A DNA stretch of 64,000 bases from Candidatus Latescibacterota bacterium (GCA_965208835.1 OZ242358.1:1568001-1632000), one strand, 5' to 3'; shown: positions 1 to 64,000, counted from the stretch's first letter. The notes: a model not told the origin generated them from the sequence alone. Made by a program: numbers and translations.

Positions 1-52
1 CAATCCGGTCATTGCGTTCGCCGGCAGCCGTGTCTGTTGCGTCATCAGTCAT
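1..52 (-). CDS. 5' end of probable amino acid ABC transporter ATP-binding subunit (AapP-like), runs off window
   Basis: ATG at 52 with AGAGG RBS; MTDDATDTAAGERNDRI...; lies downstream of aapJQM in the position expected for aapP. Confidence 0.5.
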   Translation of the reverse strand, partial: MTDDATDTAAGERNDRI

Positions 53-65
53 TTTAGAAGCCTCT

Positions 66-156
66 AACCTTGATTCGTAAGTTCTCGTGGACGTAAATTC
101 GAATATGTGCTAGTTAATAAAGGCGATTAGAAGGCAGATTACCAGGATACACCAAG
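66..156. repeat. Intergenic repeat family A, copy 1
   Basis: AACCTTGATTCGTAA...GGACGTAAATTCGAATA...GATTACCAGGATAC similar to 5898-5959 and 52687-52775. Confidence 0.7.
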
Positions 157-185
157 TGACTGGACGTGTTTGTGACCTCTCCCTC

Positions 186-490
186 CGCCGCCCAACCACC
201 GGGTGAGACGTAAGACGGGAGAGGGGGAGACGACCAAACCCCGCCCCACCACCTGGTGAGAGGGGAGACGCAAGACGGGAGAGATTTCCTGCCTTGTAAG
301 GGTTCTTTTCGGGCCGAAGGCAAGAAGCTACGAAATATCGGGCAAGGACTTCATCTACCGTCTTCCCTCTAACGTCTCCCCGCATTTCTTCTACCGGCTC
401 CCGTCTACCCGCTTTTGGTCTTCCCTCTACCCTCTACCCGCATTCAGGCTCATTGTGGCCAATTTGCCTGGTGTCTTTTTCGAATTGAGG
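186..490. repeat. Intergenic repeat family B, copy 1
   Basis: CGCCCCACCACCTGGTGAGA...GGGAGAG...TCTACCGTCT motif shared with five other intergenic copies. Confidence 0.75.
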
Positions 491-1609
491 CTAATCGTCC
501 TTGTGGCCGGTGTCCAGCTTTCGTTCAAGGTAGAGCGAGTATCGCGACATGGCAAAACATGAGATGAAGAAACCCAGCGCAACAAATATGTAGAGTTCGG
601 TCGACAGTCCCTGCCATTTTGAGTCGGCAAGCGCTGCGCGGCCGATTCCGAGAGGATCAAGGAGGCCGACGACGATGACCAGGGTCGTGTCCTTATACAG
701 TCCGATAAAGGTATTCATGATGCCGGGTATGGATATCTTCAGTGCCTGCGGCAGAATGATCAGCCGAATGCTCCTGGCATAGTTCAGACCCAGTGCATCC
801 GCTGCCTCGAACTGTCCCTGCGGAATCGCTGCCAGACCGCCTCGAACCACTTCGGCGAGATATGCGGCCGAAAACATGATCACCATAATGATGACGCGAA
901 GTAACAGATCAAAGTACGTACCGGGCGGCATGAAATAATTCAAAAGCGTTGAGGCGACGAACAGCAACGTAATCAGCGGTACGCCACGTATGAATTCGAT
1001 GTACCAGATGCTGAGCGTCCTGACAACCGGCATTGACGAATAACGTCCCAGCGCCAGGGCAATTCCAAGTGGAAGCGAAACGGCAATTCCGGTCACCCCG
1101 ATCAGCACCGTCAGCAGGAAACCGCCGAATTTGGATGACTCGACATGCTCCAGTCCAAACCACCCGCCCCACAGCATACAGAACGCGAAGGCCGGGTAGA
1201 TCAATGTAAACCGGAGCCAATATTTCCGCCCTTTGACGCGGTCATACAACAGCGGGATCAGGGCGACGAAAAACAACACAAACGTCAGATTGACCCGCCA
1301 GCGCAAGTGCGCCGGATAAAAACCGTACATGAACTGATCGAATCGTATCCGCACCACCGACCAACAGGCGCCCCCTGCGATTTCCCGGCATTCTCTTCGG
1401 TGTCCGACTTCTGCAAATACCGCGTCGAAGAACATCCAATTGGCAACCGGCGGGATGATCTGGTACAGCAGGTAGATCGACAACACGGTCAGTACGGTAT
1501 CGATCGGGCTCGAAAACAGATTCCCGCGAATCCAACCCACGACACCAACCTGGGTCCTCGGTGGCGGCAGTTCTCGATGCATATCCTGCTCAGTTGAACT
1601 CCTGGCCAT
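491..1609 (-). CDS. aapM: General L-amino acid ABC transporter permease
   Basis: Membrane protein with EFIRGVPLI and AYLAEVVRGGL..IPQGQFEAA motifs; operon context. Confidence 0.9.
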   Translation of the reverse strand: MARSSTEQDMHRELPPPRTQVGVVGWIRGNLFSSPIDTVLTVLSIYLLYQIIPPVANWMFFDAVFAEVGHRRECREIAGGACWSVVRIRFDQFMYGFYPAHLRWRVNLTFVLFFVALIPLLYDRVKGRKYWLRFTLIYPAFAFCMLWGGWFGLEHVESSKFGGFLLTVLIGVTGIAVSLPLGIALALGRYSSMPVVRTLSIWYIEFIRGVPLITLLFVASTLLNYFMPPGTYFDLLLRVIIMVIMFSAAYLAEVVRGGLAAIPQGQFEAADALGLNYARSIRLIILPQALKISIPGIMNTFIGLYKDTTLVIVVGLLDPLGIGRAALADSKWQGLSTELYIFVALGFFISCFAMSRYSLYLERKLDTGHKDD

Positions 1610-1613
1610 CAGT

Positions 1614-2771
1614 TCATCGCTCCACCAGTGAGATTCTCTTGTTATACCAGTTCATAAACGCGGATATCGACAGTGAGATGGAAAGATAAATGGCCAGCAC
1701 AATGGACATGCATTCCAATGCGCGGCCGGTCTGGTTGAGCGAAATGCCGCCAATCGTCGCGACGATATCCATATATCCCACGGCGATGGCAAGTGATGAA
1801 TTCTTCGTCAAATTGAGATACTGGCTGATCAGGGGCGGGACGATGATCCGCAGCGCTTGCGGCAATATGATCAGCCGCATGGTGAAATTCGGTTTAATGC
1901 CCAACGCGTAAGCGGCTTCGGTCTGGCCGTAACTGACGGCCAGAATGCCCGCTCTGACAATTTCAGCGATGAAAGCACCCGTATAAACCCCGAGCGCAAG
2001 TGTCAATGCGAGAAACTCCGGACTCAGGACCAATCCGCCTTGAAAGTTGAACCTTTTAAACGCGGGAAGTTCGAATTCAACCGGGAACCCGAGAAGCCAG
2101 AACGCCAGCAGCGGAAGCGCAATGGTCATCGAGACGTTCGTCCAGTACACCGGATACTGTTGTCCGGTCAGTTCCTGTTTGCGTTTCGCGAACCGGTAAA
2201 AGTAACAGGCGCCGCCAATCGCAACAATCAGCGCCGCGATGACACCCCAGAATTCAGGTTCGAATATTGGTTTCGGCGAATAGACACCGCGATTCGTCAG
2301 AAAAAACACATCGACCGCGGACAAAGCCTGCCTGGGGTGAGGCAGGTTGTGAACAACCACCCCATGGCACAATAATATCCACAGCAGAACCGGAACATTG
2401 CGGCTGAATTCAACGAATAAATACGAAATCCTGTTGACCAGGAAATTTGAGGACAGTCGCGCAACACCCGCGGTAAATCCAATCAGGGTCGCGAGTATGA
2501 TACCAAAAAACGCGACCAGAGCCGTATTGATCACGCCGACAATGGTCGCTCGAAGATGCGTGCTGCGCGAATCGTATTCGATCAGATGTTGATTGATGTC
2601 GTAGTTGGATGGCGTGAAAAGAAATGCGTAATCGACGTCTCTGCCAATCCGTTCGAGATTGTCGAGCGCATTGCGAACGAAAAAACCGAGCAGCGACAGT
2701 ACGACGACGATCGCAACGATCTGAATGATCAGTTGCCGGGACTTTTTTTCACGCCAGAGGTTTCCCAGCAT
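1614..2771 (-). CDS. aapQ: General L-amino acid ABC transporter permease
   Basis: FIAEIVRAGI..GQTEAA and YLNLTKNSSLAIAVGY motifs. Confidence 0.9.
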   Translation of the reverse strand: MLGNLWREKKSRQLIIQIVAIVVVLSLLGFFVRNALDNLERIGRDVDYAFLFTPSNYDINQHLIEYDSRSTHLRATIVGVINTALVAFFGIILATLIGFTAGVARLSSNFLVNRISYLFVEFSRNVPVLLWILLCHGVVVHNLPHPRQALSAVDVFFLTNRGVYSPKPIFEPEFWGVIAALIVAIGGACYFYRFAKRKQELTGQQYPVYWTNVSMTIALPLLAFWLLGFPVEFELPAFKRFNFQGGLVLSPEFLALTLALGVYTGAFIAEIVRAGILAVSYGQTEAAYALGIKPNFTMRLIILPQALRIIVPPLISQYLNLTKNSSLAIAVGYMDIVATIGGISLNQTGRALECMSIVLAIYLSISLSISAFMNWYNKRISLVER

Positions 2772-2866
2772 AACTCACACGGAAATACAGTCTATGAATT
2801 GTCTCGCTGCAGGGCTTGAACTGTGCTGGCGCATGCAGATTGCATGCACCAGCTGCATAAGTTAAT

Positions 2867-3907
2867 TTACCGGTAAGGGGGAGCGTATAACAGGCCGCCA
2901 TCGGTCCACAGCGCATTGACGCCTCTCTCAAGTCCGATGTCGGTGTTCACGCCGAGGTATCGTTCGAATATCTGGCCGTAGTTGCCAACCGAGGAAATGA
3001 CGTCGACAACCCAGTCCGCACCCAATCCGAGCATTGCCCCGTACTCGCCTTCAGAACCGAGCATTCTGCTGATTTCAGCGTCTTTGCTCACCTGACCGGC
3101 CATTTCAGCGACATTGTCTGAGGTGATCCCCTTTTCTTCGGCGATGATCAGGACGTTCAGTACCCAGCGAACCACGTCGCCCCATTCATCGTCGCCGTGT
3201 CGAACGAGCGGCCCGAGGGGTTCTTTGGATATGATTTCCGGCAGGACGACGTGGTCATCCGGATTGTCCAGTGCTGCGCGAGTTGCGGCAAGTCCCGAAC
3301 GGTCTGTCGTATAGACGTCGCAACGTCCACCAAGGTAATTCTGACGCGCTTCTTCATTCGATTCAATTGGAACAGGCTCGTATTTCATCTCGTTGCGACG
3401 GAAATAATCGGCCAGATTCAGTTCCGTAGTCGTACCGGTCTGAATACACACGGAAGCGCCGTCGAGTTCGGTTGCGCTGGACACGCCCAACGAAGCGGGA
3501 ACCATAAAGCCCTGTCCGTCGTAGAAACTCACTCCCAGAAAAGTCAGCTTCAGATCAACGTCACGACTGTAAGTCCACGTCGTGTTTCTGGAAAGTATGT
3601 CGATTTCACCGGCCTTGAGTGCCTCAAAGCGGGTCTTTCCGGTCAAGGTCGTGTATTTGACTTTCGATGCATCGCCAAACACCGCTGCTGCAACACCTTC
3701 ACATAGAGCGACGTCAAATCCTCTCCAGTTACCCTGATCGTCGGTAAAGGCAAAGCCCGCCAACCCTGTATTGATGCCGCATTGAAGGTGTCCTCGCGCC
3801 CGTACGTCGTCAAGCGTGCCGGCATGACTGAGCCCGGTAATTGCAAATCCGGCCAGAGCAAGGACAAGCGAACGAATTTGGATCCGTTTCATCGACAATC
3901 TCCTCAT
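2867..3907 (-). CDS. aapJ: General L-amino acid ABC transporter substrate-binding protein
   Basis: Signal peptide; LSRNTTWTYSRD, CIQTGTTTELNLADYF, ISKEPLGP motifs. Confidence 0.92.
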   Translation of the reverse strand: MRRLSMKRIQIRSLVLALAGFAITGLSHAGTLDDVRARGHLQCGINTGLAGFAFTDDQGNWRGFDVALCEGVAAAVFGDASKVKYTTLTGKTRFEALKAGEIDILSRNTTWTYSRDVDLKLTFLGVSFYDGQGFMVPASLGVSSATELDGASVCIQTGTTTELNLADYFRRNEMKYEPVPIESNEEARQNYLGGRCDVYTTDRSGLAATRAALDNPDDHVVLPEIISKEPLGPLVRHGDDEWGDVVRWVLNVLIIAEEKGITSDNVAEMAGQVSKDAEISRMLGSEGEYGAMLGLGADWVVDVISSVGNYGQIFERYLGVNTDIGLERGVNALWTDGGLLYAPPYR

Positions 3908-4071
3908 TGGAGGTTAGTTGCTATAAACCCGCAGACCACCGAATTGCAGCGAGTGTGTTCCAAATATTATACGAAGGCCGATCATCTTTCCCAAGAGGTT
4001 GTTTCAGCAACCGTGCTGTCGTTCAGGAAACTCGGCGGACGCCGGATCGACCGCCGTAAGAGAGAGACAAT

Positions 4072-5436
4072 ATGAAACGCGAGCATATCTTCGCCCACTA
4101 TGAACAGGACGCGACGCGGTACTGGAAGCTGAGGGAGGGCGGGTACGCCAGCCCCATGAGTGTTTTTCAGGGTGAGGAGGTCACATTTCACATCTCGAAT
4201 TCCAGATCGTACTATGACGTGTTCGTGTACCACGAAGGCGCCGGACGGCGTCTCGTCAAGGAGATCACCAACCTGCGAGGCGCGCTTCCGCCGATACCCG
4301 AGTTCGGATACCGCGACGGATTCGACTGGCCCGCGACGGTGGGATTCCGGGTGCCTGTCGACTGGAAGAGCGGCGTCTATATCGCCAGTTTTCCCACCGC
4401 CCAGGGCATCCGCGAGATCCTGTTCGTTGTTCGTCCGCGGGTTCCTGCCGCGCCGGTCCTTCTCACGATAGAAACAAACACCTACGCCGCGTACAACCCC
4501 GTGGGCGGCAAGAGCCTTTTTCACTACCTGTCGACCGATCGGACCCACAGCGACCTGGTGACGTTCGAGCGGCCGCTGCAGCCGGACATTATGGGCGGAT
4601 TCTACGCCTGGGACCAGTTCATCACCTCGTGGCTGGACGCGGAGGGTTATCCGGTGGACTACTGTGTCAACGCGGACCACGACCGGGAACAGGAGCTTCT
4701 CGACAACTACCCCGCACATCTCAGGATCGGCCATGGAGAGTATACCAGCCGCGAAGAATGCGAACAGCTTCAGCGCTTCGTGGCCGGCGGCGGGAACCTG
4801 ATCGTGCTGGCGGGCAACTCCTTCTCACACCTGGTGGAGACACGGGACAACGGACGTCAGCTCCATTGCGCCAAGACCCGGTACAAGAAGCATCCGCTGG
4901 GCACGCCAGAGGATCCGCATACTTCCCTGCTCCGCGGCATCGACAACCTTCGTCAGCGTACCATCGGGGTTTCATACACGGCCGCCGTCCACGCGAAGAC
5001 CAGGACGCCCGGCGTGTTCATTGCGCCTACATCCGAAGAATACGGATTCTTCCGCGTGAGCCGGCCGGATCACTGGGCGTTCGAGGGTACCGGATTGGCA
5101 GAAGGGGACGAGTTCGGGCGCGAGGACTCGATCGTGGGCGTGGAATGCGACGGCGGCGACATCGCGTTCAGAGACGGCAAGCCCTTTTTCACGGGCGGCG
5201 ACGGCATCAGCCCGCACTACCGAATCATCGCAATCGGAGACGCCGAGGACCACGGATTCAACGCGGACCTCGGCATTCACTACGACCGGTTCTACGCCAC
5301 CATCGCCGTGAACGAGACGGAGTTCAAGGGTACGGTCTTCACCGCGGCAACCATGGAATGGTCGCACGGACTGTACAGGAATGACGGTCCGGTGGCGCGG
5401 ATCACCCGCAACGTCCTGGATCGTCTCGGGCGGTAG
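4072..5436 (+). CDS. N,N-dimethylformamidase beta-subunit family domain protein
   Basis: WKSGVY, TYAAYN..GGKSL, VTFERP, GH.EY and GTVFTAATMEW motifs typical of this family. Confidence 0.75.
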   Translation: MKREHIFAHYEQDATRYWKLREGGYASPMSVFQGEEVTFHISNSRSYYDVFVYHEGAGRRLVKEITNLRGALPPIPEFGYRDGFDWPATVGFRVPVDWKSGVYIASFPTAQGIREILFVVRPRVPAAPVLLTIETNTYAAYNPVGGKSLFHYLSTDRTHSDLVTFERPLQPDIMGGFYAWDQFITSWLDAEGYPVDYCVNADHDREQELLDNYPAHLRIGHGEYTSREECEQLQRFVAGGGNLIVLAGNSFSHLVETRDNGRQLHCAKTRYKKHPLGTPEDPHTSLLRGIDNLRQRTIGVSYTAAVHAKTRTPGVFIAPTSEEYGFFRVSRPDHWAFEGTGLAEGDEFGREDSIVGVECDGGDIAFRDGKPFFTGGDGISPHYRIIAIGDAEDHGFNADLGIHYDRFYATIAVNETEFKGTVFTAATMEWSHGLYRNDGPVARITRNVLDRLGR

Positions 5437-5511
5437 GACGAGTATCCTCACACGAACGCCCTGCGACAGGTGGCAATCTACGCGCTATCACGACGTGATC
5501 AACCAGAATCC

Positions 5512-5659
5512 GGAGCGAGGGCATCCTGCCCTCGAACTTCGAGCAACCCACGAGTTTCCGCATCAAGGGCCAATCGCTTCCGTTCCATCCGAAACGACAT
5601 CTGGAATGACAGCGCCAGGGCCTGGCGAATTTCCATCGAGGGCAGGATGCCCTCGCTCC
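5512..5659. repeat. Inverted pair of palindromic REP-like units (REPIN-like)
   Basis: GGAGCGAGGGCATCCTGCCCTCGA (5512-5535) and its exact reverse complement (5636-5659); each unit is an internal hairpin. Confidence 0.75.
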
Positions 5660-5897
5660 CGGGAGAGGCGACTCTGACATTTGCTCCTGTCAACACCGGT
5701 TTTGTCTTTGACAAAAGCACCGGCTTTAAATTGGACATTGAAGACAGGATGGTGAGTGGATCAGGGTGGCACGACCTCGTAAGAATCTGGCAGTTGTTTT
5801 TGGACGAAGGCAAACAAGATCCTTGAACGGGTAGGTGATTGCTCAACGAGCTCGGCCCTGGGAAACGGGTGGAATTGAAGGGCTGCCCGTAGATTCA

Positions 5898-5959
5898 AAC
5901 CTTGATTCGTAATTGTTCGGGGACGTAAAACCGAATAAATGCAAGTCCAATCCTAGGTT
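5898..5959. repeat. Intergenic repeat family A, short copy
   Basis: AACCTTGATTCGTAA...GGACGTAAAACCGAATA; ends in an imperfect inverted AATCCTAGGTT. Confidence 0.6.
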
Positions 5960-6099
5960 TCCAGTTGATGTTTTTCAACCCTTGCCCGCAACACGGTTAA
6001 CTCGTCACCGATCCTGTTCAATGTCTTGCTGATATACAGTAGTTGCAGCAGGATGAAGAACAGAAACATCCCGTTAATCACCAGAAACGCAGTGTTCAT
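5953..6099 (-). CDS. Small single-pass membrane protein (48 aa)
   Basis: GGAGG RBS before ATG 6099; hydrophobic N-terminus FLVINGMFLFFILLQLLYI. Confidence 0.6.
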   Translation of the reverse strand: MNTAFLVINGMFLFFILLQLLYISKTLNRIGDELTVLRARVEKHQLET

Positions 6100-6239
6100 G
6101 TAACCTCCGTTCAAGAGTGCGGACAATACCGGCATAGTTTAGGGCGCGAGCGTAGAATCGTTGCTTCTTCCCACGCCAGGTGATACTTCCCAAGCGGCGC
6201 CTTCCTGACCGTGCCCTGATATGTTTCTTCATCCCACTC

Positions 6240-6385
6240 CAGGCGACCCACGTAAGGTCGGCGAGCGAGGGCACTTCGACAGGCCGTTTCGACAAGCTCA
6301 ACGCAAGCAGCGCAAGCAACGTAGCGAAATGGGATGAATCGGCGGTCGAATGGTGAGGGATTTTCGGGACAGGACACCAGATTTC
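6240..6385. repeat. Intergenic repeat family C, copy 1 (island left edge)
   Basis: CAGGCGACC..CGTAAGGTCGGCGAGCGAGGG...ATGAATCGGCGGTCGAATGGTGAGG..GGGACAGGACA matches 33490-33590. Confidence 0.75.
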
Positions 6386-6569
6386 AATATAGCGACAGAT
6401 CGTTGAATTAGCATTGATTTTATCGTCCGTAGTTTTGAATTTTTCGTGAAATTCGCCTATTTTCGACCTATTCTGAGGCGGCTTTTCACGAACCTCGAGG
6501 ATTCCTGCCGTTTTTTTCCATCCATCAGACATTCATCTGGCATCGGAATTCCGGAACAGGCTCCGATCA

Positions 6570-6705
6570 ATTGCCTCCAAATAAGAGAAATATAACCCAC
6601 CCTTTGCCAACTATGCTTTCGGCTTCCAGGCACTCACGTTTTCGCAGCAATTGTGGAAAGCAATTTCGACCATGATCACAATGCCGTTGACGCCGGTCCT
6701 GTCAT
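6570..6705 (-). promoter_or_regulatory. Degenerate duplicate of the 5' region of the 7286-7501 gene
   Basis: Colinear similarity to 7503-7635, including GCCTCCAAA (GGAGG RBS), CCCTTTG.CAAC, GCAATT..GGA.AG.AATT.C and TTGAC.CCGGTCCTG. Confidence 0.55.
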
Positions 6706-6719
6706 GATGATCCCGGTTC

Positions 6720-6758
6720 AAAAAAAACAGCAGCGCGTCACCGCGCTGCTGTTTTTTT
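6720..6758. terminator. Bidirectional intrinsic terminator
   Basis: A8-CAGCAGCGCG-TCAC-CGCGCTGCTG-T7. Confidence 0.85.
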
Positions 6759-6883
6759 GAAATGAGGCTGATTGCCTATAGCGATTTCATGATGGTTATC
6801 ACTGTATTGTGGAATCCGTGGACAATGGCAGTGACCCAATTGGACCAATCAGCCCTTGGACTCTGTCGCCCAGGGGCTGTTTT

Positions 6884-7099
6884 TTAAGAATAATGCTTGT
6901 GAACTGTCTTCGGTAACCCGTGTTTCCTGCGAGGATTCATACAATCTTCCTTCTCGCAGAGCAGACCGGGTCGGCCCGGCTTGTAAGTTCCATCTCGACA
7001 CCTGTGGAACACGCACGCGTCCTTATCGTCGTAACTGCAATCAATACAGATGACCCGAAGCAAATATCGACAGCACCACCACTTGAATAGAGAATTCAT
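6884..7099 (-). CDS. Cys-rich small protein (71 aa, 8 Cys), function unknown
   Basis: AAGGAGGT RBS, own sigma70-like promoter, downstream hairpins and terminator. Confidence 0.7.
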   Translation of the reverse strand: MNSLFKWWCCRYLLRVICIDCSYDDKDACVFHRCRDGTYKPGRPGLLCEKEDCMNPRRKHGLPKTVHKHYS

Positions 7100-7129
7100 T
7101 TGATACCTCCTTTGTCCGGGTTGTCTATT

Positions 7130-7158
7130 ACATTAAGCCAGTCGACAGACGTTGTCAA
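7130..7158 (-). promoter_or_regulatory. Sigma70-type promoter of the Cys-rich gene
   Basis: TTGACA (7158-7153), 17-bp spacer, TAATGT (7135-7130). Confidence 0.6.
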
Positions 7159-7285
7159 TGACGATCCCGGAACTTCCTCCGCATTCGTCCTCACCAAAGC
7201 CGTTTCCCGGTATAGACTTCGTGGAGCACCCGAGAGTCCGGCTTTTTGAGCTTGCGGTCCCTGAGCACAGACAATGCAAGCATAC

Positions 7286-7501
7286 TCAGCGTCCCCGTTT
7301 GGGCGGGTTCTTCTTTGTCCGGCCGCCCTCGTCTCTTCTTTTTCTATCCCTCAGGATGTCGTCTGCGGACACTTTTGCATCGCGTTTTTCGATGACCCCC
7401 TCTTCCTCGTCGTCGCCTTCCTCGAACGTCTTTTCGTCATTGTCGTCGTCCTTGCGTTCCACGACTTCCTGGATCATTTCGAGTGCGACTTTGTATTGCA
7501 T
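7286..7501 (-). CDS. Small highly charged protein (71 aa; acidic middle, basic C-terminus)
   Basis: GGAGG RBS before ATG 7501; MQYKVALEMIQEVVERKDDDNDEK... Confidence 0.55.
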   Translation of the reverse strand: MQYKVALEMIQEVVERKDDDNDEKTFEEGDDEEEGVIEKRDAKVSADDILRDRKRRDEGGRTKKNPPKRGR

Positions 7502-7766
7502 AACCGCCTCCAAAATAGAGAAACAAAACTCGCCCTTTGTCAACAATAATGATACCCTTTTGTAGTTCGCGTTTCTACGGCAATTTCGGACAGAAATTGC
7601 AACCATGAGCAAAGCGTCATTGACCCCGGTCCTGCCGCCAGGTCCGAGCATCAGATGTCAATGATCGCATCTATGCGTCCGGTGCAGGCTCGGCCAGATC
7701 CGGCCACCTGAAATACGATTGAAGTTTCGGACTATCCGGCGACATTTCATAGTGATATCGGTATCT

Positions 7767-8540
7767 TCAATGACTGTCTCTAAACGGAAATGCAATTTTT
7801 GCGACTCCCATTTCGCGCTCCAGCCAACTCTCGAAGATGATATCGCGAATCTCATTTCGAACGGCCTCCGAGAGAGTTGCGCGATGAACGTCCTGAACCA
7901 AGTACAGGCCGTATCCGTTTTCAACCCTTACCGGTCCCACGATAGTTCCCGGCGACGCCGCAAATAGCAGCGGAGAAACGCCTACGGGCAATTGAGAACG
8001 CCGTACGCGTCCCACGAAACCACAAGCCAAACGTGTTTCCGGATCGTTCGAGTATCGCAATGCGAACCCGTAGAAATCCCGCGACTCCTCGGTCATCTGG
8101 ATTGCGAGTTCCTCGGCAACGGCTTCATCCGCCACCAAGATCCAATATACTTCCGCTTCATCGAAATCCAGAGTGTGTTCGGCAAAATAAGGCTTGATGC
8201 GCCCTTTCGTCACTCGCTCGGCGAGCGCACAACATAGCAGCTGGTGTTCGACTATTGAAGCCACATCATAAAGTGCCACTCCACGTGCTGCTAGCCACGC
8301 ATCTGTATCCTCGACGCGTTCCAATTGATGTATATATCGCCACTCATTTACCTCGGCCTGCAATGTGTCATGGTCAATGCGCACGCCTTCGCGCTCTGCC
8401 AATTGTCCGATTAAGTGTCTTCGGGCGCAACCTTTGAACAGATCCAGGGCGTCTAGAGCGGCCAACTCACGAATCAACCCGGAAAAGGAAATGACTTCGT
8501 CGTTCACAACAACTACGGCCGGGTCTGAGTAATCGGCCAT
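7767..8540 (-). CDS. PpiC/rotamase-like peptidyl-prolyl isomerase (export-associated foldase)
   Basis: ILVADEAVAEEL..F..FALRYS.DP....CGFVGRV.RSQLP...LFAASPG.IVGPV parvulin-type domain; adjacent to hlyD. Confidence 0.8.
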   Translation of the reverse strand: MADYSDPAVVVVNDEVISFSGLIRELAALDALDLFKGCARRHLIGQLAEREGVRIDHDTLQAEVNEWRYIHQLERVEDTDAWLAARGVALYDVASIVEHQLLCCALAERVTKGRIKPYFAEHTLDFDEAEVYWILVADEAVAEELAIQMTEESRDFYGFALRYSNDPETRLACGFVGRVRRSQLPVGVSPLLFAASPGTIVGPVRVENGYGLYLVQDVHRATLSEAVRNEIRDIIFESWLEREMGVAKIAFPFRDSH

Positions 8541-9956
8541 CTAATCCTCCTCCTGGGAGGAGAAGCCTTCAGACTCACGAAATCGCCGTAAAGGCCGCAA
8601 CAATATATCCAGCACTGTCTTGCGGTCTGTCACTATCTCTGCACTCCCCTTCATGCCATACATCAGCCGCTTGGACTTCCCGTTGACGTAAGTCGTGGAT
8701 TCTTCCAACTCTACAATACCGCGAAATACCGGCCCAAGAGTAGGTTCGTCAGTCGCGTCGGGCACCACCTTGAGTAGCTTTCCCCGCTTGATTCCATATC
8801 GGTCAAATGGAAACGAATCGTATTTCAAGCGTACCACCTGCCCGGGTCGTATGCGCCCGACGTCATTTCCTGAAATCAGCGCTTCAGCTACTATTGGCAC
8901 GTTTGCGGCTGCAAGTTTGGCCAGTGTTTGTCCCTTGGACACCACCTGTCCTAACGTGTTCACAAAAACCCGCGTAATTACCCCCGCCTCGGGCGCCAGA
9001 ATCAGGTCCAAATCGGATTCAAGCGCACGATCCACAGCCTGCCGCGCAGTTTGATAACGCAGCCTCGCCTCCTCGAATGCGTGACGGACCGCGGCGGCTT
9101 CTTGATTAAGGCGGATTTGCGCTTCCAGAATCTGGCGCTTCAAATCCTGGCCGGTTGTCTCCATGCGATGAATTTCGTCCATTCGGTTCGGCAATTCAGC
9201 TAGCGCGCTAAAGTATTGTACGCGAGCTTCATCCAGGGCCGAACGGCTGATAAGGCGATTCTCATAAAGCTTCCTGCTCGACTCATATCTCTGCCTCAGA
9301 TAATTGTGTTCTTCCGAATGAAAGAGAATCTCCGCCTCCAATTTCGTGCGTTCAGGGTTGTTGTTTGTGTCGTTCGATGATTTTTCAGAGTCAGCTCGAT
9401 AGGCATCCACGGCCTGTTCATGAGTCTTAGTCAAAGCTTGGATTATCTTCAATCTGGATTCCAGAGACTCAATCATCTCACGGGTTAAGTGCTGCTGTTT
9501 CGGTAGAGCTTGCTGGTAATCATATTCGGCCTTCAGGAATTGGACCTTAGCCTGCTCCAATTCTCGGAGTTCGACCAGTGTTTCCCGTGAGCGTAGTCTG
9601 AACAGCACCTGCCCTCCCTCGACTCGGTCGCCTTCAGTTACGCGGATCTGCTCGACTTCTCCCCCTCGAGGAGCTTGCACCGTATTCAACTGCCCGAGTG
9701 GGACCAATCGAAAAGGCGACTGTGAAACGACATCGACCTTAACTAGGCCTGCCCAGAGCAATGCCGATAACACGAAGAATACAACAATGTAAACCAGTGC
9801 CCGGGTGTACACTGGACGTAGTGAGCCGAAAAGCTCGGCTACGGCGCCAGACGGTTCGGTGTCTCCAACTAATTTTAGACCTGGATGGGGCAACTGTATC
9901 GGCCTACTTTCTGTGTTTGTGCAATTAGCACGTACGAATTCGACCGTTGCGTTCAC
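8541..9956 (-). CDS. HlyD-family membrane fusion protein (type I secretion adaptor)
   Basis: N-terminal TM helix, biotinyl-like halves, coiled coil, DVGRIRPGQ.VRLKYDSFPF.RYG, GMKGSAEIVT. Confidence 0.92.
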   Translation of the reverse strand: MNATVEFVRANCTNTESRPIQLPHPGLKLVGDTEPSGAVAELFGSLRPVYTRALVYIVVFFVLSALLWAGLVKVDVVSQSPFRLVPLGQLNTVQAPRGGEVEQIRVTEGDRVEGGQVLFRLRSRETLVELRELEQAKVQFLKAEYDYQQALPKQQHLTREMIESLESRLKIIQALTKTHEQAVDAYRADSEKSSNDTNNNPERTKLEAEILFHSEEHNYLRQRYESSRKLYENRLISRSALDEARVQYFSALAELPNRMDEIHRMETTGQDLKRQILEAQIRLNQEAAAVRHAFEEARLRYQTARQAVDRALESDLDLILAPEAGVITRVFVNTLGQVVSKGQTLAKLAAANVPIVAEALISGNDVGRIRPGQVVRLKYDSFPFDRYGIKRGKLLKVVPDATDEPTLGPVFRGIVELEESTTYVNGKSKRLMYGMKGSAEIVTDRKTVLDILLRPLRRFRESEGFSSQEED

Positions 9957-12900
9957 CTATACGGCGTCAATTTGCTGACGCGTAAGATGGAAATATAGAC
10001 CCTGCTTCTCGACCAGATCGATGTGGCTCCCCGTCTCGACAATATGTCCGCGATCAAGGACGACAATGGCATCGGCATCCCGAATCGTGCTGAGGCGGTG
10101 AGCAATGACAAAGGCTGTTCGGTCTCCGAGCATTTCCGCCAAACCTTCTCGAATCGCATGCTCCGATTCCGTATCCAGGGCATTGGTCGCCTCATCGAAA
10201 ATCAAGATGCGAGGATCGTGATAGAGCGCACGAGCAATGGCGACGCGCTGCCGCTGACCGCCGGAGAGTCCAATGCCCTGCTCACCCACCTTGGTTTCAT
10301 AACCGATTGGCATCTCCTCCACTACTTCGTGCAAATGGGCAAGACGTGACACTTCGAGCATGCGATCCATATCCAGATCTTCTACCCCCAGAGCGATATT
10401 ATCGGCAATAGTACCACCGAACATAAACGGATCCTGCAGCACCATCCCCACTTGCCGGCGCAACGAGCCAGGATCAAAATCCCGTAGGTCGATCCCATCA
10501 AGCATCACACGTCCGTCGGTGGGATCGAACAGCCTGGGAATAAGCTTTACGAGTGTCGTCTTGCCGGCTCCGCTACGTCCCACGATCGCCACCTTCTGCC
10601 CTGGCTCAACCTCAAGGTTGATGTCGTTCAGCACGTAAGGCTCTTCAGGCCCGCCGCCGTAACGAAAGAAGACCCTTTCGAGCACGATCTTTCCACTAAC
10701 CTGTTTGAGTGTAACTGCATTATCGCCGTGGCGCGATGCTTCCATCGGCGTCTCATAAATATCGTTCAGTCGATCAAGCGCGATGCGCGCTTCCTGGACT
10801 TCAGGCCACAATCCAATTAGACCCAGAATTGGTCCGGTCACATTGCCGATCATTGCGTTGAACGCCATCAATTGCCCGACCGACAGTTCCCCGTCAATCA
10901 CCAATGTTGCCCCGTACCAGAGTATAAAAGTACTACTGAAAAGATTCATCAATCCCCCGACGGACCCGAACACCATCCCGATCTTCGTACCATGTAATCC
11001 GACCTGGATCTGTTTCGTGAAACGCTCCTCCCATTTCCATCGCGTATCTCTCTCTACTGAGGCCGTCTTCACGGCGTCAATTCCGTGCAAGGAGTCGATG
11101 AGCACCGACGACTGTTCGACCTCTGCCAAAAAAGCGCGTTGGCTGAGCGACTTCAATATGGGCGTGTAAATCAACGTCAGAATCACAGAAAGAGGCATAA
11201 ATGCGAGGACTACAAGCGTTAATCGGGCGTTATAATAGAGCATCAATCCCAGGTAAACAAACAGCATCACCACATCCAGTACGACTGAAATCGTCGTGCC
11301 GGTCAGGAGTCCTTGAATGGTCGAGTTTTCTCCAAAGCGGGTCGTAAGATCCCCGACCCGTCGCAATGCAAAGAACCGCATTGGCAGGTTCAGTAAATGT
11401 CTGTAAAACCTAGACAACATCGTGATGCTCAATCGAGAGCTCACAAAAGCAATCAGATAAGTTCGTAGCGCCGACGTTGCCATTTGAAAGAGGGCAACGA
11501 CAACCATCCCTACGAGCATAAGATTCAACAGCTCGCGATCCTGATGTACTAAGACGCGGTCGACGATGGTCTGGGTGAAAATTGGGGACGCCAACCCGAA
11601 CAAGCTCATTACAAGCGACGCCAGCAGCACCTCGACAAGAACCCCTGTATACGGTCGAACCAATGGCCAAAAGCGACGAAAGGAAGTTCTCGTAGGCTCG
11701 TTCTCCGCAACGCGGTCCGTATAGGTTATTCTCAACGCGACGCCCGTCCAGCCGCGCTCGAACGCCTCTATGGAAAGCTTCTTGACACCTAGCGCAGGGT
11801 CGGCCACCATGACGTAATCATCCGAAACCCGGAAAAGCACCACAAAATGGTTGCCCTCCCAATGTACGATTGCGGGCAGGTTTACAAGCTTGAGATTCTC
11901 AAACCCGGTACGTACACCCTGCGTCACGAACCCCAATGTCTCGGCTGCTTCGGCCAACCCCGCGAGCGAGGCTCCCTGGGCGGATACATTTGTCATTTCG
12001 CGCAGTTTATTCAACCCAATCGGCATCCCGAAATGCTTGCAGACCATGCCCAGGCAGGCAGCCGCGCAATCCGTCTCGTCGTGCTGACGGATGAATGGAA
12101 ACCGTCGGACAACTAGGGAACTACTGTCCCGCTGCGACGTGTGCTCTGCGTCAGGAATATTCCCATTCTCAGCCTCAACCTCCTTCTTTCCGATTGTTGG
12201 ATCGGAGACAGGAATATTTACCGGAAGGTTTGCAGCCCCTTCTGACGCCGGTTCGATTAGTCGGTTTTCGATTAATTCCAACCCTGCCCGTCGTATACCA
12301 GGTAAACGGTCAAAAGCACGCAGAAAATCGTCCTTTGACAACGAATAGACCACGACGTCAGTTTTAGTAATGACGTCAGCAGGTTGCTGAACGCCCTTTA
12401 CGAGCGCAAGTGTACCAAAAAACGCGCCGGGCTTAAGCTCGCACGACGTCGTTTTCTGTCTGTCAGTGCTCACCGCCTCCATCTTTAGCCGTCCCCTCCC
12501 CACGAGGAAGAAACGGTCACCGGCATCCCCCTGGCGGATTATCCGGGTTCCTCCTGAAACCCGATCTCGTTTCAATTCTTGAAACAGCGCCTGCAGGACA
12601 TCACGGTCTTCTGGGCCATCCATTGCATTCAAAAAGCGAGTAAAATCCCGATATGCAATCTCAGCAACCTGCTCCTCAAGGCTATTTTTCAATTCTCGAT
12701 TCGATGCAACCGCTTTCAAGAAACTCGATTTGGAAACTCTCAATAATACTCCTGGCTCCGTAGCACGGACGGTAGCACGACGCGCCAGCTTGGTCAACAG
12801 CGCGCCCTCCCCGAAATGATCGCCCGGATAGAGATAACCAACTGTCCGCGGTCGTAACTCGATGCCGTTTCGGGTCACCCTAAGCCTTCCAGACCTCACA

Positions 12901-13022
12901 ATGTAGAAGGCGTCACCCCGGTCTCCTTCCCGAAAGATCACAGTACCCAAGTCAACATTGATCGAATTGCCTAATTCTGCCAATTGTCGAACAAGCTCGA
13001 ATCGTTTGGACAACTTACACAT
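9957..13022 (-). CDS. Peptidase-containing ABC transporter: 2x cNMP-binding + C39 peptidase + ABC TM + ATPase
   Basis: Two cNMP domains (IFREGDRGDAFYIV..G...HFGEGAL; IIRQGDAGDRFFLV); C39 QHDETDCAAAC, NHFVV, VADPA; Walker A GRSGAGKT, LSGGQRQR, DEAT. Confidence 0.93.
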   Translation of the reverse strand: MCKLSKRFELVRQLAELGNSINVDLGTVIFREGDRGDAFYIVRSGRLRVTRNGIELRPRTVGYLYPGDHFGEGALLTKLARRATVRATEPGVLLRVSKSSFLKAVASNRELKNSLEEQVAEIAYRDFTRFLNAMDGPEDRDVLQALFQELKRDRVSGGTRIIRQGDAGDRFFLVGRGRLKMEAVSTDRQKTTSCELKPGAFFGTLALVKGVQQPADVITKTDVVVYSLSKDDFLRAFDRLPGIRRAGLELIENRLIEPASEGAANLPVNIPVSDPTIGKKEVEAENGNIPDAEHTSQRDSSSLVVRRFPFIRQHDETDCAAACLGMVCKHFGMPIGLNKLREMTNVSAQGASLAGLAEAAETLGFVTQGVRTGFENLKLVNLPAIVHWEGNHFVVLFRVSDDYVMVADPALGVKKLSIEAFERGWTGVALRITYTDRVAENEPTRTSFRRFWPLVRPYTGVLVEVLLASLVMSLFGLASPIFTQTIVDRVLVHQDRELLNLMLVGMVVVALFQMATSALRTYLIAFVSSRLSITMLSRFYRHLLNLPMRFFALRRVGDLTTRFGENSTIQGLLTGTTISVVLDVVMLFVYLGLMLYYNARLTLVVLAFMPLSVILTLIYTPILKSLSQRAFLAEVEQSSVLIDSLHGIDAVKTASVERDTRWKWEERFTKQIQVGLHGTKIGMVFGSVGGLMNLFSSTFILWYGATLVIDGELSVGQLMAFNAMIGNVTGPILGLIGLWPEVQEARIALDRLNDIYETPMEASRHGDNAVTLKQVSGKIVLERVFFRYGGGPEEPYVLNDINLEVEPGQKVAIVGRSGAGKTTLVKLIPRLFDPTDGRVMLDGIDLRDFDPGSLRRQVGMVLQDPFMFGGTIADNIALGVEDLDMDRMLEVSRLAHLHEVVEEMPIGYETKVGEQGIGLSGGQRQRVAIARALYHDPRILIFDEATNALDTESEHAIREGLAEMLGDRTAFVIAHRLSTIRDADAIVVLDRGHIVETGSHIDLVEKQGLYFHLTRQQIDAV

Positions 13023-13611
13023 GTGCCCTTCAAATTGAGTTCAGTGATATCTGCGCAGGTTTCCGTGACCGAAACGGACGTCCGATATATTATTCCTTAG
13101 AGGGCAGATCATTCACAAAAAATGCGATCGGAATTCCTTCAAGAGTTGAACACGTGACTGAATACATCCAGCGGAGTATAGTGACGAATCAGACGTCTCT
13201 ATCCAGGGATTAATAGACGTGGTCGATCGAGAAATCGTCTAAACCTTCGGCAAAGGGAATCATGTCAATAGTGACGTCAAGGAAGGAAAAACCACATTGC
13301 GGGTAGTCTGCGCGATTTGCGGATACATTGCGAGGTGACTTGCGAGTTCATCGGGACTGCGGGAATCGGCAGAATCCTTGCTGGATAGCCTCTCGGTACT
13401 GCGGGGGACAACAATGGAACACTCCGTACCGGACTCAATGCACGACGGATGGGTACTCGGAATACGACCAAGTAGATTCTCTGCTGTGAAAGTCCCATAA
13501 TCGGCCAAAAACCCTGAGCATTTTTGAGAAAACTGACTGATATCGATTAAACGAGAGTTTTGGCTCCAAATTTGCACGCATACTGGTTCGGTCCAAATTG
13601 GCGAACGAAGT

Positions 13612-14394
13612 TCATCCCAATTCAACGCCCAACTCTTCGAACGGAATTACGTCCAAGAAATAGCGGATTAGTGCGACGAGTGTGTTATTTGTAATATGCA
13701 TGACAATTGGTCCGTTTAGAGACCTTGTGGTTTCGAATATATACACAGCAACAACGCCAAATAGGAAATGGTAGAACAAGGCATGTATTGCAGCGAATGC
13801 GGTTGTTTCGGAAATAGTCAAGACGTGCAGGCCGGAATAAACAAGAGCTGATACCGCTCCAGCATTAAGGACGGAGATGCGCTGACTCAGTGCGCGATAC
13901 AACAAACCGCGAAAAAGGTACTCCTCGATAATTGAAACGAGCGATGTTGTAATCAAAAACACGAGCAAAGTAACGCGCCAGTCAATCGGGTTCCTAGGTG
14001 GTGGGAGTTCGAATAGCGGGCTCGTCTTCGGGTAAACGGCCAAGGTGAAAAACCAACTTAAAGAGACAACGGCAGTTCCCGCAATTATAGATAATATTAG
14101 AGAACGGCGGTTACAACGTAATGTATTCCAAATGTGTCTTGGGGAAATCGACTGCCTTTTAAGGAAAGTGGCAAAAATCGGCAGCACGACTGCAAATAAC
14201 GCCACATTACGCCCGACTTCGACGAAATATCCCGAAATTCCTGGAACTTGTGCAAAGGGTGAAAACGACAGCAATGCAGAATTAATCATCCTCGCCAAGG
14301 GGAAAGACACCTGTAATAATACAAAGTATACAACTATACTTGCGATTGGCACTTCCATCGGCCAAGATCGATCTATGGAATGGTGTGTTCTCAC
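13612..14394 (-). CDS. CPBP (Abi/CAAX type II) intramembrane protease
   Basis: Multi-TM; IIEEYLFRG, YSGLH, MHITNN motifs. Confidence 0.88.
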   Translation of the reverse strand: MRTHHSIDRSWPMEVPIASIVVYFVLLQVSFPLARMINSALLSFSPFAQVPGISGYFVEVGRNVALFAVVLPIFATFLKRQSISPRHIWNTLRCNRRSLILSIIAGTAVVSLSWFFTLAVYPKTSPLFELPPPRNPIDWRVTLLVFLITTSLVSIIEEYLFRGLLYRALSQRISVLNAGAVSALVYSGLHVLTISETTAFAAIHALFYHFLFGVVAVYIFETTRSLNGPIVMHITNNTLVALIRYFLDVIPFEELGVELG

Positions 14395-14500
14395 AGTTAA
14401 TTTGGAATCGTCGTCAGATGTTTAATTCAATACATAGTTGACATTGTGGCATCATGCGGACAGTCTGCTCAAATCCAAGCTCGTTATTCAATCGGTGTTT

Positions 14501-15823
14501 TTATCCATTTTTGCAATTGCGGCCGTGTTCGCAACGGTTGTAGTGGACAACGAAGATACGGTAAGCGAAATATAGAACCGCCGAGAAAACGACAAGAATC
14601 CCCAAAAGCCAAGCGAGTGCGGCACTTAGGTTGCTATCCCGACCCCAATATCTTAGTCTGGTAAGCTCTGCCCGGTGTGACAATAACGATTGGATATCGT
14701 TACTATTCGTAGTGGAATCGGCTCGAATCGTGTTACGAGCGAGGACGTACAACGAATCTGCTATCCCAAATTTGCCCAATTCTTTGTTTATATGTCCCAG
14801 AATAGCCATGGACTGCGCAACCTCTGCGTGTTCTTCGCCCAATTCCCGTCGCCGTATAATAAGCGCCCGCTTCATCAACGGTAACGCTGCAAGAAAGTTA
14901 CCCTGCTGAGCATAGTTGTTCGCCGCACTGTGCAATACCTCAGCGACGTGAAGAGATTCCGGGCCGAAGGCAGTCTCAGAAACTTGGAGAGCACGCTGTA
15001 ACAGGGGCTCCGCTTCTGCATATTCTCCTTGGTTACTATGATTCTTCGCCAGGTTGAATAGAACTGTAGAGACACTACCGTGGGTCTCACCCAATGCTCT
15101 CTCGTATATGTCCAACGCGCGCAGGTAGAGGTTTTCCGCGGATTCATACCTACCCTGTGAATTGTAACTGTTCGCCAGTCCGTTCAATGTATGTGCTACA
15201 TCAGAACTATATTCACCGAAAGCCGTCGTCCTTATCTCAAGTGCGCGCGTGAAGAGTTCATCCGCACGTTCGTATTTGCCCTGGTCCCTGAGGTTGCGGG
15301 CGGAATTGTGTAAAAGACTCGCAATTTTCGGATGATTCTTGCCAGAGATCCTCTCTTGAAGTTCGACCGCGCGTTTAAAGGTCCCTTCCGCAATTTCGTA
15401 TCGGTGCAGTTCGTAGTATGACCACGACAGACGTCTCATCAACGACGCAAATATAGTGTCGTCTATATCACAACCGTTATCGATAATACCCAATGCGAGT
15501 CCAAGACAGAATGCTGCATCCTCATGCTCATTCTGATCGAAGTAGATGGAACCAAGTTCCTCTACAATTACGAAATGTTCGCATTGAAGCCCGTGACCCC
15601 TGGCTTCCCGTAGGGCGCTGTTATATTGCTGGACTGCAGTGACGTAATCGTCTCTTTCCAAGGCATTCCGAGCGGCCGCGTGATATACCTCCCAAGATAT
15701 TTCGTTACTTTGTATCGTGGAAATGAACAGAAACATGTGGATGTACAGGACGGATATCCTTCTTTGGAGGAACTTCAATCGTACCTCCAGTACCCCTTGA
15801 CGACTAAGGTGTCGCGTAGCCAT
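14501..15823 (-). CDS. TPR protein (kinesin-light-chain-like 42-aa repeats) with N-terminal hydrophobic segment and C-terminal TM anchor
   Basis: Repeats such as VAHTLNGLANSYNSQGRYESAENLYLRALDIYERALGETH; C-terminal AALAWLLGILVVFSAVLYFAY. Confidence 0.85.
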   Translation of the reverse strand: MATRHLSRQGVLEVRLKFLQRRISVLYIHMFLFISTIQSNEISWEVYHAAARNALERDDYVTAVQQYNSALREARGHGLQCEHFVIVEELGSIYFDQNEHEDAAFCLGLALGIIDNGCDIDDTIFASLMRRLSWSYYELHRYEIAEGTFKRAVELQERISGKNHPKIASLLHNSARNLRDQGKYERADELFTRALEIRTTAFGEYSSDVAHTLNGLANSYNSQGRYESAENLYLRALDIYERALGETHGSVSTVLFNLAKNHSNQGEYAEAEPLLQRALQVSETAFGPESLHVAEVLHSAANNYAQQGNFLAALPLMKRALIIRRRELGEEHAEVAQSMAILGHINKELGKFGIADSLYVLARNTIRADSTTNSNDIQSLLSHRAELTRLRYWGRDSNLSAALAWLLGILVVFSAVLYFAYRIFVVHYNRCEHGRNCKNG

Positions 15824-15916
15824 GGTACAGCTTGCTCAGTTAATTCGGACATCGTCGGTGGTGAACCGCCCGCTACGTGCCAATATAGAGTGAGACAACT
15901 CTCCCTCCGAGCTTAA

Positions 15917-16510
15917 TGTCGTACATTGGGCGGAGAGGAGAGCACGAGATGAGGTCAAGCATCGATGTTGGAGACAACGGCAGCAAGGGGTCTCTGGTTG
16001 TGGAGGTCCCGCGCGGAACCTCCACAACCACGAGGCCGGATCCCCCTGAACCGGCCGCCGGCCGAAGACGACGTATGATACGTGCGGCCGAATACCTCGC
16101 TCCGAGTGTGGGTGTGGCTTCGGCCTGCCGGGCATTGGGTGTGGCGCGGGTGTCGGTATACCGTCATCGCAAGCCACATCCAACGTGTCCGGCTCGGTCG
16201 CGCCGGTCTTCGCCCCGTGCACTTTCTCCGCAGGAGCGTGTCCGGGTCTTGGACATCCTGCACGAGGACCGCTTCGTGAACCGGGCACCGGCAGCCGTGT
16301 ATGCCGTGCTGATGGAAGAAGGACGGTATGTCTGCTCGACCCGGACCATGTACCGGCTGCTTCACGATGCCCACGAGGTGCGCGAACGGCGCAACCAGCG
16401 ACGTCATCCACGGCTCGAACCACCCCTGTTGGTGGCCAGTGCGCCCAACCAGGTGTGGACGCGGGATATCACCAAGTTGCCGGGACCCCGAAAATGGGTG
16501 ACCTATCCCC
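15917..16510 (+). mobile_element. Truncated IS3-family insertion sequence (transposase remnant)
   Basis: Starts TGTCG; VASACRALGVAR..VYR, RALSPQER, YVCSTRTMYRLL, APNQVWTRDITKLPGP, then breaks off before the DDE core is complete. Confidence 0.8.
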
Positions 16511-16794
16511 GCGACGTGGTGCCAAATTGATCGGCACAAGGCCACCCCTCGTTGGCCGGCTTCTCCTACCAAAAAGCTGGCCAAGGACATGCTCATAACG
16601 ACGACAGAGTTCGCTCACCTCTACATCGGCCTGTCTTCCGCGCTCTACCTTCGTGGATGCTCCTTCGTAATTGGGACGCCCATCCTCGTCGGTCATGAAC
16701 TGCTCACGGAACACCTTTGGAGGTGGGAACCCTCAGTTTTAAGAATCGGTTTCTTGTCTCACTTTCGTACAAACAATACATTCCCTCAACTGGC

Positions 16795-17190
16795 TTATGA
16801 TCCCTTCGCATCCTTTTTTTTCTGCTTAGTATCGGATTCCGGTGGAGGTTCCGGTGGAGGTTCTGGACAAATTGGCGGTAATAAAACCGGCGGACTAGAG
16901 AAAATCTCGGCGATCGTACCAAACAAACCACCGCCGCCGCCGCTTCCATTGGACCCTTTATTCCAAACGTCATTTTGAGTCCGTAAGTGGTCCGTGTCGT
17001 TTAGACTCTGTCCCGGTTGAACCGAGGATTCGGGGTGCACATAGTCAGACGAACGCAAACCACCTGTATTCCCAGAGGGGTTCTGCCCTTGACCTCCCCA
17101 TACCCTCTGAAGTTCCGTTCGGTCCAATACTTGCTCACGAGCTCTCAAATTGTCGCGGGCCACTAGTAATGTCTGCGAATTACGGGTCAT
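16795..17190 (-). CDS. Double-glycine-leader exported protein / bacteriocin-like precursor 2 (131 aa; Gly/Pro-rich core)
   Basis: AAGGAGG RBS; leader ends LDRTELQRVWGG, matching the L-x3-E-L-x2-V/I-x-GG C39 cleavage consensus. Confidence 0.75.
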   Translation of the reverse strand: MTRNSQTLLVARDNLRAREQVLDRTELQRVWGGQGQNPSGNTGGLRSSDYVHPESSVQPGQSLNDTDHLRTQNDVWNKGSNGSGGGGGLFGTIAEIFSSPPVLLPPICPEPPPEPPPESDTKQKKKDAKGS

Positions 17191-17452
17191 TTCAGTTCCC
17201 TCCTTACGGTTATGGTTAAAACTGAATATCCTTCGCGTCAACTTGACAACTCAACTCATCTTCGCCTCCTTTCCTCTTAGCGATTGCCGAGAGCCCGCTT
17301 GTCGAACATCAGTGAACGGATAGCGTCCACATCGCTTAATTCATACACTGATATTCCACTATTATGCTGAACGCGCCTGCACGTGCGTGTCTCGCCCGCG
17401 CTTGCTTTCGCACGGGCAAACAGACCGTCTTGCTTTTGTCTTCGAAAGTGGC

Positions 17453-17521
17453 TGTTAATGATCGGGCAGATGGAGCCATTTGAGGATCGCCATAATGGTG
17501 CCATCGCGCCGATCATTGACA
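17453..17521. mobile_element. Miniature TG...CA inverted-repeat element (IS21-like ends), copy 1
   Basis: TGTTAATGATCGG...CCGATCATTGACA, flanked by GTGGC/GTGGT (imperfect 5-bp duplication); second copy at 20879-20972. Confidence 0.6.
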
Positions 17522-17637
17522 GTGGTCTCCTATTTTTATTGACGGATTAACGGATGGCCGTTTGATTGGCCAGGACCGCAAGCAAGTATCTGACACTTGG
17601 GCCAGAATCCTTCGCCAAGACACCGAAAAACTCCTTC

Positions 17638-18840
17638 CTATTTTGCTTTCCTGGATATCAACTGTCTAACTATTGGACCAAAAACAACATCATTCAATAA
17701 GGGCTTTAAATGGAAATCTAGCTCTATGCCATTAAGAACGTCGTGGGACAAATCGGCCGATTTCTCTAACGCCGCATACGCCTTTGAAAACTCTCCCTGC
17801 ATGGAATAAACTCCAGCAATATTGTAATGAATCAACGCGAAACTGGGACATACCTCAATCGCCGTCCGAAAACTGACAATCGCCTCACCGTGCTTCTTCA
17901 ATCTTGCCAGGGCAAGCCCACGGTTGTTCCATGCGTCACAATCGTTGGGATCGATATCTAATGCATTATCAAAGTTTCGAATCGCTTCTTTGTACCGACC
18001 AAGTTCCAAAAGGGCATCTCCCTTGGAATAGTATACAGTGGGGTCTTTCGTGTTGAGTCCAAGCGCCGTGTCGTAACTGGCGATGGCGTCCACATATCTC
18101 TCGAGTTTTGATAGTGTAACTCCGTGTGAGTGCCAGGCTTGATGTGAATCTGGATTGATGTTCAGTCCAGTTCTGTAACTAGCCAAGCTGGCTTCTAAAC
18201 GGCCAAGCTTGTCCAATACGTTTCCCAGATTCATATGAGCATCGAAGTAGACTGAGTCCAATTCGATCGCCCTCAGAAGTGATTTGGACGCATCGTTCAA
18301 TCGATTCAGCTTTATTAATGGTCGTGCGCGAGCGTTCCAGAGTTTGGTATTCTCTGGCTGTGATTCTATGGCTTGGTCAATGGACGCCAGCGACTCCGGA
18401 TGCTTTCCGAGGGCGTCAAGGGACCTCCCGCGCCCCAAGATCGCTTCAGTGTAACTGGGGTTGATCGCCAACGCCTCATCATAGCTCTTGATAGCCGACT
18501 CGTATTGATTCAAACGTTCCTGAACTAAGCCGAGATCTTTCCATGCTTCGTGCACATCCGGTGGATTGAGCCGAATTACCGTTTCTAGATGCGCCGAAGC
18601 TTCGTGAAAATGCCGGCTCTTTGCGAACCTTAGAGCTTGATTCCAAAGCCTATAGGGATCATCGCCCCAATTGGTCGGATTTTCGTCCAACGCGCCGTAA
18701 GCACACTGAGAAGAGCAAAGTAATATACAAAAACACAGTCTTGCGATAAAAAGCTGACGCACAACCCACCCTAATTCAAGGCTCTTTGCAATGCCAATTA
18801 AATATGGATTCATTAGGCTTTCTTTCATAACAACCAGCAT
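17638..18840 (-). CDS. TPR protein with probable signal peptide and C-terminal YNIA..YS cap repeat
   Basis: Many 34-aa TPRs (AW.N.G..L..L.RY.EAI.SYD.AL.INP); hydrophobic LCFCILLCSSQCAYGA; true start may be downstream. Confidence 0.88.
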   Translation of the reverse strand: MLVVMKESLMNPYLIGIAKSLELGWVVRQLFIARLCFCILLCSSQCAYGALDENPTNWGDDPYRLWNQALRFAKSRHFHEASAHLETVIRLNPPDVHEAWKDLGLVQERLNQYESAIKSYDEALAINPSYTEAILGRGRSLDALGKHPESLASIDQAIESQPENTKLWNARARPLIKLNRLNDASKSLLRAIELDSVYFDAHMNLGNVLDKLGRLEASLASYRTGLNINPDSHQAWHSHGVTLSKLERYVDAIASYDTALGLNTKDPTVYYSKGDALLELGRYKEAIRNFDNALDIDPNDCDAWNNRGLALARLKKHGEAIVSFRTAIEVCPSFALIHYNIAGVYSMQGEFSKAYAALEKSADLSHDVLNGIELDFHLKPLLNDVVFGPIVRQLISRKAK

Positions 18841-19047
18841 TGGCTTTTAGACGGTGAAATGAATTGGCGCTACAAAAGGGACTCAGGAGAGTCGGGTACT
18901 ACCGAATCGAGTATCGACTCTTTCAAAATACCACAAACTGTGAAACGCAACAAGAGATGCATCCTCGGTATCCGCTGGCTGGATTATCCGCGTAACGCGA
19001 AGAAAATGTGCTTGAAATGTGCTGAAGTTCGCCCGGTGGTTGGTGTC

Positions 19048-19500
19048 TCAATGAACATGACGATAGTGAGAGTTGTGCGGCGATGGCAGGGCCGTTTCAG
19101 GCGCGTCAATTTGCCTTAACTGATCACGTGCCATGTTGCGGACATTTTCCTGGTTAATATAAGGTATCGTGACTCGGCTGGTATCGCCTCCATAGGTTGC
19201 TGCTTGGCCGATTATCGTCAAAGCGATTATTTCTTTTTCCTTTTTCTTATCCTTGGCCAGCTTCGATTGACCGAACGAGCCTAAGCCGTCCCAGAATTCC
19301 TTTTTTTTAGTTTGGTCCGATTTTTTTCCTCCCCATGTATCGTAACCAGAGTGCTTCGTGCCGCCAGCGCTCCTTTCTCCAGTTACGGACCGCATCTCCG
19401 CTCTAGTCAACGTTTTGGTACGAATTGACAGATCTGAGTTCGCTTGTGCCTTGAGTTCATCCCGTTTGGTAGCCCCAACTGCTGTTATTTTGACAGACAT
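19048..19500 (-). CDS. Double-glycine-like-leader exported protein / precursor 1 (150 aa)
   Basis: AAGGAG RBS; leader ends LTRAEMRSVTGE (GE in place of GG); L-x2-R-x3-L-x-R-x-E pattern shared with precursor 2. Confidence 0.65.
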   Translation of the reverse strand: MSVKITAVGATKRDELKAQANSDLSIRTKTLTRAEMRSVTGERSAGGTKHSGYDTWGGKKSDQTKKKEFWDGLGSFGQSKLAKDKKKEKEIIALTIIGQAATYGGDTSRVTIPYINQENVRNMARDQLRQIDAPETALPSPHNSHYRHVH

Positions 19501-19790
19501 GCTGTGTTCTCCTTTTTTCCAACTTGGTGGATGGTCCGTTTTTCGCTTGTTCGGAACAATTGGCAATGAATGGGAAGTCGTTCCCGTCCCAGGTTCATAT
19601 TAGTGGTGGGACATAGTCAGCCTGTCTTGGTTTTTCCGACATGGTCGGTCATTCGGAAGAAGACGCAAACGGAAAGGCTAGCCGTCGTGCTAATTCTGGT
19701 AGCATGCGTTTCGCCGCGCCGACGAAACTGTATAGAGGTGACTGCCGATCAACTCTCACACGTTCCGATTAAATGCCGCTGTAACGATCA

Positions 19791-20513
19791 TTAATGTGCG
19801 TCGCCGGTATCAGACGCTCCCGGCAAATCCTTCCTGAAATACCGCTTGCGATATTCCGCCGGTGAAATGCCATGAATCCGGACGAACGCTTCGCAAAGGC
19901 GTTTGGACGAACGAAACCCACATTCGGCGGCGATTTCCTTCATGTACATTGTCGTTTCGGCAATTAACCGTTCTGCCCGGGCGATCCTGATCTCTCTCAG
20001 TTTTTCCCGAAATGTCTTTCCGAAATATTCTCTGAATAGCCGGCAACCGTATGACGGCGTAAACCGGAATTCACGCCTGACGTCATCGAAACACAGGTCC
20101 GGATTGCTGTAATTCGCATTCAGAAACGACTCCATCCACGTCATCCGAAAATTCCGTGAGTTCACGGAATTGTCTGGTGTTTCCGGTTGTTCCTCTTTCT
20201 GCCTGGCACGGTCCAATCTTCCCACAAGTTCAATCAGCTCTTCTGTCAGATCGAGGGGCGAGGCTGAAGTGACGACGAACAGCCTGGCCTCGATTCTCTC
20301 CGTACTCGAAGTCCCAGGTCGTGTTTTACCATGCACGATCTGTAGCTGCATGTCGGCAGTTGCAATGTCAAGGGCTCGGTTCAATAAATTCCTGAACCCA
20401 TTTGACGCAGTTTTCGCGAAGAAAATTTCATACGGAACCTCACCCAGGAGTTCCTCAAGCCTCGATTTGACTGCGGGGTCTCCCTCTAAAATGAGGGCCC
20501 TGTGCCGTACCAT
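19791..20513 (-). CDS. AraC-family regulator with degenerate N-terminal receiver-like domain
   Basis: C-terminal RLFREYFGKTF..LREIRI.RA.RL...IAAECGF......F....GISP.EYRK; N-terminal RALILEGD...DIATADMQL. Confidence 0.85.
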   Translation of the reverse strand: MVRHRALILEGDPAVKSRLEELLGEVPYEIFFAKTASNGFRNLLNRALDIATADMQLQIVHGKTRPGTSSTERIEARLFVVTSASPLDLTEELIELVGRLDRARQKEEQPETPDNSVNSRNFRMTWMESFLNANYSNPDLCFDDVRREFRFTPSYGCRLFREYFGKTFREKLREIRIARAERLIAETTMYMKEIAAECGFRSSKRLCEAFVRIHGISPAEYRKRYFRKDLPGASDTGDAH

Positions 20514-20516
20514 TTC

Positions 20517-21240
20517 AGGCGCAATCAAAACGTGACTTCCAGGGCGATTCCTTCCTTAAGTGACGACCAACGCGAGGGTTTTTAGGGAGACCCGACGATC
20601 CATAATCGATATCCGATATGGAAAAATAGTCCCGTATAGACTTCACCTCTCGTGACTGCTATTCAAACTATAATCATAATAGTATCGAATAATCTGCTCA
20701 CGCAATTCAAAAAGAATCCTTATACTTGTCATTTGTTCCGCGAATTTGCACTTTTCGATTGATTTAATTCAACACGATCCGACAATTCGTGAAATCGTGA
20801 TGAACCGCGCGGCCGATCACGTGATTCCAGTTGAAGGCACCGCTTGTTGCAAAGGCGTATGGAACGACGTATATCTCATGTCAGTGATCGGGTTTATGGA
20901 GCCATTTGAGGATCGCCATAATGGCGCCACGTGAAGATCGGCGTAATGGCGCCATTGCACCGATCATTGACAAGGCGCAATCGAAACGTGACTTCCGGGG
21001 CGATTCGTCCCGTAAATGCCGACGATTGCGCCGTTGTTTCAGGACAACTGGTGATCCATAATTGGCATCAAATACTATTATTCACTCTATATCTATCCAC
21101 GATCCCTGACTGCCGATCAATTAGTGAATATTATAATATCGAATAATCTACACGCGCAATCCAAAAAGATTCCCTGTATTTGTTATTTGCGCCGCAAATG
21201 TACACTTTTCGTTTGATCTGATTCAGCATAAATTACAATG
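20517..21240. repeat. Diverged direct duplication (~270 bp) of the regulator upstream region
   Basis: 20517-~20786 vs 20973-~21239: AGGCGCAATC.AAACGTGACTTCC.GGGCGATTC, GATCCATAAT, TATCGAATAATCT, CACTTTTCG.TTGAT. Confidence 0.75.
20879..20972. mobile_element. Miniature TG...CA inverted-repeat element (IS21-like ends), copy 2
   Basis: TGTCAGTGATCGG...CCGATCATTGACA with an extra 25-bp TAATGGCGCCA-containing unit. Confidence 0.6.
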
Positions 21241-21553
21241 TGACGCATTGTGCGACAGTCTCTTGCATCTTCTGAAACGGGGGCATTATCCGGATGTTCG
21301 GCCTGTATCAGATACAGAATTTCGTGAATCCGGTGCTATGAATAGAATATAAGTTATTCTTCTGTTATTGAGATTCTCCGTGTGTTCTGGGCGCAGAGCC
21401 ACCGCACTCCGCTGCTCCATCCACGGCTCATCGATTCTCTCGACAAATCATCCAAATCTTCAGTCCCACGCATTCGGACTGGCACCTCGATAGGATTCCA
21501 CACAGCGCCCCACGGCAAGCCGGGTTATCGTGCGGGATCGTCCCATTCCGGGC

Positions 21554-21582
21554 TTGACATTGTCCGGGCCGGGCTATATGAT
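21554..21582 (+). promoter_or_regulatory. Sigma70 promoter, probably giving a leaderless mRNA
   Basis: TTGACA-17bp-TATGAT; ATG 7 nt downstream and no RBS. Confidence 0.6.
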
Positions 21583-21589
21583 CCGTCCT

Positions 21590-22747
21590 ATGAAAACGGG
21601 CGGGGCGACGTTCGACGTTGTTGTGGCGGGCCTGGGCGCGATGGGGAGTGCGGCGGTATATCATCTGGCAAAAAGCGGCATGCGGGTCGCCGGCTTTGAC
21701 CGGTTCCACCCGCCCCACGCCCGCGGATCCTCGCACGGACACGCGCGGGTGATCCGCGAGGCCTACGCCGGCGGGCCCGAGTACGTGAATCTGATCAGGC
21801 GTGCTTACGCATTGTGGGAAGCCCTGGAAGATGAGAGCGGCGCGGAACTGTTCCGGACGTATGGACACCTCTCCATGCGGCCACCAGGCGGGGAGGAGCG
21901 CCTCGGTGTTCTCGAAAGCGCCCGTGCGTTCGATATCCCTGTCGAGCGGGTCTCGGCGGAAGACGTACGGCGGCGTTATCCCATGTTTCGGGTCGATGAC
22001 GGCTGGGAGGGCATCTTCGAACCACGGGCGGGCGCCGTGTTTCCCGAGGCATGCATCGATGCGCATCTGAGGCTGGCGCAATCTGCCGGGGCGGAGCTGA
22101 ACTTCGACTGTCCGGTTCTGGACTGGACCGCGGATGGGAGCGCGGTGCGTGCGAAAACGCGGTCGGGCGAAGTATCGGCGGACAGGTTCGTCGTCTGCGC
22201 GGGCGCCTGGGTCTCCCGGCTGGTGGCGGACCTGGCGCTTCCGGTGGAAATCGAGCGGATGACGCTGTTTTTCTTTCGGCCGCTGCAGAACCCGGGGATG
22301 TTCGTGTCCGGCCGCTGTCCGAACAATACCTGGGTGAACGAGGACGGGGTTTCGTTCTACTGTCAGCCGGACTTCGGGCGGGGTTTCAAGGCGGCATTGC
22401 ATTGCGGGCGCGCCGGGGTCAACCCGGACACGCTCGAGCGGAAGACGTCTCCGGACGACGAGGCTCAGATTCGTCCGCTCGTGGAGCGGTTCATTCCCGA
22501 CGCGGCGGGGCCCGTTGTCGAGAGCCACGTGTGCATGTATACCAATCTTCCGGACACCAGGTGGATTGTGGATTGCCACCCCGGGCATGAGCGGGTGATT
22601 ATCGCATCGCCCTGCTCGGGGCACGGGTTTAAATTTTCGTCCGTGATCGGAGAGATCGTGGCGAAAATGTGTATGGGCGAAACCGAAGCGGCGGATCCCG
22701 GGATGTTCGGCATCGCGCCGCTGCTGGCCGGAGGATCGCGGACATGA
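21590..22747 (+). CDS. solA: N-methyl-L-tryptophan/sarcosine oxidase family FAD oxidase
   Basis: GLGAMGSA, GSSHGHARVIREAY, CMYT, PCSGHGFKFSSVIG. Confidence 0.85.
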   Translation: MKTGGATFDVVVAGLGAMGSAAVYHLAKSGMRVAGFDRFHPPHARGSSHGHARVIREAYAGGPEYVNLIRRAYALWEALEDESGAELFRTYGHLSMRPPGGEERLGVLESARAFDIPVERVSAEDVRRRYPMFRVDDGWEGIFEPRAGAVFPEACIDAHLRLAQSAGAELNFDCPVLDWTADGSAVRAKTRSGEVSADRFVVCAGAWVSRLVADLALPVEIERMTLFFFRPLQNPGMFVSGRCPNNTWVNEDGVSFYCQPDFGRGFKAALHCGRAGVNPDTLERKTSPDDEAQIRPLVERFIPDAAGPVVESHVCMYTNLPDTRWIVDCHPGHERVIIASPCSGHGFKFSSVIGEIVAKMCMGETEAADPGMFGIAPLLAGGSRT

Positions 22748-23715
22748 CGATCCAGGACTACGTATCGTGGGCGGATTTCAACGACGACACGCTCCGGTTT
22801 TCAAGGGCGATCGGCGCGGATATGATCTGCCTGGACATTCGCGCAATGCACCGGCTGGATCCCTCGTTGGATCTGCGCGACGGCCGGGACAGCCGCCCGT
22901 TCTTCGAAGCCGCCAGGGAGAGGGTGGAAGACCACGGACTGACGTTGTTCAGCGTCTTTATGGCAGGATGGGACGAACTGGCTTTCGGTCTTCCCGATCG
23001 CGACGAAAAGCTCGAGGCGTGGTGCCGCATGTTGCGCTGTCTGGGCGAGGCGGGCATTCCCGCGCTGGGTTACAACTTCAAACCGATGGGTAACTTCCGG
23101 ACGGCCTCGACGCCGCCGGGCCGGGGCGGGTCCATTTACAGCACGTTCGATTACGATGCGTTCTCGCGTGACCGGCCCGAACCGCACGATCCTCCGGTAG
23201 ACGAGGCGGAGATCTGGGCGAATATGAAGCACTTCCTTGAGGTTGCGGTACCGGCTGCGGAGGAGGCCGGGGTGAAGATGGCGCTGCATCCTGACGATCC
23301 GCCCATCCCGGAGCCGCTTGGCGGCGTTGCCCAGATCGTGTCCACGCTGGAACAATATCGTCGAATCTTCGCCGCCGCGCCGGGCGACAGCAACGGGATG
23401 CTGTTCTGCCAGGGCTGCGTGACCGAAATGGGCGTCGACGTCTACGAGACGATTCGCGAGATGGGACTTCGCAACAAGATCGTATTCGTGCATTTCAGAA
23501 ACGTGCGCGGCGCACTGCCCAGCTTCCAGGAGGTGTTTCTGGATGAAGGCGACGTGAATATGCGCCGGGCGATGGAGGTCTACAGGGAGGTCGGGTTCAA
23601 CGGGCCTTTCATGATGGATCATACGCCGGGTATCCCCGGCGACGAGAAATCCAGGGCCGGCCACGCGTATGCCGTGGGGTATATCCGTGCGCTGATACAG
23701 ACGGTCTATGGGTAG
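22744..23715 (+). CDS. Mannonate dehydratase-like (UxuA family) paralog 1
   Basis: MALHPDDPP, FCQGC, VHFRNVRG, EVFLDEGD, MMDHTP, AYAVGYIRAL; ATGA overlap with solA. Confidence 0.85.
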   Translation: MTIQDYVSWADFNDDTLRFSRAIGADMICLDIRAMHRLDPSLDLRDGRDSRPFFEAARERVEDHGLTLFSVFMAGWDELAFGLPDRDEKLEAWCRMLRCLGEAGIPALGYNFKPMGNFRTASTPPGRGGSIYSTFDYDAFSRDRPEPHDPPVDEAEIWANMKHFLEVAVPAAEEAGVKMALHPDDPPIPEPLGGVAQIVSTLEQYRRIFAAAPGDSNGMLFCQGCVTEMGVDVYETIREMGLRNKIVFVHFRNVRGALPSFQEVFLDEGDVNMRRAMEVYREVGFNGPFMMDHTPGIPGDEKSRAGHAYAVGYIRALIQTVYG

Positions 23716-23774
23716 GTGGGCAAGGCGGTATCAATTCGCGTATGTCTGGTTTTGTAGGGGCATCCATTGTGGGC

Positions 23775-23970
23775 GTCCGATCACCGGGGAGACGTTAGAC
23801 GGCAGACGGGAGAGGACCACACCCCGCCACACCACCTGGTGAGAGGGGAGCCGGGAGAGGGTAGAGATCGCATGCCGTTTAAGGCTTTTTTTCGAGCCGC
23901 AGGCAAGTCGGAGGATCATATTGGCAATGGCTTCTTCTACCGTCTCCCCTCTTACCTCTACCGGCTTCAC
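23775..23970. repeat. Intergenic repeat family B, copy 2
   Basis: CCACCACCTGGTGAGAGGGGAGCCGGGAGAGGGTAGAGATCGCATGCCG...TTCTTCTACCGTCTCCCCT. Confidence 0.8.
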
Positions 23971-24045
23971 GAGAATTGGCAAGGGAACCGGGGACGTTTG
24001 GGGGTGGCGGGGTTTCTCGGTCAATCAAAAGGGAGGACGTTTAAA

Positions 24046-24999
24046 ATGTATATACAGGAACAGCTTCCGTGGGATCAGATCAACGACGATACGCTGAGTT
24101 TCTTCAAGGCGATCGGCGTGGACTATCTGACGGTGAACGCCATACCTCACGATGTGAGGGAGGGCACGGACCGCACGGAACTCTGGCAGGACGTGAAGAC
24201 AATGGCCGAATCCCACGGATTGAAGTTGACGAACCTGGCGGCAACCGGATGGGACGAAATATCGCTCGCGCTTGACGACCGCGACGAGAAGATCGAGGCC
24301 TGGTGCGGGCTGTTGCGGAGCATGGGCGAGGTCGGCATCCCCACGCTGGGGTACAATTTCAAGCCGGCGGGAAATTTCCGTACCGAATCCGTACCGCCAG
24401 GCAGAGGGGGCTCCAGATACAGTACATTCGACTACGAGAAGATGATGGAGGACCCGCCGTACTATCCCGACAAGGCCATCTCCGAGGAGAAGATCCTGGA
24501 GAATATCCGATACTTCCTGGAACGTGTCATCCCCGTGGCCGAAGAGAACGGCGTACGGATGGCGCTGCATCCCGACGATCCCCCCATTCCGGAACCCCTG
24601 GCCGGCGCCGCGAGGATCGTGTCCACCCTCGAACAATACCACCACATCTTCGACATGGTACCCAGCCGCAGCAACGCCATGCTGTTCTGCCAGGGGTGCG
24701 TAGCGGAGATGGGCGAAAACGTGTGCGACGCCATCCGGGATATCGGGGGCCGCGAAAAGATCGTCTACGTGCATTTCCGGAATATCCGGGGCGGTCCCCG
24801 GAAGTTTCAGGAGGTCTTCGTGGATGAGGGAGACCAGGACATGTACGAGGCGATGCAGACCTATAAGGAAGTGGGTTTCGAGGGACCGTTCATGATGGAC
24901 CATACGCCCGGTTTCCCGAATACGGATTCCACGTTCTGGGCGGGACGTGCGTTTGCGGTGGGGTATATGCGTGCACTGATCCAGGCAGTATATCGTTAA
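24046..24999 (+). CDS. Mannonate dehydratase-like (UxuA family) paralog 2
   Basis: Same motifs as paralog 1; GGAGG RBS before ATG 24046. Confidence 0.85.
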   Translation: MYIQEQLPWDQINDDTLSFFKAIGVDYLTVNAIPHDVREGTDRTELWQDVKTMAESHGLKLTNLAATGWDEISLALDDRDEKIEAWCGLLRSMGEVGIPTLGYNFKPAGNFRTESVPPGRGGSRYSTFDYEKMMEDPPYYPDKAISEEKILENIRYFLERVIPVAEENGVRMALHPDDPPIPEPLAGAARIVSTLEQYHHIFDMVPSRSNAMLFCQGCVAEMGENVCDAIRDIGGREKIVYVHFRNIRGGPRKFQEVFVDEGDQDMYEAMQTYKEVGFEGPFMMDHTPGFPNTDSTFWAGRAFAVGYMRALIQAVYR

Positions 25000-25038
25000 T
25001 CTATCGGTCTCCGGGATCCCCGGACACTGGAGGCGAGT

Positions 25039-26049
25039 ATGGCGGAGCGCCGAAAAACAGCAGAGACAGAAGAGACCGTAAACGAGAAAACCGTTCGCGT
25101 GGCGATGATCGGCGCGGGAGGTCGCGCAACCAGCGCGCATTACCCCTCGCTCAAGGCCCTGCAGGGCGTCGAGATGGTTGCCGTATCGGAACTGAGCGAA
25201 CAGAGGATGGCCGATGCGGCGGGACGTTTTGGCATTCAGGCGCAGTATTCGGATTACCGGCAGATGATCGAGAAGGAAAAACCGGATGCCGTCTATGCCA
25301 TCATGCCGCCGCATCATCTGTACGATATCGCGGCAACGGTGATGGAGATGGGTTGCCATCTCTTCGTCGAGAAACCCCCCGCGATGACAACCGAACAGAC
25401 CCGGCAGATGGCGCTGATTGCGCAGAAGCAGAATGTGCTTACCGGCGTGACCTTCCAGAGGCGGTTCGCGCCCGTCATCCGGTACGGGAAGGAACTTTGC
25501 GAGAAGCGCGGGGCCGTTCACAGCGCCGTGGCCACGTTTTACAAGAATGCCGTGGGCGGCGCGCCTTATTACAGGGGAGCGATCGATATCCTCACGTCCG
25601 ACGCCATTCACGCCGTGGACACGCTGCGTTATCTGTGCGGCGGCGAGGTGGAGTCCGTGGCCGGCGACGTCCGGCGGGAGGGCGCCACACATACCAACAT
25701 ATACCTTGCGCTGGTGAAGTTCAGTTCCGGGGCAACCGGCGTGCTGCTCACCAACTGGATGACGGGGCGACGCATCTTCTCGGTTGAAATCCATTCTCCC
25801 GGCATTTCTGTATTCGGGGACCCGGAAGAAGGCGGGCGTGTATTCGCCGACAACAAGGACGAACCCGTGGAAATGCTCGATCCTTTCCGCCTCGGCGGCG
25901 GCGACGACACATGGCGCGCCTACGGCGCGTACGATACCAACCGGCACTTTATAGACTGTATCAGGGGCGGGAAACAGCCTGAGACGTGTTTCGAGGATGC
26001 GGTGAAGACGATGGAACTGGTGGATCTGATTTACCAGTCGCAGATTTAG
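25039..26049 (+). CDS. Gfo/Idh/MocA oxidoreductase
   Basis: IGAGG Rossmann fold, VEKPPA, FQRRF, IHAVD. Confidence 0.88.
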   Translation: MAERRKTAETEETVNEKTVRVAMIGAGGRATSAHYPSLKALQGVEMVAVSELSEQRMADAAGRFGIQAQYSDYRQMIEKEKPDAVYAIMPPHHLYDIAATVMEMGCHLFVEKPPAMTTEQTRQMALIAQKQNVLTGVTFQRRFAPVIRYGKELCEKRGAVHSAVATFYKNAVGGAPYYRGAIDILTSDAIHAVDTLRYLCGGEVESVAGDVRREGATHTNIYLALVKFSSGATGVLLTNWMTGRRIFSVEIHSPGISVFGDPEEGGRVFADNKDEPVEMLDPFRLGGGDDTWRAYGAYDTNRHFIDCIRGGKQPETCFEDAVKTMELVDLIYQSQI

Positions 26050-26179
26050 TTTTCTTTCTCCGAATCGGGTCACCATTCAAGCTCCGGTTTTTCCGCGAAT
26101 CGCTTCAGATGCACAAATCGTCAACGCTTGTCTCCCCCTTTCCTTTAAGAGAGGGGACCGGGGTAACAGGTCGCCTAAA

Positions 26180-26432
26180 GGCGGTAGACGTAAGCCGGTA
26201 GACGGGAGAGAACCACACCTCGCCCCACCACCTGGTGAGACGTAAGCCGGGAGAGGGTAGAGATCGCATGCCGTGCAAGGTTTCCTGTCAGGCCGCAGGC
26301 GAGCCGGAGGAACATATCGGCAAGGTCTTCTTCTACCGTCTCCCCTCTACCGTCTCCCCTTATTTATTCTACCGTCTTACGTCTCCCGTCTACCCGCCTT
26401 TTTTCTACCGGCTCACCTCTAACGTCTCCCCG
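26180..26432. repeat. Intergenic repeat family B, copy 3
   Basis: Near-identical to the reverse complement of 37965-38160. Confidence 0.85.
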
Positions 26433-26531
26433 CTCTTGGCTGACGGCCGATAGCTGACAGCTGCTTTTTCTGATTCAGACAACCTGTTTCCGGAACCGGA
26501 CAAGACGCCTTTACCGATAGAAAGGATTAAA

Positions 26532-27350
26532 ATGAAATGCATCATGTTTACGAAACATCTGGAGGGCCTGGATGTCCCCGGCATTATCGCCGCCTTGAAA
26601 TCAGTCGGCGTGCAAGGCGCCGACCTGTGCGTGCGCCCGGGCTACCCGGTACATCCGGAGAATGTCGAAACGGCGCTGCCGGACGCCGCCAGGCTGTTCG
26701 CCGACGAAGGGCTGTCCATCCCCCTGGTAACCACACCAGGTGACTTCATCAAACCGGAGATGGAATACGCGGACCGTCTGTACGCGGCCTGCGGCGAAGC
26801 AGGCGTGAGGCATATCAAACTGGGGTACTGGCACTGGTCGGCGGGGATGGACTACTGGGAGGAACTGGACGCGGTACGCGGGCACCTCGAAGGCTTCCAG
26901 CGCCTTTCCGAGAAACACGGCGTCCAGACCGTGGTGCACAACCACTCCGGGCTCTCGATGGGCCTCAACTCCTGCGCGGCCATGAATGTGGTTAAGGACT
27001 TTGATCCTCGGCATATCGGCGTATTCGCCGATCCGGGGCATCTTTCCATCTGCGGGGAGCCGATCGAACTGGCGCTGAATATCGTCCGGTCGCACCTGTC
27101 GGTGGTGGCGCTGAAGGACCTGATCCGCCAGCCACTTGGACAGAAGGGCGGGACAACCTGGCGCACACGGGTGGTGCGGCTTGGCGAGGGATACGGAGAC
27201 TGGCCGGCGCTCTTGCGCGCGTTCAATTCGGTAAATTTCGACGGACCCCTGAGCTTCCACAGCGAGTACAGCGGGGAACCTGTGGACACGGTGATCGATC
27301 TGGCCAGATCGGACGTGCGGTTTTTCACTGCGCTGCGGAATGCAGGATAA
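26532..27350 (+). CDS. Sugar phosphate isomerase/epimerase (xylose-isomerase-like TIM barrel)
   Basis: DLCVRPG, HNHSG, DPGH, LKD, SFHSEY. Confidence 0.82.
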   Translation: MKCIMFTKHLEGLDVPGIIAALKSVGVQGADLCVRPGYPVHPENVETALPDAARLFADEGLSIPLVTTPGDFIKPEMEYADRLYAACGEAGVRHIKLGYWHWSAGMDYWEELDAVRGHLEGFQRLSEKHGVQTVVHNHSGLSMGLNSCAAMNVVKDFDPRHIGVFADPGHLSICGEPIELALNIVRSHLSVVALKDLIRQPLGQKGGTTWRTRVVRLGEGYGDWPALLRAFNSVNFDGPLSFHSEYSGEPVDTVIDLARSDVRFFTALRNAG

Positions 27351-27371
27351 CCGCGATACAACCGACAGACA

Positions 27372-27408
27372 GAAAAGGGCGGCCCGGAATCGGGTCGCCC
27401 TTTTTTTT
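27372..27408. terminator. Intrinsic terminator between convergent genes
   Basis: AAAAGGGCGGCCCG-GAAT-CGGGTCGCCCTTTTTTTT. Confidence 0.8.
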
Positions 27409-27424
27409 CTGCGTGATTGGGAAT

Positions 27425-30400
27425 TCAGTCCAGAATCGCCCTGCAATTCGCACGGATCCGGAACCGCCCGTCCCTTTGCCGGACAGCCGTGGCTGTGGGC
27501 GTGATCTCGATCGTGTCTCCCGGTCCGACGTCGTAGAGATAGGCGATATCGCCAACGCCGAATCCGGCGGAGAGGTCGTGCCCGCCAACCAGCCTGATGC
27601 CCGCATCCCGGCGGACGCCTGGCGCGTGAGGCGCCAGTTCGACGTCGTCAACGGGAAGCCAGTGCGCGTGGTCCCTGTCCGCAAGCCATGCGCCCCGGTA
27701 GTACCCCTGCGCCGCCATGTAAAGGTTGGTTTTCGTCGAGAGGCCGGTTCCGTCCGGGTTCCGACCCGTAATGACGAAACGGCCGACCCGGAAACTGTCG
27801 TCGCTGAACCGGATGCGATAGCGCCTGTCTCTGCCCTCCACGGCCGTGATGTTGTATGCCGCGGCACGTCGGGCGTTTCCGATGCGGGCGACGTCACCTT
27901 TGAGTGCCGCCGTGCGGAAGGCCTGGCTGTCCCGATCGCGTTCGACGGTAATTATGGAAGACCCCGGATCGATTTCCACGATACGCCCGCGAAGCGGTCC
28001 GGGTATCGAGAGGGTATGCCCGTCGGCGCTGATGCTTCCCTGGCCCGACTGGTGCAGGGAGACCAGCTTCCCCTCGTCATCGTGTCGCGCCATGCCGAAA
28101 CTGCCGCCGGATGGCCCGATGGCGTGGTGGATCGTATCTTCGCCGTATTGATGGCTGACCCGCAGCGCGAGGGTCTCACCGCCGGCATCCAGTTGCTCAA
28201 CGCCGTGGACTTTCTTTGTTCCTTTAAAGGGTTCATGAACGGCCACGAACCGGCTGGCCGCGCCGTCACCCGCGTTGCGGAGAAGCACGTACGTCAGTTG
28301 CTTCGGGTTGCCCGGCTTCCTGGGTGGATCTCCGTGAGCGACGATGGCCTCGTCCGAGGGCAGGAAGGTGGTACTCAGGCCGATGCCGTTTTTCACGTCG
28401 CGCCAGTTCGAGGACCAACTCGCTGTCGGATTCCCGCGCCGCGTGTCGTACAGATAGGAGTAGCCGCCCCCACGGTACGTGTAATACGACCGCCCCTTCC
28501 TTGACGGGTCGGTGAGACCGGCATCGTCGTAGATGGCGCCGAAGGGCACATCCCGGCCGGCAAGGGTACCCTGCTTCTGCGGAGGAGTAAGCGTAATACC
28601 GTCCACGGAAAACTTACCTTCGAATCCGTGCAGGCTGTAGTCGTGTTGGCTTCCGCCCTCCACGCGGAAGCAGTCGAGGAGGTAACGGGCATCCTTTGCG
28701 ATTTCGACGAACGCGAGCGTCCGCCGGTATTCGGACGTATGGTGATAGGTTTCCGGGGCGTCGACCTGCATCCAGGTCAGGCCTCGCGCCCTCACGAAAT
28801 GCTCGAGTCTGCCAGGCCCCTGTGAATCCTGCCGCCGGCCGTCCACGACAACCGTGGCGTGCGCCAGGGTGTTCTTCGTCCACACCGCGGGACGGTCTCC
28901 TTCTGCGGCGTGTTCGCCGTAACCGAGGTCGGGGATGAGTTTTCGACCGTACGCGAAGAGTTCGACGTTGAGACGGTCGAAATGCGCGTGCTCGGTGGCT
29001 GCCCGCCCGTAATATAGCGCCACGGCCGCCCGCTCGCGGCCTCTCCCGGACCGAAGCAGGGCCAGGCCGAAGCCGCCCATCAGCCTGCTTTCCGCCGCCA
29101 TCTCCTTCAGTTCGGCGGCGGCGTCCGCATGCGACGGTGGTTCCACCGGTTCCTCCAGAAGCGACTCGAAGCTGTCGAAGCCGGTCTCTCGGCCGCGCAG
29201 CAGTTCGCCAATGAGGGCATCTCCGGTGGCCCTGTACGCCGTCCGCAAGGTAGCGCTGTCAAGGGATACGTGGCCCCCGGTTGTGGTCCCGGCGTCGCCA
29301 ATGCAAGGGGTGAAATCGTCCAGGCACGTCATTTCCTCGGCCCAGCGGTACATACGACGGAACTTTGGCCTGTCCCAGATCCGTATGCCCTGTTCTTCCA
29401 GAAGGCGGGCGATGACCGTGAGGTGCGTGACCCAGCTGCTGTTGTAGCTGGGGGAACTCTCCCACCCCATGCCTTCCCGGAAGATCAGGTTGTCCAGAGC
29501 AAAGTTGATCCCTTCCGCATGGGCGGCCTTGTCCCGGAAGATGTATCCGTCGAAGTGGGTGAGCATCTCCTTCAGTTCCGTGGCTTCCCCCGTGTTATTC
29601 AGCGTCCATTCTACGGCTCTGTCGATCTCGTTCCGGTCTCCAGAGGCGAGCGCTGCGATCAGCAGGGCTTCCTGGTGCCCGCCGTAGTTGCTCCGGACGT
29701 GGCCGCGGTAGATTCCGTCGAGGCTCGCCCCGATGATGCCAGCCTCGACTTTCTTTCGGAATTCGTCCGCATCCGAACCGAAGACGGGGTCGCCGGGGAT
29801 GGCGTCGCAAACGGCGTCCAGCGCGTGGCATAGCCGCCGTACGGTCCCGGATTCAGAAATGAGATCGTTCATCTTTCCGGTATAGCCGGGCGAGAACTCC
29901 AGGGCGTACATGGACTGCCTGCTGTAGTCCATGTGCGGATAGACTTCGGCCAGACGGTCCAGAATGACGAGCGCCTTGTGCGCATATCTGCCGTCCCCGC
30001 TGAGGAGATAGGCCTGAGAGAGGGAGGTAAGGCCGGCAACAACCGTATTCCACGTACTGCAACAACAATAGGCGATGAACCAGTGGCGAAACGGTGTGTC
30101 GTCGCCCTGCCAGCCCCATCCATCGTCCGCGTACGGGCCGGTCAGCAGGCTGCGGTCCTCCATTCCGCTCCGGTAGAATGCCCCAAAGTCATTGCTGGGA
30201 TAGGATTCCCCGCCTATGGCGCAGGTGACGCGCCACTGGTCCTTGAAGGGATCGTGTATCCATCCGCCCTGCGCGTACCCGCCGTACCCGTTCGGACCGC
30301 TGCCGTGGACCGGACAACCGCTCACGAAGTTGATGGTCCAGCTGCGCGGTACTTCGGGACCGGGCATCAGACTGTGGATGAGATCCTGGTCCCGCTCCAG

Positions 30401-30508
30401 CCACGGGTCTGCGTCTTCAATGATACGCCCGGCGACTTCCTTCGCGTCAGGGTCATCCGCCGCGCGTTGCCGGGCAAGTTGAATCTGTTCCGGTGTGTAG
30501 AGATTCAC
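27425..30508 (-). CDS. Heparinase II/III-family polysaccharide lyase-like protein
   Basis: ESSPSYN, HAHFDRL, PDLGY, NTLAHATVVVDG; 1027 aa. Confidence 0.75.
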   Translation of the reverse strand: MNLYTPEQIQLARQRAADDPDAKEVAGRIIEDADPWLERDQDLIHSLMPGPEVPRSWTINFVSGCPVHGSGPNGYGGYAQGGWIHDPFKDQWRVTCAIGGESYPSNDFGAFYRSGMEDRSLLTGPYADDGWGWQGDDTPFRHWFIAYCCCSTWNTVVAGLTSLSQAYLLSGDGRYAHKALVILDRLAEVYPHMDYSRQSMYALEFSPGYTGKMNDLISESGTVRRLCHALDAVCDAIPGDPVFGSDADEFRKKVEAGIIGASLDGIYRGHVRSNYGGHQEALLIAALASGDRNEIDRAVEWTLNNTGEATELKEMLTHFDGYIFRDKAAHAEGINFALDNLIFREGMGWESSPSYNSSWVTHLTVIARLLEEQGIRIWDRPKFRRMYRWAEEMTCLDDFTPCIGDAGTTTGGHVSLDSATLRTAYRATGDALIGELLRGRETGFDSFESLLEEPVEPPSHADAAAELKEMAAESRLMGGFGLALLRSGRGRERAAVALYYGRAATEHAHFDRLNVELFAYGRKLIPDLGYGEHAAEGDRPAVWTKNTLAHATVVVDGRRQDSQGPGRLEHFVRARGLTWMQVDAPETYHHTSEYRRTLAFVEIAKDARYLLDCFRVEGGSQHDYSLHGFEGKFSVDGITLTPPQKQGTLAGRDVPFGAIYDDAGLTDPSRKGRSYYTYRGGGYSYLYDTRRGNPTASWSSNWRDVKNGIGLSTTFLPSDEAIVAHGDPPRKPGNPKQLTYVLLRNAGDGAASRFVAVHEPFKGTKKVHGVEQLDAGGETLALRVSHQYGEDTIHHAIGPSGGSFGMARHDDEGKLVSLHQSGQGSISADGHTLSIPGPLRGRIVEIDPGSSIITVERDRDSQAFRTAALKGDVARIGNARRAAAYNITAVEGRDRRYRIRFSDDSFRVGRFVITGRNPDGTGLSTKTNLYMAAQGYYRGAWLADRDHAHWLPVDDVELAPHAPGVRRDAGIRLVGGHDLSAGFGVGDIAYLYDVGPGDTIEITPTATAVRQRDGRFRIRANCRAILD

Positions 30509-30910
30509 CTGGACTCCTTTTCACGTGTGACCACCCGCTTTGTGGCGCTCGATGGAGCGAGCGTCTGCGCTTCCGCGGGCATCGATGTGGCGCCTGTTTC
30601 CAGCCCAACAGTATTTCAAAAGCGAGGTGAATTCGCAAGTGCATTTTCGACCGCCGGGACGGCATGGCCAGAAGGCCCGGGAACCGGGCATGGATCCGGG
30701 AGTCAGTCAGTCGTCGCTTGCCGAAGCGCTTGACGGTTGGCGCCGGATTTGATAAATAGTCACTGCGGTCCAGGATAATTTCGAGAAGACGAAATAGGAC
30801 AGGTGTGACCGTTTGTGTTTCTGTGCCTTTTGTGGCCAATGCCTTTTCGAAGTCAACCCGGCAGAGCCCAACACTAGCCACATAAGGTGAAGTTTTCAGG
30901 AGAAACCTGC

Positions 30911-31852
30911 ATGAAATACCGGTCGCTTGGACGAACCGGGCTTCGTGTTTCCGTCCTCGGCATTGGTACCGGCGGTCCGAGCCAGTTCGGACAGAATTCA
31001 GGCGTGCCTGAGACCGACGTCAGCCGGATGGTGCGCAGGGCGCTGGCGCTGGGCGTCAATTTTTTCGACACCGCCGCGGGCTACGGGGAAAGCGAAGCCA
31101 TTCTCGGCAGGGCGTTGACGGGTGTGCCGCGGGACGAATACGTGCTGGCCACAAAGGTGCAGGTGGCGCGCGACGAATGGACGGCCACGCCCGAAGACGT
31201 GGTCGCCACCGTGGAACTGAGCCTTGAACGGCTGCGGGTGGACGTTATTGACATTATGCAGTTTCACGGCGTAAAACCGGAAGACTATGCACGCACGATC
31301 GGGATATTTCTGCCTGTAATGGCGCGGCTACAGGAACAGGGTAAATTCCGCTTTCTCGGCGTATCGGAAACCTATTCCCAGGATTTCCGACACGAGATGT
31401 TTCCGATGGCGCTTGCCGACGACCATTTTGACACCGCGATGGTCGGTTACAATATGATCAGCCCGACGGCGGAGCGTCGTGTCCTGCCGATGTGCCTTGA
31501 GAGAAACGTGGGTGTAATCTGTATGGTGGCGGTACGAAGGGCGCTGAGCAGGCCGGAGGTGCTGGCTGAGCGCATCGCCTATGCAAAGAAAACGGGCCTG
31601 ATTGAACGGGATTCGGTACCGGACGAAGATCCGCTGGGCTGGCTCGTGAAGGGCCATGTGACTTCACTGCCGGCGGCCGCCTACAAGTACGTGGCGTCAC
31701 ATCCTGCGATGGGCACGGTCCTGACGGGTACGGCGAACATCGATCACCTGGAGGCGAACGTGAAGGCCATTCTCGGTCCGCCGCTTCCTGACGACGATTT
31801 GGCACGATTGAGAGATATCTTTGGCGCCGTGTGGGAGCCTTTGGGGAATTGA
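30911..31852 (+). CDS. Aldo/keto reductase
   Basis: MKYRSLGRTGLRVS.LG.G, FDTAAGYG.SE, ATK, SLERL.VD.ID..QFH. Confidence 0.9.
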   Translation: MKYRSLGRTGLRVSVLGIGTGGPSQFGQNSGVPETDVSRMVRRALALGVNFFDTAAGYGESEAILGRALTGVPRDEYVLATKVQVARDEWTATPEDVVATVELSLERLRVDVIDIMQFHGVKPEDYARTIGIFLPVMARLQEQGKFRFLGVSETYSQDFRHEMFPMALADDHFDTAMVGYNMISPTAERRVLPMCLERNVGVICMVAVRRALSRPEVLAERIAYAKKTGLIERDSVPDEDPLGWLVKGHVTSLPAAAYKYVASHPAMGTVLTGTANIDHLEANVKAILGPPLPDDDLARLRDIFGAVWEPLGN

Positions 31853-31892
31853 CCCGATCCGGTGACCGCTCGCTTGTTGAAAGGTCCGTTCC

Positions 31893-32999
31893 ATGCTCGA
31901 AACAACTGCCGAATCCGAGGCAATGGCGGTCGACGCCGGGAAATCCGGCGTCTCGCTTATAGACGCGGACGTCCACAATTATCCCGATTCCATCGACGAA
32001 CTCCTGCCCTATCTGTCGAGGCGGTGGCAGGCGTACGTCGGGCAGTCGGGGTTCACGATACCGTCGGTCTCGATTTACCCGAAACTCTACGCGCAGGCCG
32101 CCCGGCGCGACGCCTGGCCGCCGAATGGCAGGAAGCCCGGAACAGACGCCGGGTTTGCCCGGGAACAGTTACTCGACAGATGGGGTATTGACTTTGCGGT
32201 CCTCAACCCGCTCGTCGCGGTGTCGGCCGTGCGCAATATCGATCTTGCAAACGCGCTGCAGCGGGCCGTCAACGAATGGACCCGGGAGGCGTGGCTGGAT
32301 GCCGACAGCAGGTGGCGCGGCTCAATCGTCGTGAACATCCAGGATGCGGACGCGGCCGCCGCCGAGATCGAGCGCGTAGCCGCCGACCGCCGCTTCGTGC
32401 AGGTGTTGCTGCTCGTGCGTTCCTACGCACCCTACGGACGGCGCGAATTCCGGCCCATCTTTCGCGCCGCGGCCGCGGCCGACCTGCCCGTAGGCATTCA
32501 TTTTGGCGGCGGCGGCAATCCCATTACGGCAAGCGGTTGGCCATCCTATTACATCGAGGACCACACGGGAATGTCGCAGGCCTTCGAGGCCCAGGTTATC
32601 AGCCTGGTGTGCGAAGGCGTCTTCGAGGAACTGCCTTCGGCCAGGATAGCCCTCATTGAGGGGGGATTCGCCTGGTTGCCCGCGCTCATGTGGCGGCTTG
32701 ACAAGAACTACCGCGGTCTTCGCGTCGAAGTGCCGTGGCTCAGGAAGCTGCCAAGCGAATACATCCGGGACCACTTCCGCGCGACGACGCAGCCCATGGA
32801 GGAGCCTTCCAATCCCCGGCACCTGCTCGCCATTCTGGATATGATCGGATGCGAAGACTTTCTCATGTTCGCCACCGACTATCCGCACTGGGACTTCGAC
32901 GCGCCCGACCGTGCACTGCCCCGGGTCATCAACGGCACCCTGAGGCAGCGCATTCTGGCCGATAACGCGGCGGCCTTCTATGGTCTCGAAGACAGTTGA
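31893..32999 (+). CDS. Amidohydrolase family protein (amidohydro_2)
   Basis: [33 protein letters not shown]. Confidence 0.88.
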
Positions 33000-33345
33000 C
33001 ATCGGATCGGTTGACGACTTCCAGCCTGGCCGGCCACGACGGGTTGACGCCGGAGGCCGTGCGCTTATGGTGGTGCGGCGGGGCGGCCGCTTTTTTGCAT
33101 TGCGCGATGTCTGTCCTCACCAGGGCGCGCCGCTGTCTGCCGGAAAGGTGGACGGTACGGCCCTGCCGTGTCGTCCCGGCGAGGAGATCTCCTACGGTCG
33201 TCTGGGCGAAATCCTTACGTGCCCCTGGCACGGATGGCAATTCGATCTGGCAACCGGCCGCGCACTGATTGAGCCCGAGCGATTCCGGGTGCGGGTCTAT
33301 CCCGTACAGGTCGCCGGCCGCCGCGTTATTGTTCAGATGGACTAG
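32980..33345 (+). CDS. Rieske (2Fe-2S) ferredoxin
   Basis: CPHQG and CPWHGWQFD motifs. Confidence 0.9.
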
Positions 33346-33454
33346 ACTTCCGCCCTCCCTTCCACGCGCCCGGGGTCTCGCCCGCATGAAATGGCCTTGG
33401 CATTCATCGCGACGGACACAAGTGTTCTGTCCCGGAAATTAGTTGCCTGAATTC

Positions 33455-33590
33455 GACCGCTGAGTCGCCCGGCTCGCAAGGCGCCGGAGCGCAGGCGACC
33501 TGCGTAAGGTCGGCGAGCGAGGGGAACGTAGCGAGACGGAATGAATCGGCGGTCGAATGGTGAGGAATTTTTGGGACAGGACAATAGATT
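33455..33590. repeat. Intergenic repeat family C, copy 2
   Basis: Matches 6240-6385; overlaps the putative MFS start region. Confidence 0.75.
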
Positions 33591-34773
33591 GATCAAGATC
33601 AGCAATCCATTTTCCGAATGGAACCGGGACTTTCGGCTTCTGGGTGCGGCGGCGTTTTCAGTAGGCGTATTTTTCGGCGTCCAACTGACGTTGTACAACA
33701 ACTTTGCCGTGGATCGTCTGGGCATCGAGCCTCACGAACTCGGGTACGTGGAAGCCTTGCGGGAGACGTCGGGATTCCTGAACGCGTTTTTTGTCGCGCT
33801 GATGATGCGGCTGGCGCCGCCTGTCGTCGCTGGCGCCTCCCTGGTAGTGATGGGCGCGGGGCTTGCCGCATACGCGGACGTGCATACCGTATTCTCCCTC
33901 GCGGTATATTCGGCGCTGTGGGGCATCGGGTTCCACTGCTGGATCCCCATGGAGCAGTCCATGGCGCTGCGGTTTTCTCCCGACGGCAAGAAGGGGAAGT
34001 GGCTGGGGCAGTTGAGGAGCGTGCACGCCTTTGCGTGGCTGCTGACAATCGGGATCTGCAATCTGATCTTCCATTTAATCCGCTACGACTGGCTGTTCGT
34101 GGCCGCCGGAGCGATAACCGCGCTGGGTGGACTGGCGATCTTCTTTGCCAGCAGAAAACCCCCTGGCGTGAAGGAAAAGAGTTTCGTTTTCCACCGCCGC
34201 TACGGTCTGTATTATGCGTTGAATTTTCTGCAGGGCTGTCGGAAGCAGATGTTTATCACGTTTGCCATCTTCGCGCTGGTGAAAGTCCATGGCATGCCCG
34301 TGGAAACGACGATGGTGCTCGTACTGATCAATCAGACGCTGATTACGTTGACGGCCCCGCTGATGGGCCGGCTTGTCGACAGGCACGGAGAGCGCGCCGT
34401 ACTCAGCTGGAGCTACATCGGGCTGGCCTTCGTCTTTTTCGGGTATGGCGCGATTCAACACCGTCCGACGCTGTACGTGCTTTATTGTATCGATAACCTT
34501 ATTTTCTTCGGAGGTATTGCGCTTACGACGTACCTGCACAAGATTGCGCCTCAGGAGGATCTGAAACCCACCCTGTCCATGGGCGTCACAATGAATCATT
34601 TCGCCGCGGTGGCGGCGCCGTTGATCGGCGGCCTGGTCTGGCGTTACTTCGGCTACCAGGTGATTTTTTTCAGCGGTGCGGTTCTGGCTCTGATATCCCT
34701 TCTTGTGAGCCAGTGGGTGGATCCCGAGGGGATGCTGCGGCGGGAGCGCGAGGCGGTTGCATTGGCGGATTGA
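33589..34773 (+). CDS. MFS transporter
   Basis: About 12 TM helices, GRLVDRHGER MFS motif; TTG start chosen because the upstream ATG lies within a repeat. Confidence 0.85.
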   Translation: MIKISNPFSEWNRDFRLLGAAAFSVGVFFGVQLTLYNNFAVDRLGIEPHELGYVEALRETSGFLNAFFVALMMRLAPPVVAGASLVVMGAGLAAYADVHTVFSLAVYSALWGIGFHCWIPMEQSMALRFSPDGKKGKWLGQLRSVHAFAWLLTIGICNLIFHLIRYDWLFVAAGAITALGGLAIFFASRKPPGVKEKSFVFHRRYGLYYALNFLQGCRKQMFITFAIFALVKVHGMPVETTMVLVLINQTLITLTAPLMGRLVDRHGERAVLSWSYIGLAFVFFGYGAIQHRPTLYVLYCIDNLIFFGGIALTTYLHKIAPQEDLKPTLSMGVTMNHFAAVAAPLIGGLVWRYFGYQVIFFSGAVLALISLLVSQWVDPEGMLRREREAVALAD

Positions 34774-34833
34774 CGCGCATGCCATTGCGCGGCCGCGAGG
34801 GAAACGACTCTTGATCGGTATATGGAGGACAGG

Positions 34834-35787
34834 ATGAGATATCGGGAACTCGGAAAAACGGGGATTCAGGTCTCCGAGGTGGGGTTGGGTTGCTGGCCTA
34901 TCGGCGGGGCTTCATTCAGGGGCGGCAGTCCGACGGGCTGGTCCGGAGTGGACGTGAAGGCGTCGATCGAAACCGTCCGTACATCCTGGGCGCAGAATGT
35001 GACATTTTACGATACAGCGGACGCGTACGGTCGGGGGAAGAGCGAGGTCCTGGTGGGACTGGGTTTGTACGAAAACAAGAACGATGCCGTGATATGCACC
35101 AAAGTCGGGATGAGTCTCGCGGCGCCGGGCCAGGACTTTTCCGAACCTTATATCCTCGGTGCGCTGGACGCAAGCCTTACGCGTCTGGAGCGCGATTACG
35201 TCGATCTTTACCTGCTGCACGGTCCTCCCCTGGAAGGGATGACGGACGCGCTGTTCAGGCTGATGAAGAGCCTGAAGGATTCGGGGAAAATTCGTGCGTG
35301 GGGCGTGTCGATCAGCCCGGTCGAAACCTCCGACGTGGTCGTGGAAGAAGGGCTGCGCGCCATGGCGGGCGGCGCCGAGGCGATTCAACTTGTGTACAAC
35401 ATGCTTCAGCAGAAGGAGGGCGACGCCCTTTTCCCGGCGGCCATGGAAAAGGGGGTGGGGATGATCGCTCGGGTGCCGCTGGCATCGGGCTGGCTGACGG
35501 GAAAATACAATGAGAGTACCGCGTTCCCCGAAGACGACCTGCGAAGTCTCAGATACACGCGAGACAGGGTGAGAGAGACGGCAGCGCAGGTCGGAAAGCT
35601 GGATTTTCTGCTCGAGGAGGCCGATTCCATGGTCGACGCGGCGCTGCGGTTCGTGCTTTCGAATCCCGCGGTTTCCACGGTCATTCCGGGGGCCAAGACA
35701 CCCGCGCAACTTGAGGACGTCGTCAAGTCGGCTGGAAAGACGCTTTCCCGCGAGTCGCTGGACCGGATCCGGGAGATGTTTGGCTGA
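34834..35787 (+). CDS. Aldo/keto reductase
   Basis: MRYRELGKTG..VSEVGLG, YDTADAYG.G.SE, SL.RL..DYVDLYLLH, VIPGAK. Confidence 0.9.
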   Translation: MRYRELGKTGIQVSEVGLGCWPIGGASFRGGSPTGWSGVDVKASIETVRTSWAQNVTFYDTADAYGRGKSEVLVGLGLYENKNDAVICTKVGMSLAAPGQDFSEPYILGALDASLTRLERDYVDLYLLHGPPLEGMTDALFRLMKSLKDSGKIRAWGVSISPVETSDVVVEEGLRAMAGGAEAIQLVYNMLQQKEGDALFPAAMEKGVGMIARVPLASGWLTGKYNESTAFPEDDLRSLRYTRDRVRETAAQVGKLDFLLEEADSMVDAALRFVLSNPAVSTVIPGAKTPAQLEDVVKSAGKTLSRESLDRIREMFG

Positions 35788-35917
35788 ACGCAAGCAGTCG
35801 ACGAAAACCCGGGAACGGAAATCGACCTCGCACACTGTTCGCCGGTCGCGAACGCCGAGTCTGTACAGGGCGCGTGTAAAGCATCTTCAGGGAAATGACG
35901 GGATGGAGGATATTTGA

Positions 35918-36901
35918 ATGGTTGGGTTTGCGGTGGTCGGCCTGGGCATGGGGCGAAACAGGTGCCGGACAATAAGGGACACCGAGGGCGCTGAATTGAA
36001 AATTGTCGTGGACCTGGACGAGACCCGGCTCGGGCAGGCAGGTTCTGAATTCGGCGTGGAGGGCACAACGGACCTGGATGCGGCGCTGGATCGGGAGGAC
36101 GTGGATGCGGTGATGGTGATGACGCCCAGCGGGACCCACGCCGATCTGGGCATCCGGGCAGCGCGCGCTGGCAAACACGTGATTACCACGAAGCCCATGG
36201 ATGTGTCTACCGAAGCGTGCGACCGGTTGATTGCGGCGTGCGACGAGGCGAAAGTGCTTTGCGGTGTGGATTATCAGAGCCGGTACGTCGACAACAACTA
36301 TCGTGTGGCCGAGGCGCTTCGGCAGGGCTGGCTGGGAAAACCCATCCTGGGCGAAGTCAGATTCAAGTGGTTCAGAGCCCAGTCCTACTTCGAAGCGAGC
36401 GGCGGATGGCGCGGGACGTGGAAGATGGACGGCGGCGGGTCGCTGGCCAACCAGGGCGCGCACCTGCTGGATGTGCTGTGCTGGTTTATGGGAGACGCGG
36501 TTTCAGTCTATGGCGAGATGGCCATCATGAACCACGAAATCGAGACCGAGGATATCGGGTTGGCAATCGTGAATTTCGAGAGTGGCGCGAAGGGCACGGT
36601 TGCCGGGACGACGACGTTTCCCGCAAGTGCGTACTTCAGCGCAGAAGTCCACGGAACGCACGGCGGGGTGTTGATCGGCGACGTGCTCAGCGGCGAAATG
36701 CGAGTGTTCGGGGAGGGTCTGGAGGAGCGGCTGGCGGCGGTGGAGAACCCTCTCAAGAACATCATCCAGGACGTGGTCAGCGCGGTGGAGAGAAGAACGG
36801 CGTTGCGGGTGGATGGACGGGAGGGCCGGCGGACTGTTGCGTTACTGGAGTCCATCTACACGTCCGCGCGGACGGGCCGGCCGATAGACGTCGTTGCATG
36901 A
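35918..36901 (+). CDS. Gfo/Idh/MocA oxidoreductase
   Basis: VGLGMG, KPMD, WRGTW.MDGGG.L.NQG.H. Confidence 0.9.
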   Translation: MVGFAVVGLGMGRNRCRTIRDTEGAELKIVVDLDETRLGQAGSEFGVEGTTDLDAALDREDVDAVMVMTPSGTHADLGIRAARAGKHVITTKPMDVSTEACDRLIAACDEAKVLCGVDYQSRYVDNNYRVAEALRQGWLGKPILGEVRFKWFRAQSYFEASGGWRGTWKMDGGGSLANQGAHLLDVLCWFMGDAVSVYGEMAIMNHEIETEDIGLAIVNFESGAKGTVAGTTTFPASAYFSAEVHGTHGGVLIGDVLSGEMRVFGEGLEERLAAVENPLKNIIQDVVSAVERRTALRVDGREGRRTVALLESIYTSARTGRPIDVVA

Positions 36902-36980
36902 TTGGCGGCTCGCATGGTCGTTCTCGCAGGGGTCCGCGGCAGAAAATCGGCCACGGCAACGCGTGGCGGCGTCAGCCGGC

Positions 36981-37331
36981 TTACACCTGGCCGTGGTCGT
37001 GGTCCTCGTGGCGATCCGAGGCGAATTGCGCGGTCCTTGCCGTCAGTTGTCCGCGGGCGACGAGGCCCTTTTCGATTGCCAGCTCTTCAAGTGAAGCGAC
37101 CCATCGTGCGTAGTAATCCGATGGGTCGTTTTCTTTTTCTGCGGCGGCAATCCGGGAAGCCAGCGCCGCGCTGAACTCGCGCCATTCGTAGACGCCCTTC
37201 TCACAGAGCGCCACGGCAAGACCGAAGGCGCGGGCTTCCCACGGAGCTTCGAATACGAGTTCGCCGTTCTGGCGGGGGAGCGCGACCGTCGTTTCAGCGT
37301 CCGCGATCTTCCTGTCGATTCGACCCGTCAT
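36981..37331 (-). CDS. Nitrile hydratase accessory (activator) protein
   Basis: LPR.NGELVFEAPWEARAFGLAVAL, YY..W..SLE; His-rich tail. Confidence 0.85.
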   Translation of the reverse strand: MTGRIDRKIADAETTVALPRQNGELVFEAPWEARAFGLAVALCEKGVYEWREFSAALASRIAAAEKENDPSDYYARWVASLEELAIEKGLVARGQLTARTAQFASDRHEDHDHGQV

Positions 37332-37338
37332 ATCCGGC

Positions 37339-37947
37339 TCAGTTCGATGAGGTATCGATCCTGGCCACGCCGATCATCGCGTCGCGCGTGACCAGCCGGA
37401 CAAGCGCTTCTTCCGTGAAGTCTTCCGTGCCTTCGGGTCGTTCCGGCAGGACCATATACCGGAGATCCGAATTGCTGTCCCAGACGCGGATTTCGACGGA
37501 CTCCGGCAGATGCAGGTCGAATTCCCTGAGTACTGCCCGTGGTTCCCGGACGAGCCGCGACCGGTAGGCGAAGGATTTGTACCAGCCGGGAGGCAGACCG
37601 AGCACCGGCCATGGATAGCAGGAACAAAGGGTGCAGACGACGACGTTGTGGACCGTCGACGTGTTTTCAAGGACAACGATCTCCGCGCCTTCCCTGCCGG
37701 CGAAGCCCAGCTCCGCGATCGCCTCCGTGCCGTTCTCCAGCAGCCTTCGCTTGTAGCCGTTGTCCGTCCAGGCGCGGGCAACCACCCTGGCTCCGTTGAG
37801 CGGTCCCACGTCCTTCTCGTACTTTTCCACGACTTTGTCAATCGTGTCGGTCGTCAGCAACCCTTTTTCAACCAGCAGCGATTCCAGCGCCCGCGTGCGC
37901 AACGCCGCGTCGGACTCGCTCTGCACGGATTCTTGTCGTCTGTTCAT
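37339..37947 (-). CDS. nthA: Nitrile hydratase alpha subunit, Co-type
   Basis: [21 protein letters not shown] (Thr/Tyr signature of the Co type). Confidence 0.95.
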
Positions 37948-37964
37948 GACGTCGGCCCCTCGTA

Positions 37965-38212
37965 AGCGGGTAGACGGGAGACGGTAGAATAAATAAGGGG
38001 AGACGGTAGAGGGGAGACGGTAGAAGAAGCCCTTGCCGATATGTTCCTCCGGCTCGCCTGCGGCCTGACAGGAAACCTTACACGGCATGCGATCTCTACC
38101 CTCTCCCGGCTTACGTCTCACCAGGTGGTGGGGTGTCGTGTGGTTCTCTACCCTCTAACCGCATTCAGGTTTTTTGTGGCCAATTTGACTGGTGTCTTTT
38201 TTCGGATTGACG
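37965..38212. repeat. Intergenic repeat family B, copy 4 (inverted), between nthB and nthA
   Basis: Reverse complement of 26180-26432; tail TGTGGCCAATTTG.CTGGTGTCTTTTT also seen at 455-490. Confidence 0.85.
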
Positions 38213-38899
38213 TTAATCGCAATCTGACTGCACGGGCGCCAGATAGCCTTCCCACATGTCCAGATAGACCGCGTCTTGCGCTTCGGCCGACTCCCCCCAC
38301 AATTCCCGGGATTCGAAGCGTACGGCATACAGCGGCTGCTCCCGACGCACGCACCATCCGGGCAACTCGGCGTCCTGGAGGTCGTGGATTCCGTAAAAGC
38401 GAGCGATCGTACCTTTCTTTCCCCGGACGTACCGAGGAAGCCGTGTGTGGCCCTCGGGGTGGATGTTTCTCGCCCGTACCGGGTCGCCACTTCGAAATCG
38501 CGGCCGGACTTCCACGTGCGACGGTGTGGTCGAAACGGTTCGTTTGCCCGCGAGTTCCGCCCGGACGCGGTCGGGGTTGGGGGGGACCGGAGTCTCCGCC
38601 TCCGGTCTGTCCCGGAACAGCGCCATCCTCGTCTCCAACTCCTCGTCCGTCAGCGCTCCCGCATCGATCAGGCCCTTGATTCTGGCGTGCAGCCACTTTT
38701 CGTAGTAGGTGGATGACAGATAATGCGCAGGATCCATGTTCTCGATGTTGTTTCGCGAACCTCCCGGGACCGGCACGGGAACGGCAACGGCCATACCCAG
38801 CACGCGCCTCTCCCAATCGTGGTGGAACAGAGGTTCGTCTTCTTCACGTACAATCGGGCCGAATCCGTGCATTCCGCCCAGGTCATGGATGCCGTCCAT
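38213..38899 (-). CDS. nthB: Nitrile hydratase beta subunit
   Basis: MDGIHDLGGMHGFG, YYEKW, HTRLPRYVRGK.G, DMWEGYL. Confidence 0.95.
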   Translation of the reverse strand: MDGIHDLGGMHGFGPIVREEDEPLFHHDWERRVLGMAVAVPVPVPGGSRNNIENMDPAHYLSSTYYEKWLHARIKGLIDAGALTDEELETRMALFRDRPEAETPVPPNPDRVRAELAGKRTVSTTPSHVEVRPRFRSGDPVRARNIHPEGHTRLPRYVRGKKGTIARFYGIHDLQDAELPGWCVRREQPLYAVRFESRELWGESAEAQDAVYLDMWEGYLAPVQSDCD

Positions 38900-38986
38900 G
38901 GGTGTCTCCCTTGTCCCACAGATCTGTCTCGTCAGCGGCTTCACATATGGATTGCGCAATGGCAGACGCTTCAATCAGCCGCTTCG

Positions 38987-39685
38987 TCAGTCGTTTCCTT
39001 CGTAGACGGGTCTGCCGCGAACCAGAATTCGTTTGGGGTTCGGTACGTCCGCGAGTTCGTCCACGCTGTGGTATCCGATGGTCATGCTCATGCGCGTGCG
39101 ATCCGTGCGGTTCTCGCCGATACCGTGCATGAGCAGGCTGTCGAGTACCAGCATTCCTCCCGCCGGCATGGGAGCAACCAGCGCCTGATCCAGCAGCGAT
39201 CGGCTCCAGTCGTGCCCGTAGAGGCGCCCTTCGATGCCGGGAAAATGGTGAGAGCCGGGGACGAGGAGCGTGGCGCCGTTTTCCGTGTTCGTTTCCTGCA
39301 GGTAGAAGATCACTGTAAAGATCGTTCGGGACCACTGTCTAACGTCGCGGTGGAATCCCTCAGGCCCGGTTTCCACCGACGTGTTCAGCGTTGCATGGTT
39401 GTGCCGGTTCTTGACCAGTTCTATATTGGGCCCCATCAGATACTCCAGAGAATCCAGCACGATGGAACTGGATGCCGTCTCGAGGAAAATCGGATCTCTG
39501 TCAACGAGGCCCGAAATTCTGACCACGCGCCCCTCTGTGTTCCGCACCACGGGTTCGACCTCCGCCCGGATGTCTGCGAGCACGGCCTGCCGGAGTCTAT
39601 CGACGGTGTCTTCGTGAAGACGATCCGGCAGTTTCAGGAAGCCGTTGTGGCGAAACAGGTGTACCTGTTCCGGCGAGAGGGACAT
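38987..39685 (-). CDS. Phytanoyl-CoA dioxygenase (PhyH) family Fe/2OG enzyme (HxD)
   Basis: GFHRD, ENGA.LLVPGSH, MHG.GEN....R. Confidence 0.88.
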   Translation of the reverse strand: MSLSPEQVHLFRHNGFLKLPDRLHEDTVDRLRQAVLADIRAEVEPVVRNTEGRVVRISGLVDRDPIFLETASSSIVLDSLEYLMGPNIELVKNRHNHATLNTSVETGPEGFHRDVRQWSRTIFTVIFYLQETNTENGATLLVPGSHHFPGIEGRLYGHDWSRSLLDQALVAPMPAGGMLVLDSLLMHGIGENRTDRTRMSMTIGYHSVDELADVPNPKRILVRGRPVYEGND

Positions 39686-39699
39686 GGTTGGTGGTTTCG

Positions 39700-40437
39700 T
39701 TAATGGTGTTGAGGGAAAGGGTGGGGGTGGCCGATGTAGATGCGTTCCCCGGCGGCGAGGATCTTCTCCGGGTCGTCCTTCATGACGTCGTGCGAGTCGT
39801 GCGCCTGGTAGGCCAGCGTCATGCTTCTGCGTGACGTGTCGGCGCCGTTGACGCCCGCGCCGTGGAAACAGCAATCGTTGAAGAGCAGCACGCCTCCTTC
39901 GGGCATCGGTACCGGCAGGGATTTATGGAAGAGGTCGCTCCCTTCGAATGCGCCTCCGGGACGCCGCTGGTGCCGGAAGGGCCGCCGGTGACTGCCGGGT
40001 ACGATGCGGATGCAGCCGTTCTCCAGGGTGGATTCTTCGAGATAGATGAGGGCTGTGACGAGCGTGGGATGGTAAGGCTCTTCGCCGCTGTGCCAGTAGA
40101 CGTGCTCCGATCCGGGCGGCCTTACCATGATGTGATTGTGTTTGTTGGTGAGCAGTTCGATATTGGGTCCGAGGATGGATTTCATCGGGCCCAGGATTAC
40201 GGGATGTGAGGCGGCCTCGAGGTACGTTCGGTCACGAGAGAGAATCTTCGAGAGCCGCCGCACGTCATCCGGCTCACGAGAGCCGGTCTTTTCCCACACG
40301 ACCGGCTCGATCATCCCGCTGATCTGCCGGTTGGTGACGGTATTCAGCCGTTCGACCAGGTCGGCCGGCAACAGTTCGGGAACTCGGTAGAAGCCGGTGT
40401 GGTTGAAATACCAGAGATCCTCTTCGCTCAGGGACAA
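39700..40437 (-). CDS. PhyH family Fe/2OG enzyme with HxG motif (possible halogenase)
   Basis: YWHSGE, ENGC.RIVPGSH, FHGAGVN....RRS. Confidence 0.82.
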   Translation of the reverse strand: MSLSEEDLWYFNHTGFYRVPELLPADLVERLNTVTNRQISGMIEPVVWEKTGSREPDDVRRLSKILSRDRTYLEAASHPVILGPMKSILGPNIELLTNKHNHIMVRPPGSEHVYWHSGEEPYHPTLVTALIYLEESTLENGCIRIVPGSHRRPFRHQRRPGGAFEGSDLFHKSLPVPMPEGGVLLFNDCCFHGAGVNGADTSRRSMTLAYQAHDSHDVMKDDPEKILAAGERIYIGHPHPFPQHH

Positions 40438-40660
40438 GGCACTCTCCCGTCATGTGTGAATTGCGTCCCGGATCCGGCGGATATTTAAAACGGTCACAGA
40501 CGCCTTGTCAAGGGTATTCTGGCCGTCCGGACGGAGGATGAAGGAGCCCGTGGGCGAGAACCGGTACACACGAAGAACACTCTGGCGGGATCCGATGCAC
40601 ATCGTTTTTACTGTGGCGTGAAATCGAAAAAACATTATATTTAGGATGACATACGTTCGA

Positions 40661-40757
40661 TGCCCACACCCGGCGGGCGTCTCGACGTTTCAGCCTGTCA
40701 GGGTGGGCAGACGATCTGCGAGGGTCGGGCGGCCGTTCCCGAAGGGGCGGTTTTTTT
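40661..40757 (+). promoter_or_regulatory. Putative structured 5' leader / attenuator
   Basis: TGCCCAC...GTGGGCA hairpin, then GCCGTTCC-CGAA-GGGGCGG-T7 terminator-like stem upstream of ATG 40783. Confidence 0.4.
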
Positions 40758-40782
40758 ACGTAGACGAAGAAGGGGTTGCTAC

Positions 40783-42630
40783 ATGCCGAATGCGCTGCTG
40801 GTCAGTCCCATGAATCCGGTTACGTTCTGGAGCTTTGACGAAGCGCTGAAAGTAATCGACAAAAAGGTCGCGTTTCCGCCCCTGGGGCTGTTGACCATTG
40901 CCGGCATGATGTCAGATTCATACGACGTGCGAATGGTAGACATGAATGCGCATCCGCTGATCGACGAGGATCTCGAGTGGGCAGATATTGTCATAACGTC
41001 GTCAATGATCATTCACTGGCACTCGCTGGAAGACGTAATTGCGCGCTGCAACCGGATTGGCGTTCCGGTTCTGAACGGTGGACCGCTTCCCACCCAATAC
41101 TACGAAGAGATCGAGGGCGACGCCGTCTTTTACCTGGGCGAAGCGGAAAACGGGTTTATGGACATCGTGGATCGTCTCACCACGGGTTCGGCAACCGTTG
41201 AACGGGAATACGTGGACCGACGCGGCAAGTTTCAGGATCTGGCCGTAACCCCGCTGCCCCGCTGGTCCCTGATCGATTTCGACGACTACAGCAATATGGT
41301 CATCCAGGTTACGCGCGGGTGTCCCGAGAGCTGTACGTTCTGTAACATTCCTTCGCTGTACGGGAAGATAACACGGCTTAAGAGCAAGAGCAGAATGATA
41401 CAGGAGCTGGACGCATTATACGATTCCGGCTGGCGCGGCGCGGTGATGGCTGTGGACGACAATTTCGTGGGCAACCGGGACGAAATAAGGCAATCGCTCG
41501 AGGACGAAGTCGTACCGTGGCAGCAGGAGCGCGGCTATCCGTTTCAGTTCCACACCCAGGCCAGCATCCGGGTCAGCGACGATCCGCAGTTGCTGGAGGC
41601 CATGTACAAGGCCGGGTTCGACAAGGTGTTCGCCGGAATCGAGTCTCCCGTTGAGGAAAGCCTGAAGTTCATGGGCGCTCAGAAGAACCTTCAGGGCAAT
41701 ACACCCCTTTTGGATAAAGTCAAGATTCTCCAGGAAACCGGCTTCGAAGTCCAGGCGGGGTTCATTATCGGCCTGGACACCGACCCGGACGACATTGCCG
41801 AGCGGACCATCGCTTTCATCCGGGAGGCGGGTATTCCCGTGGCGATGGTAGGTATTCTGGGTGTGTTGCGGGATACGCCCGATTACAAGCGATTCAGCCG
41901 ACAGGGAAGGCTGGTGGAAGGCGCGAAATACACGGGCGACTCGGGGGTTTTCAGCCGCGAGTTGAGTTACGTGCCTCTAATAGACCCGGATACCTTGCTG
42001 GAACGGCACCGGTGGACGGTGGAAACGCTGAACAGCCCTGAGATTTTCTTCGAACGATGCCTTACGTTTTTTAATAACCGCGGGCGTCATCCGATTGCAG
42101 ATTCACCCGTACGGCTGCTTGAGATCAAGGCGTTCTTCCGGTCGATCTGGCGCCAGGGCATCCGGAACAGCAACTACCGATGGCAATACTGGAAGTTCAT
42201 GCTGCAGGTGCTCCTCAAGCATCCCGGCAGCTTGGCGGACGCGGTGCGCCTGGCCGTGCAGGGCCATCACCTCATTCTCACCACGCAGCGCGCATTGCAG
42301 GTAGACGAGGTGAAGACATTTCTTGACGAGGCGCTCGAACATCTGGAACATTTCAATAATGGCTATCGCACGGCCTACCGGAAGAACACGGAGACGTACG
42401 CCGGACGTCTTATGCGGGCGGTTCACCACCGCTTCGAGCACTTTCAGGACGACCACAGGACCATGCAGCATCACGCCAAGGTGCTTCGGGGTGCCGCCCA
42501 GGAATACTACCAGGCAACGTGCGAGGAGTTCCAACACCAGATCCGGGAGCCGATGGAGCGTTTTCAACAGGATACCGATCACTTGCTGAGGACGTTTTCG
42601 TCCGAGCGGGCGGCACTGCAGAGGTCATAG
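40783..42630 (+). CDS. B12-binding radical SAM protein (DUF4070-type)
   Basis: FPPLGLLT.A, TRGCPESCTFC (CxxxCxxC), VDDNF.GN, GFIIGLD.D. Confidence 0.88.
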   Translation: MPNALLVSPMNPVTFWSFDEALKVIDKKVAFPPLGLLTIAGMMSDSYDVRMVDMNAHPLIDEDLEWADIVITSSMIIHWHSLEDVIARCNRIGVPVLNGGPLPTQYYEEIEGDAVFYLGEAENGFMDIVDRLTTGSATVEREYVDRRGKFQDLAVTPLPRWSLIDFDDYSNMVIQVTRGCPESCTFCNIPSLYGKITRLKSKSRMIQELDALYDSGWRGAVMAVDDNFVGNRDEIRQSLEDEVVPWQQERGYPFQFHTQASIRVSDDPQLLEAMYKAGFDKVFAGIESPVEESLKFMGAQKNLQGNTPLLDKVKILQETGFEVQAGFIIGLDTDPDDIAERTIAFIREAGIPVAMVGILGVLRDTPDYKRFSRQGRLVEGAKYTGDSGVFSRELSYVPLIDPDTLLERHRWTVETLNSPEIFFERCLTFFNNRGRHPIADSPVRLLEIKAFFRSIWRQGIRNSNYRWQYWKFMLQVLLKHPGSLADAVRLAVQGHHLILTTQRALQVDEVKTFLDEALEHLEHFNNGYRTAYRKNTETYAGRLMRAVHHRFEHFQDDHRTMQHHAKVLRGAAQEYYQATCEEFQHQIREPMERFQQDTDHLLRTFSSERAALQRS

Positions 42631-42692
42631 TGTCCCCGTCGATTCATCCCCTCCTGCCGCGTCGCCTGCAGAGCGACTTTATCGACGGACTG

Positions 42693-43925
42693 TTATAGCT
42701 TCCAGTAGTCGTCGATGTCGCGCTGGTAGGCGTTCACTTTTCCACTGATTACATCGTTGACCTTGACGATCTCACCGGATTTACCTGATTCGTACAGTGC
42801 TTCGCTCACCGCCTTGCTGCGCAGGCCTTCCTCCGCGTCAATCTCCACGTTGCGTCCGGTGCTCATCGCGTCAATAAAGTCCCAGAGTTCCAGAGGCATT
42901 CCGCCGGTGATGCCGTAGGGAAACAGGCGTTCGTTCTCTTCCTCGCTCAGGCTCTTCCTGAACATATCCACAACCCGTTCCATGCTGTAGGTGACGCCGT
43001 CCAGGAGTTGGCACTCACCGCGGATCGCGCCTGCCGCCGGATGGAAGATATCGTATTCAACGATGGTGCCCTTGCTGCCCGTAAGGCTGAGTTGCAGAAA
43101 GCCCTTGCCGGGCGCGCTGTTGGTCCAGGACCAGGTTCCGATAACCCCGCTCCTGAAATTGAAAATGCTGGTCCAGAAGTCTTCTCGCGTGTCGTTGATG
43201 ATCCTTTTTCCCTTCCGGTGCGGGCGTTTCTCTATTTGCTCCACGCGCGCGTATACGCTGTCCACTTCACCGAACCAGTAGCGCATTGTATCCACCCAGT
43301 GGGCGCCGCTGTCCATCACCATGCCGCAGCCGCCCAGCCGACGGTCGACTCGCCAGTGCCAGTCCTGGATATGCTTCGGGTCCTGCCACGACGCGCTTGC
43401 GGCCAGCCAGAAACGCGGTTTTCCCATCAGACCCCCCGCGTTGAACGCCCAGTGGATCGCGCGCTGCCCGACGCTGCGGCGGCACTGTTCGGCCGTTGCG
43501 GCAATGCGTTTGTTTTTCTTCGCGGCGGCGATTATCTTTTTCGTGGCCTTCACGGTGATACCGATGGGTTTTTCGCAGATGATGTTCACGCCGCCGGAAA
43601 GCAGCTCGCACGCCAGTACGTGGTGCAGCCCGTGTGGCCCGCAGATATCGGCGCCGTCCAGATGCTTCTCGCCGTTGAGCAATTCCTCTACGGTCCGGTA
43701 GGCGTTTACAGACTCGCCGGTGTGGCCTTCAATCCGTTCCGCCATGGCGGTGGCACGTTCCGGAACATCGTCCACGGCGGCGACGATGCGGAAACGCGTT
43801 TCGTTTCTTTCCATGAGTTCGGCGTAACCCCTGAGATGCGCGCCTGCGATACCGCCGCAGCCAACGATGGCGAGGTTTACCGTCTTGCCGCCCGAGTGTC
43901 TGGCCATGCCGATCCTTTCAGTCAT
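42693..43925 (-). CDS. Gfo/Idh/MocA oxidoreductase
   Basis: VGCGGIA, CEKPIG, DSGAHWVD. Confidence 0.88.
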   Translation of the reverse strand: MTERIGMARHSGGKTVNLAIVGCGGIAGAHLRGYAELMERNETRFRIVAAVDDVPERATAMAERIEGHTGESVNAYRTVEELLNGEKHLDGADICGPHGLHHVLACELLSGGVNIICEKPIGITVKATKKIIAAAKKNKRIAATAEQCRRSVGQRAIHWAFNAGGLMGKPRFWLAASASWQDPKHIQDWHWRVDRRLGGCGMVMDSGAHWVDTMRYWFGEVDSVYARVEQIEKRPHRKGKRIINDTREDFWTSIFNFRSGVIGTWSWTNSAPGKGFLQLSLTGSKGTIVEYDIFHPAAGAIRGECQLLDGVTYSMERVVDMFRKSLSEEENERLFPYGITGGMPLELWDFIDAMSTGRNVEIDAEEGLRSKAVSEALYESGKSGEIVKVNDVISGKVNAYQRDIDDYWKL

Positions 43926-44207
43926 ATCCGCGATCCGTTGTCGAGGCCTCGCGAGTTAGCGGCCCGGTTTCCTGTCTGCGGGTTCCATATTACCCGGTCC
44001 GGGTGAATTGTCAAGTCGATTGTTTGTGGTGTAAGGAAACCCGGCGGACCGGTTCAAAACAACCGCGTTTCCATTCCGCATGAACATGCTGCTGAAATCT
44101 CCGGTGTTGACGGCCGCACCGTCGATCGTCCAGTCAGGTCGCTCCCCCGTGAATCCCTTCGTGTCATTGTGTATCCAATTGAAATCCTATTAAGGAGGTA
44201 AGACAAG

Positions 44208-45077
44208 ATGTTGATTGACGCACATAACCATCCCAACTGGCACGGCTACGATGCGAAGCGAATTCTGAACAACATGGATGAGCAGGGCATTGACAGGATG
44301 TGGCTGTTTACCTGGGAGGTGCCGGAAGACGAATACAGTCCGTCCTATCACAAGGCCCTGCCTCCCGGTGGGACAGGCATTCCGCTCGAAGACGTGCTGC
44401 AGGTGGGAAGGGAGGCGCGCGACCGCTTCGTGCTGGGCTACTTCCCGCACCCCAAGAGGCCCGATGCGGCCGATCGCCTTCGTGCGGCACGCGAAATACA
44501 CGGCATCCGGGTTGCCAGTGAGATGAAGGTGCGCGTCCTGTTCGACGACCCGGATGCGATTCAGCTATATAACGCGTGCGCTGAAATGAAACTGCCCATA
44601 ACGATCCATCTCGACTATCCCATCAACCACGGCGGGGGGAACTATCCCAGACCGAACTACTGGTACGGCGGGAGTATCGAGGCGTTCGAGCGGGCGATCG
44701 CGGCCTGCCCGGAAACGACCTTCATCGGTCACGCGCCAGGGTTCTGGGCACACATCTCGGGAGACGATCTCTACGACAAACAGTCGTATCCGAATGCGCC
44801 GGTGCTTCCGGGGGGAAAACTGTGGGATTTGATGCGCCAGTACGACAATCTGTGGGCAGACCTCTCCGCTGGCTCGGCGCTGAACGCGCTCAAGCGGGAC
44901 CCGGGGACCGGAACGAAATTCCTCATCGAGTTTCAGGATAAATTGCTGTGGGGGCGCGACTATTTCGACACAGCGCTGATGGATTTCTTCCAGGGACTGT
45001 CGTTGCCCAATGGCGCGTATGACAAGATTACCTATCTGAACGCGTTGCGTATTCTTGGCGAATCCGTCCCGGGTTAG
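44208..45077 (+). CDS. Amidohydrolase family protein
   Basis: IDAHNH, FIGHAPGFW, ADLSAGS, LLWGRDY. Confidence 0.85.
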   Translation: MLIDAHNHPNWHGYDAKRILNNMDEQGIDRMWLFTWEVPEDEYSPSYHKALPPGGTGIPLEDVLQVGREARDRFVLGYFPHPKRPDAADRLRAAREIHGIRVASEMKVRVLFDDPDAIQLYNACAEMKLPITIHLDYPINHGGGNYPRPNYWYGGSIEAFERAIAACPETTFIGHAPGFWAHISGDDLYDKQSYPNAPVLPGGKLWDLMRQYDNLWADLSAGSALNALKRDPGTGTKFLIEFQDKLLWGRDYFDTALMDFFQGLSLPNGAYDKITYLNALRILGESVPG

Positions 45078-45113
45078 GCCGGCAGCCCGCGTCGCGCCAA
45101 GCGCCCGCGATCC

Positions 45114-46232
45114 TTACGTTTTGACGAACTCTGTAAGTTTCCGGGCGTACGCCACGTTGCCATACTCCCTGAGGATCCGGTCCTGCGCGCGTGCCGCGGC
45201 GTTTTTCCGCTGGGTTTCGTGTTCCAGCCACCATCGCGCTTTTTGCTGGAGCTCATCCAGGTCGGCCCACGTGTCAATCTCCGTGCCGACGTCGAAGATT
45301 TCCTCGATGCCCGCCACATAATCGGTCAGCATGAACCCGCCGCTGCCGGTGATTGCGGTATCTCGCTGATTCAGATAGCCGTGGGAATCGGGCGAATTGT
45401 GTTGGTTAATATTGACCCTGGAGGCCTTGTACACGCCGGGAAGCTCCATGTAACTCCGAAATCCGCGGTAGGAATATCTGGGCAGGTCCTGAAACGTGCC
45501 GAAACCCAGTCCCCCGTATACATGGACCCTTCCCAGGTCTCTGAGTGCGGCGACCACTTCCTGTCTCAGCGCGCGCTGGGCCGGAAAGGGGATGGTGTGG
45601 GTGATCCGTTTGACCAGGTCTTCGGATTCCAGGTACTCGTCCGGGCTGCCGCCTTCCTTTGTGTATAACGACATGATGGTGACGGAGAAGTCACATTCCT
45701 CGTGTCGCGCCGGTCTGGCGAAACGATGCAGCTCCATTGCCGGCGGCGGATACAGCACGATAGCCTTTATTCCTCGTTTTGCATAGACATCCACACTTTC
45801 CCTGCAACACGTCGCGGCATATTCGAACTCGCGGGTGAAATGCGGGCTTCGGAGCAGGTCCCACGGATCGTCCTGGGTGTGTGTTACGGTTTTGCACCAG
45901 GGAAATCGCTCTCGCAGCTCCCCGATGAGCCCCGGCGGCCGGTCGTCCTTGCTGAACCACCAGATGAGCAGTTCCGGTTCGTGCTCGATGACGGTTCTGA
46001 ACAGACCCTCCTGGAACGCGCCGACGTCCCTGTATTTCAGGTCCCACATTTCGTGAGGAGGGATGATGTCGGCCTCCTCCTTTGCCAGTGCGACATCCGC
46101 TTCGAGATTCGCCTCGATACACCCCCGTGTGGGCTGATAGAGGACATCGTAACCGATGCTCTTGAAACCGTGCTGAATGCTCCAGAGGGATTGCCCGGGC
46201 AGGAATCCGCCCAGCAGGAGGACTTTCGGCAT
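45114..46232 (-). CDS. Glycosyltransferase (CgeB-like GT-B)
   Basis: DDPW, YKASRVNINQH, N.R...I.GSGGF.LTD....IEEIF..G.EI. Confidence 0.75.
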   Translation of the reverse strand: MPKVLLLGGFLPGQSLWSIQHGFKSIGYDVLYQPTRGCIEANLEADVALAKEEADIIPPHEMWDLKYRDVGAFQEGLFRTVIEHEPELLIWWFSKDDRPPGLIGELRERFPWCKTVTHTQDDPWDLLRSPHFTREFEYAATCCRESVDVYAKRGIKAIVLYPPPAMELHRFARPARHEECDFSVTIMSLYTKEGGSPDEYLESEDLVKRITHTIPFPAQRALRQEVVAALRDLGRVHVYGGLGFGTFQDLPRYSYRGFRSYMELPGVYKASRVNINQHNSPDSHGYLNQRDTAITGSGGFMLTDYVAGIEEIFDVGTEIDTWADLDELQQKARWWLEHETQRKNAAARAQDRILREYGNVAYARKLTEFVKT

Positions 46233-46511
46233 CTTCAGTTCCTTTCAGGTCAGGAATTGCGACCGTTTGACGTATTCATCCGGCCCTACGGCGAACGTCA
46301 GGCAACCGATCTGTCACGTGTGCGTATACATAATTACACGAGGCGATCACATCGACGCCGTCCATGGTCCCTAACGGTTTCGCTTCGGACGATGGCCGAA
46401 AGATAGATGAATCGATGTTCGTCCGAAAGACGAAAGCGGCCCGGTTTACCTGACCCGCTTTTTGGGTTGCCCGCGACGGGTTTTTGTACTTACTTGGAAT
46501 CGTGGGCCTTA

Positions 46512-46699
46512 GAAGCTGTTTTAAAATTACCGGTGAGTTCCCGAGCGCGAGCGAAAAAGTGGCGGGCAAGGCGGGAAAACCCGCCCATATCCAATGTATC
46601 GTGGCTGCGCGCCCCTCGCCACTCTTGGGTGGGTTTGACCAACGCCGACCGGCGCTTTTGCAGCCGCGCGAAGACCGCTGGGAATTTTAAGTCAGCTTC
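46512..46699. mobile_element. MITE with ~20-bp terminal inverted repeats and TTA duplication
   Basis: TTA|GAAGCTGTTTTAAAATTACC...GGGAATTTTAAGTCAGCTTC|TTA. Confidence 0.7.
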
Positions 46700-46732
46700 T
46701 TAGCACGTGGTGCGTCGAACGGAGGTGTTGCG

Positions 46733-47590
46733 TTGACGACGGACACGGACCTGACTGCACACCGGACTTCAATACGTTCGTGGTGGTCTGCCGACGGTCA
46801 CCGGTTCCTGCCGCCGGCGCTCATCACCTGCATATTGATTGGCAGCCAGATTACATATGGAATTCTTGAGGATCTGTCGAAAACGGCATTGGCCATCGCG
46901 GTCGCAGTCGGCGTGGAGGGTCTGCTGGGCAGACTGCATGGGAGCCGCAAACCGAATTTCGTGAGCGGATACATCACCGGAATCAGCGTGGGGATTCTGA
47001 TCCGCTCGCTATGGTTGTGGCCCTATGCGCTTTGCAGCGCGGTCTCGATTCTGTCCAAGTATGTGGTCCGATGGCGAGGCAGGCATCTTTGGAACCCGTC
47101 CAATCTCGGCGTTAGCGCGATGTTCTTCCTTGCGCCGGAAATGGCGGCGGGGCTGAGTATTCAGTGGGGTAACGCCGTCTGGGTCATGCTGGTGATCTGG
47201 GTATTTGGCTGGATGGCGGTCTGGCGGGTAAAGCGGCTGCACATCTGTCTGACGTACGTGGTGAGTTTCCTGCTGTTCGGGGTTGTACGAAGTCTTGTCA
47301 CGGGGCAGGCGTATCTGGCCGGTGTGGCGCCCATTACCGGTCCAATGTACCAGCTGTTTATTTTCTTCATGATTACGGATCCAAAAACAACGGTGAACAC
47401 AGTGCGTGGCCAGTGCTGGGTTGCGTTTACCGTAGCTGCGGTTGAAGCCGGACTGCGTCTGTACGAGCAGGTCTATGCCCCGTTCTATGCGTTGTTTCTC
47501 GTTGGACCCTGCGCGGTGGCAACGGAGATATGGTTGGAGAAGCGTGGCGTGTCTGGGGAAATTGGGGCCCGAAGTGAAGTCGGTGGTTGA
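46733..47590 (+). CDS. RnfD/NqrB-like (UnbU-like) membrane protein
   Basis: SKY..RW.GRHLWNPSNLG, LF.FFMITDPKTT. Confidence 0.72.
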   Translation: MTTDTDLTAHRTSIRSWWSADGHRFLPPALITCILIGSQITYGILEDLSKTALAIAVAVGVEGLLGRLHGSRKPNFVSGYITGISVGILIRSLWLWPYALCSAVSILSKYVVRWRGRHLWNPSNLGVSAMFFLAPEMAAGLSIQWGNAVWVMLVIWVFGWMAVWRVKRLHICLTYVVSFLLFGVVRSLVTGQAYLAGVAPITGPMYQLFIFFMITDPKTTVNTVRGQCWVAFTVAAVEAGLRLYEQVYAPFYALFLVGPCAVATEIWLEKRGVSGEIGARSEVGG

Positions 47591-47618
47591 CGGTGCAACC
47601 ATTTGCAAGGAGGTGGCG

Positions 47619-47930
47619 ATGAAGACTGAAATCAGGGGGAAACACTTCGAGGTGTCCGTCCGGTTGCGGGAGTACATCGAAAAAGAAACACAAAAACTGA
47701 AACAGTTCTATGAACCGATTCTGGACACCCGGATTACGCTGGAGCGGGAGAACCGGATGTACAGGGTCGAGATTGTGGTACACGTTCATAACCACATCCT
47801 TAAAGCCACTGACGAACAGGATGCCGTCCATCCCGCGCTTGGGGGTGCGATCGACAAGATGGTCCGGCAGCTCAAGAGGGTCAAGGAACGACAGCGCAGG
47901 CCGCGGGTTCCCGCAGCAGCGCGGAATTGA
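47619..47930 (+). CDS. hpf: Ribosome hibernation promoting factor / RaiA
   Basis: IRGKHFEVS..LREYIEK...KL..F; AID.M.RQLKR.KE; AAGGAGG RBS. Confidence 0.88.
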   Translation: MKTEIRGKHFEVSVRLREYIEKETQKLKQFYEPILDTRITLERENRMYRVEIVVHVHNHILKATDEQDAVHPALGGAIDKMVRQLKRVKERQRRPRVPAAARN

Positions 47931-47947
47931 GCGACGGCGATCCAACG

Positions 47948-47987
47948 AAACGCTCCCCTGGCAGCTGCCGCGGGGAGCGTTTTTTCT
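47948..47987 (+). terminator. Intrinsic terminator after hpf
   Basis: AAACGCTCCCC...GGGGAGCGTTTTTTT. Confidence 0.8.
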
Positions 47988-47992
47988 GTTTG

Positions 47993-49423
47993 TCAGGAAT
48001 CGCGGATATCGACGGCGGGGCTGCGCCAGGTCCGCAGGAGGTTCCATGCCAGCGCCGCCGCCGCCAGCCACCCGAGCACGCCGGAGAGCCCGAATGCGGT
48101 CATCGAAACCGCCAAACCACCGGGAACCCGGTCCAGAATCCCTACCAGGAACAGTGGCGCGATGCGACAAAGCGCGGCGGCGGTCGCGACGTAAAAGGTG
48201 GCAGCCACCAGACCCGGTAAGGCGACTTTGCGTTTGTGAAGGAAGCCGGGCACCATCCGAGGCGCCATGCCCAGCAGAAGGAGGGTGATAAAGCCCGCAA
48301 GATGTGTGTGGCGCAATGCATCGGGATCGAACGGAGATGCGATGCGAAGGAGGACAAGAGCGCCATCCAGCAATTCAACCATAGCGGCGAGTGCCAGGAA
48401 GGCGTACGCGGCGTAGAGCAGCAGTTCGAATCGGCCGAACTCGCCATAGTCCGGCAAGCCAGGGCGCGTGGGGCGCCTGTCGGGCCCGGGTTCGCCGATG
48501 CGGTGTACGGTCCATGGAGGATACCACCGGAAGAGAATGTCCAGTTTCCAGATGAAAAGAAGGAGGATTGCGCCTCTGAGAACTTTCCCGATGGGCGAAA
48601 GATGCGCAAGAGACGATGCGAAGGAAATCTCCGTGAGTTGTGCGAATACAGGCACATGGATCAGGATGAGCGCCATGAGATAGACCTGTCCGTAACGTGC
48701 GACGGGCCAGCGGACGGCGGGCAGGCGCAGGTAGAGCGGAAGCGTACGGACGGAAAACGCCATCGCCGTGGGAAGGACGACGAATCCGGTGAACAACTCA
48801 ATACCGAATCGGTTCCACGCGATGTCAAGCAGGGGGTTGTCGCCAAGGCTCGCGTGAAATGCGAGACCCGCCGCGAGCAGTGAATACAGTCCCCACCCCG
48901 CAATGGCGATAGCCAGGAAGATGCGCACCGTCTTCAGTGCCGGGCGGTCCTCAGGTGCGCCGCGTAAGGTAGTGACCAAGAGATAGAGATAAGTAAAGAC
49001 GCCCGCCGTTTCCAACAGCGCGGAGAAACCGAGCGTCCATCGCAGGCCGGTATGGACCGGGTCTTCAAGTCCCACGGCAAGCAGCGGCTGCGAGAGCGCA
49101 CGAAGGAAAATGCCGCTTGCAAGAAGAGAGAGAATCCAGGTGGAAAGCCGGGGATGGCGCAGTGGCGCACCCGCCAGACGAGGCAGGAAGTAGAGGCTAA
49201 CGCCGATGATGAAGAGGCCGATCCAGCCTAGGAGCTGGGCGTGGCCATGCGCCTGGAGCATGGCGACCCACCAGCTTCCCATAGGCAACTGAAAACCGAT
49301 CAGCACGGCCAGGACGGCCGCGTAGCCGAACCCGACGGTCAGCGCGACAGACAGCGACGCCAGCACAAAGCCGAAGTAAAAAGGGGTGTGGGCGCGTTTC
49401 TGATTATCGGACAAGGATGTCAC
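47993..49423 (-). CDS. nnrS: NnrS-family heme/copper membrane protein
   Basis: QAHGHAQL.GW...FI.G....FLPR; DALRH....GF.T.L..GM..RMVP; start uncertain. Confidence 0.7.
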   Translation of the reverse strand: MTSLSDNQKRAHTPFYFGFVLASLSVALTVGFGYAAVLAVLIGFQLPMGSWWVAMLQAHGHAQLLGWIGLFIIGVSLYFLPRLAGAPLRHPRLSTWILSLLASGIFLRALSQPLLAVGLEDPVHTGLRWTLGFSALLETAGVFTYLYLLVTTLRGAPEDRPALKTVRIFLAIAIAGWGLYSLLAAGLAFHASLGDNPLLDIAWNRFGIELFTGFVVLPTAMAFSVRTLPLYLRLPAVRWPVARYGQVYLMALILIHVPVFAQLTEISFASSLAHLSPIGKVLRGAILLLFIWKLDILFRWYPPWTVHRIGEPGPDRRPTRPGLPDYGEFGRFELLLYAAYAFLALAAMVELLDGALVLLRIASPFDPDALRHTHLAGFITLLLLGMAPRMVPGFLHKRKVALPGLVAATFYVATAAALCRIAPLFLVGILDRVPGGLAVSMTAFGLSGVLGWLAAAALAWNLLRTWRSPAVDIRDS

Positions 49424-49529
49424 CTGGAGTCGGGATGAGGGGAAGTTCGAATTCGTGTCGAATTTCGATCCGCCGCGCACTCGATAAATTAACCCGCCAA
49501 CACGATTCCGCAACCTCTTTCCAGAAAAC

Positions 49530-49660
49530 CGGGTAGACGTTAGACGTAAGAGGGATGAGACAGGCTGCCTTGTAACGTCTCAACTCAGGCCGGAGGCAAG
49601 CAGGAGGAACCTGACGGACAAGGATTTCTTCTCCCGGCGCACGTCTCCCCTCTAACCACT
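49530..49660. repeat. Intergenic repeat family B, copy 5
   Basis: GGGTAGACGTTAGACGTAAGA...GCCTTGTAA...GGCAAG...AAGGATTTCTTCT..CGTCTCCCCTCTAACC. Confidence 0.65.
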
Positions 49661-49984
49661 TTTAGTGCCCTTGGTTAATTTCCTGAACTTATGTACAAAG
49701 ACGTGTGTCTATAGACAATGACAGGCGTTGCGGGACGGGTGATCTGTCGCCTGACGGCTCCCCACTGGTCGCTGATGGTGTGCGCCTCACACAAGGGAAG
49801 CCACCCAGGTACCATACGCCTGGCCATTTGAGAGGATTATCAAAGCAGAGCGCGCTATTCCGTCCAGCACCAGCGTCTGATATACTTCCGAGGCTGGCAG
49901 GGCAACGGATTTTGTGCATCCACTGGGGCAATTCGTGCGATGCATAAGGCAGGCCCCGCGCCCAGCGGCGACAATTCTAAAGGC

Positions 49985-50152
49985 GGTGAGAAGGAAGAGG
50001 GAAGCCGGTAGAAGAAATGCGGGTAGACGGTAGAGGTGAGACGGTAGAAGATATCCTCGCCCCGTATGCTTTCCCTCCTTGCCTCCAGAATGAAGAGAAT
50101 CCTTACATGGCATGCAATCTCTCCCCTCTCCCGTCTTCCGTCTCCCCGCTTT
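49985..50152. repeat. Intergenic repeat family B, copy 6 (inverted)
   Basis: GCCGGTAGAAGAAATGCGGGTAGACGTAGAGG...GGCATGCAATCTCTCCCCTCTCCCG. Confidence 0.7.
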
Positions 50153-50351
50153 TAAGGAACACGCCGTAGGCAGGGTAATTTGGGAGAGGGGATATTGAAT
50201 TTGGTTTTGTTCTTGATCTTGGCTGACGGCTGAACGCTGACAGCTTATCGCTTGTTTTTTCTTTGTGCCTTCGTGTGAGTTGATAGTCGTCTCTAACTCG
50301 CAGCTTTAATCGGATCGCTGACGGATATTTTCATAACCACCGGGGTTTTTT

Positions 50352-52688
50352 GTGAGATCCGAAATTCGGAATTCCATTGTCATTCTGCTTCTGCTGATTT
50401 TCGCCGCCTGCACGCCACGGGAAACCGTGACCGTGTCAGGCGCGGTATACCGGCCGGGAGACGTCGGCTACCGTTCGGATTGGAAACTGGAGAATTACGT
50501 GGCCGCGGCGGGGGGATTCCTTGCCGAAGCGGATACCGGACGGGCCGCGCTGGTCCGCGATACGGGAGACAGCGTGGTTGCCGGAGCGCAAAGCAACGTC
50601 CTGAAATGGGCGGTTGAAGACGCCCCGGCCCCATTGCCGGGCGACCTGATGACCGTTCCGCTGAAGTCGTATCGGGTCCGGTTCGATACGGTGATGGCGG
50701 TCGGGGACCTGCGGCTGGAATGGAGAGATCATGTCTACCTTATGGCGCATGGCAGGGCGGCGCTCGGGACGACGCCGCGGGGGGTGGTGGCTGCGGTGTT
50801 CTTCGGGAACGGGGAGGTGATCCGGCAGGCTTCAGGGAACGCGGCAGGTCCGTTTCAATACCTCTATGTGACAATGCATCCCGATCGGTACGGCGGTCTT
50901 CTGCCGGCGACCGCACTTCCAGTCTCCGACCGCGAGTCGCTCGAAGACGCGGCGGCGCTGCACCGCTATATGTTCCGGACGTCCACGTTCAGGACGGGAG
51001 AGCGTACGCACCTGCCGCCCGACGGTCACTTCCGGGTGCAGGCCGGCGTCTGGCTCATGCCGAAGAATGCGGCGTATCCCGGTAATGGCGTGCGGAAACG
51101 GCATTACGGTGACGGCAGGGTATGGACGACGTTTCCGGACGGAAGGCAGCGGTGGCGGTATCCGAACGGGCGAACGGTGATGGAGTTTCCCGATAAGTCG
51201 CAGGAAACGCGGTTTCAGGATGGTTCGGTCCGAATGGAAGACGCGCTGGGTGGCGTGAGGACGACGCATCCGGATGGGCGGACCGTGTTCGAAGACGCCG
51301 GCGGCAACCGGCACCTGGTTTATGAAGACGGGCGTCAGGAATGGCGGCATGCGTCCGGGAACAGGGTGACGATATATCCGGATGGCCGGCGGGTACACCG
51401 GTTTGCAAGCGGAACCGTGCGCACGGTAAATCTCGATGGCGTCGAGCGGACGGTTTTCTCCGACGGGACCCTGCACGTGCGATACCCCGGCGGAAAGGTG
51501 GAGATCAAGGCGCCCGGCGGGTCCCGAGAGACGCGTTTTCCGGACGGAAGTGTGCTGGCAAAAACGCCCGAAGGACACCGCATCAGGATCTTTGCGGACG
51601 GCCGTCAGTTTACGCGGATGAACGACGGTACAACGATTGACGAGTTTCCGGATGGACGAAAGATACAGAAACATCCATCGGGCGAGACGCTGGAGGTGTT
51701 CGCGGACCGGTCGCGCCGCACCGTGTATCCGGACGGCTCCGAAACGGTTCGACGTCCCGACGGCGTACGCGTCGCACGGCTTGAGGACGGGACGGTAATC
51801 GAGGAATTCCCGGACGGCAGGGTTGTTCAGACCGATACGTCGGGTGTGCGGATCGAGTTCCTGACTCCGGATCGATATACAATTACGGACCGGGAGGGCA
51901 ACCGCGTCGAGGTTGGCCCCGACAGCACTGCCACAAAACTGTTCGTGGAGCCCTATAGGTACCGCGGCTCGATCCGGCGCGACCTGATCGGCCTGGAACG
52001 CGTACCGGAACGAATCTCTCCCGGCATGGAAGCATCCATCCGGGGGTCGGTGGACGATTTGGTGAAATCGCTGTCAATCGTGGCTTTTTCGCTGCCGGAT
52101 GGCGACGTCCTGGATATGTCGATGAAGCACGAGGCGGGACTGTTTTCAGGGTTCCTGCTGATTCGTGAGCCCGGACATTATCGACTGCAGATCCAGGGGA
52201 AACTGGAAAACGGCGATGTTGTGATGCTGGAAGACCGCATGTTGAAGGTCGGGAATCCGAAGCCCATCGTGAAACCCCCGATTGAAGTCGAGCTCTATCC
52301 GGGCGACGCGGCCGCCGGCCGGCGGCTGATGGAGCTCGTGAACCAGGTGCGCGGCAGAAAGGGCCGCATGAGATTGAGGTGGGACGACGAACTGGCTTAC
52401 GCGGCGTCGTCGCACCTGAAGGACATGCTGGCGTACAGTTCCGTCTCGCACCGGTCGCCTTTGTACGGAAACCTGACGAGCCGCCTGGAACGTCTTGACA
52501 TTGAATTTGAGGTGGCGCTTGAAAACCTTGCGACGGCGCCGTCGCTGGAGGAAGCGCATTGGCACCTGATGTTGAGCGCCGAGCACAGGCGGAATATTCT
52601 CGACCCGCGGCTGACGCATATCGGCATTGCCGTGACGCACGAGCGGGGCCAGGTGTGGGTCGCGGAAATCTTCAAGCGGAGACATTAA
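50352..52688 (+). CDS. Lipoprotein: SLBB-like domain + (F/Y)PDG beta-repeat region + CAP/SCP domain
   Basis: LLIFAAC lipobox; VTVSGAVYRPG...AGGF; many FPDG/YPDG repeats; C-terminal H..DM...SH.S, ENLA, LM.SAEHRRNIL.P..THIGI. Confidence 0.75.
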   Translation: MRSEIRNSIVILLLLIFAACTPRETVTVSGAVYRPGDVGYRSDWKLENYVAAAGGFLAEADTGRAALVRDTGDSVVAGAQSNVLKWAVEDAPAPLPGDLMTVPLKSYRVRFDTVMAVGDLRLEWRDHVYLMAHGRAALGTTPRGVVAAVFFGNGEVIRQASGNAAGPFQYLYVTMHPDRYGGLLPATALPVSDRESLEDAAALHRYMFRTSTFRTGERTHLPPDGHFRVQAGVWLMPKNAAYPGNGVRKRHYGDGRVWTTFPDGRQRWRYPNGRTVMEFPDKSQETRFQDGSVRMEDALGGVRTTHPDGRTVFEDAGGNRHLVYEDGRQEWRHASGNRVTIYPDGRRVHRFASGTVRTVNLDGVERTVFSDGTLHVRYPGGKVEIKAPGGSRETRFPDGSVLAKTPEGHRIRIFADGRQFTRMNDGTTIDEFPDGRKIQKHPSGETLEVFADRSRRTVYPDGSETVRRPDGVRVARLEDGTVIEEFPDGRVVQTDTSGVRIEFLTPDRYTITDREGNRVEVGPDSTATKLFVEPYRYRGSIRRDLIGLERVPERISPGMEASIRGSVDDLVKSLSIVAFSLPDGDVLDMSMKHEAGLFSGFLLIREPGHYRLQIQGKLENGDVVMLEDRMLKVGNPKPIVKPPIEVELYPGDAAAGRRLMELVNQVRGRKGRMRLRWDDELAYAASSHLKDMLAYSSVSHRSPLYGNLTSRLERLDIEFEVALENLATAPSLEEAHWHLMLSAEHRRNILDPRLTHIGIAVTHERGQVWVAEIFKRRH

Positions 52689-52775
52689 CCAGGATTCATG
52701 TGTCTTTGTGGACGTTAATTCGAATATATCCGAGTTGATAAAGTCGATTAAACTGCGGATTACCAGGATACTCGA
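52687..52775. repeat. Intergenic repeat family A, copy 3
   Basis: AACCAGGATTC...GTGGACGTTAATTCGAATAT...AGTTGATAAAGTCGATTA...GATTACCAGGATAC similar to 66-156. Confidence 0.7.
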
Positions 52776-52778
52776 GGA

Positions 52779-55019
52779 TTGGACGTGATGATCAGACGTG
52801 GAACAGCTTGCCTGGTCGTCGGCGCACTGGCTTGGTGCAGCGGCGCTGTCGCGTCCGAAAACGACCTGAAGACCGCCGAAGAACGGTTCCGGATTGCGAT
52901 CGAGGGACTGGGGCGGGTCTCGACCGAGGAGAGTCTCCGTGCATTGAATGACGTGCTGGCGCTGGATGAGAATCATGTCCTGGCGCACGTGGAAATCGCC
53001 AGGCTGCATATGTCGACGAATACGCCTCTTGCCAGGAGCAGCGCTGAGAAATTTCTGCGGCGCGCAATCCGGCTGGATCCGGAAAACTGGGAACATCGGG
53101 TGCTGCTGGGCGATCTCCTGTGGGCGCAGGGGTTTCTGTCGAACGCAAGACGACAATATGAGGAAGTCCTGGCGCAGGATCCGGAGAACGCGCAAGCGGC
53201 TTTCGGAGTGGGAGTTTACTATGCAAAAGACTTTATGAAGTATTGGAACATGATCGACACGGAGGGAATCAGCCATAGCGTGGTGCTTGAGTGGCGGCAT
53301 TTCGCCCGTGAATACCGTGAACTGGCAATCCGGAATCTCGGGCAGAGCATCGAGTACGATCCGGGATTCAAGGACGCCTATTACCAGTTGGGCCTGGTCT
53401 ATATGGAGGATATGAGATCCGCTCCCGTGGCCGCAGGAAGGGCGCTCGTAGGCGTCGCCAACTCACTGCTGAAGGCGTATCCCGGGAACAAGGACGCATT
53501 GCTCTTTGTCGGGTTGGGCTACCACACCGGCGGATTTCCGGAACAGGCATGGGATTTCTACGTCCGGGCGCTCGAGATGATGGGCGCGGAGGAACGTTCG
53601 ATCATCGAATCCGTGGACGTCGTGGCCGACGAAAAAGAGCGGACGCGAATCGCGAAAGCAGACACGCAGGCGCAAGAATCGAGAGGAGAATGGGTTGAGA
53701 GTGTTGAGAGGGAACGGTTCTGGCTCAAGCAAGACCCGTTGCTGCTGACGGAATCGAACGAACGGAGAATGGAGCACTACCGCCGGGTGGCCTATGCCAA
53801 TTTGCGGTTCGGCAAGCCCAGGCAGGGAATCGCGGGCTGGCGCACCCCGATGGGGAGGGTCTACATCAAGTACGGTGACCCGCTTGGACGGACGGTGACG
53901 CGTCCCGAGGTGGACCAGCGGGGACGTACTGTTCAGGCGCATATGGAGCTGTGGGCTTATGAAGGCTTTTCCTTTCGATTCAGGAACTGGAACGGTTTGG
54001 ACGGCTGGCACTTTGACGTCAGGTCTCCCGTTTTCCCTTACGGAGAATGGGTCCTCAAACGGACGCCGCAGCGATTCGTGGATCCCTTTCGCGACCTGAA
54101 ATACAGCATGCCGTACCACGTGGCCGCGTTTCGAGATGCCGGCAGGATACGCCTCGAGGTAGCCTATGCAATTGCGAAGGAGAGATTGAGGATGTCTCAC
54201 ACGGGTGGCGTCGACCTGCAGGACGGGCTTTTCCTGTTTGATGGCGACTGGAAAGAGGTCTCGCGGGCGGTTTATGCGACCCGGCGGCTTGCGGACGTGG
54301 GAACCGACAGCGTCAGGGGCCGGTACCTGCTTTCACAATCGACGCTGGTCGTAGATCCGGGGGACTATCATCTCATCGCCGAGGTGCAGGACCGCGGGAC
54401 CCGATCCGTCGGCACGTTCCGGGACACATTCGAATTTCCGATCGTGGGTTCCGCACCCGCGATGAGCGATCTGCTGGTGGCAACCGACATCCGGATGGAC
54501 GATCCGTTTCCCGAACGGCGAGAGGATTTGAGGGTGGCGTTGAATCCGCTCCACACGTTCCATCGCTTGGAATCGGTGTACGTCTATTTCGAGGTCTACA
54601 ACCTTGCACGGGATGATTTCGGAGGGACCAAATACGAGATTACCTATCGGGTCGGGCGCCCGGAAGCGTCCGAAGTGGTCCCCGGGAGATTCGAGGCCGT
54701 GGCGCTGGCAGAACCGGCTGGTGAAGTTCGTATGCGGGTCGGACCGGTGCGGGAGGACGGGCCTGTCGAATATCAGTTGAGGTACATTCCGGCCGAGCGA
54801 AACCGGGTTTCGAGGATGTTTCGAAAGTTTGAAAGCGAGGCGGGAGAGACCGCGGTTACCGTTCGTTATGAAGGAGACCGGGTGGATGATTTCACCTATC
54901 TTCAGATCGCCCTGGATAGCGTACCGGTGGGGGTCCACAGGCTGTCGGTAGAACTGAAGGACCTGAACAGTGCGGGGCAGGGTGACGAGAGACGCGTGTT
55001 GTTCCGGGTGTTTGAGTGA
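52779..55019 (+). CDS. GWxTD domain protein with N-terminal TPRs
   Basis: FW...DP...T..NER..EHYRR..YAN..F...GWRTPMGRVYIKYG.P. Confidence 0.85.
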   Translation: MDVMIRRGTACLVVGALAWCSGAVASENDLKTAEERFRIAIEGLGRVSTEESLRALNDVLALDENHVLAHVEIARLHMSTNTPLARSSAEKFLRRAIRLDPENWEHRVLLGDLLWAQGFLSNARRQYEEVLAQDPENAQAAFGVGVYYAKDFMKYWNMIDTEGISHSVVLEWRHFAREYRELAIRNLGQSIEYDPGFKDAYYQLGLVYMEDMRSAPVAAGRALVGVANSLLKAYPGNKDALLFVGLGYHTGGFPEQAWDFYVRALEMMGAEERSIIESVDVVADEKERTRIAKADTQAQESRGEWVESVERERFWLKQDPLLLTESNERRMEHYRRVAYANLRFGKPRQGIAGWRTPMGRVYIKYGDPLGRTVTRPEVDQRGRTVQAHMELWAYEGFSFRFRNWNGLDGWHFDVRSPVFPYGEWVLKRTPQRFVDPFRDLKYSMPYHVAAFRDAGRIRLEVAYAIAKERLRMSHTGGVDLQDGLFLFDGDWKEVSRAVYATRRLADVGTDSVRGRYLLSQSTLVVDPGDYHLIAEVQDRGTRSVGTFRDTFEFPIVGSAPAMSDLLVATDIRMDDPFPERREDLRVALNPLHTFHRLESVYVYFEVYNLARDDFGGTKYEITYRVGRPEASEVVPGRFEAVALAEPAGEVRMRVGPVREDGPVEYQLRYIPAERNRVSRMFRKFESEAGETAVTVRYEGDRVDDFTYLQIALDSVPVGVHRLSVELKDLNSAGQGDERRVLFRVFE

Positions 55020-55071
55020 AGAAGGACAGGCGTGAGACGGTGGAGTTAAGAGGTCCGCCCTCAAGCCCGCG

Positions 55072-55869
55072 TCATTTGAGGCGGATGACGTCACCGGGCA
55101 CTTTCAGTTGAAACCGGCCTTCCGGAACGCCGGAGTTGACTTTCCGGCTGCTGACCTGAATCCGGATCCGGTCGCTGCCCTGGACAATCTCCATCCGGCG
55201 CGGAAGGGCGATGCCGTTCTGAAGCCGGTATTCGGAGAGGGTACGGCGGGAAATCAACATCCCCTGGGACGAATAAACCCGTTCTTCGAGCAGCACGGCC
55301 GTACGCGGGTCGAAACGAAGGCGGCGTGTCCACAGCGGTTCGATAATCTCCACGACGAGACTGTCGGGGTGGGTCTCAAACCCGCCGATTCGCGGCAGGC
55401 TCAGCGGAGAAAGGTTGACGAGGCCCAATATCGCCTCACGCGCGCCGTAAGGCGTGAGGTCCATTCCGGTGACGGTGCGCAGAACGTCCTCCGAAGGTCC
55501 CTCCAGATAGTGATTGGTTTTGGCAAGGTACACCGCGAGAGAGTCGCCGCGGGCAAGCGCCGAAAGGACGCTGCTGAATAGCACCTTCATCTCAATTTTC
55601 AATGCGTCCGGCGACCGGAAGAAGAGGACGACAACGCCGTTCTGCTTGACGCCGTCTACACGCATGTTGATACCGGCGCGGACCTCAAGGTCGAGAAGGC
55701 TGTCGGACCTCGACGAGACGATGCGCAGCAGTTCGGCGGGGGTCGAAACGGGTGCGACTTCCGGGAGGCGGGAGAGGGATGCGGCGCAGCCTGCAAGCAC
55801 GAGGAGAAGAAGACAGAGGGCAGGTTTCGGCGTGATGGATCGCGTTCCGGACCGCTGAAGGTGTGCCAT
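55072..55869 (-). CDS. Lipoprotein, LolA/LolB-like fold (DUF4292-like)
   Basis: LAGC lipobox; C-terminal Y....GI.LP..MEI...VNSG..E..F.L.VP. Confidence 0.6.
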   Translation of the reverse strand: MAHLQRSGTRSITPKPALCLLLLVLAGCAASLSRLPEVAPVSTPAELLRIVSSRSDSLLDLEVRAGINMRVDGVKQNGVVVLFFRSPDALKIEMKVLFSSVLSALARGDSLAVYLAKTNHYLEGPSEDVLRTVTGMDLTPYGAREAILGLVNLSPLSLPRIGGFETHPDSLVVEIIEPLWTRRLRFDPRTAVLLEERVYSSQGMLISRRTLSEYRLQNGIALPRRMEIVQGSDRIRIQVSSRKVNSGVPEGRFQLKVPGDVIRLK

Positions 55870-55870
55870 T

Positions 55871-57997
55871 TCAGGGTCCGCTTGCGTCGTTGGGGCGGAC
55901 GGACTGCAATTTGCGCCGGATGGAATCGTTTTCGGGATTCAGATCGGCCGCGCGCCGCCAGTGCTCGAGGGCTTCGTCGATGTTGCCAAGGGCCCGGGCG
56001 GCATCGCCGACGTGGTCCAGAATGATCGACAGATTCTCGAGCTGGCCGGCTGTTCGGAACTCCATTTCGATCTCGTTCAGCCTGCTTTCTTCGGCTTTCA
56101 ATGCAAGCTTGAGAAATCGCATCGCCTCGTCGTATCGCTGTTGCTGGAAATAGACCCATCCCATGCTGTCCAGGTACGCGCCGTTGTGCGGGTCGCCCCT
56201 CAATGCCCTTTCGATATAACCCTCCGCTTCCCCAAGGCGAACGCCTTTTTCCGCGAACATATAACCCAGATAGTTCAACGCCTGGTGGTTGTCGGGCGCC
56301 CTGGCAAGAAGACGCTGGAACACGGCAACCGCGCTATCGAACCGCCCAGCGCGCTCGTAACCGTGACCCAGGTCATACAGGACGTCCTCGAGGAGTTCCG
56401 CGTCGTCTTCGAGGCGACTCAGAAGGCCTTCGAGTTCGGGAATCGCGGCTTCCCAGCTTTTCTCCGCCAGATAGGTGCGGCCAACCGCCAGTCGAAAGCG
56501 AAGGTCTCCCGGCCGGGCGTTGACGGCCTGGCGATAGACGTTTCTCGCCTGTGCCGTACGATTGCTCATGGCGTACGCCCGCCCGAGATCAAACACAATC
56601 TGGGCGTAGAGTTCGGAACCGGTCGGCGTCTCGGCGAAGAGTCCATTGAGAATCCCGATGGCAGGGTCCCAATCCCGTTGGTTCAGATAGGCACGGCCAA
56701 TCGCCAGTCGAAAGCGAAGGTCTCCCGGCCGGGCGTTAACGGCCTGGCGGTAGACGTTTCTCGCCTGTGCCGTACGATTGCTCATGGCGTACGCCCGCCC
56801 GAGATCGAACACGATACGGGCGTAGAGATCGGAGTCGGCAGGCGTTTCGGCGAAGAGTTCATTGAAAATCCCGATGGCGGGGTCCCAATCCTGTTGGTTC
56901 AGATAGGTATGGGCAATGCCCAGACGGTACCTCGGGTCGGAGTCGAGAGATGTCGCCAAAATAAAGGATTGCCGTGCCTCCTCGGGGCGGTCCATGTCCA
57001 GAAGCAGCGACGCCTTCCGCCCAAGCAGGTCGTGTCTCTCCGGCAGTTCCCTTAAAAGACGGTTCAGAAGGGCTTCTGTGTGCCGAAAGCGAAGTGTGTC
57101 AAGGTCGGTCCCTTCGCCCGGTTCAGGAATGCTGCGAGGGAGGTGGACGGAAAACCGGTCAATAAAGAGCGTATCCAACGGCGTTTCCGAGATCAGGGCT
57201 TCCAGATGGTCGCCACGATCGTAAATTGCAATCAGCTTCTTCCAGAGCGTTAGCGTTGTTTTGTTCAGGCGGTGTTCAAAATGCGCCAGACCGGAACGAT
57301 AAATGGATGCGGCCCCCAGCGTGTCGCCGCCGGCAAGCGTCAGGTCGCCAAGGCGATTCCAGATCTGCACCTGCTCCGGATCGCGATGCAGGATACGGCG
57401 GTAGATGGCGGCCGTCCTGAGGGGCAGATTCAGCCGATGATACCCGTCGGCGATCAACAGATTGAACCGTATGTTCGGCGTTGGCACGGACGCGGCCCGA
57501 TCCAGTATACGCAGAACGTCCTGGCGCTGCCGTCTGGTCGTGTAGACCTGGAGCAGGCGGGCATATGCTCTGAAGTCCGCGGGATTCAGGCGCGTGATGG
57601 CCTCAAGTTGCGCCGTTGCCAGCAGGGTATCCCGTTGTCCTTTGACCAGGGTGTCGTACAACAGCCATCGATGCGCCGGGACCAGGGGTTTCAGCCGCAC
57701 GGCTCGTCGTGCCGCTTCGTCCGCTTCGGCTATCCGGTTCAATGAGATCAAATTGCGGGCAAGTGAATTGTATAGCGTGGCTGAGGTGGAATCGATGGCA
57801 ATGGCAGCTCTCAGCGACTCAACGGCTTCTTCAATCTGCCCAGCAAGCTTGAACCTTTTGGCGTCGATAAAATGACCCAGCGCCCGGGAATCCGCGCCGC
57901 GAGGTTCAGGCCGCGGGGGTATGACTGCCTGTCGGGGCGCGGCGCAACCCGCAATGCCCGCAAGACCCAGGAGGATGAGGATTGTACGAGTTTTCAT
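55871..57997 (-). CDS. TPR lipoprotein with internal 72-aa tandem duplication
   Basis: IAGC lipobox; ALNYLGY..AE.G..L..A...I.RAL..DP.NGAYLDS.GWVY. Confidence 0.85.
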   Translation of the reverse strand: MKTRTILILLGLAGIAGCAAPRQAVIPPRPEPRGADSRALGHFIDAKRFKLAGQIEEAVESLRAAIAIDSTSATLYNSLARNLISLNRIAEADEAARRAVRLKPLVPAHRWLLYDTLVKGQRDTLLATAQLEAITRLNPADFRAYARLLQVYTTRRQRQDVLRILDRAASVPTPNIRFNLLIADGYHRLNLPLRTAAIYRRILHRDPEQVQIWNRLGDLTLAGGDTLGAASIYRSGLAHFEHRLNKTTLTLWKKLIAIYDRGDHLEALISETPLDTLFIDRFSVHLPRSIPEPGEGTDLDTLRFRHTEALLNRLLRELPERHDLLGRKASLLLDMDRPEEARQSFILATSLDSDPRYRLGIAHTYLNQQDWDPAIGIFNELFAETPADSDLYARIVFDLGRAYAMSNRTAQARNVYRQAVNARPGDLRFRLAIGRAYLNQRDWDPAIGILNGLFAETPTGSELYAQIVFDLGRAYAMSNRTAQARNVYRQAVNARPGDLRFRLAVGRTYLAEKSWEAAIPELEGLLSRLEDDAELLEDVLYDLGHGYERAGRFDSAVAVFQRLLARAPDNHQALNYLGYMFAEKGVRLGEAEGYIERALRGDPHNGAYLDSMGWVYFQQQRYDEAMRFLKLALKAEESRLNEIEMEFRTAGQLENLSIILDHVGDAARALGNIDEALEHWRRAADLNPENDSIRRKLQSVRPNDASGP

Positions 57998-58084
57998 ATT
58001 TTACGCGTTTATTCCCGAAGCATGGGTGTCAGACAGGAAGCGCGACCGCCTGGAAGGGGATTCAGATCCTTTCACGATCCGAGA

Positions 58085-59497
58085 TCAGAAAAGGTTGCCC
58101 GCTCGTTTTTCGAGGAGCAGCTTTCCGGCCTCGTTTTCGATGCGGATCGGATAGTCCTGCGTAAAGCAGGCCGTGCAATACTGGAGCGAGGAGTTGGGGG
58201 CCACGCCGAGCATGCCGTCGAGCGAGAGATATCCCAGGCTGTCCACGCCGAGGTGTTCGCGGATCTGCTCCACGGTCTTGGCGCTGGCGATCAGTTCCTT
58301 TTCGGTCTGAAAGTCGATTCCGTAGAAGCACGGACCCACGATAGGTGGACAGCTTACACGCACGTGAACCTGGCGGGCGCCCGCTTCCCGCAACATTCGT
58401 ACCAGGTGTTTGAGGGTTGTGCCCCGGACGATCGAATCTTCCACGACAACCACCCGTTTGCCGTTCAGAACGCCCCGAACCGGATTGAATTTGAGGCGGA
58501 CCTTGGACGATCGACTGTCCTGTCCGGGTGTGATGAAAGTGCGTCCGACGTAGTGGTTCCGTATCAGGCCGATTTCGTGTTTGATGCCGGACTGATTGGC
58601 GTAACCCAGCGCCGCGGTATTGCTGGAGTCCGGCACGGATATCACGATGTCTGCGGCGGCAGGTTGTTCTATGGCGAGTTGCCTGCCCAGCCGCCGCCGG
58701 GTCTTGTCCACGTTGTCGCCGAAGATGATGCTGTCGGGCCGTGAGAAATAGATGTATTCGAAGATGCAGAATGCGTGGCGATCGGCTTCCTCGGTCGTAA
58801 AGGCGCGGAGACCGTGCGAATCTATCATGATGAGTTCGCCGGGCTCGATGTCGCGAATATAACGTGCGGAGATGATGTCGAGCGCGCATGATTCGGACGC
58901 GACGATCCAGGCATCGCCCAGCTGGCCGAGGCACAACGGACGGAATCCGTAGGGATCGCGCGCCGCGAACAACTGGTTTTCAGTGGCCAGGACGAGCGAA
59001 TAGGCGCCTTCGACCTGCCGTAAGGCGTCTATAATTCGATCGGCCATCTTGTCTTCTCTGGATCTGGCGACGAGATGCAGGATCAGTTCGCTGTCGGTCG
59101 TCGTCTGAAAGATGGAGCCGTCGTCCTGCATCCGGTTGCGGAGTTCGGCGGTATTGGTGAGGTTTCCGTTGTGCGCGACGGCGAAAAACGCGTCCCGGCA
59201 CTCCGCCAGAAAGGGCTGGGCGTTGGTCAGGGTGTCAGATCCGGTCGTGGAATACCGATTGTGCCCGATGGCCAGGTGGCCCGGAAGCCGATCCAATACG
59301 TCTCCGTCGGCAAACACGTCGGCAACCTGACCCATTTCGGTATGGCGAAACAGATACTCACCGTTGCCTGAAACGATGCCGCTGCTCTCCTCGCCGCGGT
59401 GCTGCAGGGCGTGCAGGCCCAGCGTGGTGAGTTTCGCAGCATCGCTGTCCCCATAAATGCCGAAGATGCCGCAATAGTGTTTTACGCTCTGATCCAT
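58085..59497 (-). CDS. purF: Amidophosphoribosyltransferase
   Basis: CGIFG, LQHRG.E, GHNRYSTTG, VPDS, VEDSIVRGTT. Confidence 0.97.
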   Translation of the reverse strand: MDQSVKHYCGIFGIYGDSDAAKLTTLGLHALQHRGEESSGIVSGNGEYLFRHTEMGQVADVFADGDVLDRLPGHLAIGHNRYSTTGSDTLTNAQPFLAECRDAFFAVAHNGNLTNTAELRNRMQDDGSIFQTTTDSELILHLVARSREDKMADRIIDALRQVEGAYSLVLATENQLFAARDPYGFRPLCLGQLGDAWIVASESCALDIISARYIRDIEPGELIMIDSHGLRAFTTEEADRHAFCIFEYIYFSRPDSIIFGDNVDKTRRRLGRQLAIEQPAAADIVISVPDSSNTAALGYANQSGIKHEIGLIRNHYVGRTFITPGQDSRSSKVRLKFNPVRGVLNGKRVVVVEDSIVRGTTLKHLVRMLREAGARQVHVRVSCPPIVGPCFYGIDFQTEKELIASAKTVEQIREHLGVDSLGYLSLDGMLGVAPNSSLQYCTACFTQDYPIRIENEAGKLLLEKRAGNLF

Positions 59498-59589
59498 CGG
59501 CCCTCCTGTCGGCGGAGTACGGATTGATAGTAATGGAAGAGACCGTTAACCTGCCAGGGGGATGGCGCGTTCTCCAGTGTTCGTAATCG

Positions 59590-61746
59590 TCAGTTTCTGC
59601 GTCGCCTGCGTCTGCCGGCTCTACTTCTGTGGTTGCGGCCCCGTCCGGGCTTCGAACCGCCTTCCTGCAACAGAAAATCGAGCCGGCGGAGTCTTCTGTC
59701 CGCCCGGACAAGCTGGACCACCACCGGGTCGCCCAGACGGAACCGTCTTCCGGTGCGTTGTCCGATGAGAGCGCCTTCGTTTTCGCGATATACGTAGTAG
59801 TCGTCTCCAATCGTACTGACCCTGACCAGACCGTCAATCAGACAGTCGTTGAGTTCCGCGAAGAATCCCATGGCCCTGACGCCAACGATAACCGCGTTGA
59901 ATGCATCGCCGACGCGATCCTCCAGAAAGCGGATCTGCTTGACCTTGACGGATGCCCGCTCCGCTTCCTGAGCCACCGTTTCCCGGCCGGTAACGACGTC
60001 GCCGAGCGCCGGAAGTCGTTCCCGGAGCCCGTTTTCTCGTTCTTCGGTCAGACCGCCGGCTTCTTTCAGGAGCCGATGGATCATCAGGTCGGGGTACCGC
60101 CGAATGGGGGAAGTGAAGTGGGTGTACGTGTCGCAGGCGAGACCGAAATGCCCGATGTTTTCAGGCGAATAGACGGCTTTCTTCATGGACTGCAGCAGCC
60201 TGGCGTTCAGCACCTGCCCGGAACGCTTCCCTTCGACTGCAGCCAGGAATTTCTGAATGTCGGCGGGCGTGATCCGGTCCCTCCGCGGAAAGCCGAACCC
60301 GAAGGCGGCGGCTGTGTCTGCGAATTCCGCAAGTTTCCGCGCGTCCGGCCTTTCGTGAATGCGGTACAGACCCGGGAGATTCCGGTCACGAATATGGCGT
60401 GCCACGGTTTCGTTGGCCAGCAGCATGAATTCCTCGATGATCCGGTGACTGTCGAGGCGTTCGCTCTTCCGTATTTCGGCGACGTTGCCCTCGCCGTCCA
60501 CGACGATCCGCGGTTCGGTCAGGTTGAAGTCAATCGCACCGCGCTTCATTCGCCGGCCGGTTATACGTCTTCGCAGATGGTCCATTTCCCGCAAGAGCGC
60601 GCGCTGCGGCGAAGGTTCGGCCGACCCGCTTCCATTTAGGAATTCCTGTGCCTGACGGTACGACAGCCTCGCCCTGCTTCGGACCGTGGACGGGGCGATC
60701 TGAGACTTCAGCGGCCGGCCGTTCCCATCCAGGTCGATCAGTACGCTGACAGCAAGCCGGTCCTTACCGGGCAGCAGGGAACAAAGGTCTCCCGAGAGGC
60801 GTTCCGGCAGCATGGGTATCGCACGATCCGCGAGGTAGATGCTGGTCCCTCGCGTCAGGGCTTCGTGGTCCAGCGGGCCGCCTTCCTTGACGTAATAACC
60901 CACGTCGGCAATGTGTACGCCCAGCCGGTATCCGCCTCCCGGCCTGTCTTCCAGAGAGACCGCGTCGTCGTGGTCCCTGGCGTCTTCCGGATCGATCGTA
61001 ACGCAAAAGAGATGACGAAGGTCCAGCCGGTTAAGGGTTTCGGCCTCTGGAATCCGGTCTGGAAACGCCTGTGCGGCTGCCAGTACATGCGGGGGAAATT
61101 CAACGGGCAGGTCGTACTCTTTCACAATGGAAAGGGTGTCGATGCCCGGGTCGCCGGGTTGGCCCAGAACGTCGACGACCTGGCCTTCAGGATTGGCGTT
61201 CCCGGGGAGCCAGGGTCGGAGGCGGACGACGACCAGTTGGCCGTCCGCGGCGCCTCCGGCATCTTCGGGAGAGATGTAGACATCCCGCGGAAATCGGGGA
61301 TTGTCGGGTTCCACGAAGCCGAAGCGGGTTCCCGCCCGGTAGATCCCGATAATGGATCTGGCGCCGCGTTCGATTACACGGCTGATCTCATTGCCGCCGC
61401 GCCTCCGGGATATCCGGACAACGACTCGGTCGCCGTGCAACGCGCCTCGCAAGCCCCCGGGGCCGACAAAGACGTCCGGGCTTTCACCATCGCGACAGAC
61501 GAAACCGAAACCGTCGGGACTGACGCTGAGTAGACCCGTGGCGAGATTGAGCTTGGCCGGGGGGCCAAAACGGTTGTTGCGCAACTTGACGATGGCGCCT
61601 TCCCGTTCGAGCTGAACGAGCAGCCGTCGAAATCGCCGGTAGTCGTTTTCGGGCACCCTCAATGCCCGGCTCAGTTCGCGAGGTTTGAGCGGGCGCCCCG
61701 ATTCATTTCGAATAAAATCCAGAACCCGGGCGCGGGTTATGGACAT
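59590..61746 (-). CDS. rnr: Ribonuclease R
   Basis: TIDPEDARDHDDA, IEEFMLLAN, YTHFTSPIRRYPDL, S1 domain, basic tail. Confidence 0.95.
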   Translation of the reverse strand: MSITRARVLDFIRNESGRPLKPRELSRALRVPENDYRRFRRLLVQLEREGAIVKLRNNRFGPPAKLNLATGLLSVSPDGFGFVCRDGESPDVFVGPGGLRGALHGDRVVVRISRRRGGNEISRVIERGARSIIGIYRAGTRFGFVEPDNPRFPRDVYISPEDAGGAADGQLVVVRLRPWLPGNANPEGQVVDVLGQPGDPGIDTLSIVKEYDLPVEFPPHVLAAAQAFPDRIPEAETLNRLDLRHLFCVTIDPEDARDHDDAVSLEDRPGGGYRLGVHIADVGYYVKEGGPLDHEALTRGTSIYLADRAIPMLPERLSGDLCSLLPGKDRLAVSVLIDLDGNGRPLKSQIAPSTVRSRARLSYRQAQEFLNGSGSAEPSPQRALLREMDHLRRRITGRRMKRGAIDFNLTEPRIVVDGEGNVAEIRKSERLDSHRIIEEFMLLANETVARHIRDRNLPGLYRIHERPDARKLAEFADTAAAFGFGFPRRDRITPADIQKFLAAVEGKRSGQVLNARLLQSMKKAVYSPENIGHFGLACDTYTHFTSPIRRYPDLMIHRLLKEAGGLTEERENGLRERLPALGDVVTGRETVAQEAERASVKVKQIRFLEDRVGDAFNAVIVGVRAMGFFAELNDCLIDGLVRVSTIGDDYYVYRENEGALIGQRTGRRFRLGDPVVVQLVRADRRLRRLDFLLQEGGSKPGRGRNHRSRAGRRRRRRN

Positions 61747-62007
61747 GGCGTCAATCCATCCCGTTCGCGGCAGATGACCAGAGGTCGGCGCCACCGCTAA
61801 ATTCTTGATGTGTGTGGGCTAATTTCTTATTTTTCAGCGGCCGTCCGGGTTCGTACTAAATATATAAGTTGGCAAAGAGAAAATCAAAACTAAATAGGCG
61901 AAGAACGGAGATTTTCATCTTGAAAGAAGGAGGTTCTCGAGCAGATCGACCGTATTCATCGTGTTTCACGCCCTGTACCAGGAAGATTTCACCAAAGGAG
62001 ATTCGTT

Positions 62008-62469
62008 ATGAGACGTCTGGTTCCGTTCGTTCTTCTACCGCTGTTTCTGTTGGTTCTGCACACGTCCGCGTCCGCGCACTGTGAAATACCCTGCGGGATC
62101 TATGGTGACGAAGCCCGGTTCTCGGCCATAGCGGAAAACCTTACGACCATAGAGAAGTCTATGAATCAGATTAACCTGCTTTCGGCCGATGCGGACAAGA
62201 ACATGAACCAGCTCGTACGGTGGGTGAATAACAAGGAATCGCACGCGGATCAGATTCGTGAAATTGTTGCGCAGTATTTCCTTGCACAGCGTATCAAGGC
62301 GCCGGCGAACGAAGATCCGGCCGCCCGCAAGGTGTACTCCGAGAAGCTGGCGTTGCTTCATCAGATGATCGTCTCTGCAATGAAATGCAAGCAGACCACC
62401 GATCCCGCACACGTGAAGAAGTCACGAGATCTGTTGCAGGCGTTCCAGGCCCTGTACAATCGGAAATAG
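62008..62469 (+). CDS. sodN: Nickel superoxide dismutase
   Basis: Ni-hook HCEIPCGIY after signal-like ASA; RWVNNKESHA. Confidence 0.92.
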   Translation: MRRLVPFVLLPLFLLVLHTSASAHCEIPCGIYGDEARFSAIAENLTTIEKSMNQINLLSADADKNMNQLVRWVNNKESHADQIREIVAQYFLAQRIKAPANEDPAARKVYSEKLALLHQMIVSAMKCKQTTDPAHVKKSRDLLQAFQALYNRK

Positions 62470-62509
62470 GCGGTCGCGGCAGGTCTGGTCCTGGAGCCGC
62501 AGGAAAATC

Positions 62510-62544
62510 ACACCGGGTGTCCCACGGAATGCCCGGTGTTTTTT
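62510..62544 (+). terminator. Intrinsic terminator after sodN
   Basis: ACACCGGG...CCCGGTGTTTTTT. Confidence 0.65.
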
Positions 62545-62565
62545 CGTGTACCGGCCAGATTTTTC

Positions 62566-62594
62566 TTGCCAAGTATACGACGGTTTGATATATT
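62566..62594 (+). promoter_or_regulatory. groESL sigma70 promoter
   Basis: TTGCCA-17bp-TATATT with extended TG. Confidence 0.7.
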
Positions 62595-62605
62595 TGTCGG
62601 CCGCG

Positions 62606-62632
62606 TTAGCACTCGACAGAATAGAGTGCTAA
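62606..62632. promoter_or_regulatory. CIRCE element (HrcA operator)
   Basis: TTAGCACTC-N9-GAGTGCTAA, perfect match. Confidence 0.97.
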
Positions 62633-62705
62633 CAATTGCAATAAGCACTTAAATTCGATAAATTTAACGCCAATTCCGTCTCAATTTATCAAGGAGGTAA
62701 GAGAC

Positions 62706-63002
62706 ATGGCAGTCAAGGTGAAGCCGCTGGGAGATCGTGTGCTGGTCAGGCCTCAGGAAGAAGAGGAACAGGTGAAAGGTGGCATCATTATTCCGGACAC
62801 GGCGAAAGAAAAGCCTCAGCGTGGTGAAATCGTGGCCGTTGGAGATGGCAAACTGGACGATTCCGGCAACAGGATTGCACCGTCCGTCTCATCCGGCGAC
62901 GTGGTGCTCTACGGCAAATATTCCGGCACCGAGGTAAGGCTGGACGACGAGGATCATCTCATTATGTCCGAGAGCGATATCCTGGCGATTATTGAAGACT
63001 GA
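62706..63002 (+). CDS. groES: Co-chaperonin GroES
   Basis: [31 protein letters not shown]. Confidence 0.98.
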
Positions 63003-63016
63003 GACGATTCAACTAA

Positions 63017-64000
<984 letters not shown>

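Follow-up and report, generated by a model that had tools for sequence, protein, structure and literature searches.

Two putative double-glycine cargo genes upstream of a cNMP-domain PCAT in a Latescibacterota genome

Genes and architecture of the locus

Within the window, a 64,000-nt stretch of a Candidatus Latescibacterota genome, two open reading frames (A and B) lie on the minus strand near a PCAT gene (Table 1). Both had been predicted in the first-pass annotation, and we recover them at the same positions and on a common strand, with cores of 98 and 108 residues behind leaders whose quoted strings are found in the two sequences. The strong ribosome-binding sites claimed for both genes are also present, as AAGGAGG (A) and AAGGAG (B), each 8 nt 5' of the ATG.

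Table 1. Positions of the genes and of the surrounding island, counted from the first letter of the window
Feature	Position	Strand	Description
Cargo gene A	16795..17190	-	131 aa; leader residues 1-33 (nt 17092-17190), ends W-G-G; core 34-131
Cargo gene B	19048..19500	-	150 aa; leader residues 1-42 (nt 19375-19500), ends T-G-E; core 43-150
PCAT	9957..13022	-	1021 aa; two cNMP-binding stretches, C39 peptidase, ABC transmembrane domain, ABC ATPase
HlyD-family periplasmic adaptor	8541..9956	-	471 aa; TIGR01843, 213.2 bits (cut-off 208.65); Pfam HlyD_3
PpiC-type rotamase-like protein	7767..8540	-	257 aa; related to TIGR04500, 87.5 bits (below cut-off 180)
CPBP/Rce1-like intramembrane protease	13612..14394	-	260 aa; PF02517, 54.8 bits
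TPR protein between B and A	17638..18840	-	400 aa; hydrophobic N-terminal segment; Pfam TPR families
Second TPR protein	14501..15823	-	440 aa; hydrophobic C-terminal segment; Pfam TPR
Transposase-like ORF fragment between A and transporter genes	15916..16530	+	weak HTH_32 (PF13565, 20.9 bits, below cut-off)
AraC-family regulator upstream of B	19791..20528	-	PF12833, 69.4 bits
Low-GC island	5437..21529		about 16.1 kb; holds A, B, PCAT and all neighbours listed

The PCAT, the only full-length C39 exporter in the genome, is intact in its architecture. Two cNMP-binding stretches (PF00027, 140 bits) lie N-terminal to a C39 peptidase domain (PF03412, 131.8 bits against a cut-off of 22), and the ABC transmembrane (PF00664, 167 bits) and ATPase (PF00005, 117.6 bits) domains are likewise recognized, with the protein scoring 530.7 bits against the TIGR01193 cut-off of 523.85. 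Residues 304-1017 align with residues 9-724 of the solved PCAT1 (E 4e-133) and residues 312-1014 with ComA, while Q313, C319, H392 and D408 are invariant among 8 relatives. We take Cys319 and His392 to be the catalytic residues, an assignment that is partly our own assumption. Its basis is the C21/H99 pair of PCAT1 (PMC6959990).

Genes follow one another in the window in the order cargo, membrane protease, PCAT, HlyD, PpiC-like. The CPBP protease is a candidate immunity or processing protein, and CPBP genes are commonly tied to bacteriocin immunity. The transposase-like fragment, from which an integrase domain is absent, separates A from the transporter genes, and co-transcription is therefore unlikely. 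Promoter and terminator scans performed no better than on shuffled sequence, and an Rfam scan of positions 5000-22000 gave no match. Duplication does not account for the pair of TPR proteins, whose likeness is at the repeat level only.

The island stands out by its GC content of 0.48-0.54 in 2-kb windows versus 0.595 genome-wide, and in 5 of 14 genomes of the same genus 52-60 bp separate the two genes that flank it. A second locus of the same genome holds its ancestral PCAT, which is a remnant beside four orphaned cargo genes; the CPBP and DUF3267 families are both present there.

A and B are real, conserved genes. Homologues of A were found in P0001 (97%) and P0002 (68% within the alignment) and homologues of B in P0003 (79% identical) and P0005 (76%), and the diverged homologues of the two, only three across 5.8 billion non-redundant and 1.84 billion 50%-identity representative proteins, keep the frame from end to end. 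In run X8, a diverged contig has two indels of 1 nt in its B leader, spaced by 5 nt, which together restore the frame, and the order A-TPR-B is conserved on a diverged 5643-nt contig of that run. Neither family was found in JGI metagenome contigs, A is absent from the genomes of all 40 relatives searched, and a search of longer proteins with A returned no match. In the protein collection, B is represented by P0004, a call whose start at the internal Met36 hides the leader; standard gene calling partly misses such leader ORFs, the start of B being an example.

Comparison of the homologues reveals that conservation is concentrated in the recognition part of the leader and in the C-terminal part of the core. 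Between A and P0002, 18 of 20 residues are kept in leader positions 14-33 and 31 of 35 in residues 84-118 of the core, with 24 of 50 kept in the N-terminal core; between B and P0003 the counts are 16 of 20 for the leader and 60 of 63 for core residues 88-150.

Leader sequences and related loci

The likeness of the two leaders, proposed on sight, proves to be above chance. When the leaders are aligned from the predicted cut site, 7 of their last 20 residues are identical. The resulting BLOSUM62 score of 29 is reached by 1 in 5000 composition-preserving shuffles and, when any offset is allowed, by 9 in 1000. The alignments of A with B by BLASTP (E 0.025) and hhalign (E 0.022) are both confined to the leader region. 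L(-12), E(-8), L/M(-7), a hydrophobic residue at -4 and G(-2) are present in both proteins, and the leader of A fits the published consensus L(-12)xxxE(-8)L(-7)xxxxG(-2)G(-1) (PMC6959990, PMC6363468), with V at -4 in addition. As judged from sequence, the A/B leader resembles known leaders. Such a consensus pattern fits only 17 places in the six-frame genome, A being the one that adjoins the PCAT. NHLP and Nif11 leader models match neither protein.

Comparative analysis of related loci bears on the same question. We find 87 leader-bearing ORFs in 42 of 77 such loci, all of them on the strand of the PCAT and upstream of it by 115-9157 nt, a range that also covers the ends of A (3.8 kb) and B (6.0 kb), likewise encoded on the PCAT strand. 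In the 45 loci with Latescibacterota in the title, 40 have leader-bearing ORFs upstream of the PCAT; a lack of leader ORFs near homologous PCATs had been named beforehand as evidence against the proposal, and the loci do not show it. The reading of A and B as PCAT substrates is supported by this comparative evidence. The first-pass annotation, which described PCAT substrates with a conserved leader and unrelated long cores, is borne out in this respect, with two qualifications: B ends in Gly-Glu, and the family model described below misses A.

The gene order is common to relatives as well. Among six annotated related loci, a CPBP gene lies between cargo and PCAT in four (L081, L049, L072, L058) and a DUF3267 gene in two (L081, L072), so that one or the other membrane protease is found there in 4/6; a PpiC-like gene follows HlyD in five, and in the sixth (L041) this position was not scanned. 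We delimit these genes here as a Latescibacterota cNMP-PCAT cargo family, which was not found in NCBIfam and with which A and B share strand, upstream position, accessory genes and leader columns. Within it A and B form a divergent leader subtype, and they are accompanied by TPR genes in place of DUF3267.

The divergence is seen with a family leader HMM built only from 82 leaders of other genomes and searched against 95,256 ORFs of this genome. B ranks 5th, directly below four cargo ORFs of the second locus (E 0.12, or E 0.035 with the C-terminal 21 columns), whereas the A leader is missed (rank 3232 or 13592). A pattern of eight columns (-19, -16, -15, -12, -8, -7, -4 and -2), which admits residues seen in at least 3 of the 82 foreign leaders and whose columns were picked after A and B had been seen, has five matches among the 95,256 ORFs (8.6 million residues), namely three cargoes of the second locus, A and B. 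An HMM from A/B-type leaders, the check suggested for finding further cargoes, yielded none in this genome; its best match in the related loci is a cargo of the G017 locus (E 0.21).

These counts also bear on a rival view, in which A and B have nothing to do with the transporter and are either ORFs that arose by chance or ordinary proteins of the cytoplasm. Their want of a family or structure match would be natural for such proteins, but conserved homologues with the frame kept, strong ribosome-binding sites, a leader pattern shared by so few ORFs, and a position and strand typical of the family render this explanation very improbable.

The residue at -1 deserves separate consideration. Leaders usually end in Gly-Gly, Gly-Ala or Gly-Ser (PMC6363468), and the -1 residue is Gly in A and P0003 and Glu in B and P0005. 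B may for this reason be an uncleaved, differently cleaved or decaying substrate, with A as the only working cargo, and the Gly-Gly of P0003 is indeed a single base away from the Gly-Glu of B. However, P0005, with a diverged leader N-terminus, has Gly-Glu again, and the contigs from runs X5 and X7 carry it without change. In the family, the invariant Gly at -2 precedes a residue other than Gly or Ala in about 22 of 82 leaders (Leu in those rows that are listed), and B is nearly identical to P0003 over residues 88-150. We regard a non-functional cut site in B as unlikely, albeit an alternative with a real chance of being right. If the main reading is right, B offers a natural test case of whether Gly-Glu can serve as a cut site.

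Modelling of the complex places the A leader in the active site of the peptidase. The model of the C39 domain (PCAT 300-445) with A (1-50) scores 0.77, compared with 0.02 for the best of 3 controls; 116 of 157 solved complexes attain that mark, as do 2 of 215 mismatched pairs. At least 81% of contacts are common to the runs, with a partner pLDDT of at least 55. At the predicted interface, A 17-35 meets PCAT 316-320 and 390-393, and the Gly-Gly contacts both of these PCAT segments. Since like complexes have been solved (PCAT1-CtA, LahT-leader), the model shows likeness and not binding.

Properties of the cores

The two cores are large and very hydrophilic. Core A (10.2 kDa, pI 5.2, GRAVY -1.00) contains 14 Gly, 14 Pro and 1 Cys, and core B has a mass of 12.1 kDa, a pI of 9.7 and a GRAVY of -1.03. 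A predicted membrane segment is absent from both, the best 19-residue hydropathy being 1.26 in A and 0.59 in B. The 85 distinct cores of the family are hypervariable, with a median of 39 aa and only one of at least 98 aa; A and B thus sit at the long extreme, being the longest but one, and they exceed all 85 in hydrophilicity.

Searches with either protein return little. The PDB gave no match below E 0.07 for A or B, and Pfam and NCBIfam none for A. The sole NCBIfam match of B is a weak one to NF047798, a bacteriocin-like leader (E 0.03, below cut-off), and a sub-threshold Pfam match of B to PF00073 (E 0.0093, 16.1 bits versus a cut-off of 20.7) was taken as chance. The ESM Atlas holds no usable match for B; the ESM neighbours of A score low (0.77-0.81), and those from double-glycine bacteriocin and ComC clusters serve as a lead only. 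Neither core is like any known bacteriocin. Confidence in the AlphaFold2 models is low, with a mean pLDDT of 54.3 for A, which is mostly coil, and of 35.6 for B.

It had been suggested that the cores share a D-x-W motif followed by an amphipathic helix. Motif and spacing do occur in both, with a hydrophobic stretch 12 residues on, and each is kept in its own homologue, which would fit an ancestral module. Yet the D and the W are all that the 24-residue windows around D-x-W have in common (2 identities, score 0), and a better 24-mer occurs in every one of 1000 shuffled core pairs; the motif sits at core position 41 in A and 12 in B and hence at unequal distances from the cut site, the segments are left unaligned by BLASTP and hhalign alike, and AlphaFold2 gives no confident helix there. 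Common descent of such a module is hardly credible, and we ascribe the resemblance to chance.

The composition of the cores may point to extracellular structural or adhesive proteins of low complexity, neither toxins nor signals, with A rich in Gly and Pro and B rich in Lys with a beta-hairpin-like segment. The Gly and Pro content of core A, the GRAVY of about -1.0 in both, the coil predicted for A and a weak likeness of B residues 88-119 to the first strands of repeated Ig-like/DUF5018-related surface-protein domains agree with such a role. The repeat-protein matches are, however, inflated by 5-7 repeats per protein, each stretch being short, and the hypervariable and mostly short cores of the family are a better fit to conflict systems; we consider a structural function improbable. 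The matches of B to four long repeat proteins (DUF5018-related, Big_9) were judged repeat-inflated and are kept as a lead only.

Proposed mechanism and comparison with known systems

We consider it likely that A and B are made on the ribosome as precursors and that the PCAT of the island exports the resulting proteins. Both appear to carry a cleavable tag that the neighbouring pump-protease would read, and for that reason most likely encode secreted proteins; their binding by the peptidase (through the model), cleavage, export, regulation and antibacterial role, as set out below, are what we infer. The last ~20 residues of the leader would form a helix presenting L at -19 and -12, E at -8, L/M at -7, V at -4 and G at -2, which may dock in the groove of the C39 peptidase domain. 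Cys319/His392 would then cut A after W-G-G, between residues 33 and 34, and the corresponding cut in B would fall after T-G-E, between residues 42 and 43. The cores of 98 and 108 aa, unfolded and very hydrophilic, could pass through the ABC transporter to the HlyD adaptor and on to an outer-membrane channel encoded elsewhere, and the two N-terminal cNMP-binding domains would probably gate export on a nucleotide messenger. As for the cores, their functional modules may be the C-terminal parts, which are conserved. Most likely, the cores act in competition between bacteria in the manner of microcins, with the producer protected by the CPBP protease and perhaps the TPR proteins. Counted in favour of antagonism are the hypervariable cores, the CPBP gene beside the cargoes, the location on an island and, as a lead only, the low-score ESM neighbours.

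Alternatively, A and B could be exported by the PCAT as signals or developmental factors, not toxins, under a nucleotide-messenger switch as proposed for HetC of Nostoc PCC 7120. HetC, likened here by its published description, has the same domain order of cNMP-binding, C39 and ABC; its peptidase and ATPase are needed for function, its cNMP domain binds ppGpp in vitro, and it is thought to export a signalling peptide (PMC10986499). The two cNMP-binding stretches of the PCAT, the AraC regulator directly upstream of B and cores that lack bacteriocin-like hydrophobicity would all suit a signal. Signals are, however, usually short and conserved within a lineage, whereas these cores span 98-108 aa and lie on a strain-specific island, and A was not found in the 40 relatives. 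The flanking of the cargoes by CPBP genes, with their tie to bacteriocin immunity, also speaks against signals, and we think signalling improbable. Unlike the HetC locus, the present one has candidate cargoes adjoining the transporter, which carries two cNMP-binding stretches. Control of function by a nucleotide ligand is known for HetC alone (PMC10986499). If export by the PCAT is right, A and B would be named, testable cargoes for a cNMP-domain PCAT, a type whose sole characterised example, HetC, has no identified substrate.

The locus is an ordinary bacteriocin-like one of a known general kind, with unusually large cargoes. Its nearest counterparts among diderm systems are the class II microcins with CvaB/CvaA-type export (e.g., microcin V), in which a double-glycine signal is cut by a C39 ABC exporter that works with an HlyD-type adaptor (PMC12219008); by sequence, the present locus would be alike in these respects. 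Mature microcins are described as small, unmodified and hypervariable products of about 5-10 kDa (PMC12219008), compared with cores of 10.2 kDa (A) and 12.1 kDa (B). Differences are the leaders, which measure 33 and 42 aa and are also conserved at positions -19, -16 and -15, the two cNMP-binding domains of the exporter, the PpiC-like gene after HlyD, a neighbour that is a 260-aa CPBP protease and not a small immunity protein, and cores without sequence relatives among known microcins. If the assignment is right, A and B would extend the size and hydrophilicity range of double-glycine cargoes.

Similarly, the alignment of the PCAT with PCAT1 and ComA relates it to PCAT1-CtA of Clostridium thermocellum, LahT150-leader and ComA, and the modelled A interface uses the same leader positions, with L-12, E-8, L-7, G-2 and G-1 of CtA common to the A leader. 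Those systems are Gram-positive and have neither adaptor nor cNMP domains. CtA is a small protein of 66 aa (PMC6959990), and the cargoes here are 1.5 times longer.

Taken jointly, the observations permit a wider reading, which we offer tentatively and as possible rather than probable. Latescibacterota would possess a lineage-specific, second-messenger-gated system (double-cNMP PCAT, HlyD and PpiC-like protein) with its own leader family of ~37 residues that tolerates residues other than Gly at -1, and with dozens of hypervariable cargoes per clade. In the present genome, insertion of defence genes would have destroyed the ancestral transporter, and a mobile 16-kb island would have supplied a replacement exporter. 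This exporter would now serve two sets of cargoes, namely the four orphans of the ancestral transporter and the island's own pair, outsized and hydrophilic, which would make up a new class of 10-12 kDa double-glycine proteins. If cargo function holds across the family, the 87 ORFs in 42 loci of our sample would point to a large body of secreted peptides and small proteins that annotation has passed over, in a phylum not yet in culture. In the main texts of the papers listed, "Latescibacter" was not found together with bacteriocin or PCAT terms.

The NHLP/Nif11 systems (TIGR03796, TIGR03794) and TIGR04500 offer a last comparison. They likewise combine long Gly-Gly leaders with a PCAT and HlyD, and TIGR04500 has a PpiC-related partner, but the window proteins stay below the thresholds of these models (575.4 versus 853.3, 52.6 versus 156.2 and 87.5 versus 180). 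A relative scores 78.8 bits with TIGR04500, the "putative peptide maturation system protein". In the literature, TIGR04500 turns up in work on graspetides.

Gene structure and genomic setting of A and B

Judged by their sequences, A and B are putative cargoes of the known double-glycine-leader PCAT (peptidase-containing ABC transporter) type, unusual in size. Both genes have the strong ribosome-binding sites claimed for them in the first-pass annotation (AAGGAGG for A and AAGGAG for B, each 8 nt before the ATG), and its core sizes of 98 and 108 residues hold with predicted cuts after W-G-G in A (33-residue leader) and after T-G-E in B (42-residue leader). Comparison with homologues of A (P0001, 97%; P0002, 68%) and of B (P0003, 79%; P0005, a fragment, 76%) reveals that the reading frame is kept through the final residue in A and B alike. 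Conservation is uneven. Between A and P0002, 18 of 20 residues are kept in leader 14-33, 24 of 50 in core 34-83 and 31 of 35 in core 84-118; between B and P0003, 16 of 20 are kept in leader 23-42 and 60 of 63 in core 88-150. This is the pattern that would be expected from a leader joined to a functional module.

At a divergence of ~6-11%, a 5643-nt contig from run X8 still has A, the TPR gene and B in this order; its B leader contains two 1-nt indels, separated by 5 nt, that restore the frame. The protein-collection gene call for B (P0004, 115 aa) begins at the internal Met36, affecting window positions 19396-19500, and the leader is consequently absent from that gene model. The same fault may leave other family cargoes under-annotated.

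Features of the window and of the second locus of the source genome
Feature	Position	Strand	Remarks
PpiC-like protein	7767-8540	minus	
HlyD adaptor	8541-9956	minus	
PCAT	9957-13022	minus	1021 aa; two cNMP-binding stretches, C39 peptidase, ABC membrane and ATPase domains
CPBP/Rce1-like membrane protease	13612-14394	minus	
Second TPR protein	14501-15823	minus	
Transposase-like fragment	15916-16530	opposite to A/B	
Putative cargo gene A	16795-17190	minus	ORF, 131 aa
TPR protein	17638-18840	minus	
Putative cargo gene B	19048-19500	minus	ORF, 150 aa; start at 19500
AraC regulator			upstream of B
Second locus (L118)	G000:C1:4370001-4386000		genus-typical cargo locus; features at C1:4.378-4.384 Mb
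Four family-type double-glycine-leader cargo ORFs	C1:4382716-4384160	minus	second locus

The window PCAT passes the TIGR01193 cut-off, can be aligned end to end with the solved PCAT1 and ComA chains, and has Q313, C319, H392 and D408 invariant across eight relatives. By analogy, the locus would operate in the manner of export loci for class II microcins or double-glycine bacteriocins; elsewhere, the source genome has at least eight TolC-like genes. HetC is a transporter of the same type (PMC10986499), combining a cNMP domain with a PCAT. The window system falls below the cut-offs of the NHLP/Nif11 models and of TIGR04500.

Leaders of A and B and the Latescibacterota leader family

PCATs of the window architecture are present in 35 of the 41 genomes searched (source genome counted), often in several copies, and 20 regions around related PCATs have small ORFs with double-glycine-type leaders immediately upstream of the transporter. 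A family leader HMM was built first from 12 and then from 82 distinct leaders, and 77 loci (one genome per species) were surveyed with it at E <= 0.01. It matched 87 ORFs in 42 loci, all 87 on the PCAT strand and upstream, at 115-9157 nt (median 2282). The reading of A and B as PCAT substrates depends on homologous PCATs having adjacent leader ORFs, and such ORFs lie upstream at 40/45 loci whose records are titled Latescibacterota, compared with 0/9 cNMP-PCAT loci whose records are titled with other phyla. Across the 82 leaders the family columns are L-19 (82), L-12 (79), G-2 (81), E/Q-8 (73) and M/I/L-7 (71). In the literature searched, we found no description of these Latescibacterota leaders.

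In six annotated loci, the elements that are shared run from cargo(es) through CPBP and/or DUF3267 membrane proteins to PCAT, HlyD and PpiC-like protein. HlyD follows PCAT in 3/3 and the PpiC-like gene follows HlyD in 5/5 of the loci where those ORFs were scanned, and CPBP or DUF3267 genes precede PCAT in 4/6, their place being taken in the remaining two by glycosyltransferases (L041) and a transposase (L042). In the first of these (L041:5180-9680, genome G015, the closest PCAT relative), two large glycosyltransferase genes are directly followed by a single cargo gene, which hints that this cargo is glycosylated. Loci L058 and L079 have several cargo ORFs upstream of PCAT, some terminating in five to seven Cys and then Asp-Asp, others with Pro/Trp-rich tails or long Gly-rich stretches; core diversity inside this one phylum is very large.

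The leader signature that the first-pass annotation saw in A and B is above chance. Anchored at the cut site, the two leaders share 7 identities over their last 20 residues (BLOSUM62 score 29), a score equalled in 1 of 5000 shuffles and, at any offset, in 9 of 1000. Both BLASTP of A against B (E 0.025) and an hhalign comparison of their small alignments (E 0.022) align the leader only.

Among 95,256 six-frame ORFs of the source genome, an HMM of foreign leaders ranks B fifth (E 0.12; 0.035 with only its last 21 columns), behind four cargo ORFs of the second locus, and leaves A undetected at rank 3232 or 13592. A pattern of eight conserved columns, each allowing residues seen in at least 3 of the 82 foreign leaders, matches five ORFs in 8.6 million residues, namely three second-locus cargoes, A and B (four ORFs with an earlier hand-made version), in a test that is not blind because the columns were picked once A and B were known. 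A fits the double-glycine leader consensus L(-12)xxxE(-8)L(-7)xxxxG(-2)G(-1), as given in PMC6959990 and PMC6363468, with V at -4; of 17 such places in the source genome it is the sole one beside the PCAT. B has a weak match, under the cut-off (E 0.03), to NF047798, the NCBIfam model of a bacteriocin-like leader, and no NCBIfam leader model matches any of six typical family cargoes. An HMM of A/B-type leaders, proposed in the first-pass annotation as a route to more cargoes, returned nothing further in the source genome; its best match in related loci (E 0.21) is a cargo of a locus with one of the most closely related PCATs. In our reading, the leaders of A and B represent a divergent subtype within the family.

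Typical leaders terminate in Gly-Gly, Gly-Ala or Gly-Ser (PMC6363468), and B terminates in Gly-Glu, one base away from the Gly-Gly of P0003. In this lineage, the -1 position seems to be under relaxed constraint, since P0005, with a diverged leader N-terminus, likewise has Gly-Glu, the contigs of runs X5 and X7 show no difference from the window at this site, and in about 22 of the 82 family leaders the invariant Gly-2 precedes a residue other than Gly or Ala (Leu in those listed).

A complex model was made of C39 residues 300-445 (alignment of 8 rows) and A 1-50 (3 rows). Its score was 0.77, whereas the best of three controls had 0.02; of 157 solved complexes 116 attain the mark used, as do 2 of 215 mismatched pairs. 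Contact agreement between runs was at least 81% and partner pLDDT at least 55. The modelled interface joins PCAT 316-320, 349-355, 368-373 and 390-393 with A 17-35, and puts the Gly-Gly of A at the Cys/His site. As complexes of this type are already solved, the pass shows likeness to them rather than binding of this pair.

Cores of A and B

Core A (10.2 kDa, pI 5.2) contains 14 Gly, 14 Pro and one Cys, while core B (12.1 kDa, pI 9.7) is Lys-rich; both have a GRAVY of about -1.0, and hydropathy reveals no membrane-spanning stretch in either. The 85 distinct family cores have a median length of 39 aa and a median net charge of -6; only one reaches at least 98 aa, and GRAVY goes no lower than -0.99. 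By length and GRAVY, and in B also by positive charge, A and B are therefore outliers, long and very hydrophilic.

The first-pass annotation held up for the leaders but not for a shared core motif. D-x-W and a hydrophobic stretch do occur at the same 12-residue spacing in both cores; however, D and W are the sole identities in the 24-residue windows (score 0), and every one of 1000 shuffled core pairs contains a better window. The motif lies 41 residues after the cut site in A and 12 in B, and AlphaFold2 gives no confident helix at these segments in either protein. We therefore rejected a common core module.

An exhaustive HMMER search with B recovered only its own homologues and four long repeat proteins, whose repeated first strands resemble B 88-119; a beta-hairpin in this segment is a weak lead.

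The island and the second locus

The locus occupies a low-GC stretch of about 16.1 kb (5437-21529) between a DMFA2-like gene (ends 5436) and an oxidoreductase gene (starts 21530). In 14 same-genus genomes, the distance between these flanking genes is 52-60 bp in five, 3-18 kb in seven and unresolved in two, and none of the seven other inserts at this site gave a match to the PCAT query. Over its N-terminal 457 residues, the window PCAT shares 56-57% identity with copies from three genomes outside the genus, but only 45-48% with same-genus copies. The window locus resembles an island acquired at a hotspot of insertion.

The second locus has, besides its cargo ORFs, one DUF3267 and two CPBP genes. 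Its PCAT is a remnant that retains a single cNMP fragment and, of the 133 C39 positions, 2-58; the transmembrane and ATPase parts are absent, which leaves the island PCAT as the sole intact one of the source genome. AbiJ-like, GmrSD, SIR2-like and methylase genes adjoin the remnant, apparently a defence block that displaced the rest of the transporter operon.

We note several repeats within the island. A ~67-nt repeat containing a palindrome is present both upstream of A (17455-17521) and upstream of the AraC gene (20881-20972); at the first of these copies, contigs from runs X5 and X6 are broken or joined in different ways. Two direct-repeat pairs (20517-20774 and 20973-21228; 102 and 122 nt, with 75% identity and a separation of about 455 nt) span the 5' end of the AraC gene and continue upstream almost as far as the island's right end. 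Just within its left edge is a 24-nt perfect inverted repeat (arms 5512-5535 and 5636-5659, 100 nt between them).
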